A stretch of 64,000 bases of DNA. Source: Patellaria atrata CBS 101060. Its lineage: Eukaryota. Position 1 is the first letter of the stretch. Each line of letters starts with the position of its first letter. The translations under genes and the position numbers were made by a program. The notes under the pieces are model-generated. The model worked only from the letters and a program-made list of their open reading frames with translations, was not told where the DNA came from and did no database searches. The stretch is from NCBI GenBank assembly GCA_010093705.1, contig MU006104.1:310001-374000 (forward strand). Direction: 5' to 3'. This document shows positions 1 through 64,000 of this stretch, piece by piece.

Positions 1-857
1 CACCTGGCGTCGTGGTGGGCAGGTAATAAAGACGTTAGATTTTGGTTGGAGGGGTCATAGCGTATATCGGGTCGCTAAAGGGCATGTAAGATCGGATACG
101 ATGACTTGGAGGAATAGCGTAATAATGTGAAGCTTGCGGAGTACAACGACCCAGGTTGTTTGGAGAGAATTAATAAGGAACGGGTGGGGTAGAACGAGGG
201 TTGCTAGACAGGTCTACCGGGTAAGATTGTGGGATTGACCGGTGCTCTCTGAAACGTTAGACTCTGGTAGTACCATGACCGACCTCCCATGATTCCTTGA
301 TATCTCACTATATCTTGAGAGCACACGGCATAACAAGTGAGAGTACTAGGTAGTTCCTAACCCTGTTAGTTGACTTTGAGGTAGAGGAAATGTGTGACTG
401 TTTGCCAGAGGTGCATATGCAAGACTATCTTGTTTGCTCATAGATTAAACTTGAACTGTCATACGACCGTTGCTGAGTCGATAATGTAAAGATGTATGAT
501 CACGTGCGAGTGATGATCCGCTATACGAATTGGTAGTAATCCGTAAGTTGTGTTTGATATAATATGCAATGCATTTCTAGGCTATGTTCAGCATGTGATG
601 ATGCTATGATGCATGTAAAAAGTAGGGATTTTCCTTCAAAATGCTTATTCGTGGGATCTTCATAATGTTGAAGGGTCGATATATAAAGGTTCCATTCGCT
701 AGGAGGTGACTCCGGGGGTATGTTCTAGGTAATCCATGTTGCTTCCAGAACTCCACGCTGAGAACGAGATGATGCTTTTAATTTCTGAAAATAAACGGTC
801 GGTTTACTCTTTATTATGCCACGTAAATGGATTCCGACCAAGGAAACGATTATGAAA

Positions 858-1781
858 TCACCATTTCCCTCTCCTGCCTCTGTGCTTCTTCTTTCCCTGA
901 CCCCAACCACCCCTGAACTTCTGTTGCTGAGTTTGTTGCGATTGTGGGCCTCCGAACGATTGCACATTCCGTTCCTCCCTCTCCCTTTCTTCCTCCCGTT
1001 CTCTTTCAGCTTCACGTTCTGCTCTTTCGCGTTCAATTTCTTCTCGACTCTTTTCGATCCGGACCTCTGGTTTCTTTAAATCCTTGTCCTCCACCCACCT
1101 CGCGTGAGCACCAACATTACAGCCTTTTCCGTTAGGACAGAACCCTGCCAGGTAAAAATCACATATCTTCTCTTTCTTCACATGCCTTTTAGCACAATAT
1201 GGACCTAGTGGACAGAATCCTCGGTCGTAATGCGGACAAAGGGGCAACTTCGATTCTGGATCGATATGGAGGTAGAGACAGTCGTCACCTTGGGAGCAGG
1301 TCTGATGGCGGGAGAAGAAATTGCATTCTGGCATGCGGCGGAGGTTAAACTCATGCAGGAACTCGCACGCGTCACCCTTCTTGCATAAACCGCGCAGCCA
1401 ATGTTTACAGACTAGACTACAAAACTTGATTTAGCAACTGATACTCTGAGACTGAACGGTGTAAGCGTTTGGAAAACGGAATGAAACGTATATGAAACAA
1501 CGAATAGGATGACGAGAAAAAGGCTAGAATTTGCTTATTCTATATGGAAGATTGGAGATGTCATACTTATTGTGAGGAGTAGAAGTGTGGTGTTTGTCAG
1601 GACAGTTGTTACCCAGGGGGCAATGGCCCTGCATGTACGCCTTGCAGGCTGGCCTGTTAGGGTCCAGGCCAAAGCGATATTCGCGCTTTAGGAACTCATT
1701 GAAGCTAAACTCGTAGATAGGCGGTGTCGATTGATGAAGGATCTGCTCCACCGCTGCCCGTGTGTGTACTGTAGCGGTCAT
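858..1781 (-). CDS. YTH1: mRNA 3'-end processing CCCH zinc-finger protein (CPSF30 orthologue), 2 exons (1781-1567, 1416-858)
   Basis: Joining across the GTATGA...TAG intron (1566-1417) gives tandem CCCH fingers: [82 protein letters not shown]. Confidence 0.95.
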
Positions 1782-4029
1782 AGTGGGTGTAAGACTGGGG
1801 TGAACTCGTGGCCACTCGTGTAGCCCTTTCCCCGCAAATATAGGTATTCTCCCCGTGAGATGATTATATGAATTTGATGAAGACTAGACCCAATGTTCGA
1901 TGAGGGGGGGAAGTCGTGATAGGGTTGCTCGAAGGTGCGCCGTGTCAATAAAGCGTGGAGAAACCTTATTTGTTTCAGCCTTAGAGAAAGCAACTAAGAG
2001 TGAAAGATAATGTCCGTTTTTGTGGTTATTTTGAGTGGGCCGTCTCGGAAAAATGATGATGTCGAGGAAGTATGGGGGAATGTGAGGGGCGCAGGTTGGA
2101 GGAAGGTCATGCTAAACTTGACGCGCTCTCTGTATCAAAGGCCAGGGTTAGTATATCGGTCTTGGCATCTTTGCCTTCTTCCCTTGCAGTTTTTGCGTTT
2201 GCACTCATACCTTACCTTGACCTTTGCCTACCTTACTCTAGTAAACTCTTCAATTGCAACATGTTGGCAAATCAAGTCAACCAACATATCCATCTACCCT
2301 AGTCCAATTCACCAAACCTCCAATCAATCACCTTGAAAGCGAAGAATGCCCATGATTCATGCGATGGCGAACACAGAAAGCCACTTTACACGACGTTGAA
2401 ATCAATAGGTACACTTTCTCTCAGATATCTTCCCAGTCTCGTATCGGTCTGTAAATGCATGCAGTCATCTTTCCGGCCTTACAGAATCGCAACCTTGCAT
2501 TCGATCGAAGTCGAACGGTTGGTAGAGAATCGAAGTTCTGGTGGTACAGTACAGTACATCGATTCGGACCGCTCGAATATGCCTCCAACTCCAACTCACG
2601 GCATATCGGCTCTGCTCTCGATATCTAATTTAGGGTATGTATGTCTCGGATCGGTCAAAAGAAAGCCTACCTATCGACTCTCGAAGGAGCTATGGAAACA
2701 CAAGGCTCGCAAAATCATCTCACAATGATGCTTACAATAGAGCCTTGAAGAGACCTCTTTCAGGCAATCTTGCTGCACGTCGAAAGTTTAGCTGATTGGG
2801 TCCACCTGTTTTCGACAAACTACGGCCCTGTTGCTGCTGTATGATGCATTTGCACCCCGCTCTGAATTGGCTGACTTGATAGCTTTCCGGATAGTTATCC
2901 TCTCCCGTGCAAAGGTCAAAACTGGAGATTTTGAATTTGAACATGGACGAGGATTTGCTGCACATGTGCGCTGCAAGCCACGTCGTTTCCAACAGGCTCT
3001 TGCTGTCAGGGCTTTGCAAGTCTCTTGGCTGGCTCTTTCTTAACTTTGTCGATCAAGTATGCACCTCTTTTTACAACAATATGCCCTTATCCAGTCACAT
3101 TCATGGTTCGTTATTGCCGCAGGGTTCTGAGCCGTACAGTGCCTGAGTAACAGGTGCGACTCATCGAGCCATGATGAGCCACGAACATGCATCAGCACGC
3201 CCGGAAACTCATCACCACCAGAGAGTCCCAATCGGGGCTGTTTGGTACCAATTAGCGCAACATGCATGACATATACATAGCTGCTTGTGCAGATCGTCAA
3301 ACCTCAGCTTATGGGTCATGGCTGCCGGACAGCACTGATAGAAGCTCGAAAACTACCTTAGCTTCGGGCAAGGTAGGTGACTTTAAGTTCATCAGGTCGT
3401 AGCAAGAACGTGACTCTTTTAATCTTTTAAGTCTATTCTATGTCAAATCAGGATTTTTCTTTATTGTGGTACTACCTCCGCATTTCACGGTTTATCATTG
3501 TTGTAGGAGCCGGCATCTGATACTTGTACTTATTATCGCTACCACTCCGTAGGGACGCTCTACGTAGTATCCCACTTCATATAGCCTTACTGCTGGATCT
3601 GTACTTGAGAAGCTCGACATCCGGCAGTCACGACACACGACTACCTTCTGACTTCATTTGTTTGCTGTCACTTTTGCGTGATACACCGGGGCGGCTTCAC
3701 ATGAATGTTTGAACCTTGATACTTGACCCAAACCTAACACGAGGAAATCCACTTCTCTTTAACTCGAGGTACGTTGAGTACATCTCTATCTCTTCTAAAA
3801 CAGATTACTGTAGTGTTTATCCTTCAGTTGTCTCGTAAAACATTACTTCTTCTCTTTCCCGGAGTCCTTGTCGCTGATGTATCTAGACCCTCACATGTTT
3901 CTAACAGGAATATCTACTCTTCCGATAACCACTTCCGCCTGACCTTTGATCCTCACGATGAATGCATACTATAGATCTTAGTCCACTGTTAGCTCCGATT
4001 CCTGCGCAACTAGGCATTTAGCTACAAAC

Positions 4030-5333
4030 ATGGCCGGAACTTTCGGCCCACCTCGACCCAATTGGTTTCTCAGCGCTGTACAGAATTTAGGCGTCAAGAA
4101 GTCAAAATGCGCCACACCCCCATCGCCTCCAGCAATGAGGATCTTTTCCAATGGCGTCTATTATCCTAATTGGCACATCTATAGAAAGCAACCACCATCG
4201 TCCTTGAATTTGGATGTCATATCGCACGTGTTTTATGCTTTTGCATGGTGAGTCAAATACGGAGATGCTCATTGGATCATGATCAAGACTGACACTTTGA
4301 AACCTTAGGATCAGACCAGATGGTTCCATTTATGTTGGTCATGCATACTACAGGTCTCATTGTTCCAAGCTGACGTCATATAGTTTAGCGACGAGTGGGC
4401 GGACTCTCAGATCGAAGTCGATGGTGTGCACGGCTGTCTACAAGCTTGTGCTGCACTGAAGAAACGTTCCCGAGTTCTAAAGGTTATCTTATCGATAGGA
4501 GGTGGTGGTCAAGGTAGCGAACCCTTTGCAGCAGTGGCCCACGATGCGGAGAAGAGGAAGGTCTTCGCCCGTTCAGCTCTCGATATAGTGCTGAAATATG
4601 GCCTTGATGGTATTGATAGTGAGTATCTGTTATCACTACATCACACGGCTCCTGACAGTCACTAGTTGACTGGGAACATCCTTCAACACCTCAACAAGGG
4701 TTTGATTATGTGAAACTTTTGAACGAGCTCCGAATGTACCTACCTCGACCACATTTCGTCCTAACGTCCGCTCTACCTGGCACTGAATGGGCTTTGCAAT
4801 ATATCAATCTTGCTGAAGCTTCTAACCAACTAGATCTCCTAAATTTAATGGCCTATGACTTCGTAGGGCCGTGGGTAGATACATGTGGGCACCATGCTCA
4901 GCTTTCTACACCTAAGGAGCCGCATAATCACGCAGCGACGATCTCATGCCACTCTGGAGTGGCCATCCTTCTCTCGAAGGGTGTTCCGAAACATAAGATA
5001 CTATTAGGCATACCAGTGTACGGCCGGTCTTTCCTTGGCACTAAAGGTGTAGGTCATGCTTTCAAGGACCAAGGAGGGAATGAAGGGACCTTTGACTATC
5101 GCGAACTTCCCCTCCCCAGCACCCAAGAGGAGGTTGACGAGGAGGTGGGCGCTGCTTACTGTGTTACCAAAGAGGGAGAATTCGTCACTTACGATAACCC
5201 CAAGACGGTCTCGATGAAAGCATGTTTCGTCAAGGAAAACGAACTTGCAGGTCTTTTCTACTGGACAGGTACCGGTGATGGTGCTGGCTCAAGAAGCCTC
5301 GTCTATAACGGGTATGTGGGTCTACACTCATGA
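4030..5333 (+). CDS. GH18 chitinase without obvious signal peptide or chitin-binding module; introns ~4248-4308, 4334-4383, 4619-4665
   Basis: VYYPNW, SHVFYAFA, LKVILSIGGG, spliced catalytic motif DGIDIDWEHP (DxxDxDxE), NLMAYDF, LLGIPVYGRSF, FVTYDNP, LAGLFYW. Confidence 0.93.
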
Positions 5334-6071
5334 CTACAAGATGGTTGTCTATGATCCAACATTATGAACCGGAAACCTCATCACACACTGGGGATGAAAT
5401 ACATCCTTGATCAAGGATGAGAACCAAGTTGAAGGTTTATTATATTTGAGACTCTATTACTGAGGGCTCATGAGCGAATCATTAGCTATTAACCCCCGCA
5501 GAGCGGCTATAGCTCCCGGCGTTGCACAAAACTCATGGCTTCGGGCTTTCGAGCCGGATAAGAACGGAATGATGAACAAGGTCGCATGCTCTATAATACA
5601 TTACTATAAGATAGAATGTCCATTGGAGTGATCTCTCATCTCAATTGATTATTTGACCTTTGATATGTGTCTTCTCACTGAATTGAAATGAGGGTCTATA
5701 TGTTATAAAAGATGAACCGTTGAGAAGTCCACCCATCGTTACCAGTGTGCTTTTGATACTGCATTAAATGTGTACTTATTTATCCCGAGTGCCTCCATAC
5801 GGCAATGGTCTAGAATATGAGCGGCAAGTGCTAGTGCTACCGTACAGCTCGGACCGCCGGATTAGATCTATGGTTCCTCGGCCCGTTGAGACATCCGTTC
5901 CAGAGCAATTACACCTTACTATAGATCTAACCGCAAGATATTCGATATATACAACCTTTGATTTCTCTTTCTAAACTTTCTTTACGCTAGGCCGGGTGTT
6001 AGATCTACTCACCTTCGTCCAATACCAAGTACCAAGGGTTATTTGCCCCGATGAGAGCTTAATTTGACTTC

Positions 6072-8842
6072 ATGCACTCCGCGACCTCCACGTCCTTAGA
6101 CTCAGGTAGCAATTTTCTTTACTGTTACTCTGAAGATACTTGACTTACACCTACAGATGATTTCGACCCTTTGGATCATCTGAACGTTATCTTCTCCCAC
6201 CCTTCGACGCTTTCCTCTGTTGCAAGCACATCCCTCGCTCTCCGAAGCTATCAGGATGACCTCGATGAAGATATTGCGGAGCTTGTTTCCAGACAGACTG
6301 CGTCAGATGCAGAAAGTGTTCGCCGGATCCAGGCTGCGAAGGGAGAGCTCGCAGACCTATTCAAGAAGATAGAGAGCGTAAGGGAGAGAGCTATTCAGAC
6401 AGAGCAGGCAATAACGGAGATGACCGCGGACATCAAGCGGCTGGATGGCACAAAGCGGAATCTCACACTGTCCATGACAGCGCTGAAGAGATTACAGATG
6501 CTCACTACAGCATATGAACAGTTGAGGGGATTATCTAAGTCGAGGCAGTACAGGGAATGCGCACAACTTCTGCAGGCCGTAATACAGCTAGTAGCGCACT
6601 TTAAAAGTTATAGATCCATTGATCAGATTGCTACTTTAAGTAGAAATGTTGCTGATTTACAGAGGGAGCTTTTGGAGCAGGTTTGCGAGGATTTTGAGGT
6701 TACATTTGCAAAGGGTGAGGTTACCCAAAAGAAGGGCATGCTTGGGGAGGCTTGTTTGGTCATGGACGCCCTCGGCGAGCATGCGAGGAATCGACTTATA
6801 ACCTGGTATTGTAATACACAACTCAGAGAGTACCGACAGGTCTTTCGCGGGAATGATGAAGTATGTGTTACTTGCCATAAAGCTAGTCAGTGGACTGACA
6901 CAACTATAGGCTGGTTCGCTCGACAACATCTCCCGAAGATACTCTTGGTTTAACAGGATGCTCAAAACTTATGACACCGAACATGCCGCCATATTCCCAG
7001 CACATTGGCGAACGAATGAGATGCTAGCAAATTCGTTTTGTGAAGGAACTAGGGAGGATTTTAAAGCCATTCTGCAGCGATCAAGGCAAACTTTGGACGT
7101 CAATCTTCTCTTGTCGTGCTTACAAGAAACCCTGAACTTTGAACATAGTGTTGAGAGAAGGTTTTCTAATGAGGTGTGCGCGCAAATACCTACTTATGCA
7201 CTGCTTGCTAATAAGGCTTAAGTCACGAGCTTCGATAGACACTATACTCTCGAAAGATGATAAACAAGGCGGTTTTGGTCAAGCGATTTCAGAAGCTTTT
7301 GAACCGTACATGAGCTTATGGGTCGAATCCCAAGATAAGTAGGTATCTATTGCTTTTCATAAAGTATATTGCTCACAAACCTAGGCAACTCGCACTTTTG
7401 ATACCCAGATATCGCCAACAGCCCATCCGCAACACTGAAGACGAGTTCTCTTCTACAACTGTCATAGCCTCGTCGACGGAACTATTCCACTTTTACCGAC
7501 TGATTTTAGCTCAATGTGCTAAACTCTCTACTGGTAGCAGACTATTAGAACTCTCAAAAACCTTTGCGAAGTACTTGGACCAATATGGACAGCAAGTGCT
7601 GTTTTATTTCCTAGGCACAACAGGGTCTTCACAGCAAGGCCCTCTAATCGAAGACATCATTGCAATACTGAATACTGCAGACTATTGCTACCATACATGC
7701 AATCAGTTAGAAGAGAAAATAAGGTCTCGTATCGACGAAGAGTTCAAAACTAGTGTCAACTTGCAAAACCAAGCAGATGGGTTCATGGGCGTTGCTAGCG
7801 CTGCGGTTCGAGCTCTCGTCCGGAAGGTTGACATCGAGTGCGAACCCACCTGGCGTGAAATGCGTAATACCCCATGGAGCAAGCTCGAAAGCGTGGGCGA
7901 TCAGAGTACATACGTCGCAGAGCTGTTACGGCACATGAAGGAGAAGTCAGGGGAGATTTTGAAGTTGTTACAGAAACAGCACTATGCTCGCGCTTTTTGC
8001 GACAACCTTGTGGATTTGATGGTCAACACTTACATAATGAGCACTGTGCAGTGCAGACCAATATCAGAAGTGGGAGCGGAGCAAATGTTGCTGGATTCAT
8101 ACGTCTTAAAGAAAGGTTTCTTAGAGATTGTCACCTTGAATGCCGAACCAGGGACACAAGCTCCTGCTGGGTAAGTCTCTATTTCCTGATTTCACGCCCT
8201 AACTGTGAGTACTGATTCCGTTATTATAGCTTCGTAAAACGCGTCAACCAAGCAATGTCTAAGGTAGACTCTCTACTAAAAACATTGCAAGTGAGGCCAA
8301 TCCCACCGGAAGCACTCGTACAAGCTTACTTAATACATATTGCCGATAAGTCTGATACTAATTTTCGAAAAATACTGGACCTTAAAGGCATCCGCAAATC
8401 AGACCAGTCAGCTTTGGTGGACCTCTTCTCTGCTCACCGTGCATCGCCATCGCATGAAAATCTCCCACAAAATTCTCCACTTCTTACACCCTTACAAATT
8501 ACATCTTCTTCATCTACTGGTATAAGTCTTGGTGCACCGTCCAGTGGTATAACACCGCCGAGCCTTGGTAGTGGACGATTTGATCCCACGACCTTCGGAT
8601 CTGCAATTATAAACGCTGCAAGAGACGGTGTGGATAGATTTGGAAGTCCAGGCTTGGGGGTATCCGTACCGGGAAGCGGACCTCCTGGACATGGTACAAC
8701 CCCTCCGCCTGCCGTTGGACAAGGAGATGGGCATAGTGGTCCAACGAACCTGAATGAAAACTTGAAGAGCATTGGGAAATTCTTTAGACGGGATGTAAGT
8801 GGGTTTGGGCGGTTTGGACGTGGAGGCGAGGATGGAAAATAG
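6072..8842 (+). CDS. VPS53: GARP complex subunit Vps53, multi-exon
   Basis: MHSATSTSLDS|DDFDPLDHLN start; MTADIKRLDGTKRNLTLSMTALKRLQMLTTAYEQL; FRGNDE|AGSLDNISRRYSWF; ISEVGAEQMLLD; FRKILDLKG. GT-AG introns link ORFs 6171, 6958, 7139, 7350 and 8255. Confidence 0.95.
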
Positions 8843-8901
8843 AATACAAGAGTTTCGGCTCGGTTCAATGGTATATTTGAATATCTGAATCTCTTTTTTG
8901 T

Positions 8902-9855
8902 TCAATCGTGATCATCCTCAGTAGTCCCGGGGCAGCCATCCATTGTACTATCAGGATACTTATGTTTGCACCAGAAACAGTAATTGTGAATCTGGCGAAG
9001 GTGATTAACTACCTTGTCCAAACGTTCTGAGATGGGTAGGGCCTCGAATTCCTCTAGCTCGGGATCTTCATCCTGAACCTCTTCTTCGACAGCTGCCCAT
9101 TTACTATCCGCACCAATTGCGTGTTTATCATCTTCATCATCGTCAGAGTCCTCGTAAGTCGGTGCATTGGTTGATGTCAATTGAAAATCATGCCTCGCGC
9201 GTGCCTCCTTTTCCTTCTCTAACCGATGACGGATGAGACCTCTCCAGAGGATATTTATATTTTTCAATGGCCTCGCAACCTTCTTAACGCGAGCGTCACC
9301 AGTCACATCCCTACCCCCTTCTTCACCATCTTCAGCTCCGTCTTCTTCACCCTCAGCATCGAACTGCTCCGCAATCTTCTGCGCCCCAAAAAACTGCCCC
9401 TCCATCCTCTTTTCCGCCCTCTGGCCCGCCAACCGTTCTCTAAAATCCCCCACCTCGACCTTCTTCCTCATCCCCTCCTCCTCAAACTCCTCCCTCATCT
9501 TCCGCTTCCGCTGACTGTCCAGTCCAACACCGCTCCTGCCCTCCTTCATCTCGAGCCGGATCGGCTCCATGCGCGCGTCGGAGGACTTGCCCAGCGTGGA
9601 CCCGGCTTTGTACCCGAGCTTCGAGAGCAGCTGGAAGCCTTTGTTGGTGCTGTCGAGGGAGGTGCTCAGGGCCGATTCGCGGGATGCGGTTTGCTCGGCG
9701 TGCAGTTGGGATTTGGATTTCGGGCGGGAGCGGGCTTCGGCTTCGCGCTTTTGGCGGGAGAGGCGTTGGAGGGAGGTCTCGTGGGTGTTTTGGGTCGGCT
9801 CGAGGAGGGTCATGGACATGTAGTCTTCTTCTTCTGACGAGTCGGAGCGAGGCAT
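8902..9855 (-). CDS. G-patch domain protein with C-terminal DUF4187-type Cys motif (GPATCH11-like)
   Basis: EEEDYMSM start; G-patch NKGFQLLSKLGYKAGSTLG...EGRSGVG; C-terminal HLRQIHNYCFWCKHKY...CPGTTEDDHD. Confidence 0.9.
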   Translation of the reverse strand: MPRSDSSEEEDYMSMTLLEPTQNTHETSLQRLSRQKREAEARSRPKSKSQLHAEQTASRESALSTSLDSTNKGFQLLSKLGYKAGSTLGKSSDARMEPIRLEMKEGRSGVGLDSQRKRKMREEFEEEGMRKKVEVGDFRERLAGQRAEKRMEGQFFGAQKIAEQFDAEGEEDGAEDGEEGGRDVTGDARVKKVARPLKNINILWRGLIRHRLEKEKEARARHDFQLTSTNAPTYEDSDDDEDDKHAIGADSKWAAVEEEVQDEDPELEEFEALPISERLDKVVNHLRQIHNYCFWCKHKYPDSTMDGCPGTTEDDHD

Positions 9856-10427
9856 TGCTGCAGATTGAGAGGTTGGGATCGTTCAGATGGGTGGGTGTGG
9901 GATATCGTATAGATCTGTCTCCTTGGTGATGGTGGACTGTGGTGGCGAATACCGTTGTTTGTTTTGTTGGGGATGGTTTGGAATACGTCGGGTAGCATCT
10001 GAGATGCTTGACGCAGGTACTGAGGTGTACAACGGTACTACACGCCTCGGTTGATGGAACCGATATCGATAAGGAAATCAGAAGAGGACTAGCGAGATAC
10101 TTCACCAGCCCGTCTACAACTCCCCCTCATCCATCGTAGACCCGACCCAAAATCCTGAATCTGATAATGTCTCTAACCTTCAACTAACGTTAAACTCTAC
10201 TACACCTTTCTTGTATCTCCGTACTTGCATCACTTCCCAGTTTCCAGACCTGATCTGAGAGGTTGAGTCAAGATGGTAACAGGATCAAGCCAAAGAAAGT
10301 CTTGGATTCGATATAAGTTGCATAAGAAATATGCATCCCTCTCCAGCCCTCGGTATTGGGTTATTCCAACAAGCCGCCCTAGATATATCGTACCCGACTC
10401 AACACGTCCAATCCAGACCTCGAACTG

Positions 10428-10479
10428 GTCGCCTTCTTGTCGCCTTCTTGTCGCCTTCTTGTCGCCTTCTTGTCGCCTT
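10428..10479 (+). repeat. 11-bp tandem repeat (GTCGCCTTCTT) x ~4.7
   Basis: Four perfect copies plus a partial copy, read directly in intergenic DNA. Confidence 0.9.
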
Positions 10480-11985
10480 TGGTGTGGGAGGTTTGAGCTC
10501 ATTGCATTCGTATTTAAAATCAGGATGCGCTGACAATCCCAGATGGCGCATGACACTCCCCAGTCCCCAGGATCTGGCCAGATTTGGGTTTAGGGTCCTT
10601 TTGAAGGCAACTTGGCGTAGAGGGGGTTTCTGGTGGTTTGCTGCTCTGGAATCTGGGGCCGGGGTCCTTTTTGCAAACCAAGCGGATCAATGCGGGCATA
10701 AGCTTCCTGAATGAGTTGCATACCCGTACCTAACACCTCAAAATCCCCCACAGATCGCCCAGCTTTGCTGTCACCACCTACTGGCTCTGCATTTGGCTCC
10801 CAATTTGCCTCTCTTTCGTATCCTTTCTCGTCCTTTTCTTGTCAAACTTTTGCCATGTTCGCAGTTACTGGTGTTGCTGTCGTGCTTACAGACTCGAGTT
10901 ACAGTACAATAAACAATAAACGAGGGCAAGAAAGGGGTAGGTTTCGAGTCCTTGTCTATCATCATTAAAACTACAGCAGCTGGAGAGCGGATTGTAACGT
11001 TGGGCTGGCTCTCCGAATCTACTTCTAACTGCGGCTCGTGCGATAATCAAATTTATCTTTCGAAGGTCTCACTGCCAATTGTTCCGTTGCGCTCCCCTCC
11101 CCTCCCATGGAGCAGGTTACAGTAGTAAGACTAGTGGATCCTTTTATAACTACCTAAGGTACGGATACTGTCGTATTTCTCGATTCACCGACGAATAGTA
11201 ACACAGAATTGTCAGCTTAAGATGGCGTAACGTGTGAGACGTGCGGCACATGCTGAAAGATTTCAGCGAATTCTTTGTTTCTGACTTCTATCAATGCCTC
11301 GGAAGGTCCGATTGTCCCTTGTTGGTGGAAGACGAAGTTTCTAACTTCAATCTCGGTCAACTGCCTGTTCAAGTCTAAGGTCTGTAGTCGTGATTGGCCT
11401 GCTCGTCTTAAAGCGGATCGTCAACTTCGACCTTTCTAAACGGCCGACCCCGGTTCTTTTACTTTTCAGTTTTAGCTTGTATTATTGCGCCTTTTCCGTT
11501 CAAACCGCTGGGCTATGGATGTCATGAACGACGCCTCTTATGGCCTCCTCCTTTTAACGCTGCCACTTGTACCATTCTAACTTATTCAAGGAATCGGCTC
11601 TCGGTTGAAGTCGCCTTCTACGCCTTAGAGACACAAAGAATGGCCCTTTTACATCGCCGGGCCGGTGTTGCCACCGTTCTTGTGTATGTTTGTGTGGAGA
11701 CCGAGCATGTTCTTCTGTTACTTCTTGTGACCTGGTCGCTCTCTTCTTTCTCTGCTTTTTCTTCTAATTCTTCTCTAGGATCTGCTGGTTCCTTTCAGTT
11801 CCCTGCATCGAGATCTTTTGCATAAGCGCGGATCTTGATCTGATTTATATCCCCTCGAGTTCCCCTACTCGTCTTTTCTTTCTTCACCGGATCCTTTGGG
11901 CAATCTTGGGTCGCGCGTGAATAAAGGAAAGCCTCGAAGAAAGAACTTCCCCCTTATATCCATACTACCACCGCATAAGGACAAG

Positions 11986-13149
11986 ATGGATAAACACAAC
12001 GGTACCACAGAATATACAGAGCACTCAAAGGATGTGAACCATGGTGCTCACGCCGGCGCAAAGCCCACCTTTGGTGCCAGAGCAAAGAGACATTGTTCAA
12101 GATTCTGGTGGGCATGGCTGATAGTATTCGCTATTGTTGTACTTGTGGTCGTGTTACCAATGTAAGTAAACATCTATGATCTATCCCGTTGGAACTAGAG
12201 CTCACATCTCCCAGTATATACGTTGCGTATCCCAATATTGCTCAAAGAGATACGAACAGATCAACCTTGGAGATTGTAGAACAGCAGACATTGGATCCCA
12301 AGCCGAATTCCATTCGCATGGTCATGCACTCCAAAGCGTACAACCCAGGCGATCATCATCCGCAGTTCGATGCCTTCAACGCGTCCCTTTTCCTCGAAGA
12401 TACTCTTCCGGATATCAAACCATTCGGGTACATCACTATTCCTCCCGTCAAAGCCAACGCTGAAGCAGACATCTATGTCGATCAAGTGATGGAAATTGTT
12501 GATATGGAGCAATGGACTGCCTTCAACAAGCGTGTGGTTCTCAGCGAAGAACTCCGACTTGCCATTCGAGGAAAGCCAAAGCTAAAGCAGGGTGGTCTGC
12601 CAAAGACCACAGTTAACTACAACAAGGTAACGACGATAAAGGGTGAGCAACTTTTAACCGCGACTATGTAGAAAGGGTATAGGGACTGATTCAATTATCA
12701 CAGGACTTAACGGTCTTAAGGGACTTGAGCTAGCTAATACGCCCCGTATCCTGCTCATCCCCGAGGACGACGGCTCAAACATGCTCGGAAACATCTCTAT
12801 CCCTAACCCATCTGTTTTTGACATCACTCTGGGCAACGTTACTCTCGATCTATCCGTTGATGGCCAACCTATCGGAACATCCCTTATTCCCAACATGAGG
12901 CTCAGGCAAGGCGATAACATTTTCGAAATGCGCGCCAAGGCCAACCAGTCTATCGTTCTTGGACTGATCCGAGGAGGACCATACTCGAATGGCATCCTCC
13001 CCGTCGACGTGCTCGGCAGAGAAGTCGTCAACGAGGATGGTGATCGATTACCGTACTTCGAGGCTGCGCTTAAGGCGCACGCTCTTAGATTGGATGTCAA
13101 CGTTGGCGAAGCGCTGGGATTAAGCCCAAACTCCACGGACTCGGAGTAG
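11986..13149 (+). CDS. Single-pass membrane protein, DUF3712 family; 2 introns
   Basis: KRHCSRFWWAWLIVFAIVVLVVVLP TM segment then VAYPNIAQ; YNKVTTIKG|LNGLKG; GNISIPNPSVFDITLGNVTL are typical of the family. Confidence 0.8.
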
Positions 13150-13524
13150 TCGAAGTAAGACATACGGGTTGAGGGGCCGTATAATGTGGATTTATTTCGC
13201 TCGGTTTATCTGGTTAGACACTGTCGTACGATCTTTCCGACGCTTCTTGGATAGAGGTGGTCACTAGGGTTTCTATATATGTAATTTATTCAAGGGGGCG
13301 TGTACTTTTGAGGAGGAAAATCTGTATTGATACCCTATCACTTTCGGTGAATAGACGATATGTCACAAACCATTTTCTCCAATAAGTCACTTGTGCCCAT
13401 TCTCACAAGAGCTGTACAGTACAAGGCTGTACAGACCGGACAGCTTTTGTGATGCACCGCCAAGCCAACAACCCCCCCCCCTCCCTCTCCCCCCTTCCTT
13501 TTCCCCTCTCCCTTGGCGAGTGCT

Positions 13525-13574
13525 CGCGCGCAACCCTCCCTCCCGTACAGCTAAAAGAGCAGTCTCGCGACGCG
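13525..13574 (+). promoter_or_regulatory. Cluster of CGCG/ACGCG (MCB-like) elements upstream of ORC3
   Basis: CGCGCG at 13525-13530 and CGCGACGCG at 13566-13574, 40-90 bp before the ORC3 ATG. MBF control of replication genes is established in yeasts; function here is inferred. Confidence 0.3.
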
Positions 13575-13610
13575 CCGAACCTCCAAAAGCTCCATCACCC
13601 ACATTCCACC

Positions 13611-16063
13611 ATGGAGACGCAGAAATGCTACATCTACGCCCCCGACCCCAAACCAGATACCCCAGCGAGGAAAAAGCGGAAGCTTGAGCACAAGCTCGAG
13701 AACTCGTCATGGCCCTTGAGGGAAAGGATATACAGAGAGCTATGGACGGCGCAGGAACGGAAGATCGAGGTACCGCTTTCCACAAGTCCACCCTCCCGTA
13801 CGAAATAACCAAGTGCGTTGGCTAATTAACGAGGTGGTGTCGCACAGACCGTCATCGAGAATGCAAACCGCACCACCATCGATAACATCACCTCGTTCAT
13901 CCGCTCCCCTTCCCCGTCACCCGCTGCGAAGGGGAAAATACCGACCGCGCTCGTCATCGCGGGGCCGGGTCTCGCGTCTTATATCCCGTTTTTCAATAGG
14001 CTTGCGGATGCGGTTACCGCGCCTGGTGATGGTGGTGGGGGTGTCTTTGTTCTGCTCTCTTCGGCTGAGTGCCCGAATTTGAAGACCGCGCTTAAGGTTT
14101 TAATTCGCCGTGCTGTACAGGGCCAGGAGGGGGAGGAGGAGGGGGAGGAGGTCACGGTGGGGAGGGGGAGGAGTAGGAGGAAGTATTTGGATTTCGATTT
14201 GGGGATATTGGAGGAGTGGGTGCGGGAGAGGGAGGGGAAGGTTTTCGTGGCGGTGGGGGATAGTGAGGGGTTTGAGGGGGGTTTAGTAGGGGAGTTGGTT
14301 GAGATTTTGAGGTGAGTGGACTTCTTTGGTGGATGGTTTGGGGGGGGGTTTGAGGGGATGGGTGAGCGGTTGAGCGGTTGAGGCTAATAGGGTGTAGTTC
14401 CTGGATGGATCGTATACCGTTTGTGCTACTGTTCGGTATTGCGACTTCTGTTGAGAGCTTTCAGGAGAGGCTTACGGGCGCGACTATAAAGCGTCTGCAT
14501 GGGGAGAAGTTCGATGTCATTCAGGCGGATGAGCTCTTTGAACAGGTATTTAAATCTACGATTGAGTGTGGGGACGATGAGTGGGTGTTGCGCATCGGTT
14601 CTACACTTGCCGGTAGATTGTTGGACAGGCAGAAGGATCATATCCTAAGTGTTGAAGCATTCATAGATGCTTTGAAGGTAAGTTTGTTATACGTGTATTA
14701 TCTACATCAGAGTAAAGCTGATGATTACAGTACGCTTATATGTCACACTTCTTCGCGAATCCCTTAAGTATTTTGCTCCGCACAGCTCATCTCGAGCAAC
14801 AGGATGCGTCAAAACAGGAGGAGCCGTATTTCAAGGACATCCCTAAAGATCACTTCGAAGCCTTGCGTAACTTGCCCTCTTTTCGAAGGTAATACCCCTA
14901 GCTGTATCTATAAGCCTGGCGCAAACTGACGGTGACAGACACATAGAAGAGGGGGCATTTGGCGAATATGGTGACGAGAGCTTGCTAGAGCTTTTAGATG
15001 ACGACTCTGCGCTATTTACGTACGCGCAGAAAAAGATGCACAACGCCCAATATCAAATGAAGGAAATCATCAGGGGCATCGACATCCTGTTCGCCATCCG
15101 CAGCTGCATGCCAAAACTACCCCATGTCCCCCGCTCCGCACTCTACGTCAAAGCGGCCGCGGGCGAGCTCCGCGACTCTCCGCTCTTCCGCGAGCTGATG
15201 CTCTCCCTGAGGAGGATACCGTCCGACGTCCTCGAGCGCGTCCTCTCCACCCTGCACAAAATGGACTTCAAGCACGAGGACCTGTCCGTCTACATGGGCA
15301 GATTACATGCGAGACTCGTCGCGATGATGGAGCGGTCGCAGCACCCCTTGCGCAGCGAACACAACCTCCGCAACGAGACCTTGCGCACGACCGTCGTGGC
15401 GCAGAAGGTCGAGCTCAGCGTGCAGAAGGGCGCTCTGAGCAAGGAGGACCGCGAGTACTCCTTGCTCCTTGACGACTTCCTCGACCGCATGAAACGCCGT
15501 ATCGGTGATGTGTTTATCGATCCGCGGAATTTGTTTTTGCATGAGGTCTTTCTGTACGATTTGAAGAGCCCGCATGGCGAGGTCTTTACGCCCAGACCGC
15601 GGTTTGCGATCGAGCGAGCGCTGTCGAGTCCGCATGATTATTTGGGGTGTAGTTGTTGTGCGCCTGCTCGTGGACGGAAGGGGGAAGGGGATGAGGTGAG
15701 TTTGTTTTGTTGGGGACTTTTCTCGGCGGAGAGGCCAGGTTGCTAATATAGGGTTTAGCAGGCGTTATCCGTGACTCAGCCCCCGACTGCGATCTTGTAT
15801 CAGCTGTATCTGGAATCCGGGCCCTTGATCAATGTCAGTGATCTCTGGTCGGCTTTCAACGCTATCGTCAGCAGTGCGGATGACGATGAGGCGTTTGTGA
15901 TGTAAGTCCCCCCGGTGCGAGATTGCGGGTTGAGAAGACGTGACTGATGGCGAATAGGGCCATGTTCCAACGGGGGCTAGCGGAACTGAAATACCTGGGT
16001 ATGATCAAGGCGAGTAGGAAGAAGACGGACCATGTGGCCAAACTCGCTTGGAAGGGTCTATGA
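13611..16063 (+). CDS. ORC3: Origin recognition complex subunit 3, multi-exon
   Basis: METQKCYIY start; IPTALVIAGP; ECPNLKTALK; SWMDRIPFVLLFGIATSVESFQERL; YAYMSHFFANPLS; FTPRPRFAIERALSSPHDYLGCSCC; PPTAILYQLYLESGPLINVSDLW; ELKYLGMIKASRKKTDHVAKLAWKGL*. Confidence 0.95.
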
Positions 16064-16216
16064 ATGAATCGCCCTAAATAATATGAACACGACTGTAAAT
16101 AACGCCCCCCAATGCTCCTACCGCCAACCAAACCATATACAAAAACCCCCCAGCCTTATATCCCCTACATCCTAAATCCCCTATATCTTAAATCCCCTAT
16201 ATCCAGTCCACTACAC

Positions 16217-17139
16217 CTACGACGCCCGTGGCGTAACATCACACACCTCCCCACACCCCCCACAAGTCCTCAATCCCCGATCCCCCGCAAACGCCTCCAC
16301 GGCCTCCCTAATCTGACTCCCCAGATCCCGCATGTGAAACGCAGCCTCGTGCACGACGTCCCCGCACCCGCGACAGTACCAGCGCAGCCGATCCACCGAG
16401 TCGGCCGGCCGAGGCTGTTCGACGACTATGCCGACTGTGTTCGCGTACCGGATCGGGTTGTGCGGGATGTTGGGGGGCAGAAGGTAGAGCTCGGATTCGG
16501 CGATGGGGATGTCGTGGAAGGTTGGGGGGGAGCTGGGAGAGGAGGGAGGCTGCACAGTTTTGAGCAGCATAGACCCTCGGTATTGGTAGAAGAGTTCGGG
16601 GGTGCTGTTTATGTGGTAGTCGGTTCGGGCGTTGGGGCCGCCGACGATCTGTGGGGGTGTTAGGGGGTTCGTTGGGGGTATGGGGGATAGGGAGATGGGG
16701 GATAGGGGGATGTGGAGGAGGGGGTTTACCATCACTGTCATGTCGTCGTTTGTGACGCAGTAGTTGTTTATTGGTGGTTTGAGGAGGTGGGAGTTTGCTT
16801 CTAACCTGCGGTGGGAGTTAGTATCGATGAAGGTTGGGGCTTAGGGGGAAATATCGTCTGTCCTTGAGCAGATGAAAGTAACCGTCGAGTACGTCCCGTC
16901 GGAATTATGGAGATTGGAGGACACAGGGAAGAATAATACCATTTTGGGATGTTGAGAGGTTTACTTAGTCCTCTTCTTCGCGATGTGTCTGTGAAGGTTC
17001 GTCTCTGTGGTCTTATTGCTGCTGCTGCTGCTGCTTGAGACGCGGGAAGGAGTGAACGGTATGGTGGGGCGAGATGAGATGGGTTGCGCATGCGCCGGGT
17101 TGTATGCGTTACGAGAGGTTGGAAGCGTAGGGACGACAT
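16217..17139 (-). CDS. BNA1: 3-hydroxyanthranilate 3,4-dioxygenase with 57-aa N-terminal extension; exons 17139-16940, 16805-16730, 16648-16217 (235 aa)
   Basis: Spliced LNIPKW|LEANSHLLKPPINNYCV...MTVM|IVGGPNARTDYHINSTPELFYQYRGSM; PHNPIR; rubredoxin-like CRGC and CGGC pairs. Confidence 0.95.
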
Positions 17140-17368
17140 TTATGGTAAGAATATGGTTTGAATTAGTGAAATTTTATATTTGCAGTATAGGGTTTTCATC
17201 AAGTATAGTAGCGTCTGAATATCCTTCGAGAACTACACTCTTGGCAGATGAGGTCAGCTTGAACCCTTGCCGCATGCCGCAATGCATCTCATCCGACCTC
17301 CACCACTCTCTCGACTCCGCTATAGTACATCGTATCCCTCTCATCTGATCCCGACCAAGTTATTATAC

Positions 17369-17465
17369 TGAGCAGATTTGCGCTAGTTTAGATCTTGCCC
17401 AACCTCGAGCTATCTGCCTATATAGCCCACCACTCCCTCGAGCGCTTCCGTCCTCCGTTTGCGCA
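17369..17465. promoter_or_regulatory. Possible copper-response (Mac1/CuRE-like) elements upstream of the Ctr gene
   Basis: TGAGCAGA (17369-76) directly followed by TTTGCGCT (17377-84), and TTTGCGCA (17458-65), which matches the yeast TTTGC(T/G)C(A/G) consensus. Short motifs that could be chance. Confidence 0.3.
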
Positions 17466-17534
17466 ACTGGCCGAAGTGGACAGACTACATTCCACCCGAC
17501 ACCAAACATATACTACGAGAGAGATATCAGCAAA

Positions 17535-18500
17535 ATGGATCACGGCCACATGGACCACGGCGATATGGACATGGGCAACGGCGGACACCATCAGCCTATG
17601 TGCAGCATGAACGTACGATCTCCATTTCCTCTCCATAACCACGAGCATCCAATCCGCACACCTACCCTACCCCTTCCTTGCCATCCGGTTACGTGCTACT
17701 ATAGTTACAACATCGGACCAGCGTTAACGTATCCGTAGATGCTCTTCACCTGGAACACGGAGAACCTCTGCATCGTCTTCCGTCAGTGGCGGATTGATAG
17801 CACGCTCTCTTTGATCGTCTCGCTGCTGTTGATTGTGGCGCTGACGGCGGGGTATGAGCTTGTGAGGGAAGCGAGTAAGAGGTATGAGGCGCGGACGGTA
17901 CAGAAGGATGGATTGCGTAAGTTCGATTTTCTTATTCGGGAACTATATCATGTTCTTTGCAAATTAAGAGCTGCGAATCTTGCGAAGAGTGAACCGTTCA
18001 TTGCTCGGGGGAATAGACGGAAACAGATGTCCCATTTTTCGTCTTGTGATCTTGTCCATTAGCTACCTCCCCATCTGTTCCTAATGCTCTTTCTTCTTTT
18101 CTTACTCCAAATGCTGAAGATCATTCTTCCTCAGCAGCTCCCCAGCCCCAATCCTCGCACGAATCCAGCTCACTCCTCTGGGGCCCAGGGCGTCAAGGTA
18201 CCCAAGATGACCAGAAGACCAAGATGGTCAAAGCCGCATTCTACGCCGTACAGGTCTTCTATTCGTTCTTTATCATGTGAGTTCCCCTTTACTTTCCCTT
18301 AGCATGGAAACAAGACAGGATTAAAGACATCCTAGGTTTTAGACGGGATAGTGTTGATAACGGTGATGTTAATCGGACTGTTTAGGTTACTCTTCATGAC
18401 ATACAACGGCTTCGTTATGCTCGCCGTCGCAGTCGGTGCGTTCGTTGGGTATATGGCTTTTGCGAGTTCGTCGGCTACGAAGTCCGTAGCGTGTCATTGA
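17535..18500 (+). CDS. CTR2: Ctr-family copper transporter (Ctr2-like), 4 exons
   Basis: His/Met-rich MDHGHMDHGDMDM; MCSMN|MLFTWNTENLCIVFRQW; FYSFFIM|LLFMTYNG (MxxxM); GAFVG; C-terminal KSVACH*. Confidence 0.92.
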
Positions 18501-18641
18501 TCCGTTGATCGGAATTATGGTCTTCGGAACTTGGCGACAAATGATTGGATTTTTGGTATGGATATTTGCACGGTGTACGGGAAAGAGAGGGGTTGGGTGG
18601 ACGGGAGTTATAAAGGTCAGTGCACGTTAAATGAATGGACA

Positions 18642-19085
18642 TTAGTTGACGAATGTACGCTCGTTCGGGAATTTCACATTGCTACTGTCAAAGAAGCTCT
18701 GGATGTTCCCCCAACCGTACCAGGTTCGAGTACAGCTTAGGGGAGCTACGTACAGTGTGGAATTCAAACTCAGCCCTTTGACAGTATTGAGCTCCTTTTC
18801 TATGGTGAATAATACTTGCTCACTGTACGTCCTCTGTACAGAATACAGGTGTACTACCCTTCCCAACATACCTCGGGATGCCCTTAGACCGTCCGGGTTC
18901 AGCAAGGAAAGAACTCCTTCGTCAAAGGAGAAATACAATATCTCTCCAGCAAAGTATAAGCGATTCCCAATGAACACGACCTTGTAATCTAAGTCCTTCG
19001 GAGGCCAGATATCCACAATCGGCACTGAATAGCCAAGGAGTCGTTCAATTTCCATGTACATCCGAGGTAAGAGTACGCATATCAA
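18642..19085 (-). CDS. Hypothetical ORF, 147 aa, no recognised domain (possibly a gene fragment)
   Basis: Open frame with globular-like composition only; no motif recognised. Confidence 0.3.
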   Translation of the reverse strand: MICVLLPRMYMEIERLLGYSVPIVDIWPPKDLDYKVVFIGNRLYFAGEILYFSFDEGVLSLLNPDGLRASRGMLGRVVHLYSVQRTYSEQVLFTIEKELNTVKGLSLNSTLYVAPLSCTRTWYGWGNIQSFFDSSNVKFPNERTFVN

Positions 19086-19371
19086 GGAAGAGATGTATTA
19101 TACCCCATGCAAAAAAAAAAAATCTAACCACGAACGTCGTCAAGCAACTACATTTCCAGGTTCTCTGCTTCATTCAAGCATGAAGTAAAACTCATCCCCT
19201 TTGTCATATTCTAACATTTTCGATTTTTCGACGCTGTGGGTACATGTAGCAAGCTTTGCCATCAATTTTCAGAACATTGTATTCCAAAATCATATCTTCT
19301 AATTTGATCAGCATAAAGTAGAGCGTCAATTGCTGAACAAACGAAGCATACCTTCAGACCCTACCCCCATA

Positions 19372-20163
19372 CTACGACGGCGGTACGTACCCCACTCTAC
19401 CTCCCAACCGTGCTCTCAACTCCTCACACTGCCGTATCTTATTGTCCAGCGCGACATCCTTCCGCCTAAGCTCTTCAAACAACTGTTCCACATCCGCCCT
19501 CAACCCCGGATTCGCCGCAACCAGGGGCCTCATCCTCTCGATCTCCAATCTCTGTTCCTCCACCCGCTTCGGAAGATCCTGGCTACGTAGCTCCTCGAGC
19601 TCATCCTGGAGCCCCTCCTTCTCAACTTCCAGCCTCTGTATGTCGCGCCGGTGTCCGACGAGATGGTGCTCGAGCGCCTCAGTACGTGCACCCGCGCGAT
19701 CGAGATGGCTCCCGCGGTCGTCGAGCTCGGCTCTCATCTCGGTGGTGGTGCGGTCAGCTACCGCGAGCCTGTCCCTGAGATCCTTGATCTCATCGTGCTG
19801 GTCAGCGAACCTTGCGTCCTGCGCTTGGATCCGCTGGTCTTGCTGCGCGAGCGTCTCTTTCTGCGTCCGGATTTCCGTCTCCCGTTCTCTCAACGCCTGT
19901 TTGTGCTGTTCTTTGAGCTGATTGAGCGCGTCTTCCTGCTCCCGGATCTTGCGGTTGAGACTGTCGAGTTCTGCGGTTCGGGTTTTGAGACTCGCGATCG
20001 GGTCACCGAAGAGACGTTCGCGGGCGCCCGAGATGAGGGCGACGAGGCAGAGGCCGATGTAAATTCCTAGGCTCATCCAGAGGAGGTCCATTTGCCGTTG
20101 GTGGGACATTGGGTGGGTAGGGAAAGCCCGTGCTTCGAGTACATCTCCAGGTATGATGGCCAT
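19372..20163 (-). CDS. Hypothetical membrane-anchored coiled-coil protein
   Basis: One hydrophobic segment (LLWMSLGIYIGLCLVALISGA) followed by ~200 aa of E/R/L/Q-rich heptad-like sequence; strong coding-type GC3 bias. Confidence 0.7.
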   Translation of the reverse strand: MAIIPGDVLEARAFPTHPMSHQRQMDLLWMSLGIYIGLCLVALISGARERLFGDPIASLKTRTAELDSLNRKIREQEDALNQLKEQHKQALRERETEIRTQKETLAQQDQRIQAQDARFADQHDEIKDLRDRLAVADRTTTEMRAELDDRGSHLDRAGARTEALEHHLVGHRRDIQRLEVEKEGLQDELEELRSQDLPKRVEEQRLEIERMRPLVAANPGLRADVEQLFEELRRKDVALDNKIRQCEELRARLGGRVGYVPPS

Positions 20164-20522
20164 TTTGCGAAGCTGGCTGTAGACTTCGCAGGTGCCAGAA
20201 GAGGTTCGATCGGGGAGTCGAAGACTTCTCTTGCTCGCAGAGCCGCGAGGTGAGAGCTCGAGGTAGCCTGACGTACTGAATCGAGGTTGAACCCCGAGCT
20301 CAGTCTGATTGTAGAAGCGGGCGTCAGGCTATTTCAAGCACAGCCAATATATTCCACGCTGCAGCCTGTCATGTGTTGGCATCGTATCCTCTCCGATTGA
20401 TTGGTGAAGACCGCAACGCTGAAGCTACGACGGTGTGCAGAAAGCGCTCTAATGCATTGCCAAGACAAGGCTGAAAAAAGCCTCGACGAGAACGGCGCCA
20501 GGTTGGAGTTTGGAGGTTATGA

Positions 20523-21530
20523 GTGGGATTACTGATAAGCTTGATGTGTACCTTGGGAACTGTGTGTCAATGTTTTCTCGCGTTTTTCGAAAATTGCTCG
20601 GGTCATTGTTGTGTTGTATTATTGCAAAATTATAATCAAGACAAATTACTCGAATTACCAAACTCAACTTCCCAGCTCATGGACTCAGTTATTTCTGGAA
20701 CACCCAAAGCCCTACGTCCGTGGGACATTCGGGGTAAAGGCGTTTTGCTCAATGAATGTCAGAATGCGACGTCCGTCTCTCTGTGGTTTGTCACATACTG
20801 GGTATTCTCAGCGACCTGGGCTCTAATTTTCGGCTCAGACGACTTGATGAGATTGATATGTAAGAAGAGAAAGGTGGACAAGGACACTACAGATACCATG
20901 AAGTTTTGGAATATAGCTGGATCTTTGGTCTTTCGAATCACAACGGCGATAGTCACAGCAGTCATCCTAAGGAACGATTCAGTAAAGCCCAAGACTTCGC
21001 TTACACTATTGATAATATCATGGCTTCTCCAACCGGGACCAGGAGTCGCAGTGACACTCATCAGCTATATCTCGAGACACCAGTACGCTCGAAGTGCGAG
21101 ATATTTCCTCAACTATGAAATAGTCTTCGACTATCTCAAGGTTCTCGCATACGCATATTTGGTCCACCATACACGAAGTGTCGACTTGGAACTATTATTG
21201 TTGGACAAACGTCAGCTGAAGGGTTTCCGAGCAGTAAAATATGGAGCAATCGCCGGGCTTGTCGTATGGCTATTATCAGTTCTGGGTGGTCACGTCCTGT
21301 TTCTGGAAGCTAGTTTACGCTCGTCTCGAATCGTTATATCCATACCGAATATCATCCTCGGATTCACCATATGGATCGGAGCTATGCTCTGGGAACCGGA
21401 CCTCTTCTGTCCGAGCGATAAGGCCGTGAAGGATGTAACTGTGTGGTGGGCTATGTTCACTGTCGTGGAAAGCCTGTGGAGAATGTTATTTTTCGCGCCA
21501 AAAATTGGTAGAGCAGACCCCCGAAACTGA
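20523..21530 (+). CDS. Hypothetical multi-pass membrane protein (~6-7 TM); first in-frame ATG ~20544
   Basis: 335-codon ORF with repeated hydrophobic stretches and a W...IWIG...FCP C-terminal pattern. Confidence 0.65.
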   Translation: MGLLISLMCTLGTVCQCFLAFFENCSGHCCVVLLQNYNQDKLLELPNSTSQLMDSVISGTPKALRPWDIRGKGVLLNECQNATSVSLWFVTYWVFSATWALIFGSDDLMRLICKKRKVDKDTTDTMKFWNIAGSLVFRITTAIVTAVILRNDSVKPKTSLTLLIISWLLQPGPGVAVTLISYISRHQYARSARYFLNYEIVFDYLKVLAYAYLVHHTRSVDLELLLLDKRQLKGFRAVKYGAIAGLVVWLLSVLGGHVLFLEASLRSSRIVISIPNIILGFTIWIGAMLWEPDLFCPSDKAVKDVTVWWAMFTVVESLWRMLFFAPKIGRADPRN

Positions 21531-22135
21531 AAGGGAGATGGAAACGAATCGACCGGCGCCCAGTGTTCGAAGCACATAACATATGCACGTTTGATTCTTG
21601 AAGCAAGTCGTAGCTCATTGTAATATCACCTTGAAAGGTCTTGGACTGGATCTCCGTATGTGCTGAACAACTGGAACTATGAACAACTTCGGCAACTAGA
21701 TAACTTACCATGGACACATTGTGGACGCGTGGACATATTGTACAGTATACCCAACAGTCACTAGTTCATGTGATGGATAGCAAGCGTACAACAATCGGAT
21801 ATTGCCAACCGTATAGGGTGATAATAGAGAAAGGACGGAGTGTACTTGATTGTATGACCATCTAGTCGAGCACTTTGAGAATCGCTAGATTGGCCTTTTT
21901 TTCCTCCAAAATATAGGGTTGATGTAGTTGTATGTGGAAAGCAGCATATACCCAACACTTCAGTTATACCATTACTACTATAGAGTAGTAATGCGCAGTT
22001 CTCAAACAGTGGGTCAACACCTACATATTCACAGAACAGCCAGTAATGATGTTGATCATGTTGTCTGGAATCAATCGTTAGCCGTCCCAAGTCCGCACAC
22101 TCATCTGCTCTGCGAAATAAAATAGCATGATTCTC

Positions 22136-24056
22136 TCATACGGGCTCAAATTCTTGTATGTCTATACCTCTTCCTCGCAAAAAGTCGGGTGTGGTTCTTG
22201 GATCCCATGAGTTCCCGGTCTCTCGCTGGACTTTAAAACCCAAAGTCTCGTCAAATGCGTCTGGCTCCGGTATAGGGACCCTTGGGTCGTCAAACTGCAT
22301 TTTACCACTCTTGTGCTTGAATCCTGGGTACACGTATCCTCCAGGTCGGATCAGCTTCATAGAACAGTACTCGTCCGGTAACGGACCTAATATCGCTTCA
22401 GCGTTCATATAGCCGTCCACATAACAGGGCCAACGAGTTGAAACTGTTGACTACCGTCAACTGGCCTTAACATCCTCGGAGAGGGACAACCAAGGAAAAC
22501 AGATATCTGATCGCCCAATTTTCCCTGTGCTGGAACGGAGCCGAGGTGTCCATCTTCTGTACGGAATAAAACCCGATTCTTGCACATTGATCTAGCATTA
22601 ACTATGTACTTGAGAATCGAGAGTCTGGGTCATCTCAGACCTCGTTCCATGCTCTCTCTCCTCCAATGAAGCCTTTAGAATGTGGTGAGCATCATGATAA
22701 CTTGGATGATATATTGCTGCAGATGCCCACTGTTTCCTGATCAAATTCCATATCAAAGTCCTGCAATAAGCATCGACCAATAACCCCCCACTAGGATAAT
22801 TCTCCTTATGAGCATTCCTAGGAATAACCAAAACAAGGGCTATATGGTTTTCTTGCATAGAGGGATATGAGATATTCTGGTAGAAGACTCGTTCTTCGAC
22901 TTTGCGGATCGTCACGCCCATTATTTTTAGTCTTTAATGTTGCTGATATGAAGCATCTTGTCTTTCCTGAAGCATAATCTACGATTGGTACACTACACAA
23001 AGAAGGTTCAGACCAATTGGGGACCCATGTTGGCAGATTTGAATTAGCTAAAGAGAGGTCTGCATCAAGCAGCACATCCAGGTTCTTACAACGGTTGATG
23101 ATCTTAATAGCAGTCTCCGTGTACACCTCGCCGTCCGTTTTGGAGTACTCTGGTTCGATTTCTATCCTAGGGGCTCGCAGATAAAGGTACATAGTAGCGT
23201 AGATCCTATCTTTTCCCTCGGTGCATCTTGATTGTCTCATGCTGTTCAACAAAATCGGTAGAAAATCACTTGAATGGCCGTCACACAAGGACTGTATAAG
23301 AGCATTCCGGCCTTGAGTGATCTTGGAGCTTATTCTAAAGACGAACAGTTTGGACAGTGTAAAAGCTGCTGTGCGGAAGTCGTCCCATCATACGCACATT
23401 CTTCCGCAAACCAAGATAGCATGTTTCACCATCGTTATTTCCTGTCAAATCCAAACTCTTTCAAACCAAGGTCGATAATATAAATGCAGGACGGACGCCG
23501 AATCTCCCTCATCGATGGACTCACGATCTTGATCTGATATATCCACCACAACGGCATCTCCTGTTGTACTGATTTTGAAAATCACGTTATTCTCACAGTC
23601 TACACGAAACTGCATAATAACAATATTTAATAACTTCATGGCACGGACGCTATCATGTTCCTCATCTGCTTCTCCGAGCCACGCCACGACAAGCCTAGCT
23701 GATGAATAGATATCACGCATCCTTATGACTTGCTGACTTCTTTTGTCTAAGTCCTCTTGGTTTGTACATACTGCGTCTACCCACATGATAAAAGCTCCGT
23801 CAGGAGCTCGTAAATATCTTAAAGCGGTTGTGAGATTACCGGTTACAGAAAGCCTTTTGGGTACAATTTCGATGCTACTCGGACTGGCTGTTGAACCCCA
23901 CACGTACGATAACGCTAGATATTCAGGAACAGTGTCTTCGTTTAGGATCGTGGTATGTATCTTGACTTTGAGAGGATCGTCGACTTTTTCTGGCAATAAT
24001 TCCAACAATCTGATCTGGGTGGGGGGTTTGAGCGGAAGATACGTATAGGACAACAT
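22136..24056 (-). pseudogene. HET-domain (HET-6-like) heterokaryon incompatibility pseudogene
   Basis: YTYLPL...IRLLELLP, YLALSYVWG, VTGNLTTALRYLR, WVDAVCTNQEDLDKRSQQVIRMRDIY, PWFERVWI*QE, DRIYA, LPTWVPNWS, FRTEDGHLG, LVG-CYVDGYM. TGA stops at 23445-47 and 23388-90 and three frame changes (~22925, ~22590, ~22428). Confidence 0.9.
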
Positions 24057-25362
24057 GTTGACATTAATATCCCCTGCTGATTTGAAATCTTCGGGTCTTG
24101 TACAGTCGCGGGGGAAACGCTGGGAAACGCTGAGAAACTCACAATTCTGTAGTATCAACCAACGGCCAAGTCCACCTACGATTGAGCGGCATCTTGACGT
24201 TTTCGACTTTCTATACAAGAAATGGGAGATTACGTCGAGAGTGACCGCACAGTAGACGGAAAACGCCACGTGGGAGTAGAGCTAGTGCTGAAAGCCTAGT
24301 TCACCTAAGCAGGGGAGTTTACTTTAAGATAGACGGGATGATGGGATAGAAAGGGGCGCAGACGGTATACTGGAACGTATATTGGAATGTACAAAAGCCC
24401 ATCGACTGCGATGTGAAATTTAACGATTAAGTTTTGCTGCTTACTTTAGTCAACGAGGAGGAGACTTATGAAGACGAGAGGAGGGGCTGAGAAAGAAAAG
24501 AAAGCATCGTCGCTTTCCAGTGTAAGTAGCCAGCAATCTGAGGTGTCGGTAGGCCAGAGGTACCTTTGCTGCATCCCGTTGCACATAGTGTATAGTGTGA
24601 TCCTTGCCGCACGTCTTGAGCTTGGAGAGAATGTGGGATCTGCAATTGGTACAGCTCCAAACCCCCCTCTAAAATAAGAAAGCAATTTTAGAACTGCAGA
24701 TGTCCTGAAATGCTCTTGAGTGCCCGTATACTGCGGAATGTTAGCTGGCTATATTTGAATATTCTCATCTGTAGTACGTGTGACGGGTAAAATTTGTTGA
24801 GAGCAACAATGGTATAAAAGTTATACATAGCTTTTGAGAGCACATTGGAGTAAATAGAAGTACCGGGAGAAGGCCCAAGGCGCTCAGTGAAATGGGTAAC
24901 AAAAGGTTGTCTGCTATGACAAGAGACTCCGTAGGGAACACAGCGAGTTTTTAAAATCTCTCAAGAATCATGATGTTCCTCATATTCTTATGATTCTAGA
25001 CTATGTCTTTGGATTTTCCAAATTTGTCGTGTGGACGGCTGATCTCGAAGGGAAAGTTGTCGTAGGTGTTTCGATTCCACTGATCCTTAGCAAGCGGACT
25101 CTTTCCGTTGACCCTAAGGTAGAACTTAATTAGAGTGGCACGTGCATGATCTGATGTACAGACTGTCGAGAGAACTCCTAGTTGAACAATTTCGTCAATA
25201 ATGACAAAGTGGATAACGTTGTATTCTCGACTGAGAAAAGTCCCGAGGGAATGAGTCTATGTCTATGCTATATACAGTTCCTTTTTGCCCACCATGCACC
25301 CTTGATGCCTTTGAAAGACGCCGGTACGAGCACGGTGTTGTGCCGTTCGGTGTTACAATGAT

Positions 25363-27078
25363 CTACGCTTTTTTCTCTTTTTCTTCTTCCCTTTCGGCAT
25401 CCTTGGGGGTATCCTCATGAACTTCACCATCTAAGCCCACACCCTCCTTTGAAACTTCCTCGACAGCCTGCCCCTCTTCCTCCGCTTTTTTCATCTCCGC
25501 CTCAGCGCTCTGTGCTTCAGTTTGCTCCTCTTTCTCGTCAATATCAGCGTCATCCTTGACCTGACCTCTGCCCTGGCTTTCATTACCAGCATTTTGCGCC
25601 TTTTCCTCTTCGATCAGTTCTTGCTGCTCCTTGAGGACTTCCAGACGCTGCTTGTTCGTAGCTGCACCCTCAGCGGAGTGCACCTCAAGCTCAATCTCGT
25701 GGAAGAGTTCTTCAGGGATAGATGAAAGAACTGCTTGGAGTGCATCGATTTGGGTATTGAATTCAGACTCTTTGCCCTGCGCGTACATAAACGCATTCGA
25801 TAGCACTAGTAAAGTAGACGGCACACCATACTTTAGACGTAGTTCTAACCACTGTTGGAGATCATCCCTTAGGCGTCCGGGGCTTACGCCATGCGTTCGT
25901 AGTCCTCTACTTGCACATGCAGTTTGTAGTTCAGGCACGCTGAGCGACTCAACACCCTCATAACTGATGGCACGATCATCGCGCTTGATCTGTCGCATAC
26001 GATGTCTGATTTGGTAACGCAGAAGAGCGTCGGTACCAAAAGTGTTAAGATTCATGTAGCGGCAAATCCCGACAAGTTGCGGGCGGGAGAGGTTGTCTAA
26101 TGTAAGATCGTCTTTGAAGATCTTGCAGACTTTTATCACGTCTGCCTGAGAGGGCGATTCACCTGTTGTGCGAACTTTTCGGAAAAAGTTCGTGAATTCC
26201 TCTTTCTGCGCATTTGCAGCGCTTACCGGAAGACCGGTTTCTTTAAGAGTTTGGCGCAGGAAGCTACTAACTTCTTTCCTAGTCGCACGAAGTGTTGTTG
26301 CTTTCGATTCTTTTGACTTTGCACCTTCATAGGTACTGGGAAGAAGGTTAGGAAAGAGCTTAAGCGCAACCGGAAGAAGAAGTTCTGCAAATGGTACAAT
26401 AACAAAGGCGGAGAAGGGAATCAGACGGCCTATATCCTGAACTGTACGTTTAAGCTGTAAATATGGGAGTTAGTGTAAAGTATAACGTAATATCTAAAGT
26501 CCACCAACCTGTCTGTGTTCCCTTCTTGTCAATTCGTAACCAGCAGCCATTCGTAGTGCTAGCTTCGAACTGATTCGCACTTCCGTGGCCAATAGTTTCG
26601 TTCCGTCCCAGTAGTGATTTGCTTCTTTCTTGACCTTCTGCCAAATTGTAAGTTTTTTCTCTTCTTCCTTCTTTGCTACTTTCTTATCATCCGCTTTCGA
26701 CTCCGCTGCCGCTTTTTCAGCGGCGAGCTCAGTCAAAGTCTGAGCATCGGCCGCCTTTGTCTTCGGATGGAAAGTCGGGCCATCTTTCGGAATCTCAATT
26801 TCAAGAGACTTGAGTTCCTCTGCCCGTCTAGTTGCCTCCTTTTGCGCCGGTGTTTGCTGTTCTTTTGGCGGAAGGGGCTTCTTCGCCTGTTCTGCGTTGT
26901 AGCCTGGCGGAGGGAAGTTGCTCCCAGCACCAGAGGACGTAGAAGTATCCGTGGCTAGACCATGTCGTGGAATTAAGATGGCGATGGCAGGAATCTGGCC
27001 TCTAGGTAATGAGCGCGGAAGTCTTCGGAGGTCTTTGGATCCGCCCCTTAAGAGAAGGGGTGTTAATCTTGTAGACAT
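25363..27078 (-). CDS. MDM38: LETM1-family mitochondrial inner-membrane protein, 1 intron (~26508-26455)
   Basis: Basic presequence; KKEANHYWDGTKLL; GYELTRREHRQ|LKRTVQDIGRLIPFSAFVIVPFAELLLPVAL; LDNLSRPQLV; EELFHEIELEV; ATNKQRLEVLKEQQELIEEE. Confidence 0.95.
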
Positions 27079-27782
27079 GCTGAGACCAGCTCTAGCAGAC
27101 GAGTTGAATAGATGCGTCAGTGAGGAAGTGCTCGTTACTGAATATCGTATGTCACTATTCCGGTGTTACGGATTTTCATTGATGAAAGTTGGATGTTAGA
27201 CTTGACGTGGATGTACTTTCCCTAGGGGACATAAAGTTAGGAGGTATTGCTGACTTAGCTGTAATATATGCGTAGATCCCGTCAGCAGTCAGGAACGCCG
27301 AGAACAAGCATAAGTTACGCGTTTGGCGAAACCGGGGAGGACCGGGCTGGAACTGCATAAGCTCTCTTTTTGCCAGGATCGGGACCAATGAACTCCGGGC
27401 GCAGTCGGAGGATGCACATTAGCGCAAACCATCTTCCCATCATCGACATCACCCGTCACCTCAACAAAAGTGTGGGGATTTCCGACCGTGTCCGTGTCGG
27501 GAAGCCAACATTTGCTTCTTCATACAGTATCTCCATTCTCCTGTAGATCCTCCTCGCTCTTCTAACTACCTCCCGTTCTTTTGCCTGACTCCCTCTACCA
27601 TTGATTGTATTATAGACTGTAACAGACTTGGATTGTAGCTTTAACTATTGATCATGCATCTTCTTTAAGACAAGACCTCGAGTGACCACCCCGGGCACCT
27701 TCGGAAACCGTTCTACAACCTCCTTGACCTAGTATTTCACAGAACCTATTCTTGAGTAAAATTCGCAATAGCTAGAACAGTT

Positions 27783-28625
27783 ATGAGTCTTTCAAGAGCA
27801 GCTCGTCTCATCCTTATCGGAGCGCCCGGGGTAGGGAAAGGCACACAGACAGGGAGGTTGATGAAAAGATACCCTCAACTGGCTTCGATCAGTTCGGGAG
27901 ACCTTTTGCGCAATAACGTGCGGCATAGAACTCCCCTTGGTAAGGACCTCTAGAGCTTGCACCCCATTTTATAGCTCTAACATCACATTCTAGGCATACA
28001 AGCAGAATCCAGGATGAAAGCCGGCGCATTAGTTCCAGACGACATGATTCTACGCCTCATCCTGAACGAGCTTACCACACGAGGGTGGCTTAAATCAGAT
28101 ATTAAGCCCTATAGTTTGAATTCCGCGTCAATTTCTCTAGACTTTCAGAAAGGCGCAGATGATATCTTCTTCCCATCAATACCAACTCAAAATTACGAGT
28201 ACTCCGATGATCCATCTGCATCTTTCATCCTAGACGGATTTCCTAGGACTGCCGTACAAGCATCCAAAATTGATGAGCTAATTCCTATCAACTTCGTCGT
28301 AAATATCAGCACCCCAGCTGCCATCATTCTGGACCGTATTTGCAACCGATGGGTGCACGAACCTTCCGGCAGGATCTACAACACCACATTCAACGCACCT
28401 AAAGTAGACGGTAGGGATGATATTACGGGGGAACCTTTAACACGACGTGCAGATGATTGTCCCGAAACCTGGAAGGCACGTTTGAAAGCGTTTGAAGATA
28501 ATAGTATGCCCCTTCTAGAGCACTACGACAAAATGGGCGTATTATGGACTGTCGAGGGGAATAGCAGCGATGAGATCACTCCAAAGCTTTTCAGCGAATT
28601 CGAGAGGAGATTTGGAGCTCGATAG
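27783..28625 (+). CDS. ADK2: Mitochondrial GTP:AMP phosphotransferase / adenylate kinase (AK3 type), 1 intron
   Basis: P-loop LIGAPGVGKGTQ, ISSGDLLR, LVPDD, FILDGFPRT, LID domain RWVHEPSGRIYN, GEPLTRRADD. Confidence 0.92.
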
Positions 28626-29009
28626 AACAGTATCCCGGCTCTCACGGACCATGAACTAGCAAGGAGTAGGGGGAGTTTTGCGTTGACCATTATCATTACT
28701 TTTCGTGTATATGCTTTTCCCTGTTCATAATATTCATCTGCATTGGATACCCAACATTAAGACTTGGGACGGAGGATATATATAAATGATTCAGGAATTA
28801 TGTCATCAAGGGAGACAATTTATCACAAAGTTCAAAGACAATACTCGTGACAGTGATAATACATACATTGAGCATTTCCGTCTCGAAAATGCCAAGCATC
28901 GTCGTCATTGGGCGCTTGATCAATGCTTCAACTACACCTCTCCGCTCCGCCCGTCTCCAAAATAGGCATCTTTTGATGCTTTCAAACAACACAACTACTC
29001 TAGCAAATC

Positions 29010-30387
29010 ATGGAGACTTTAGCAAATCCCCAAGATTTTGGCGACGGGCGGTTAGAATGTACCGTTGATAGTCCCATGAAGGAGAATGAAGGGACAAAGG
29101 ACGCCTACATTTCCTATTTGGTAACCACAGAGGTAGGTATCTCGAGCTTCCGTATCCCTCTACAATCTTCATGTGCCGGCTATATAATCAAAAAGTTAAC
29201 TGAGTCCGTATCATGCTAATCAATACCTTAAATAGACGGACTTCAAGACGTTTGCCCGCCCCAAAACATCCGTTCGACGCCGCTTCACCGATTTCGTCTT
29301 CCTCTACAAAACCCTCACACGAGAATACCCCGCGGTAGCTGTACCTCCCCTCCCCGATAAATACAGCATGGACTCGTATGTTCGAGGCCAGCGATTCGAC
29401 ACAGACTTCACACAACGACGAGCCCATTCGCTCCACCGGTTCCTCAAGCGGTTAACCCTCCACCCGGTACTCCGTCGCGCGGCTCTCCTCCTCGTATTCT
29501 TAGAAAGCAGCGACTGGAACATGACGATGAAGTCACGCGCACATAGAGTAAGCAGTCTGTCCGAGTCCCCCGGCGCGACCGGAACCAGCGGTGGAGTCCT
29601 CGACACTTTGACCGACACCTTCCTCAACGCCTTCTCAAAGGTGCATAAGCCCGACAAGCGCTTTCTGGAAGTACGGGATCGAGCCAATAAACTCATCGAT
29701 GACCTCCTACTCGTCGAGAAAGTCGTCGCGCGGGTGTCCCGGCGGCAATCAGACCTCGAATCGGACTTGTCCGACCTCTCCGTGCAGTTCCAAAAGCTCG
29801 TTACTTTAGAACCCGCTATAGAGTCCTCCCTAACTGCTTTTGCGGCGTCTGTGGATTCAACGGCACATGGATATAGGTGCCTTCGCGACGCTACAGATCA
29901 AGACTATCTCACTTCTCTCAAGGACATGGGAGCTTACACCACCTCTTTCGGCACCCTCCTCAAGACCCGCGAGCAAAAACAGCTCGATTTTGAGGCACTA
30001 ACAGACTACCTTGCCCGTGCCGCCTCCGACCGTGATAGTCTCGCATCCTCACACGGCGCCGGTCTCGGGGCGTCGGGGTTCCTGCGGCAGAAGATCGAAG
30101 ACGTGCGCGGCGTCGATCATGAGCAGAGCCGGCGCGATCGGGTCCGGAAGCTGGAATTACAGATTGAAAGACTAACAGCGGAAGTAGAAAGCGCGAAGAA
30201 GACTTCTGAGGCATTCGATGAGCAGGTCGTTAAGGAATTCTCAGACTTTGAGAGAATCAAAGCGGCAGAGTTAAGATCTACCAAGAGTAAACTCGCAGAA
30301 GAGCATAAAAAATTCTTTGAGAACGTGGTGGAGATATGGGAGGGGTATTTGAGAGATATGGGGAGGGACGGGGTGGATATCTCATAG
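29010..30387 (+). CDS. SNX4: Sorting nexin 4 / Atg24 (PX-BAR), 1 intron
   Basis: GTKDAYISYLVTT; VRRRFTDFVFLY; AVPPLPDK; RLTLHPVLRR; NAFSKVHKPDKRF; REQKQLDFEALTDYL; KIEDVRGVDHEQSRR. Confidence 0.93.
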
Positions 30388-31214
30388 AGTCGATCGAGTT
30401 GATGAAAGGGTATTGGCCGGGAAGCTGGCCGTTAGCGCTTCACACATGTGTATCTGTACTAAAGAGCTAAATTGCTCCGGACGGCGTTTTGTCGGAGTAA
30501 GCATGTATCATGATAAGATCAAGACCCGCGAGCGAAATATCTCATTCTCAAACAACGAAGCAGGTCCGACCGCAATGACTAATTACGGCTCGTTGGACGT
30601 TTATGATTGAGAGAAGGGGATAGAATAACCTTTCAAGTTTCCAATCCGAGATGAGAGCGAGTATAGCTCATGGTTAAGTTCGTACTATAGGAAAGGGATA
30701 AGTAAGGTACCTACCGCCTTTGTAATCTGCTCTTAGCTCGCCGAGGAACTTGTGTTTATTTCGCTTTCGAAAATTTTATTTCTTTTTGCTGTTAAATCCT
30801 TTCATTTTATGAGATTCACTTTCGAATTTGTTGTTTCCAAAGATTGCGGTTCATGGTTGACTTTACTCAACAATAGGGCTTGTGGATGTATGACCTCATG
30901 TTAAACATCTCTTACTTCTGTAGCTTGCAATACTGTATGCATGAAGTACATGCCGTGGGACTAGATGCACAGTTATCGTTCTATTATTTGCCGTCTATAG
31001 TCAACCATACTCTATATCCACCCTTAATATTCATACACAAAAGCAACCAAGGGGACAGCAACTGTGTTTCTAACATCTACCTCCTCATACATAACCTAAA
31101 GGAATTATATGTATATCTATACATGTATGTATTGCGTTTACGTCCTCGTGTTTCAATCTCAAGTCGACACCGCTCAATATCTGTTCCCGCAGCATAACTC
31201 TTCTCGTTGATATC

Positions 31215-32467
31215 TTAGTTGCCGTCTTTTTTCCTCCTCAAACTTCCCCACCTCTTTCTAAGACCGTCTACTTTCCTCCCTGTCGTGTTACTACGTCCGA
31301 TACCATCGACCCTGCTACTAACAGGCTCTTCGTCGGCGTGCGAAGTAGACTTGCCGTGAGAACGCGTTGTCATTTCGATACCATCATCTGCATTGAAAGA
31401 TCGACGTCGGTGCTTATCTTGTTTGAGCGCACGATCAATAGTAAAAAATGGTTCCCCTTTACCCTTTAGGTCATCAGGGTGGTATTCCTACAGATCATTA
31501 GGACCGGGTATGATAAAAAAAAATTGACAAGGGAGCCTACTATATCAGACCAACGCTTGTAGTCGCTACCAATGACATTGTCTTCTTCATACTTGAAACG
31601 TTTGCCAGATAGGCCAGATTGTCCCGACGGAACAGTTGCTGTACCGTCGAGAGGTCGATGACGAGTGACCGCATCCAATATATTTTCCGGGGGGGTAGCT
31701 TCCAATGCCTCCCTATTGGAATTAGCAACGGCGGCTACAGGTGAGCTCTCAACGAATCTGTTTCTAGCTGAAAGGACCGCATCGTACGGCCCTTCATGAT
31801 GATAATTGCCTGTATCGTCAAGCTTGTCAATTGTATCAGCACCGGGAATATGGTGTTTTTTTAGGTGTGGACTGCGATATGCTTTTTTGCTCTCACGACG
31901 AATAATATCGAGAGGTTTATGGGACTTATCGCCAGGGAATCTCTCTCCTAGAGAGCTAGTACGTGGGCGGTGACCCCTTCCCGCGGTAGGAGAGCGAGGC
32001 TGGTCAACGGAACGGCGTTCTCGTGGCTGACCATCATCAAAAGAAGAAAAAGCCTCCTCTCGATAGCTGGGGAATTGGTTCCGGCGAGGACTTGCGGATG
32101 TAGGCGGAGAAGGGTATCCACTATCCCCCATGCTTTTTTGTTTCACATGGGAGGGACTTCCTTGAGGGGATGCTTCCGTGGAACGGCGGAAGGGGTTGGT
32201 ACTACTGCGAGAGCTTCCAGTAACTTGTTGCGGAAGCTTGGATGGTGTTTGCTTCTTGGAAGCCAGGGAGTCGGGGAGATTCGAAAAGCTGTCGGCGGGT
32301 TGAGCAGCGAAGGTAGAACGAAAATGAGCCCCCGGCCCTGTCTCGTCACTGGGATCAGGAGCGTAAAGGGGATCAATCAAGTGTTTCTGCGCCTGTTGAG
32401 AGATGAGATGGTTTCTAGATAGCTGAAAATAGTAGAATGCGCTTACCCAGTCCTTATCAGCGGCCAT
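31215..32467 (-). CDS. PAL1: Pal1-family cell morphology protein, 2 introns
   Basis: MAADKDW|AQKHLIDPL; SSTNPFRR; ERFPGDKSHKPLD; GADTIDKLD...YHHEGPYDA...RN; YHPDDLKGKGEP; LRKRWGSLRRKKDGN*. Confidence 0.88.
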
Positions 32468-32938
32468 TGCGATGTTGAGAAGCTCGATATAGGTCAATTT
32501 TTAGTTATAGCTTCGAAAAAAGGGTGAAATTCAGTCGTCTGGACTGTTTCGGGTTGTATATATAGAGTAAAGTGAATTGGGATGGAAGATGAAGTGAGAT
32601 ATTTCGAATTGAGAGGGAGTAGGTAAGATAGAGCTTCAGGTGACGCGTGTCACAGCAGCTGGATTCCGGCTGTTCCTGACGATTTCCTGTCTTTTGACTC
32701 TTAGGTCTGTGGGTTACATCATTGGCTCTTGGCAGCGAACGGCTGGAGCTACTTGGTCCGCGTCTCAATTTAGAAGCAACGGCTGGCCCAAGCTTCATGC
32801 ATACGGAATTGGCAGGGACGCTACGAACACGTGATGCTAGACTAAACATAACCTTAAAAGAAGTTTAAATCAATGTACATTTTGGAAAAGAACCTCCAAT
32901 AGGTTCGCTAGCTTTCTAACTTGATATATTTCGGCAAA

Positions 32939-34032
32939 ATGGGTCTGGTAGACTATTCGGATTCAGAAGATGACATCACGCAGAAGCCATTGAAAAGGAA
33001 ACGCGAGCTAAAAGACGATATCTCTGCTGAATTACCTCCGTTACCTGCTAGCTTCCTAGACTTATACTCAACAGCTACTCGGGTGAGCACAAATGATGAT
33101 CCAACCTTACACGGAGGAAGAAAGCGCGCGATTCCACATGTTGAAGGCAATTGGGCTACTCATCTCTATCTGGAGTGTAAGTGATTTGTCTACCATCTTA
33201 GTTGGACCTCGATTAGACCTCAATTGTATCGGTTTAGAGGTTCTCCTGTAAAAAGCATATTAAAGGGTATTGAGATTGGTCCTTGAGGACGAAAGATTAA
33301 CATGTTCGAGGGCATCCAACAGAAACGGAATCATCGATTTTAACCAACCTTATCAAAGCCGTCCAAATGTTTCAGTCAGAATCTGTAAAGATAAAAGATA
33401 CCATAGAAAGGGGCCAGATCCACTCTCTACTTCAAAATGACCTAGGGATCCAGACACCCCTTCACATATCGCTTTCTGTACCCTTAGTCCTTCAAACTCA
33501 TCAAAAGGACAACTTTCTGTCTTCTATAACATCAGCCTTAAAGCAAAGTTCTGTCAGACCTTTCGAAATTCAGTTTACCAAGTTCAAATGGGTCTCTAAC
33601 TTTGATCGCACGCGTTGGTTCCTTGTTCTGGGCGTACAGAAGCCAGCAAATGACGAGCTAAATCGATTGCTGAAAGCATGCAATAAGGTTGCTAGGTCAT
33701 TCAACCAGCCTGAGCTGTATAATTCAGCCAGTCCGGAGACAATGCTTGTGGGCAGGAAAAGTAAGAAATCACGTGCCAAGGAAGAACAGAGGCCCCTAAC
33801 CACCGAGGATGACCTTGATCGCACGGAGGCTTTCCATGTCAGTCTAGCGTGGAGCTTGCACGGTGATAGATTAACCCAAATCCAGCTTGATGATATTCTA
33901 GCAAAGATGGAATCTGCGCCAGAAGATATCAATGTACGATTTAGAGCTGTTAAGGTCAAGATCGGGAATGCTATCAGTAACGTAGAGCTATCGAGCAAAG
34001 TGGTAGACCGCTCGAAAGGAATTCTTGGATAG
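32939..34032 (+). CDS. USB1: U6 snRNA 3' phosphodiesterase (2H phosphoesterase), intron 33177-33310
   Basis: [48 protein letters not shown]; two HxS motifs (LHISLS, FHVSLAW); VKVKIGN. Confidence 0.93.
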
Positions 34033-35450
34033 CGTTGCACAAGGATCGCTCGGCCACAATATGAAAAGGAAAATCAGACATTCTTTAGTTTGAGATCAGA
34101 GCATAGCCTCAATTCTCCATGCCGTAACATTGATTGTGATATACAATTATCCGCAAGCAAATGACTCGCTTGAGTATGTATAGGTGCGTAAGAGTTATTC
34201 GAAGAGGAACTTTAATCAGGGGATACTTCAAGCTTTGGCCAAAATGTCGACCGTTAACCTTTAACCTCCTTTGAGATCCGAAGAATGCAGCATGCTACAG
34301 ATTCATACCGTTCATCTGGGATCATTTACTCCAAGTAATGAAAGTATGAGAAGGTGGGCTTTGAGGTACTAAGGTAATATTTACTCCTTAGTCTACCTCA
34401 TATTCCTCTTCGTGAGTCTGCCGGATCAAATTGGGTATTTGTATCATACGGTGGTTGCTCCGGCTTCAAGCAGTTTAGGACCGGCTTCTCGGTAAATGGA
34501 ATTTGTAACTTAGAACCGGTTTCAAACTAAATGTTCCGCTTAGTTGTTAAAGCAAGAGACACAGATTTTCCGATTCCTAATTCAAGAGTTCCAGGGCGAG
34601 TGAGTAGTGCTCCTAATCGTTCCCAAGTATTCAAAGCTGAACACCCGCACTTTATTCCGTCATCATCCTCCACTTATCAAATCGCTGGTTTATCATTGTC
34701 CCTTCCCATCAGATTATTTCCGGACATTAAGGGTCTTCGCGAGGCTGAAATAGTGAATCAAAGGCACTTGAAAGGTGTGACACTAATTTTTGATTGATTT
34801 GCCTTCCTAGTTTTCCTTCTATGTTAAAGGGTGATACTCCTTCCCCACCGTCATCTATTATCGAAATTTTGTGTAATTCCATGAATACTATTCGCTCCAA
34901 GCGGTGTGCAATGTGATAATTCAAATTTATATATTATATGAGCTTTAAGACACTAGCTTCGCGAACCGGGCGGGTTTCGATTTGTAAATCGGGATTGATT
35001 TCGTAAAGCTATTTAAAAACTCTTTTGTTCTAGTGGTGTTCAATTAAGAGATGATGCTCGAATCAATTGACTCTTCCATACTGTTCATGATCTACGTATA
35101 GAACCTCATGTAACTACGAATCTCATCCTCGATCATGTATCTTTCTAATTAACATATGCTTGTATAAATTGCGCTTCGTGAAGATAAAGACGGAAGGTTG
35201 AAGGTCCAGTAGTACTTGTTTTCCACGACGGTTTGTCTCTATAACATCAGAGCATACTCGAAACAAGTAACTTAGAAGTATTAAGAAAAGAACCTTTGAA
35301 AAGATACTCATTCACTTCCCATAGCATACTACTCCAATTGCCCACTATTAAGATACAGTAAGCCTAAGATGGCAACTTTAACGGCCCTCTCACCCAAACC
35401 AACAACCCTTGAGAATCTCGGCCACCGCATAACTTACTAAACGTACAGAG

Positions 35451-38400
35451 TTAGAGATACCCTAACCCACCACCACCTATATATTCCAAATCACTCCTCC
35501 AGACCCACTCCTCCGCACCCACCTTCGCACACGCCTCCGCGCGCCTCTGACTTCCCAACTCACACCATCTCCTTAGCAGACCGCCATCCACGATGCCCCT
35601 GCTTCCAAACCCTTCACTCTCTACCGCACGGTACTCTCTGGGATTCAGGCCACAGGGATGGTCCAGCGCGTTCTGCAAATGCGCTTGCATAGCCGCGAGG
35701 CGTCTGTACATCTGCTCCTCGACGGGCGTAAGAAGCGAAAGCGCGCCGGATTGCGAAGTGATAAGGATGTGATTCAGTTGGGCTTGAGGTGGTGGAGTAT
35801 CAAGGACCATGGGGTCGGCGGTGTTGTCGAGAGAGGTAATGGACGGGGAAAGGGTCGAAGGGAGCAGTGTCATGGTTGTGGGGAAGTGGCCGGTGTGGAA
35901 GGTGGATTTATGGAGCAGACGTTGACCGCCAACTGATTCGGGATCTGTAAGTTATTAGATGAGAGTTTCTAGATGACTAAGGGAAAGTGATACGCACGTT
36001 CTGGGTTGTATTGTAGGACGTGGATATCACCTTCAGCATCGCCAACAACGAGGTAGAGTTGTTTGTTGTGAGGGAGTAGCTCCGCGGTTATGACTTCCAT
36101 GCCGGGTCTGCCTTTGCCGAAGAGAATCATTTTGTACGGCTCTTCCTAGACGGAAATCAGCTTTTGTTCCACCCGTCCGTGCATACCTTGGAGCTTACCG
36201 TGTAGCCCGTGAACCAAACACCCTTTTGAGCATCAGCCATAAGAACTAAGCCCGTTCCTTTCAGCGCCTTCAATACCGTGACATAGCATTGCATGTCCAT
36301 GAAAGCAACAGGTAGTAAAGTCCTGTCTTCTTTGAGACCGCGTACCATGCACTTTTGGCCTTGTGCTGCGAGTAAAAACCCCTGGCTTCCAATCTCGGAT
36401 AATGCTGTAACAGCACCCTTTACCTCTTCTTTAACCACAAGTTTAAGTTTCCGATTCGTTTCTGGACGGTCGGGCTGTGGCACGACATTGATCACTTCGA
36501 AGACATAGATGGATCCTCGAGCTGCTAGGTCTTCACCCCGAATAAGGGCTGTACCGACAGCAATAAGCGGTTTGCGTTGATGCGTCTCTTCTGAAACCTC
36601 GAGATCTAGTGTCTTTATGCAGAGGATCGCTTCAGTCGGTTCAAGCTCATATCTATGTCACGACAATTAATGATTGTTAACACGCATAAAGGAAGGATAG
36701 ATTTACGTATCAATCAAGGTCCAGTTATTGGGTTCGAGTAGTTTCACAACGCCGCGTTCGAGCTTTGGTTTGAAGTCAATCTCTAGTCAAGCTATTAGTT
36801 CGTGGCATGGAGATGAACTGAACATAGCAATACCTTCTTTGCTCCACTCATGGTGATAATCATCTTCTGGAAGCTTGAAATCTGTTTTAATACTGGTTCC
36901 TAATACGTAAAGATCTTTGGGAGGATAGTAGCAGAGACCAGTAATATCTTGTCCTATAGGTATTTTCCGAGCTGCCAAACCCAATTCTCCGTATTTAAAG
37001 CCTGAATGCAACTGACATATTCGAAGCACACCCTGATACAAAAGTTAGTCCCGCTTTGCATTACAATAGGTGTACTTCATACCTCAGCATCAAGATAAAT
37101 GTAACCACTACGGCACTCCATTGTGTTGAAACTAGAGAAGCTCTGGACAGAGTTTCCCTTGAGATTCAATACTCTAGGAGAGCTGGAAGATTCTTTCAAG
37201 ATGAAGCTCGGCGAGCCTCCCGCTAGGAAAACGGTACTATAGCCACCAATATTGGTAAATGGCTTCAGGGCCGCTTGCGCACTAAATTGTTCGGAGTCTT
37301 CCGCATATTTGGCGACACGTGGTTGATCCTGCTTGATCCAGCGCAGATTCTTCGTAAAATTTTGCGATGGTTCTCGGACAGGATGATGGTATGGTTTGTA
37401 GATGGAGAGATCATCAGTAGCGTTTCGGACTATTAGGTAAGGGTGTTTAGACACAGAATTTCCCAAGTCAGCCATGAGAATTTCGGTTAAGGTTGCTTTT
37501 CCTATTGAACGACGGGGAATATATTCAGAGGTCAGAACAGGGGGCAGGAACCCAAGACCATTTGCAATATAGGTAGCTCGAACAAGGTTCGGGAGCTCGA
37601 ATACCTAAACATAAATCTCTATTAGTATTATCTCGAAGAGAGTAAATTCTGGTAAAAGATACATACATGTAAGCCACCTTCAGCGTTCAGGAGTAGGGCA
37701 ATCGCTTTGTTGTTTGTCCAAGGCGAGCTGTAAATATTTCCAGAGATCCATTTTGTGTTTGTGATGCCGTCTCCTTTATCTACTTCTTCGATTTCTCCCT
37801 TGTCATCAACTTGGAGAATGATCACACTAGAGTCGTCCCGTAAAACTAAGAGGTAAGGGTCTGAAAAGCTGACACTGACAATCTTGAGTTCAACATCCGT
37901 AGCTTCGTCCTCCATCGGAAGAATTTGCGAAAGGCCGAGTTCTGATTCCCATTCAATTAGTTATTTGTCGGGTTTGATTTATGAGGATGGGACGCATTTT
38001 GGACACACTGGAGCAATCATAGCAATAAAGTTCGAAAAAAGGCATATATTACTCTAATTCAATAGTTATGAAACACTTAATACAATAACCTGTAGATTGG
38101 AATGAAAAAGAGCATAAAGAGCAGATAGATAGACTTACCAGTGTCATAGCTCCTGATTTCATTTTTGAGAACTTGGATAATACGTGTCCCCTTGCAGAGC
38201 GTACCCACATCGATAGTCGCTCCAGCATCTGATTCGAACTCACCTGTATCACGCTCTTCGAAGTTTATCCCCGAGACTGAGTAGATGGCCGATTCTTCAT
38301 TACCAGAACTATTTGATCGAGAAATGATAACTAAACGGTCCTCGTCAAGATCTGGTGCAAGGCCAGCATCAAATACATCTTTATCAAGTCCTTTGTCTTT

Positions 38401-40164
38401 AGGAACTGTTCTCTTCGCTTGTATGGTCCAGATACCTTTAAGTGAAGGAAATTTAGATTCCTGGAGTATCCGTGATTCAATCTCTTGTTTTAGAACCACG
38501 ACACTGCCAGCGTTACCCGATCCTGTTGAAGCAATAAGTTCTAAAGTTGTTTCTGGTGGTCTAGTCTTCGTGTTATCGGAACTATTCCTCGAACTCGTGG
38601 GTTTACCTAAGGTGATGTCTTTCAGGGGGGCTAGATTCAACAATCTATCGTGCACTCTAAAAGTGTAACTACCCGGGACAGATGCTTCTGTTCGCGATGA
38701 TGATTGTTTAGAAGGTTGAACTGCCGTTGCGTAAAGATCGTCGTCATCATCATCTTCCAGATCATCTTCATCAAATGATAGGTCAGGGTCCTCAGCAAGC
38801 AGCTCAGCATGAGATCGTTTTCTGGTAATTTGGGCAGTCTTTTTAGTCCAGCCCAAGATTACCGAATCACCATCCTCACTACCAACGAACATCTTGCTTC
38901 GTCCGAGAGTTGTAGTACATGAAGCAGCAGCTTGTAAGACTTGTCCACCTTTGTCTTCAGATATCCTCTCAAGTGCAAGTCCTGATACAGATCGTCCATC
39001 AAGTTTGAAACTGAGCATTAGAAAACTACCGGTGTGTTCGATGATTAGCAGATCGCCCGTTTCCGATGATATTTGTTCTATCACGCATCCTTCTAGCCGG
39101 AGTCCAAGATCAGATTGATCAGACATAGGGAATGATGAAGATTGTTTGGCGAAGTGGTTAACAGACACCGCGTTGGATTTGCCCGCTTGATCAACGTGAA
39201 TGAGCTCATTGCTTCCGACAAGTAGAGCCCCTCCTACCGGTAATGGTAGGGGTAAGACTCTAAATATGTCATATGGAAGACCAGACACTGACAATAGGGT
39301 CGTTGATGCACGTTGTTCAATGTCTAACGTAAACACTGTATAGCTCAAGGGGTCTTTCCGCTCCGCGAGTAGTGAGACCCCAGGAGCTCTTGGTGCAGAA
39401 ATAATACCAAAAGTAGGTTCTCGATACTCGTATAGAAAAGAAAGGTGTATTGGGTGATTCAAGGCGGGATCCAAGGCAGTCAGGGGTAGCACAAAGGAGG
39501 CTGAGTAGGGAGTCTGATTTCTCTCGGAATCGCCATTGGTAAGTTTAGCTTTTACTGGAGATATATCCATTGGGTCATCGATGTCTGGGTCATAGTCATC
39601 CTCCACCAGATCATCTCCCATCTGACGAAAAGGCAGGATTGCAAGATGACGCGCACCAAACTTCAAGGCGGCACACCTACTGCTCGGATCTACTGAGAGA
39701 TAATTGTGATAGTGGCTCAAATCAGTTGCCCAAGGTGCAACCTGAAGCTCGTCCCCCTCATAGTAATGTACTGAGATCGTTGAGATGCTGTAATTTTCTG
39801 GGTCCCATTCCACCAAGCTCAGCTTTGCATCTCTAAAAGCTACAAGTAAAGCCTCTCCACCCGATTTGACGTTCTGAGCTTTGACTCGTCCCAACGATGT
39901 TACTGTTCCTGATAATGTATATTCACTGACTAACACGAGCTTTGTCGTCTGCTCGGTACGCTGCAAAGGGATATCGTTCCACACATATTCTCCATCGGCA
40001 CCATTGGCCGCGGATTCGACCTCCGTGGAGACAGCTCTTAGTTCGAATACTTGTAGTAGTGACGCTCGTGCAACTACAAGATTAAGAGCCTTAGCGTGAA
40101 GGAAAGGGAGGCTGACTGCATGAGTGACTGCTGTTGGAGGAGATAACTCAGTATAACACTGCAT
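35451..40164 (-). CDS. CFT1: Cleavage and polyadenylation factor subunit Cft1 (CPSF160), multi-exon
   Basis: [73 protein letters not shown]...GIVDG at the C-terminus. ORFs are linked by GT-AG introns. Confidence 0.96.
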
Positions 40165-40622
40165 TGGACCGTTTCGAGCTCATACCCTGAGCTTAGCACC
40201 TGGTCACATTCACAGTTAAAACTGGTTTTAGCTGTATAATATTGTCGATGTGGACGGGAGTGTATGAAAACTAGAAAGATACTTCGAAATATTTGACGTC
40301 GCGCGAGGTCGCGTTACCATACGCTCTGTAGAATGGAAGCTCCAGTTCTCTTGGCATGTTTGTCTCAGTTGTTTCCATCTCGCGCTAGCTTGAGCTCACG
40401 TAACTATCGTCATCATCACGATCTGTTGCATCCTGTTTCATGCTGTCACCTAAACTTCTATAACTCGTGTAGGAAACTTTACACTTCGGCAGAAGATATA
40501 TTTAAATATAGAGCTCCGCGAACGGCGTAAGATCAAGCTGTAACACCAAAATTCTACACTACTAACACAATTTAGACATCCTAATAGGATTGTTGTTTAC
40601 AACCCCTCCCACCTTAAGACCT

Positions 40623-42516
40623 ATGGCTCTCATACAGACAAGCTTGATATGGGTTGCCTATGCTATCGCCATTTTCATACTCCTTGCCATCTCCTCCGTC
40701 TTTGTCTTCATATATCAAACTCCTCGTGATCGAGCAGCATCAGTGACCACAGTATGCATATTTACAATGAGCGCGTTGCTCGCGACTGTCCTACTATTGC
40801 CGGTAGACGTAGCTCTCGTCTCCTCTACCACATCTTCTAAATGGGGCATTAAGAAGGACTGGGCCACACCAGATCGGGTTGACCATATATTATTTACGCT
40901 CAAGATTGTATACTACACGCTATTCTCACTTGACGCCCTCCTCTGCCTACTTGTGGCACCCTTCACCTACTTCTGGTACGAAGAATACGACGATGCTGCT
41001 GCCGAAGACGGGACGCAAACTGTAGCTGGGAGGTTCTGGGGTGCATTCAAGTATACTGTAGTATTCATCGTGCTCATCTTGATTCTCTTTCTCGTTGGGT
41101 TCTTCGTACCAGCTGCGAAGAATTTGAAGCATAGTCCGCATCGTGATCTTCATTACTTCAAGGATCTGCTGACTGAGAATCGTACGGAACCTTTATATCC
41201 ACAATCTTCTACTCAACAAATGCTAATATCGTCTCACAGATGGTGAACGCGCTCTTACATTTGCACTCGGCCTGCTCATTACCGTCGGGACAATTGTCTA
41301 CGTAATCTATACGGCGTCTGGTCTTGCACTGCTCCCTGTAGCTATGATAAAGTCTGCTCCCTCTATATCAGCACCTACCCTAGTCGAGAATACTTCGGCG
41401 CAGCTCGAACAGAACCGCGAACGCCAACGACAACTGGAGGGCCGTAATGAAGGTCGCGATGGCGGGTTAGATTCTCGGGACCGGCGTGAACTAGAGTCTT
41501 TGGTACGGGAAGAACGTACTCTGATTCGACGCGAACGTCTGGCGGCCGAGGCTTCTGGCGAGGAAAGAGGCTGGCTCATCAAGTCATGGATCAAGATGGA
41601 GGCGGTATTTCGACCCTTGAAGCTTCTAGGTGGATATATACTTATGATACTGGTCCTTTTTATCTGGGTAAGTATGTTGATAACTAGTATCGACAAAGCC
41701 AAGAACTCTGTATGCAAGGCTAGCTGCGGATATTTACTGGGCCATATCAACATTTTTCAACCGGTCAATTACATCTTCGTCAAATCGGCCAAAGTCTTCC
41801 CAATTGACTATGTCATATTTCTGCTACTGGTTCTATTCTTTTTCTGCGCTTCAGTTGTGGGTATAGCGACGGTTGGGATTAGGTTCCTCTGGGTCATGAT
41901 TTTCCGAATTCGCAGACGTCACACAAGCCCGCAGGCCCTCCTCCTTGCTACCGTACTGCTAACGTTGATCGTCCTCGCGATCAATTACTCGGTAGCCATG
42001 GTAGTTGCTCCTCAGTACGCGACATTTGGACCTCAGACATATTGTGATCGTTCACCTAAGCATCCCGGAGAGTCACCAGATTGTTCCAACCATAAGAACG
42101 CCATAAAGTCTTGCACTGAGCTCGCGGAGAATCCGGTAGCTAGGGAGATTTGCACTCCGAGTGTGATCAGTACATTTATCAACCGAGTAACTGTAAATTT
42201 TCCATTTTTCGGAGTGGTCGCATTTTGGGCACAGTTCGCATTTCTGGGTAAGTTTTTTGTTTCCGGATGGGTAATCCATGCTAATATACAAAACCCAGCT
42301 GTCTATCTTGCTGTCTTCATCACAACCCTTTTCCGGACCCCGAAACTCAGCACTGATGAGACAGACGCCGACCTAGAAGAAGAAGAGGAAGAGGGTTTGC
42401 TGGCCAGTACAGGGCGCAGGTTCAACGCAACGTGGCAAGACATCACCGGCCGCGCAAAGACACAAGGAACAAGCAGATATGGTACGACGAATGGCGCAGG
42501 AAGCGGAAGGGAGTAA
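40623..42516 (+). CDS. LMBR1-family membrane protein (fungal 'probable lysosomal cobalamin transporter' type), 2 introns
   Basis: [76 protein letters not shown]. Confidence 0.9.
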
Positions 42517-43970
42517 TGGATGATGAGCGATCCATTGGTGTACCGAGAACATGGAAGATTGAACGGTGCAATTCCTATACTATGCTTTTGTTTGCGGAAT
42601 GGGGAGTTCAGCAACTTTGGGAAGCATTAAACGGTCCTATCCTCCCGCGAAGTTGGCGTTTTGGCGTTCGAGTGAAAGGTTAAAAGTATTGTATGTATGA
42701 TGCAAAGAGCGTGGTAACAATTTGCATACAATATTTCCATCTCTGGAAATTATACAATGGGTATAATATCAGTTTAACTACCCGCTACCACCTTTAGGTC
42801 ACCTTTCACCTCACGATTTACGGATCTTACCCCACCTTTTTTTTTTTGGGCGAACACTACTAGAAGCACTGGTGATGTCCTTATCATAACACTGTTGTTA
42901 TTCCCCAGCAGTCGGTTTCCGGGCATCCGCAATCTGCATGTCCTTTGCATTTGACATTTCTCCGCGTGGAAAGCTTGAGTCAAACACAACGAAAAAGACG
43001 ATCTACTGATTTTCATTACTCGTATACATTAGGGAGTTCTACCCGACGTCTGGGACCCCTTGGACCGTTCTTGAATCGTTCCGGTAGAAGAAACGTCCAT
43101 TTGGAACTAGATTATTGGCTCAGGTGAAACTGGTGGTCCCCGTCACTAGAACTAGCCCTACCTTGAATAACTGTTCCGATGCAGGACATGAACTTGAACA
43201 TTCTCCCGGATTTACTGTACCAGTAGAGGAATATAGTAGATATGGAAGAGTTTGCTATCAACTGCAATCTAATTATATACTCTACTAACTGTCGCTATGA
43301 ACTGCGATATGGTAGGCATGAGAGTCAGATATATGAAGACGTCCTTTGAGCATGAGTTTAGTCCAATACGTTCTACTAAAAGAAGCCTCATGATTAGAGG
43401 ATCAAGTTACAAAGTAAGGTTAGGATAACCTTTTCCGTTCGCCTTGTTTACCTAGAACTACCTTATTATTGATGAGCCGCTAGTTTAGACTTGGTATCCC
43501 ATCTCTCGGTTCTGGACTTGGTCGTCTCTACGTCCCGATCAAGTGGATGAACCGCGGCTTACATGCATAACTATGCTACTGGCCAAAAAAATATCGTTGA
43601 CAAGAAAGAGTTGGAAACATGAGGTGGTGAACGGTCTCGGCTTAGAACTAGACTATGACCCGCAAACCTTCAAAGTTATTTGACTGGGAGAAACGATGCC
43701 GAACTACCCCGTATCAAAGCCTCAGGGTTTGCGGAGGAATGGGGAAATGATAGTAGCATACGAGCGGATCCTGCCTTCACGGTATAAAAAGACGGGATGT
43801 TGGAGATCTCATGATCTAGGGTCCTTTACGAATTCCCTTTTCTTTACACATCACCTCGCCTGTCCACGAGAAAAAGATCTTGTTTTTATTTCAAAGTATC
43901 GCCTGACGGTACGATTTGAATTCGGTCTTGACCTAGAACTATAGGGTCACCTCAGTCGTCATCAGTCAAA

Positions 43971-45923
43971 ATGACAGACAGAAACGAAACGATAAACGCG
44001 GCCGAATTTGAGACGCCAGGTCTCATTGAAAAAGTCGATTACAAGCATACCGGACATCATGATCATGTCGCTCAAGAAGCCATCGGCGGTCTCACCCAAA
44101 ATATGCCTCCAGGATACTATCATAGTCCCAGATTCATCGGTACGCTTGTTGTCAGTATCCTCCTAAAGTGTCTCGCCCAAGGACCCAAAGAAGCACATAT
44201 TTAATAGAATATATAGGCAACATGCTTAGCTCAAATATCTGGTTACCTTGGTTGGGTGCTGCCAGCTAACACACTCACACTTATCAACGCGGCTATTGGT
44301 CCATCTCCGAACATCATCTGGGTAGCGATCTCCTGGACTGCAGGCTTCACCGTAGGCTTTACGCTTGTTGGCCGTCTTTCGGATATCTTCGGTCGCCGGT
44401 GGTTTTTCATCGGAGCTTCCGTCCTCGCGGTAATCGGCAATATCATCGGAGCAGCAGCCCAAAACATCAATATGTTAATCGTAAGTTTAAGCTACTGGTA
44501 AATGGACGAGTCTCGCGCTAATTGATGATTCCAGGCTACAAACTGTATCAATGGTCTCGCAGCCGCTGGCCAATTGTCCTTCAATGTCGTCCTTGGTGAA
44601 CTCGTCTCCAATAAAGCTCGTGGACCTTTCAACGCTATCGTCCTTTCTACTTCGATCCCTTTTGCTGTTTTCGGACCACCGGTCGCCCGAGCACTGTACG
44701 AGAACACTGATTTGCAATGGAGGTGGTCTTATATTCTCGGTGTCATCGTGAATGTAATTGCTGTAGTTCTTTACTACTTCTTCTATCATCCACCCACCTA
44801 TGTGAGTACTGCTGCACAACATATTATGGGATATGTCTAACCATCTCACTAGGAAATGTTGCACGTTGGCGGTAAGTCCAAGCTTAGACAATTAAAGAGC
44901 TTAGACTGGATCGGTATCTTCCTCTTCACATCCGGCCTTGTCGTCTTTCTCATCGGCATCAACTGGGGCGGAGGTATCTACCCCTGGAAATCCGCCCACG
45001 TCCTCGGCGCCTTTTTTGCTGGTTTCGCGACCCTCGTCATCTTCTGCTTCTGGGAGAAACACTGCGGCCTCGACTACCCCCTCATCCCCATGGGTGTCTT
45101 CAAGAACATCAAATACGACTCCATCGTAGCATGTGCCTCCATCGGTGCCATCGTCTACTACTCCATGACCGTCATCTGGCCGACCATGATTGGCGCCCTC
45201 TTCACGACCGACATCCAAGAAATCGGCTGGCTCTCCTGCGCTGTCGGCGGCGGCCTCCTCTTCGGGCAAATCATGGGCGGCATCGGCGTGCGCTACATCC
45301 CACGCATGAAGATCCAAATGACCGTCGCCTCGATAATCATGGTCGCCTTCGTCGCCGCGCTCGCCTCCTCAACCGAGCACACCCGCGGCCGCACCGTCGC
45401 CTTCCTCCTCATCGGTACCGCCTCCGCCGGCTACATCGAGAACCTGACCCTGAGCACCATGGCGCTCGTCTGGCCTCCCGAGGATATCGGTCTCGTCGCC
45501 GGCGTCATGGGCGCCATCCGCACCGGCCTCTCCACCATCGCCACCTCAATGTACTCCTCCATCCTCGCCACCGAGCTCGCCAAGAACCTCCCCAAATTTG
45601 TCCCTACCGCGGCAATCGGCGCAGGCCTCTCCGAGTCCGCAGTCCCGGCCCTCATGAGCGGCGTCGCCGTCGGGAACTTCACGCTGGTCCCCGGCTTCAC
45701 GGAGCAGATTGGCCTTGCGGTCGGCGAGGCGACGAAGAGGGCGTACGTGAGCAGTTTTAGAGTCGTGTTTTTGTGCACGCTGCCTTTCGGCGCTATTATT
45801 CTTGTTGCTGCGCTTATCAGTCCGAATGTTGAGGATTATTTGACTGATGATGTTGCGAGGAGGTTGCAGGATCATGGAGGGGAGAAGGGGGTTGTTAGTA
45901 AGCAGATCGAGGAGGCGGAGTGA
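43971..45923 (+). CDS. MFS transporter, TRI12 (fungal trichothecene efflux pump)-like family, 3 introns
   Basis: PPGYYHSPRFIGT; LVGRLSDIFGRRWFFIG; WRWSY; FFYHPPTY; LDWIGIFLFTSGLVVFLIGINWGG...YPWKSAHV; AYVSSFRVVFL. Confidence 0.9.
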
Positions 45924-46190
45924 GGGGGGGAGCAAAAAGGGGGAAGAAGATTTCTGTAAATATTTCGGATTGTATGAATGGGAATTGTTGAGGCAGATCT
46001 CTCGTCATCCCCGTTGCCAAGCGCCCCCTTTCCTACGTAACTAATGTCTAATATCAAAGGTATACCTTAATTCGGGTCCTTGTTATCATTTTACTAGTAG
46101 CGTAATATTCAATTGTGGGCTTATATACTAACTCAGTAAACCCGCTCCCCCAGCCCCTTTATAAATTAGGCATACTTAGTCATCACTATA

Positions 46191-46257
46191 ACGTGCTTCA
46201 CCAGTCAGTGGGCCAGACCAGTCAGTGGGCCAGTCCACCAAGATCAACCCGCGTCTT
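46191..46257 (+). repeat. Left TIR, with an internal direct repeat CCAGTCAGTGGGCCAG x2
   Basis: Reverse complement of 47954-48020. Confidence 0.95.
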
Positions 46258-46271
46258 CAACAAAATCAACA

Positions 46272-47906
46272 ATGCCACTAACACAGAACCTCCAGAAGCT
46301 CCGGCAAGAAGGTAGATTACTTATTGCTACTAAGTCACTTCAAGAAAACAGAATTTCAAGTATCCGGAAGGCCGCCACATTGTACGATGTTCCGAAGTCC
46401 ACACTCCGTCGTCGAGTATACGGGGTAACACCTCAGAGCGCGTCTAACTCGCGAAAACGAAAGCTACAGCTATCTGAAGAGCAGGCACTCGTAGAATGGA
46501 TCCTAGACCTCGACCGACGCGGATTTCCGCCCCATATCATCGACGTACGACGAATGGCAGACCATTTACTCGCCGCGCGGGGCCAGACTCCTCCCACACC
46601 CGTCGGTAAGAACTGGGTATGCCGCTTTATCAACAACCAGCCAGACCTACAGACAAAATGAAATAGGAAGTTCCATTCTCAACGCGCGAAATGCGAAGAT
46701 CGAGACGTATTTCGCGAGTGGTACGAGCGCGTAAATGAGACGCGCCAGAAGTACGGCATCCTAGACGACGATAGCTACAACTTTGACGAGACTGGATTCA
46801 TGATGGGTGTATCTGCGACATCGAAAGTCGTTACAAGCTCCGATACTATAGGCCGAGCAATTCTTATACAACCAGGCGATCGCGAATGGTCGACGGCGAT
46901 TGAGTGCGTTAATGCGACTGGGTGGGCAATCCCGCCCTTCGTCATCCTTCCAGGAAAGCTCCATCAGTCAAGCTGGTATCGGGGCCTACCTAGTGACTGG
47001 ATGCTCGCTGTTAGCGATAATGGCTGGATAACAGATAAACTAGGATTTGAATGGATTAAGCACTTTAATAACTATACAAAGTCTTGTACGAAGGGGGTCT
47101 ACCGTCTACTTATACTTGACGGTCATAGTAGCCACGCGACGCCTGAATTCGACCAATACTGTACGGAAAACAAGATTATTACGCTCTGTATCCCATCGCA
47201 TACGTCACATCGTCTTCAGCCGCTTGACGTAAGCTGCTACTCCCCTCTAAAGGTCGCGTACGGTCACGAGGTTCAAAAGCTCGCCCGTTATGGAGTCCAC
47301 CATGTTAATAAAGAAGACTTCCTAGCAATATATACTAAGGTGCGGCTATCTATCTTTATAGATCAAAATATTAGAAGCGGATTTCTGGCTACTGGCCTAG
47401 TGCCGTACGATCCTGAGCGCGTCATATCGTCACTTCCAATCACGAAGACTCCGACTCCACCAGGCACGGCTAATGGGGAAGCACCTCAAAGGACTTCAGA
47501 ATCGCCATATACTACTATCCAGCTAGAGCAGCAAGCAAAGCTCATACGGGAAATCCTTCGGCGCCAGTCACAGAGCCCTACTAGCCAAGCAATCAATCAA
47601 CTTGTTAAAGGATGCCAGATGGCGATGCATTCCGCTACCATACTTGCAAAGGAGAATTTAGAGCTTCGTACGGAAAATCAACGCCGAAAACAGAAGCAGC
47701 AGCACCGCCGAAGGTACATCGCACATGGAGGAGCTTTACAGGCTCAGCGGGCTCAGCTCATAGCTGAGGAGTTGGAAAATAGGGAGCAGGAGGCCGACCA
47801 GAGCTGGGCTGGTCAGACGCGACAGCGAGCACCACCAACGTGCTCTAACTGCCATAACCAAGGCCACACAAGGCGTCAATGTACTAGTATCTTAAGTAGC
47901 TCTTAA
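46272..47906 (+). pseudogene. Pogo/Fot1 transposase (psq HTH, CENP-B HTH, DDE_1, CCHC knuckle) with one premature stop
   Basis: SIRKAATLYDVPKSTL; EEQALVEWILDLDRRGFP; VGKNW; YNFDETG; LILDGHSSH; LQPLDV; CSNCHNQGHTRRQC. In-frame TGA at 46659-46661, after which the same frame continues open. Confidence 0.93.
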
Positions 47907-47953
47907 GCATAATTTTATTCGAATATATTTCGTTGTAGTGGAGTAATCGTGCA

Positions 47954-48020
47954 AAGACGCGGGTTGATCTTGGTGGGGTGGCCCACTGACTGGTCTGGCC
48001 CACTGACTAGTGAAGCACGT
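47954..48020 (-). repeat. Right TIR
   Basis: Matches the left TIR with 3 mismatches. Confidence 0.95.
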
Positions 48021-48225
48021 TAAGCGTAAGCGTCTCCTTCTGTACGACTCCTGTACAACGGTTCTAGAAAAAAGATCACAATAACATGTTCTGAGTGATA
48101 TAAAAAAATTTCGCTAGTAGCGACTACATATTTACCACACATGACTTTCTAATGGTAAGCTAAAAACCTTCCGAGTATCACAATCACCTTTCACCATACC
48201 ACCCCCCCAACCTCCCCCCCCATAT

Positions 48226-49923
48226 CTAAGCCTGACTACTATACAAAAGCGTCTCCTCCAACCGCCCAGGAAGGAACGAAACCCGGCTCTCCACCCCCGG
48301 AAAGTCATCCATCCAATTCCTCGCCACTGGAAAGCTATCTTCAGACCCCTGCCCCACGAAAGCCGGATGATTTCTCCAGGAGTCCAAATCAGGCAGACCG
48401 AGACGCGTCCAAATCTCCACGAGCGCACGCACGAGCCGTTCCCGCTGTGCCGGGCCATGCGAAGCCGTCGGGCTGATCCTCAACCTCTCCTCGCCGGGCA
48501 GCACACTCGGCTTATTGATCGGCTGGACGTAGATATCGTACTCGTCGAAGAGGATGTCAGCGGCCTGCTTGCACAGCGCGGAAGACCCAACCATCAGGGG
48601 CACGATGTGGCTCGTATTCGGCAGGACGGGCAAACCAGCTTCCCGCAGCGCGGCTTTGACGGCGCGAACGTTGCGGTGGAGCTGGATGCGGGTGCTGGGG
48701 TTGGAGGACTGGTGGTCGATTGCTGCTTTGGCGCCGGCCATGATGGGGGGAGGTTGGGCGGTTGTGAAGATGAAGCCCGGAGAGAGGGAGCGGATTGTGT
48801 CGCAGAGGGCGGTGGAGGCGGCGATGTAGCCGCCCATTGTGCCGAAGCCTTTACCGAGCGCGCCGGCGATTATGTCGAGGCGGGACGTGAGGGGGGTTTT
48901 CCCGGGGGAATTGGTGAAGATGTTACTGTTGTCGAGGTGAGAAGCGACGCCTGCACCTTTCGGGCCGTATAGTCCCACGGCATGGACTTCGTCGATGTAT
49001 GTCATGGCTCCGTATTTGTCTGCGAGGTCGCAAATTGCTTCGATGGGCGCAACTGTACCGCACATGGAATAGACCGACTCGAAGACGATGATTTTTGGCT
49101 GGTTCTTGGGAATGGAAGCAAGTTTGAGCTCTAAGTCGACTACATCATTGTGGCGCCATATCATCTTTTTAGAGCCCGATCTTCGCATTCCCTCGATGAT
49201 AGATGCATGATTACTCTCGTCTGAGAGAAAGACGCAATCGGGAAGTTGTCGTCCCAACACCGAGAGAGTACAGTCGTTGGCAGTGTAGCCTGAGTTGAAG
49301 TAGAGTGCAGCAGGTTTGGAGTGGAGGTGTGCAAGAGTTTGTTCGAGGGCCAAGGCAAATTGATTGTGGCCGCTGATGTTTCGAGATCCACCAGAGCAGG
49401 CGCCGTATTTCTGTAAAGCAGCAGTCATACTTTCGATAACTTTCGAGTTGCTACCCATGCCAAGCTATGACAAAGAATCAGCTTAGGTCAGTATTAGTAG
49501 ATGCTCCAGGCTTACATAGTCATTCGTACACCAAACATCCACTTTCTTCTCCTCAGCATCCGAATGTGCAAACGGGAAGTCTTTAGCCAAACGATTGATA
49601 TTGCGGAAGTATCGATAAGATCTATCGTCTTTCTTCTGTTGTATAATGGACTCAAAGAGCTTGTTGTAATTGTACTGTGCCAATCCATTTTCATGACTCT
49701 GTTCGACTGGCCCAGGTGGAGTAGCGATCTTGAAAGTATGGGGATTTGCTGTGGCTTAATATGGATACATATGTCAGTGAAAGCTTCAGGGATATTCATT
49801 GCGCTGCAACTCACCAAGCTCCCGCTTCTGCCGTTCTAGCATGAACGACGTGATACCACACCCTTTGTGTAGGTAGCTCGTCATCCGTCGACCACCAAGT
49901 TGAAGGCTCACAATTCCCGCCAT
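48226..49923 (-). CDS. Divergent 5-aminolevulinate-synthase-like PLP alpha-oxoamine synthase (HEM1 paralogue), 2 introns
   Basis: [70 protein letters not shown] lysine in [28 protein letters not shown]. First exon from ATG 49923 splices in frame (GTGAGT donor); this start is less certain. Confidence 0.9.
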
Positions 49924-50240
49924 TGTGCTGTTTTATAGCTCTTGTTAACGGTGATCAAAGTTCCACAAGACTCGGCAAAGAACGGAAAGGCTGATAGAAT
50001 TGAAACCTTGATAGATAGGAAAGAGACTTCTCGAGCAGCCCCTATTCTCCCCAGTATACATGTACCTTATATACTACAGTGACGTAGGACAACATGGTAC
50101 ACTTTGTATAAGCAATTCTTTCTCTTCTCACCGTGAGTAGTCTCGCACTCAGCACGTGTTGCGGTGTGAATACCAAGCTGTTCCACTGTGATGAGTATGC
50201 ATAATCCATCCTGAGGCCCCTTTGGTTTCTCATTCAACCA

Positions 50241-50370
50241 TTAGTAAAGCAAAATAATGAGTACGCCGCGCATGATTATTGTAACACAGCTACTCTAATA
50301 TAGCAAGGCAACACGCCGCGGAGGCAAAGTAGGTAACTGGGCCGAGTTCTAGATGCGCTTATTGTAACAC
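50241..50370. promoter_or_regulatory. Repeated motifs in the shared ALAS-like/MCT divergent promoter
   Basis: TTAGTAA (50241-47), ACGCCGCG x2 (50263-70, 50313-20), TTATTGTAACAC x2 (50276-87, 50359-70). Confidence 0.45.
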
Positions 50371-50661
50371 GACATGAAAAAGTCAATATTATCTTTTCAA
50401 AAAATAAATCTTATTTCCTTTATAGTTCTCGCTTTCGACGAAGTTGAAACCGAAGAAATAGCCTGACACCGACTTTTTTGCGGCACACTAAAATCTTCGG
50501 TCACTCCTCCCTGTGCTGAAAAAATCTAGAATCTTTCAGTACTACGTTCAGCTAAATTGGGCCACTTACGCATCTCATTATATGTCTTTACTGCTCAAAA
50601 ACGGAAGCCTTTAAAACTGCATTCGAACTACTTGAAAAACTTTCAGTTACTTAAGTCTACC

Positions 50662-52088
50662 ATGGGTACTACTTTTCTAGCAAAAGACGTTACCACCTGC
50701 GCGGTTGTGGATGGACGCGAGAATGACATTCATGTCATTACTGAGAAGCATGGAAATCCATCAGTTGGAGGACCTACGTATCGAATGGACGGCGGTTTGC
50801 AGGCCTGGTTGCAAGTGCTCGGAAGTTGGATTCTTTTCATGAACACCTGGTAAGTTAGTGATTGCTGGCAGTTTCAGTTCTTACGAAGCTTATATGGGTA
50901 GGGGTCTTACCAATTCATATGGTATTTTTGAGACCCATTACATCCATGACCTTCTGAAAGGGAGTACTGCATCTGCAATAGCTTGGATAGGATCCATCCA
51001 GCTTTTCCTTACAATGGTAGTCGGCGCACTTGCAGGTTGGCTTCTAGACGCTGGATATCTTCGGCCTATACTGATCGCTGGTACCGCGTTGGAAATCCTT
51101 GGAATGTTCATGCTCTCTATTTGCAAGACGTATTGGCAGGTCCTACTCGCTCAAGGAATCTGCACCGGTTTGGGTAGCGGACTGTTAGGACTCACGTCTG
51201 TGGCTGTTATCCCGCTCTACTTCAAAGAGAGACGTATGATCGCTACAGGAATCGCCGCGACTGGTAGTAGTTTAGCTGGAATTGTCTATCCTCTCATGCT
51301 TCGGAAGTTATTTGTGAGCGTCGGATTTCCGTGGGCAGTCCGTGCTCTGGCTTTCCTCATGCTTGGCTGCCTGCTCGTATGCATCGCGGTCATGCATCTG
51401 CGTCCACATGCTCGAAAGCCGAGCCCCATATTCCAAACTACGAATCTTAGGGATGTTCCGTATACAGTCTTCGTTGTTGGTAAGATATCTCGTCGTTGTT
51501 GTACGGTTCTGATCTAACAAACTCCACGCAGCGTTTACTCTCATGATCGCTTCGGTCTATGTTCCGTTCTTCTACATATCGGACTACTCCTTGAGACTAG
51601 GCATCAACGCGGATATGGCATTTTATATGTTAATAATAATGAACGCGGCATCTTTATTCGGACGACTCGTTCCTAACTATCTCGCGGATCTTTATGGTGG
51701 TGTTAATGTCATGATCCCATGCTGTTTCTTATCAGGTATCCTTATTTTTGTGTTTCGCGAAACTCATACATTGGCTTCTCTGATAGTTATCGCGTCCGTA
51801 TATGGGTTCATCAGTGGTGGAATGGTGTCTTTGCCACCAGCGACAATAGCAAATCTTACCACAAACCCTGATCAGTATGGAACTCGTATGGGCATGGCAT
51901 ATACCTTCTGTGCATTTGGTGCATTGGTTGGAAATCCGATAGCCGGCGCGGCGAGGAAAAAGACACATGAAAACGCTTTACAAAGCGTGGTGACAGAATT
52001 GCAAGGAAGCTGGTTCTTTGCCGGCACTATTATGCTTCTTTCGACTGCACTGCTAGTAGTAGTAAAGCTAAAGACAGTAAAAAAGTAA
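50662..52088 (+). CDS. MFS monocarboxylate-transporter-like protein (Mch4/Mch5 family), 2 introns
   Basis: DGGLQAWLQVLGSW...NTW|GLTNSYGIF; IAWIGSIQ; LAQGICTGLGSG; YFKERRMIATGIAATGSSLAG; GFPWAVR; NAASLFGRLVP; GTRMGM; ALVGNPIAGA. Confidence 0.92.
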
Positions 52089-53039
52089 GAGAAGAATGGA
52101 CTTGACAAGCACGACAGGTTACCTGCTGGTAATTCTTTCAGGCCAGCGTCAACTGCATGGAAATTTAGCTGACTATAGAACTAGCGCATCTTCATCACAG
52201 TAGATAGTAGTAAAAGATCGGTTCCTCATTGTAGAATCATAAATGATGGAATAGATATATAGTTTATGAAGATAATTCTGACACGATATCTTATAATTCG
52301 TGGCACTGTACAGTACGACTTAAACTTGATAAGACTAGTCCTCTGCTAAGTTACTAACACTGTAGTTTTGGAAAGAGCTTCTTAGGATTTTATTCCCTAA
52401 GAGCAAGGAGCCATGTTAGTCGACTAAAGAGATGTCTCCGATGGTGGATGAGATATTATCGAATTTAGGACACGAAAGGTGAGGATTAGAACAAAAGAAC
52501 CAAGGGTGCCGCTTTTCTCAATCAGGAGAAATGATATGCCTAGCCTGAAGAAGTTAGCGCCCAATTCCCACAATCCAGGAACCGACAAAGCTCCACTCTG
52601 AAACGGATCGGAAGAGATCGATGATGCATCAGGTCCTTTGATCGATCTGGTGTATATGTTAGGCCTATCTCATTGATGTCACAATAGAATGTCCCTCAGA
52701 ATGCTGTAAGGGGGGTTGCAAACATGAGTAGACGGTTTATCTAGTTCTAGCATTCGACCCATTGTGTCTATGACGGAATGGCTTGAGAAGCTAGACTTGG
52801 AAAAGAGTGATTTCATCGTTTTTGAGTAGGACTTATAACCCAGAATCAGGCCGATGTAGAAGGTCCGTTCCTTGAATCATCTCAGATCTCAAACCAGGAA
52901 ACCTTCGTTGCTGTTACAGTATCATTATTTGAGTGCTATCTTCAACCAGATAACTTGAGACCATATTATCTCAATACGGTCATCCCTTATCGACGCTATC
53001 ACATTACATTAGATAAAGGACCTTGTTCTATCCTCCAAA

Positions 53040-54190
53040 ATGCCGTCAAAGGACAAGTACACTGATCCGGAGTTGAGAGAGCAAGTTAAGGAGGAAATTA
53101 AAGCCGGTGACAAAGGCGGTAAGCCAGGACAGTGGTCTGCTCGAAAGGTAGGTAGCCTAAAGCGTTTTAACGCGCTTGTATCAGTTCTAATACATAGTAG
53201 GCTCAAATGATGGCCTCGGAATACAAGAAGCGAGGAGGTGACTACACGACAGATAAAAAAGACCAAGACGAGTCCCAGAAGAACTTGAGCAAATGGGGGG
53301 AGGAAGAGTGGCAGACAAAAGAAGGAAGTGGAAATGCTAAACAGGAAGATGGAACCGAGAAGAGGTATCTCCCGAAGAAAGCTTGGAAAAATATGACTGA
53401 GGAGGAAAAGAACGAGACTGATGAGAAAAAGCAAAAGGGAAGTAAAGAAGGCAAACAGTACGTCTCCAATACAGAAAAAGCGAAAGAGTCTAGGAAGAAA
53501 GCAAATGAAGAAGAGGCCGCAGAGTACGACAACAAAAAGTTAGCGGAACAGGGATCAGATGATGAAGCGATGTCCGAAGACGGGGATGATGCTGACATAG
53601 GTGTCGATGCCGAACAGGGGCAAAATGAGGAGGGGCAGGACGAAGTAGATAAACAAAATACTGATGCTGAAGAATATCAACCAAGCGAGGATGAGATAGC
53701 GGGAGATGTAGATGGAGTGGAAGATAATGAAGAAGAAGAAGAAAAAGGAAAAAACAGTCAAGATAGGAACGCACGCGACAAACGAACCCCTAAGGCAACC
53801 AAAGGCGGCATAGATAATGATAAAGCCGAAGTTGGGAAAAAGCGTAGTCGTCCATCTGAAGATCAAATCTCACCCAACAAGAAGCAGAAAGATGCCTCGG
53901 GTAAGCAAAGGCAGAATGGCACCAATGGTACTACTGGCTCGGAACATAATGGAGATGAGCAGTCACCAAAACCGGGCTCCAAGGACAGATTGCCAGAGAA
54001 GGGTCAGAAGGTGAAGTGGAAAGCACCCTCTGGATACGTGGAAGGAGAGGTGATCGAAATCGTACACGAAGAAAAGGAGGTTGATGGAAAGCACGTGAAA
54101 GCTACTGACTCCGACCCACGCATTGTATTAAAGTCGAGTTCATCTGGCAAAACAGCCGTCCATAAGCCTGACGCGGTATACTTTGACTGA
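53040..54190 (+). CDS. DUF5872-like N-terminal domain + acidic linker + C-terminal Hva1/DUF2945 Tudor-like domain, 1 intron
   Basis: KYTDPELREQVKEEIKAGDKGGKPGQWSARK|AQMMASEYKKRGGDY; WGEEEWQT; RYLPKKAW; C-terminal GQKVKWK...VEGEV...KATDSDPRIVLKSSSSGKTAVHKPDAV. Confidence 0.8.
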
Positions 54191-55907
54191 GTTTGGAATG
54201 ATAATATGTCACAAGTACTATGTTAGATTAGATCTGAGAATCGATCTTCGGGTCGAGATATTGATCCGTTCACACATCTCTTCGTCAATTTCCTAAACTT
54301 CAAGTGGTAATGATAAAGCAAAATAAATGAACTCTCCTTGGTACCTGACTTGCATCTCTAAAGCTCTTGTTTAAGGTAAATTGTGATGCGGGGATCTATC
54401 GACGATCAAATGACGAAACTTCGACGAATTCAAAACAAGACCAATAGACAGATATTAGAGATTGTAACAGCTTGTAGTAGAATAAGCCGCATGCTTTCCG
54501 TCATTCTCGGGGGGGCCATAAATCACGCTTCGGTGTCCGTAACGATATCCGACTACCTTCTAGGTTACCTTACAGTAATTTCCAGAATTTCTCAGCCCAC
54601 TCGCATGGGACAGTACTCGGATCAAAGAGCAGTATAAGCAGTGGTAGCCCCGTAGTGATTGAAGTCATTAATATGCCCGTACTAAAGGATTCGGCTTGAC
54701 GATGCAGCTAAAGAAACCTTGTCCTCACCTATTGGCATGGATCTAATTGACCCGGCAACAGGCACGAGACTCGTAGGAATGCCTGCAGTAGGTGAATGCG
54801 GTCACAGTGTGGGATGTTTCAATATTGAGCGTATAAGGAAAGAGATCAATGCTATGATCATCTCGATCCTTAGGCCATCGAACTCCTCAAGCAGTTGTGA
54901 AAAAGACATGGGGTCTCGATCTCCCTATTTTCGAGGTCGTAACTTGTAACTCGCAACAACGGATGACAACGCCAAAACGTTGGAAGAGAAGGATCGTTTC
55001 TTTACCCCACATAGCCATTAATAATTGACAGAACCTATCAAACATGCAGAAATGTCCAGAGACCACGGCAACGCACGGGAAGAGCTTATTGTAGCAACGG
55101 CGATAGCATTGATTGGTGGACCTGTAGAAGAGACTGGCTTGACGTCGAATAGTTGGCCATATCGAGGCCCTATTGACTGCTAGTCGCTGATAGATATCTT
55201 TTAGTCGACAACGAAGTGTAAGGTAATGCCTGTACTTATTAGTGCATCGGCATCACTCTCAGGGAACAAAATCTGCTCGCTTTGATGCAGGTCTCCCGGT
55301 GTCTGTGTACTTGTACAATACCTCCCCGTTATCTCTGCTGTGGTGTGACTTGAGGAAAGCGCGTCCTCTTCAAGCAAAGTCCTGTTTCGTCTCAGGCTGA
55401 GATTCTGCAACCTCTAGGAGAGTAGAAGAGAGATGTCCGTTAAGGCGATATCGTAAACACAAGCGGGGCTACGTTACTCCTGTTACAAAGGCGTGCTTGG
55501 TCCTTGAGCCTGGTGAGCCCTTCGGATCCAGTGGCTAAAGTGGCGATCTCAGTGTCTACGGCTGAGCTGCATAAGCGCACCAGCTTCTGCGAGCATGTTT
55601 AAGGGATGTTCCTTTGAAGAGCCAACTGTACAGCGCTCCAAGGAATGCGGGACCATGGGGGCACTAAGGGGGTTGGATTGTCGCAGGTTCGCGGAGGAAA
55701 CGGCACAATTCTCGAGTGTGCAGAAACGGCATTTGGGTCTTGATGAGTTTTGTTTTTTGTACTGCGAGTGTTATGGCGTCCTTGAGATTCTTTTCTGCGG
55801 TATCGACGAACGTCCACAAGGGACCACTTTGATTATTCCATAGATATACTTCTGTAGCGAGCCGTCAGCAGCAGCTATCTGATTAGTTGCAATTACTTGT
55901 ACAAGTG

Positions 55908-55936
55908 CAAAGTACAAAGTACAAAGTACAAAGTAC
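55908..55936 (+). repeat. 7-bp tandem repeat (CAAAGTA) x4
   Basis: Read directly. Confidence 0.85.
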
Positions 55937-56746
55937 GTTCGTAGTCAAGTACTGAGCAGAGTAGAAGTAGTTCTACATATGACAACATTTAGGCCAATGT
56001 CTTTTAAGCGCATCTTCTTAAAGGTGGCTGGCCTAAACTGTTCTTGTTGTAGGACTGGGTGGCTTTAGGTCATGTGCGGAAGCTCTTGGGATACATCAGA
56101 TGCAGGTTGATAGAATGAATGATGAATGATTCTTCCTCCGAGGATTCGAAGTAAGTGCTCCTATTGCTCTAGCGAGTAGTAGGTGCTCACTGCTTCACTG
56201 GTGCCTTTTGTTTTGCAGATTATAGCTTGGGTTATTAGCTTTTTGTCTGGGTGCAAGCCTGCCAGGTCTCTCCCCGAGGCCCTAATTTCTAGTTGGTCTG
56301 CAGTTCTGCACTGGTCTACCATCATTCATCACCCCTCCTCTTCCAAAAATTAAATCTACTGACGAACGACAATCTTGTGCTGGTCAACAACAACGACCAC
56401 CGTCTCTAACCTCCTCCGCTCGTTACATATTTGTTCAAGTTCCCTCTTCCTCAACGAAACCGTGTATCAATTCGTCCATGCTGGCTTCTGCCAGCCTTTG
56501 GTCAGGTGGCCACGAGCCCTAATTGTTTCTTCCTCTCGCCAAAAGTGACATCTATCTTGCTCCGCACTCGACCTCTAGTTCCCCTTTTCGCCTGTCTTCT
56601 ACAACTACGCGTTACATCATGCTCTCCAGCTGCTTTACCGCATAAGACACCACTCTGGCTGCCTCACGGGCGGACCGTGTTAGGTCGCTTGTTCTTTAGC
56701 AAGCAGGCCCCGGACCTGCGGATCGCGACGACAACAATTAGGTACA

Positions 56747-59700
56747 ATGGAAGAAGTCAACAAACTGAATTCTCTGGCTCCGCCAGCTGTCACAGCACTC
56801 AAAGAACAGGCAGCTGGCGCAAGTCCCCGTGGAAAAATGGAACGCACGATCAGTATGGACATTCGAGAAGAACGAGAAGATCTGAAGAATGCTGCAGAAC
56901 AGAGCCTTAATGTGATCATGGACCTCAACTTAGATGGTCACATTCGATGGGTTAGTCCGTCATGGTTGGCATTGGTTGGTACTGCGCCAGAGTCTGTCAT
57001 TGGAAAACCTATTACAGAGATTCTGGTCGGTGATCACAATCCGTTCTCCGATGCTGTTGAGTCTGCGAAACAAGATGATTCTAGGAGCCAAATAATTCGA
57101 TTTTCGGTTTCTCTAGGGCCGTCATCTGTCCTCAGACCGAGACCAAGGTCTCCAATCATAGTATCGCCGAGACACGTTCCGCAGGGTGATAACGAACATG
57201 ACCTTACTCAAGAAGACATCACAGTTGAAGAGAAAGAAGCGTATGAACAAGAGATCTTAAACTTAGAAGCTCAGGGGATCATGGTGTACGATCGGTTTTC
57301 TGGTGAAGCAAGTCATGTGAGCGTCCCTAATTCACTAATTCGGGGACCATTTCTAACCCAGTTTTAGACTATGTGGATGGTACGGCCTGCGGTTGTACGT
57401 GAAGTTACGATCGACTTACCACCAATTTTAGTCGAAAGCCTCGGTGTCGGTGCGGAGGTGTTGGCAAATCATCTAACCAAGCTAGCGGAAGTTGGTGCCA
57501 GTGATCCCGAGAATCTTCCTCCTCCACTTCCAGTTCTCTGCCGTATATGTGAACGTCAGATACCGCCATGGTGGTTCGAAAAGCACACAGAGCTCTGCTT
57601 ACAAGAGCACAAGGCAGAAATGGAGGTACAGATCGCACAAGAGAATCTCAATGAACACCGTAATGCAATTGTCAAGGTTCTGGACGCTTTAGAGGCTCAT
57701 TCACGCCAATCCAGGGCATCTCCTTCGGAATCTTCATCTCCAGGACCGTTAGTACCATCTGCTGAATATAAAGGATTTGTTATTCCACCTACTTCAACGC
57801 CGTCATCTGGTCCTTCCTCTGGAAGATCTACACCTGCCTCTCAACCATCCCAGTCCCGTGACCGATCTACAGGTTTTGGACATCATCGAGCTCGATCTTT
57901 CGCAGTTAGGAGACCAATAGCTCGTATTGTGGAGCTGATTCTGGATCTTTGCGATACTGCTCTTGAGATCAATACTCCAGCAATAAAAGATACAAAGGGA
58001 CAAGGTACTGAGCTGAGATCTCAGTCTCCACAATCGGAAAGTCGCATATCGCAGGTCTTAGGATGGCAGTCGCCTGCCAGTGGTACTCTCGAACAGGAAC
58101 AAGGTCTCTCCTTGTTGTGTGATGACACAGCTAAACTTGCTCGGGCTAAAGTTGAGTCTATATTTCGTCATCGAAGAGTTCTTGAGTATTCAGAACGTAT
58201 CAGAGTAGAGTTCGACGTCCTTGTCCAAGAATGCATTGATCAAGCAATGCGGAAAGCAGCGTCGATAGCTGCTGGTGAGTTGAGTGACTCTGGAGAAGAT
58301 ACTGCTGGTGAATTAGAAGAGGATCAAATAGGACCAGAAGCTAGTGAAGATCCTCCATCACTTCCCTCGGAAGAAGGAATGTTTCCAGCATCATTTGAGA
58401 ACACTGGTATCATGTCGACCATAAGTAATACGTTACGCAACCCTTCAGAGACCTCTTTACCTTTTCAAGTCGCGCGTAGAGCATCCTCTGCGGCAGGATC
58501 AACTCGCTCGAGCAGCCCACGGGGTAGTCAGACTCCAAGATCCCATCCCTCAGGTATGAACCTACTGGCACAAAGCAAAAGGGCGTCAATCCATTTCGAG
58601 AGCGATGCTGGGGCAGATAGCGATAGTAGTGTATTATCTTCAGCAATATCTGGACCTCGAAGAGCGGATTCCCCAGTATCCGAGATTGGCCTCAGCCGGG
58701 CAGCTGGCTCACGAGAACGAAAGCGTCGTAGTCTAATACTTCCTAGTGTTTTGTCAAGCAGGCAACAATCCCCGGCTCGTAACATGATGCCGCCTTCATC
58801 GCCGCTCAGAATGTCCAAACCTCGAATTCCTAGTGGTGCAGAGAGCATCCAGTCACCCATAACTTCTCCTGTGTTATCAACTAGCGAGTTCTCCTCCCCT
58901 ATGATCCATCCTCAGCAGTTGCACCACCACCGACGACAGTCTTCTGCTGCCGGGTCCGAAAGCATGCGTCGCCCCGTATCGCCGCGTATGGCACCAGTAA
59001 CTAACCCTCAACCACGTGCGGTACCTACTTCTATCAAAGACTTTGAAATTATCAAACCGATCAGTAAAGGTGCATTCGGCAGTGTCTACCTCGCAAAGAA
59101 GAAATCCACTGGTGATTACTTCGCTATCAAAGTCCTAAAGAAGGCAGACATGATCGCAAAAAATCAGGTCTTGAACGTAAAGGCCGAACGAGCGATCATG
59201 ATGTGGCAGGGGGAAAGTGATTTTGTCGCTAAGTTGTATTGGACGTTCTCAAGTAAAGACTTCCTCTACCTCGTGATGGAGTATCTGAATGGAGGGGATT
59301 GCGCTTCCCTCATTAAAGTCCTTGGATATCTCCCAGAAGATTGGGCGAAGAAATACTTGGCTGAGGTTGTTCTAGGCGTGGAGCATTTACACAGCAGAGG
59401 GATTGTTCACCGAGATCTCAAGCCAGACAATTTACTCATCGACCAGAAAGGCCACCTGAAGTTGACCGACTTTGGGCTTTCTAGGATGGGTCTTATAGGA
59501 CGACAAAAGAGGGCGCTCAACAACAAAACTGATGAACCTGTACCCGATCTGTTGAAACAAGGCCCATTCCATCGAGCGGTGTCCGTGACATCGTCTCGTT
59601 CCGCGTCTTTCGATTTGCAGGGACCAAACCATTCCCCACATCAGACACCAAGCATGACACCTGCTACAACGAGTGACATGGGACAGCCCTCCTACTTTAC

Positions 59701-62617
59701 TCTTAGTAGGGAGGAATCTAATACAGGGGACAGCTCAAAGGCTTCTGGCAATCGAAGTGATAGCGGAGATAGCGAAGCCTTCCAGTCGATGTTCCGGAGA
59801 TTTTCGATTGTGGACACCAACGGATCATACCAGCAGCGTCCTGCAACTGAAGATGAGAACCACAGCGATCATGCGGGTTCCCCTGATCCTTATGTTCTCC
59901 AACCATCAATCAGTCACTCGAGTACTATGCAGAACAATACCCCACCAGCAACATCCACCATGCCACCACCTCCCATGGCTCTTTTTGATCCTCAAGATAG
60001 CAATCGGAGATTTGTCGGTACTCCGGATTATCTTGCCCCAGAAACCATCAATGGTTCCGGTCAGGATGAGGTTAGTGATTGGTGGTCTCTGGGCTGTATC
60101 TTATTTGAGTTTTTGTATGGCTACCCCCCTTTTCATGCTGATACACCCGATGAAGTGTTTCAGAATATCCTCGAGCGAAAAATTGATTGGCCTGATGATG
60201 CCGACTATGACGTATCAGAAGAAGCGAAAGACCTGATGAACAGACTCATGTGCACCGATCCCCGAAAAAGACTCGGTGCTAATGCGGATGACCAGTTTTC
60301 TGCTGGTGGGGAAGAAGTGCGAAATCATCCGTGGTTTGCAGACATTCATTGGTCAACGTTACTTGACGATGAAGCTTCATTTGTACCCGCTTCAGAGGAT
60401 CCAGAGTCCACCGAATACTTTGATTCTCGTGGAGCATGTCTGCAGAATTTCGCGGCCGAGTTTGAAGATCAAGCCAGTTCACCAGGGGGCGCCACACCGG
60501 GTGGTGATTATCCAGATCGCCCGCACGATGCTCTCTCGCGAGTAAGATCACAGGTAAACTCTATAAAACGAGGGCTAATGCCTTTACATATTCCTCCGCA
60601 TGTCCGAGATAGCAGGAGTAGGAGACTTAGCGAACCGGTAGCCACCGATGATTTCGGATCATTCTCCTTCAAAAATTTACCGGTTCTCGAGAAGGCCAAT
60701 AAAGATGTGATCCAGAAATTGAGACAAGAAGCAATGCAAGCCCAGAGCAAGCCCTCTTCTGCAATCACTTCTCCAACAGTCACTACACCGTCGCCTTCCC
60801 TAGAGTCCAGTCCAATATTACCGATCCCTCTAAAGCGAACCATGTCTAGCAATAAGGGGAACAGACCTTCTTCACCATCTTTACTAGGCCAAATGAACGC
60901 TTCGCCTAATAGAGCATCTCAGCCTTCTTCGCCGCTTCTGGTGTCATTTAGTACTGGTCAGAATCATGAACGTAGGAAAACATCAAGTGGCTCTTCCTCG
61001 TTATCCCACCAAAACAGTAGCTCGTTACAACCTGGAAGTTTCTTTGATGTTCCCAGACTCCCGAACACTACCTCCAAAATGTCTTCCAGTGCATCCTCGC
61101 CGATCAAACTATCTAAAACTCCAGGCTCTCGTCAAAGTTCCGGTCACAGTAATGTTACTTCTCCTCGAGTTCGCTCTCAAACCGTAGGTTCTCAAGAGGG
61201 TGACGTTGTCCGAGAACTTATTCCAAATCACCACAAGCGGAGAAGCCAGGTCTACGATATCTCTCCATCGTCGTCCGATAACGAAGATTCCAGACAAAAA
61301 GCTCTATTACGAGTCCAACGGCGACGACAGAGTTCCCGAAGGTTGTCCCAGATAACCTTCGCCGAGGGACCTGTCTTCCGACCACTCGACATCCTCATCT
61401 GCGAAGATCATCCAGTATCTCGTCTCGTCATGGAGAAACTCCTCGAAAAGCTTCGTTGCCGTACAATCTCCGTTCAGACCGGTCCGGACGCGGTGCGATA
61501 CGCTACCAGCGAAGTGAAATTCGATATCATTATGATGGAATTCAAACTACCTCAGATGAATGGTGCAGATGCGGCTCGCATGATCCGAACAACTCATAAT
61601 GCGAATTCACACACTCCGATTGTCGCGGTCACCGGTTACTTGAAAGAACTTCAGGCCCCTCATCACTTTGATGCACTCATCGAAAAACCTCCAACGCTGG
61701 CGAAGCTTACGGAAGTTCTTGCTCGCTTATGTCAATGGAAGACGGCTCCGCCAAATTGGACTCCCAGTCAACTACCAATAGTACCGTCAAATCTGCGTCG
61801 AGAATCAATCCAGCAGGAAGATAGTCCGACATCGAACTCGTCTGGGTTTGCGGCGATGCCTCCATCCAGCTATCGCGGCTCTAGCAGGGAAGATTCAATC
61901 AGTTCCAGCTTCTTTGGGGATAATGACAGTCGCAATGGCGACGTTCCCGTCATTATCAACAAGCATGGCGATGACTGGCGAGATCGGGATCTCGCTCGTG
62001 CTCTCGGTGGTCTAGGTATATCAGAAGATCCTGCCGAAGAAATAGATCCGAAGTTAGCACAACCACCCCTCCCTGACCTTATGGTTCAGAGGTCCGCACC
62101 GGGCATGTTAGAGCATCCTGTAGGACCAAAGAAGCAACGTTCAAGTGAGGCTATCGCTGCAAAGCGACGTTCCATCGAGAAAAAGCGTCATGAGACTGCG
62201 GATTCAGGTGATGACGAGGATGAAGAGCTAGGGAACTTTCAGGTTCGCGCCAAGAGTCCGAAGGGCGGTCGCTCAAAACCACAATCTAAGCTTGGGATCG
62301 AGATGATGCGTACCAACAGCCATGGAAGCGTCGTTTCGGTGGAAGAGCTCGCCATTGCGGATCATCTTACTTCATCCCCTCCACCCGCGATCTCTGAGGA
62401 TCCCCTGGCGGAGGAAGCTAGCCAACAAAGTCTGGCTGCTCCGAATAACGGCTTAGGACAACCGGTTCATGCAACGCTGACACCACCGGAGATATTCCCC
62501 CTCGCACCAGGTGACAATATCAAGGAGATTGACATGGATGTCACCCCAAAACCCGCCCAAGATGACTTCAGAGACCCGGATCCTACGCCTAAGGCTACAC
62601 CCTCGCGTCGACATTGA
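56747..62617 (+). CDS. RIM15: Rim15/Cek1 Greatwall-family kinase (PAS, C2HC zinc finger, split AGC kinase, receiver domain), 1 intron (~57317-57368)
   Basis: PAS-like N-terminus; CRICERQIPPWWFEKHTELC; IKPISKGAFGSVYL; HRDLKPDN; DFGLS...insert...FVGTPDYLAPE; REC domain ILICEDHP...IMMEF...IEKP. Confidence 0.97.
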
Positions 62618-63742
62618 TCTTAAACGCTCCCTCTAGCTTCGTCTAGGTCCGAAGAAATTGACATATATTCTACTTTCACTAGCTTACTTCCCTTTGTTTC
62701 TGTTGTTTTTCACGTCATTTACCAGGTATAGCGAGGTGTTGGTGGTGTAGTTCCAATTGCTGCTATGGCGTTCTTGCTCTAGGATGGCATGGTGGACAAT
62801 GTTGCTGTCCCAATCTGGTTTGGCACTACTTCTCTTTGTTCATGTTCTACTTTCTACTTTTTACCTTGTGAAAACGTGTATATGTACGTTGGTTCGCTTC
62901 GCTTGGCTTGGGTGATTCTTCTGGGGGAAAGTTTACGCTCATTCACTCTTTACTCCTCCTTCGGGTAACCGTGGCATGGAGTATCTTTCTTCGATCACCT
63001 TAGGGATGATTTTATTGGGGAGAAAATGCATTGGTGCGTTGGATGGGAGGGACTGCCACTCTCAGACTCATTGAAGGCGGAATTACGGTGCCAATAAGAA
63101 AATTGTTATTCTATGTTTGGTCTTTTTTCGCAACCTATCCTTCTATTCTTTTATAGGCCGGGACACCACTTACCTTACTGGAATTTTCTTTCATATTTAT
63201 CCCCTTCCGGCCTTGGATTGGGAGGACCGGCAGCTTACCTCTCTTCAATATTTTTATCCTGTGCTTTTGGGTTTTAGCGTTTAATTACTCCTGTCCGAAG
63301 TTTATCATCTTCGACGGCGAATAAAATTAATTCTGCTGACCAGATATTTGGGTGGTTGTTTTTGATTTGTGATTAAGTGATCGAGACCTTTTGGACTACA
63401 GGCTTCGCAGTGAGAACGGGACGTCACATTTGAGTGCACAGATGAGAATACATGGTTAAAGAAACCAGATTGTTATATGATCTAGTATCCTCGCATGGCG
63501 GGTTAAGAAGCCGCTCGATGATGTCTCCTCTCCTCTACTGGGTATCTCATCCCCCTTGTCCAACACGACAGATCATTTTTCTACATCCCCTTTCCCTGTT
63601 GGCATGATTTTGACACCGCCCTCGTGCTCTGCGGGCGAGAACTTATAGGTCTCTCCGTGCTCTGTGACCATTTTGTTAACCCTTCTGACTCTCGTTTTCG
63701 AGGAATATCGATCCAGTACATCATGTGCCATTACGCGAACGC

Positions 63743-64000
63743 TCATGACTGTTTCGCGCGCGCGGACGCTTGGGCGGCTTCTGGTGGGATATCAGTTTCA
63801 TATTATCCGAAAAAGATATCAAGACCTTGAGCTGCAATGGTGGCTGTAGTAAAAGTGACATGGGACTGTCACGGAGACTGTAAATGGGTTAGGGGAGGGG
63901 AAGCATACCTCGCCTCGTTGCGTCTTCGAGGAGCGCGGTGTCGACGGCCGCGGCGGGGAGGTGGATGTAGCGGACTACGCTACCGCGGATGAAGACATTT
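63743..64000 (-). CDS. LSM2: 3' part of U6 snRNA-associated Sm-like protein LSm2 (gene runs off the window); intron 63908-63781
   Basis: Minus strand reads NVFIRGSVVRYIHLPAAAVDTALLEDATRR, then across GTATGC...CAG reads EAAQASARAKQS*. Not in the ORF track. Confidence 0.9.

Follow-up and report, generated by a model that had tools for sequence, protein, structure and literature searches.

INTRODUCTION

5-aminolevulinate synthase (ALAS) is regarded as the gatekeeper of heme synthesis in fungi, present as a single copy and specific for glycine. The amino-acid selectivity of ALAS is governed by Thr83 (Rhodobacter capsulatus numbering), which excerpts of two papers describe as present in all ALAS, whereas Ser at this position marks the cyclizing ALAS (cALAS) and the serine-using enzyme AlmA (PMC4525017, PMC9356726). 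A second threonine, at the apex of the Gate (yeast T452, equivalent to R. capsulatus T365), is also reported as conserved in ALAS (PMC13674496, in part).

AlmA and cALAS represent bacterial recruitments of ALAS into secondary metabolism. AlmA, from the alaremycin pathway of Streptomyces, carries Ser82 and condenses serine with succinyl-CoA; its gene cluster also encodes an MFS exporter, an N-acetyltransferase and an oxidoreductase, and the S82T mutant retains 0.3% of the serine activity (PMC9356726, in part). For cALAS, the markers T83S, I149L/V, D231T and T365S are given in the excerpted text of PMC4525017, and the genes of the actinomycete enzymes form the C5N triad together with those for an ALA-CoA ligase and an amide synthase. 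In both cases, the copy devoted to secondary metabolism stands beside a separate primary route to ALA. Among fungi, our literature search for an ALAS paralogue clade found nothing except a 2012 paper on a dermatophyte cluster.

Here we describe an ALAS paralogue encoded in a 64,000-nucleotide stretch of the Patellaria atrata CBS 101060 genome (contig MU006104.1), hereafter the window. It belongs to a conserved second fungal ALAS lineage with Ser in place of the specificity Thr, no heme-regulatory leader and a co-inherited transporter, which would extend the recruitment of ALAS into secondary metabolism to eukaryotes. AlmA and cALAS were compared through excerpts of their published descriptions.

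RESULTS AND DISCUSSION

Gene structure and enzyme family

The ALAS paralogue occupies positions 48226-49923 of the window on the minus strand and consists of three exons in an intact frame (Table 1). The joined CDS of 1581 nt encodes 526 aa, with exon 1 being predicted. The public model is truncated to 404 aa and omits exon 2, which aligns with the N-terminal core of full-length paralogues and of canonical Hem1. Exon 1, of 36 codons plus 1 nt, would encode a basic, acid-free N-terminus devoid of Cys-Pro. Intron 1 has a GTGAGT donor at 49814 and a CAG acceptor, 6 nt upstream of which lies an alternative in-frame acceptor, and intron 2 has the boundaries GTAAGC...CATAG. We also considered the intron after WCxNDY as a marker of the paralogues, and rejected it: it is shared by the window gene and the metagenomic L091 copy, and also occurs in two canonical-type genes (L083, L113) among 36 loci scanned.

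Table 1. Features of the ALAS paralogue locus (positions in the window)
Feature	Position	Strand	Basis
MFS efflux pump gene of the TRI12/DHA2 type, in convergent orientation to the ALAS paralogue	43932..45923	+	PF06609 TRI12, E 4e-40, plus upstream exons
Tc5/pogo-type DDE transposon, between the pump gene and the ALAS 3' end	46036..47994	+	HTH_Tnp_Tc5, HTH_psq, DDE_1
ALAS paralogue, exon 3: catalytic core and eukaryote-type C-terminal extension, including stop	48226..49464	-	412-aa open frame
Gate apex K-P-S: Lys for aromatic 363, Ser for Thr365	48505..48513	-	alignment to 2bwn_A
PLP-binding Lys codon AAA (R. capsulatus K248), inside GALGK	48850..48852	-	alignment; invariant in two alignments
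Ser codon TCT at the R. capsulatus Thr83 position (specificity residue)	49384..49386	-	alignment to 2bwn_A
ALAS paralogue, exon 2: conserved N-terminal helix region with VDVWCTNDY	49516..49748	-	in-frame ORF 49483-49755
ALAS paralogue, exon 1	49815..49923	-	first ATG after in-frame stop; predicted
Intergenic region between divergent start codons, 738 bp	49924..50661		putative shared promoter (inferred)
MCT/Mch4-like MFS transporter gene, about three exons	50662..52088	+	PF07690

The product clearly belongs to the ALAS family. Exon 3 matches Pfam PF00155 (E 2e-60) and by itself scores 478.7 bits against NCBIfam TIGR01821 (5-aminolevulinate synthase), above the membership cutoff of 338.55; full-length paralogues score 558-565 bits and canonical proteins 636-643 bits. 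Against the PDB, the best matches are the yeast Hem1 structures (E ~5e-115) and R. capsulatus ALAS (3e-92), with AONS/KBL as the next-best family (5e-48). The alignment to R. capsulatus ALAS (chain 2bwn_A) revealed that the PLP lysine, the DEVHAVG motif and the ERLR and SYRYF arginines are kept, the equivalents of K248, R21 and R374 being present in GALGK, RSYRYF and ERLR. The Asn85 equivalent is retained, and all positions binding PLP or the carboxylates of glycine and of the succinyl group are either unchanged or carry conservative replacements. Within the C-terminal extension, Trp363 and Trp384 do not vary among 18 paralogue and canonical sequences.

An alternative to a new function is that the gene encodes an ordinary ALA synthase isozyme, condensing glycine with succinyl-CoA, which has lost heme feedback and whose pocket changes tune kinetics only. 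The extra ALA would then serve a high heme or porphyrin demand, a specialised tetrapyrrole, or secretion through the adjoining MFS transporter. The TIGR01821 score, well above the equivalog cutoff, and the preserved substrate-binding residues are what such an isozyme would display, and we regard it as a plausible explanation, if somewhat less probable than the one we favour below.

A separate canonical HEM1 and a short N-terminus

Searching proteins with a canonical ALAS from a Dothideomycete, we found a canonical P. atrata ALAS (P0280) on another contig, with 618 aa and two Cys-Pro motifs. In the tree, P0280 groups with other Dothideomycete Hem1 proteins, and it shares 52.8% identity with the paralogue. 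Both ALAS types also occur in Myriangium, Lindgomyces and Pyrenodesmia sp. 3. The initial annotation had proposed that the window gene is not the housekeeping enzyme, a view open to the objection that it might be the only ALAS of the genome; P0280 removes that objection. Judged from these comparisons, the window gene is a paralogue and not the housekeeping Hem1/HemA.

Canonical Hem1/HemA (yeast Hem1, PDB 5TXR and 8EIM; P0280) has the same fold and family as the paralogue. Both have the PLP lysine, the His/Asp PLP ligands, the arginines for the substrate carboxylates, a C-terminal extension of the eukaryote type and a basic leader at the N-terminus. The canonical enzyme differs in its Thr83, Cys115, Thr245, aromatic 363 and Thr365, and in an N-terminus about twice as long with Cys-Pro motifs, while the conserved MFS neighbour is a feature of the paralogue.

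The residues before WCTNDY number 108 in the gene model of the paralogue, with no Cys-Pro, and 186 in P0280, with two. The lack of these heme-regulatory motifs had been noted from an N-terminus of ~60 aa, and it holds for the longer one. Canonical N-termini have a median length of 188 aa and at least one Cys-Pro in 166/166 cases, and those of the paralogues are about half as long; Cys-Pro occurs in only 3/14 of the latter, where it adjoins the core and is never in the leader. At least three basic and no acidic residues are found among the first 25 residues in 13/15 paralogue N-termini, including that of the window gene (3 basic, 0 acidic).

The short basic presequence would direct the protein into mitochondria, where, without the Cys-Pro motifs, it would escape the throttling by heme that is thought to act on canonical HemA. 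The loss of Cys-Pro fits an unregulated supply of plain ALA (PMC3136693, in part), as expected of a feedback-free isozyme. However, unregulated ALA in mitochondria would feed the producer's own porphyrin pathway.

Altered residues of the substrate pocket

All the substitutions that the initial annotation listed at conserved positions are present, and they are unusual against 210 canonical fungal ALAS proteins, with which we compared 28 paralogues. They map to R. capsulatus T83S, A115G, T245A, F363K and T365S. In the change of GGT to GGS, Ser83 occurs in 28/28 paralogues, in contrast to Thr in 210/210 canonical proteins; SSCY becomes SGY, with Gly115 in 28/28 paralogues in place of Cys (210/210). 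GTLGK reads GALGK in the window gene, where 209/210 canonical proteins have Thr, and FTTSL reads FTTAQ, where 206/210 have SL. In the Gate, NYPTV is changed to NKPSV: Tyr363, present in 210/210 canonical proteins, occurs in none of the 28 paralogues, all of which lack an aromatic residue preceding the apex, and Ser365 replaces the invariant Thr (210/210) in 23/28. Altogether, 29 core positions show fixed differences between the two groups, found mainly in the Gate, around the PLP lysine and in the glycine-rich loop. The alignments reveal altered residues that are clade-wide and conserved, which is not the pattern of random decay.

The statements on T83 in the initial annotation fared unequally. 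Its role in selectivity and the presence of Ser in cALAS agree with the published passages, while a relaxation toward alanine by T83S was not found in the passages on Thr83, and we found no mention of T83 in a 2026 heme review. Ser and Thr codons are one nucleotide apart, and the retention of Ser across four fungal classes argues that Ser itself is selected. Thr83 being reported as conserved among all ALAS (PMC9356726, in part), the strict partition of Ser83 and Thr83 between paralogues and canonical proteins likewise suggests selection for something that Thr cannot provide, and the clustering of the fixed differences in active-site motifs also speaks against a mere isozyme.

By analogy with AlmA, the paralogue probably has a relaxed amino-acid specificity. 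As described in excerpt, AlmA shares with the window gene Ser at the Thr83 position and an adjoining MFS gene, and its host, like P. atrata, has a separate normal route to ALA. The likeness is incomplete: the combination of Ser82 and Gly86 that typifies AlmA is not found in the window gene, which has Ser in place of Gly86, as in ordinary ALAS, and 7/28 paralogues have Ala. This Ser, where AlmA is described as needing Gly86, favours plain ALA synthesis. Moreover, Ser83 does not prove a new amino-acid substrate, since cyclizing ALAS has Ser83 and Ser365 and yet uses glycine.

The last point raises the question of whether the paralogue is a fungal cyclizing ALAS, which would make ALA and then convert ALA-CoA to the C5N unit (2-amino-3-hydroxycyclopent-2-enone) of an amide-linked natural product. 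Two of the four cALAS markers in the excerpted description, T83S and T365S, are present in the window gene and across its subclade (PMC4525017). At position 149, the window gene and the paralogue P0003 have Met, and at position 231 these two and P0002 have Ser; most paralogues have the canonical Ile149 and Glu231, and position 231 of 2bwn_A itself aligns as Glu, so that the published D231 marker is not placeable. The seven papers found with the C5N term bear titles on Streptomyces or other actinomycetes or, in one case, are a review that treats epoxyquinoid biosynthesis in bacteria and fungi. Of the three functions offered in the initial annotation, cyclization appears the weakest and very unlikely, and the gene neighbourhood and the phylogeny described below also weigh against it.

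Origin of the paralogue clade

The paralogues form a monophyletic clade (SH-aLRT 99 and 100 in two trees) that branches inside the fungal ALAS group, distinct from canonical Hem1. The clade comprises two subclades, A with the window gene and its sister B with the L091 copy. Ser83 representatives collected for comparison bear no cALAS names, and the named ones are Thalassomonas, Rubripirellula and Neokomagataea. Uniting the clade with eight Ser83 representatives from outside the fungal group lowered lnL by 86.9 and was rejected by the AU test (p-AU 0.008), in which the group was chosen after the tree had been seen and the eight representatives are stand-ins for named cALAS sequences. In a scan of contigs, none of the 80 loci listed was titled actinomycete, and the nine examined all had Thr83. 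By these trees, the clade arose within fungal ALAS and not by transfer from bacterial cyclizing ALAS, and the actinomycete cALAS lineage is not ancestral to it. The resemblance to AlmA likewise looks convergent, given the position of the clade within fungal ALAS.

The paralogues are patchily distributed in Pezizomycotina, and they evolve faster than the canonical copies, with 59-68% identity in matched species pairs as against 75-83%. Such features are also those of a drifting or regulatory duplicate without distinct chemistry, which may be under relaxed selection and on its way to being lost, or may serve as an inhibitor-resistant copy for self-protection, and the transposon lying ~230 bp past the stop codon could be read in the same way. 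Against this, the exon of 412 codons is uninterrupted, 21 subclade-A sequences all share the same catalytic residues, and the clade-specific residues are conserved as well. Pseudogenisation, which the initial annotation had named as grounds for abandoning its interpretation, is not indicated, given that all catalytic residues are kept. We therefore consider a drifting duplicate very unlikely, and its pairing with a transporter gene over three classes adds to the arguments against it.

A conserved MFS neighbour

The strongest functional clue is the conserved MFS neighbour, which the initial annotation had missed. In NCBIfam, this gene comes closest to monocarboxylate and lactate transporters, in both cases with a score below the cutoff. 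Its orthologues, of 429-435 aa, align with the window at 50779-52046 in three blocks that cover residues 24-410. Its best homologues (60-73% identity) are found in the scattered species that also carry the ALAS paralogue. The two genes adjoin in 7 of the 13 other species examined, from three classes: Aspergillus candidus, A. campestris, A. taichungensis, Myriangium duriaei, Lindgomyces ingoldianus, Colletotrichum karsti and Neoarthrinium moseri (three assemblies). Adjacency was seen in the DNA for the window and was deduced from consecutive accessions or locus tags for these species. In five of the 13 (C. higginsianum, C. spaethianum, C. tabaci, C. destructivum and Cladobotryum mycophilum), an MFS homologue is listed but is not adjacent, and in Penicillium coprophilum the paralogue and an MFS homologue are merely on a contig of the same length. 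As with AlmA, an MFS gene is thus found beside the synthase, here divergent and 738 bp away, with a putative exporter role, although this partner could import instead of export.

The remaining neighbours do not reproduce the known bacterial pathways. Among the domains of the open reading frames, no ALA-CoA or acyl-CoA ligase and no amide synthetase was detected at 42-57 kb or in the rest of the window, and no AlmB/AlmC-like acetyltransferase or oxidoreductase was detected near the ALAS paralogue. The conserved partner is a transporter rather than the C5N gene triad expected of a cyclizing enzyme. The TRI12-type pump gene on the other side has a weak TIGR00711 DHA2 match and is a candidate member of the module.

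The sister subclade and porphyrin-type clusters

In the metagenomic locus L091, a Ser83-type ALAS of subclade B shares its cluster with a second ALAS of the canonical type, an ABC transporter and two further enzymes, PBG synthase (310 bits, cutoff 297) and PBG deaminase (hydroxymethylbilane synthase, 207 bits, cutoff 164). This was the only paralogue among the 80 loci listed in a metagenome scan that covered 9 of 64 parts. The available text of PMC3408471 describes a Microsporum gypseum VLB 'porphyrin' cluster with the same content. Like the window gene, the ALAS copies of both clusters are extra fungal genes outside primary heme synthesis, but they adjoin PBG synthase, PBG deaminase, ABC transporter and ligase-type genes, none of which accompanies the window copy. 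No tblastn match to the L091 partners (PBGS, PBGD, amine oxidase, ATP-grasp and ABC proteins) was obtained in the window, and the window copy, in subclade A, pairs with the MCT-type MFS instead.

These clusters bear on the product in two opposite ways. The PBG synthase and PBG deaminase neighbours consume ALA and point to genuine ALA as the product in the sister subclade, and the same content in M. gypseum strengthens the case for an ordinary, deregulated isozyme. On the other hand, the canonical-type ALAS beside the Ser83-type in L091 would be redundant if both made ALA only, which is an odd arrangement for an isozyme.

Proposed function of the paralogue and its partner

The changed pocket, the lack of a heme-sensing leader and the co-occurring transporter together suggest that a heme-precursor-like compound, and not heme, is probably made and exported. 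Our leading, still tentative proposal is that the paralogue is a specialised, non-housekeeping alpha-oxoamine synthase forming a module with the MFS transporter, and that it makes an AlmA-like, non-ALA product acting as a secreted antimetabolite of PBG synthase. This product is deduced from residues and neighbours, and plain ALA is a close second to it. The neofunctionalised type of paralogue postulated by the initial annotation thus finds support in the clade-wide residues, while the cyclizing option that it offered proved the weakest of the three functions.

In the proposed mechanism, the enzyme would use PLP as cofactor to join an amino acid to succinyl-CoA or to a closely related dicarboxyl-CoA. 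Ser at positions 83 and 365 and the lost aromatic residue 363 would enlarge the pocket, so that a larger amino acid than glycine may be accepted or preferred, namely Ser or Ala, by analogy with AlmA. The product would be ALA or a 5-substituted ALA analogue, and the MFS partner would export it.

A more far-reaching version, which we consider rather unlikely, is that a portable cassette of two genes is present in many filamentous fungi: a Ser83 synthase free of heme control and a dedicated MCT-type exporter, which together make and secrete an ALA analogue that poisons porphobilinogen synthase. If true, the product could be, for example, 5-amino-6-hydroxy-4-oxohexanoate from serine, directed at competitors or hosts. 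It would be the first antimetabolite against tetrapyrrole synthesis from a fungus, and would mean that the alaremycin strategy was reinvented in eukaryotes, apparently by convergence.

Automated annotation currently labels such genes as ordinary heme enzymes. With two genes, the module is an easy target for expression and assay. The lineage may explain the hitherto unexplained 'porphyrin' gene clusters of some fungi, and it offers natural variants for engineering the production of ALA or ALA analogues free of heme feedback.

As a separate observation on the locus, the Tc5/pogo-type transposon has a read depth ~3- to 20-fold that of its flanks in P. atrata DNA runs, and C>T and G>A variants are numerous there.

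Gene model and family assignment

The ALAS paralogue lies on the minus strand in three exons, which when joined by their coordinates give a coding sequence of 1581 nt for 526 aa; an alternative acceptor, also in frame, precedes the start of exon 2 by 6 nt. The public model of the same gene (P0001, 'tetrapyrrole biosynthesis, 5-aminolevulinic acid synthase [Patellaria atrata CBS 101060]') is 404 aa long, takes an internal Met of exon 3 as its start and differs from the 526-aa model at its C-terminus. Missing from it are ~115 residues at the N-terminus, among them the conserved SYRYF...WCTNDY region, whose coding sequence lies upstream of the public start and has standard splice sites. The support for exon 2, a predicted exon, is homology; that for exon 1, likewise predicted, is its reading frame and splice signals. 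The two sequencing runs covering the stretch are genomic DNA from one sample.

Features of the window
Feature	Position	Strand	Remarks
CCCH zinc finger, GH18, Vps53, G-patch, ORC3, HET, LETM1	within 1-~42.5 kb		housekeeping-type region
Adenylate kinase, PX/Vps5, Pal1, HVSL, CPSF-A/Rse1-like, LMBR1	within 1-~42.5 kb		housekeeping-type region
HET-domain gene (the HET entry above)	23445-24281
TRI12/DHA2-type MFS efflux pump	43932-45923	+	convergent with ALAS paralogue
Tc5/pogo DDE transposon	46036-47994	+
ALAS paralogue	48226-49923	-
Exon 1	49923-49815	-	opens with first ATG past in-frame stop; GTGAGT donor at end
Exon 2	49748-49516	-	GTAAGC donor at end
Exon 3	49464-48226	-	open frame of 412 codons, up to stop
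MFS gene	50662-52088	+
Hva1-TUDOR gene	53201-54187	+
PAS-kinase-receiver gene	56410-62617	+	large, Rim15-like architecture

Exon 3 matches Pfam PF00155 and the ALAS equivalog TIGR01821 (478.7 bits; cutoff 338.55). Its structural matches are yeast Hem1 (E ~5e-115), the 403-aa, bacterial-length ALAS 7x98 (3e-109), human ALAS2 (2e-93) and R. capsulatus ALAS (3e-92), with AONS/KBL as the nearest other family (5e-48). The alignment of the window protein with yeast Hem1 extends through the eukaryote-specific C-terminal extension, where two Trp residues do not vary among 18 aligned paralogue and canonical sequences.

A separate canonical enzyme and a fungal origin

The initial annotation inferred that this is not the housekeeping enzyme, and a protein search bears it out. 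With a canonical Dothideomycete protein as query, we found a separate canonical ALAS in P. atrata (P0280, '5-aminolevulinate synthase-like protein [Patellaria atrata CBS 101060]', 618 aa). It is 52.8% identical to the window protein and lies on a different contig (1,828,131 bases, versus 638,982 bases for that of the window gene). The same combination of one canonical and one paralogous ALAS exists in Myriangium duriaei, Lindgomyces ingoldianus and Pyrenodesmia sp. 3.

Two maximum-likelihood trees were built by quick searches with SH-aLRT support (84 rows, LG+G4; 77 rows, LG+C20 PMSF). The paralogues are monophyletic in both (99, 100) and fall inside the fungal ALAS group (96, 100), beside canonical Pezizomycotina Hem1, within a group whose internal branching order the trees leave unresolved. 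Animal-like and alphaproteobacterial ALAS fall outside it in both trees. Subclade A (17 rows, support 88) includes the window gene, and the 7 rows of subclade B (support 100) are mainly Xylariales plus Polychaeton. The Ser/Thr state at position 83 (R. capsulatus numbering) changes at least five times on the second tree. A union of the fungal paralogues with eight Ser83 representatives that fall outside this group, a constraint chosen after the tree was seen, was rejected (lnL lower by 86.9, p-AU 0.008). Given this rejection and the position of the clade within fungal ALAS, fungal Ser83 looks convergent with the bacterial cases. P0126, an unnamed 470-aa ENA protein with Ser83, Ser245 and Phe363, was placed in the fungal group but in neither the canonical nor the paralogue clade, and may be a further independent Ser83 lineage.

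The gene tree of the paralogues is discordant with the species tree and their distribution is patchy, both of which are common among accessory genes. In four species the paralogues are 59-68% identical and the canonical copies 75-83%; judged from these sequences, the paralogues evolve faster, yet they keep a conserved signature of their own. That the gene is a drifting or resistance copy we consider improbable.

Clade-defining substitutions

Among the best 120 database matches, 28 carry the signature of the window protein (P0001-P0023, P0030, P0049, P0055, P0077 and P0114, P0001 being the window's own protein) and 92 are canonical; 118 more from a canonical-query search brought the latter to 210. 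With positions assigned by alignment to chain 2bwn_A, the substitutions first noticed in the window protein proved real and clade-defining. All 28 paralogues have Ser83 and Gly115, where all 210 canonical proteins have Thr and Cys. Tyr363, present in 210/210 canonical proteins, is found in none of the paralogues; Ser365 occurs in 23/28 (Thr in 210/210) and Ala245 in 20/28 (Thr in 209/210).

A column-by-column comparison of 29 paralogue rows (the 28 database proteins, P0001 included, and the full window model) with 71 canonical rows gave 29 core positions with a switched residue, defined as one residue in at least 95% of canonical and another in at least 75% of paralogue rows; three further listed positions, in the unalignable N-terminus with 1-2 sequences each, were disregarded. 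The switched positions fall mainly in the glycine-rich loop, where GAGAGGT becomes GACSGGS, in the PLP-lysine motif, where GTLGKAYGCV becomes [10 protein letters not shown], and in the Gate. Catalytic residues are the same as in canonical enzymes. The window protein has Ser83, Ser365, Ser at the Gly86 position, Met149 and Ser231; most paralogues retain Ile149 and Glu231.

The N-terminus and heme regulation

A Cys-Pro precedes WCSNDY at least once in every canonical protein of 590 aa or more (n = 166; mean 2.0; median N-terminus 188 aa), and P0280 bears MCPF and RCPV. In the 14 full-length paralogues the median N-terminus is 90 aa, and Cys-Pro occurs in three, always adjacent to the core (ARCPKTG) and never in the leader. 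The reported lack of such motifs in the window protein was confirmed, with none in the 108 residues before WCTNDY. The first 25 residues contain at least three basic and no acidic residues in 13/15 paralogue N-termini, the window's among them, consistent with a mitochondrial presequence. We infer from these features that the enzyme would be mitochondrial and would escape heme control. Most ALAS have two or three heme-regulatory motifs and yeast Hem1 has none, according to the consulted text of a review (PMC3136693).

A recurrent transporter neighbour

The main addition to the initial annotation is a recurrent MFS neighbour. The start codons of the MFS gene and the ALAS paralogue are 738 bp apart. 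In NCBIfam the MFS protein comes nearest to monocarboxylate and lactate transporters, in each case under the cutoff. Its closest homologues (60-73% identity) are from Penicillium coprophilum, Aspergillus candidus, M. duriaei, L. ingoldianus, Colletotrichum species, Cladobotryum mycophilum and Neoarthrinium moseri, the same scattered carriers of subclade-A paralogues. The two genes pair in 8 of the 14 species examined, including the window, across Eurotiomycetes, Dothideomycetes and Sordariomycetes, where adjacency outside the window is taken from consecutive accessions or locus tags rather than from DNA.

Consecutively numbered ALAS paralogues and MFS genes in seven species
Species	ALAS	MFS
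Aspergillus candidus	PLB38218	PLB38219
A. campestris	PKY02672	PKY02671
A. taichungensis	PLN85134	PLN85135
Myriangium duriaei	KAF2148177	KAF2148176
Lindgomyces ingoldianus	KAF2475159	KAF2475158
Colletotrichum karsti	KAF9879506	KAF9879505
Neoarthrinium moseri (three assemblies)	e.g. JX265_002096	e.g. JX265_002095

In C. higginsianum, C. spaethianum, C. tabaci, C. destructivum and Cladobotryum mycophilum the listed MFS either lies on a different contig or is numbered far from the paralogue, whose neighbour might be a different MFS copy; in P. coprophilum the link is contigs of equal size. The C. karsti partner (P0415) is annotated as 949 aa with an extra PF09994 domain and is probably a model merged with a neighbouring gene, which would make that gene another neighbour of the pair.

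In sum, the ALAS paralogue is an intact, conserved, non-housekeeping member of the family, of fungal origin, with remodelled active-site motifs and no leader Cys-Pro motifs, and its transporter neighbour recurs in different classes.

Possible products

Thr83 'directs amino acid specificity', and the markers of cyclizing ALAS (cALAS) are T83S, I149L/V, D231T and T365S (PMC4525017, in the text consulted). The window protein shares T83S and T365S but has Met149, most paralogues having Ile149; position 231 is Glu in 2bwn_A, so that the printed D231 cannot be placed, and is Ser in the window. A cyclizing enzyme is a reading we consider highly improbable.

In the accessible text of PMC9356726, Thr83 is described as common to all ALAS, whereas AlmA, the alaremycin ALAS homologue of Streptomyces, carries Ser82 together with Gly86 and uses serine and succinyl-CoA as its substrates for condensation; its S82T variant keeps 0.3% of the serine activity, and S83T in the asukamycin cALAS abolished production. 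R. capsulatus Thr365 binds the succinyl carboxylate at the apex of the highly conserved 'Gate' (PMC13674496, in part). That T83S admits alanine, as the initial annotation stated, was not found in the portions of literature searched.

Of the readings considered, an AlmA-like, non-ALA product is the one we tentatively favour. The carboxylate-binding residues are kept, so the enzyme would still take a succinyl-type CoA ester; a putatively enlarged pocket may use or prefer an amino acid bigger than glycine, and the MFS partner may export the product. The window protein shares with AlmA the Ser at the Thr83 position, but the Gly86 determinant is absent, being Ser, which counts against such a product. 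So does the fact that cALAS enzymes with Ser83 and Ser365 still use glycine.

A plain, heme-insensitive ALA synthase is a possible, somewhat more doubtful second reading, and sister subclade B bears on it. Among the 80 metagenome loci listed, a paralogue appeared in one, the fungal cluster L091, whose 14.9 kb (1-14862) encode an ABC transporter, a Ser83 ALAS of subclade B, PBG synthase (310 bits against a cutoff of 297), a flavin amine oxidase, PBG deaminase (hydroxymethylbilane synthase; 207 bits against 164), a canonical-type ALAS (Cys-Pro motifs; an unusual His in the Gate, INHPTV for INYPTV; sister to Zalaria Hem1) and an ATP-grasp gene; uroporphyrinogen III synthase is absent from this stretch. 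This content ties the paralogue clade to ALA-consuming enzymes, with the Ser83 enzyme retained alongside a Thr83 enzyme, and the PBG synthase and deaminase neighbours argue against an AlmA-like product. The window yielded no PKS, NRPS, acyl-CoA ligase, acetyltransferase, PBG synthase or PBG deaminase.

In gene content L091 matches the Microsporum gypseum VLB cluster, whose product is reported as unknown in the consulted text of PMC3408471. That 2012 dermatophyte cluster paper, without residue analysis in the same text, was the sole related report in the literature searched, and neither the fungal Ser83 clade nor the ALAS-MFS pair was described there (a library that leaves out ~1.7 million PMC articles and the subscription journals). 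ALAS recruitment to specialised metabolism was previously known from bacteria.

Further observations

The canonical-type ALAS genes of metagenome loci L083 and L113 have an intron right after WCSNDY, the site of window intron 2 and of the L091 subclade-B intron; the remaining canonical-type genes in the 36 loci scanned read through it. The HET-domain and PAS-kinase-receiver genes bear no relation to the ALAS finding. The transposon sits between the efflux pump gene and the ALAS 3' end, ~230 bp past the ALAS stop; minus this element, the two stop codons would be ~340 bp apart. It is multi-copy (depth ~3- to 20-fold that of its flanks in the P. atrata DNA runs), and most of its variant sites are RIP-like C>T or G>A changes.
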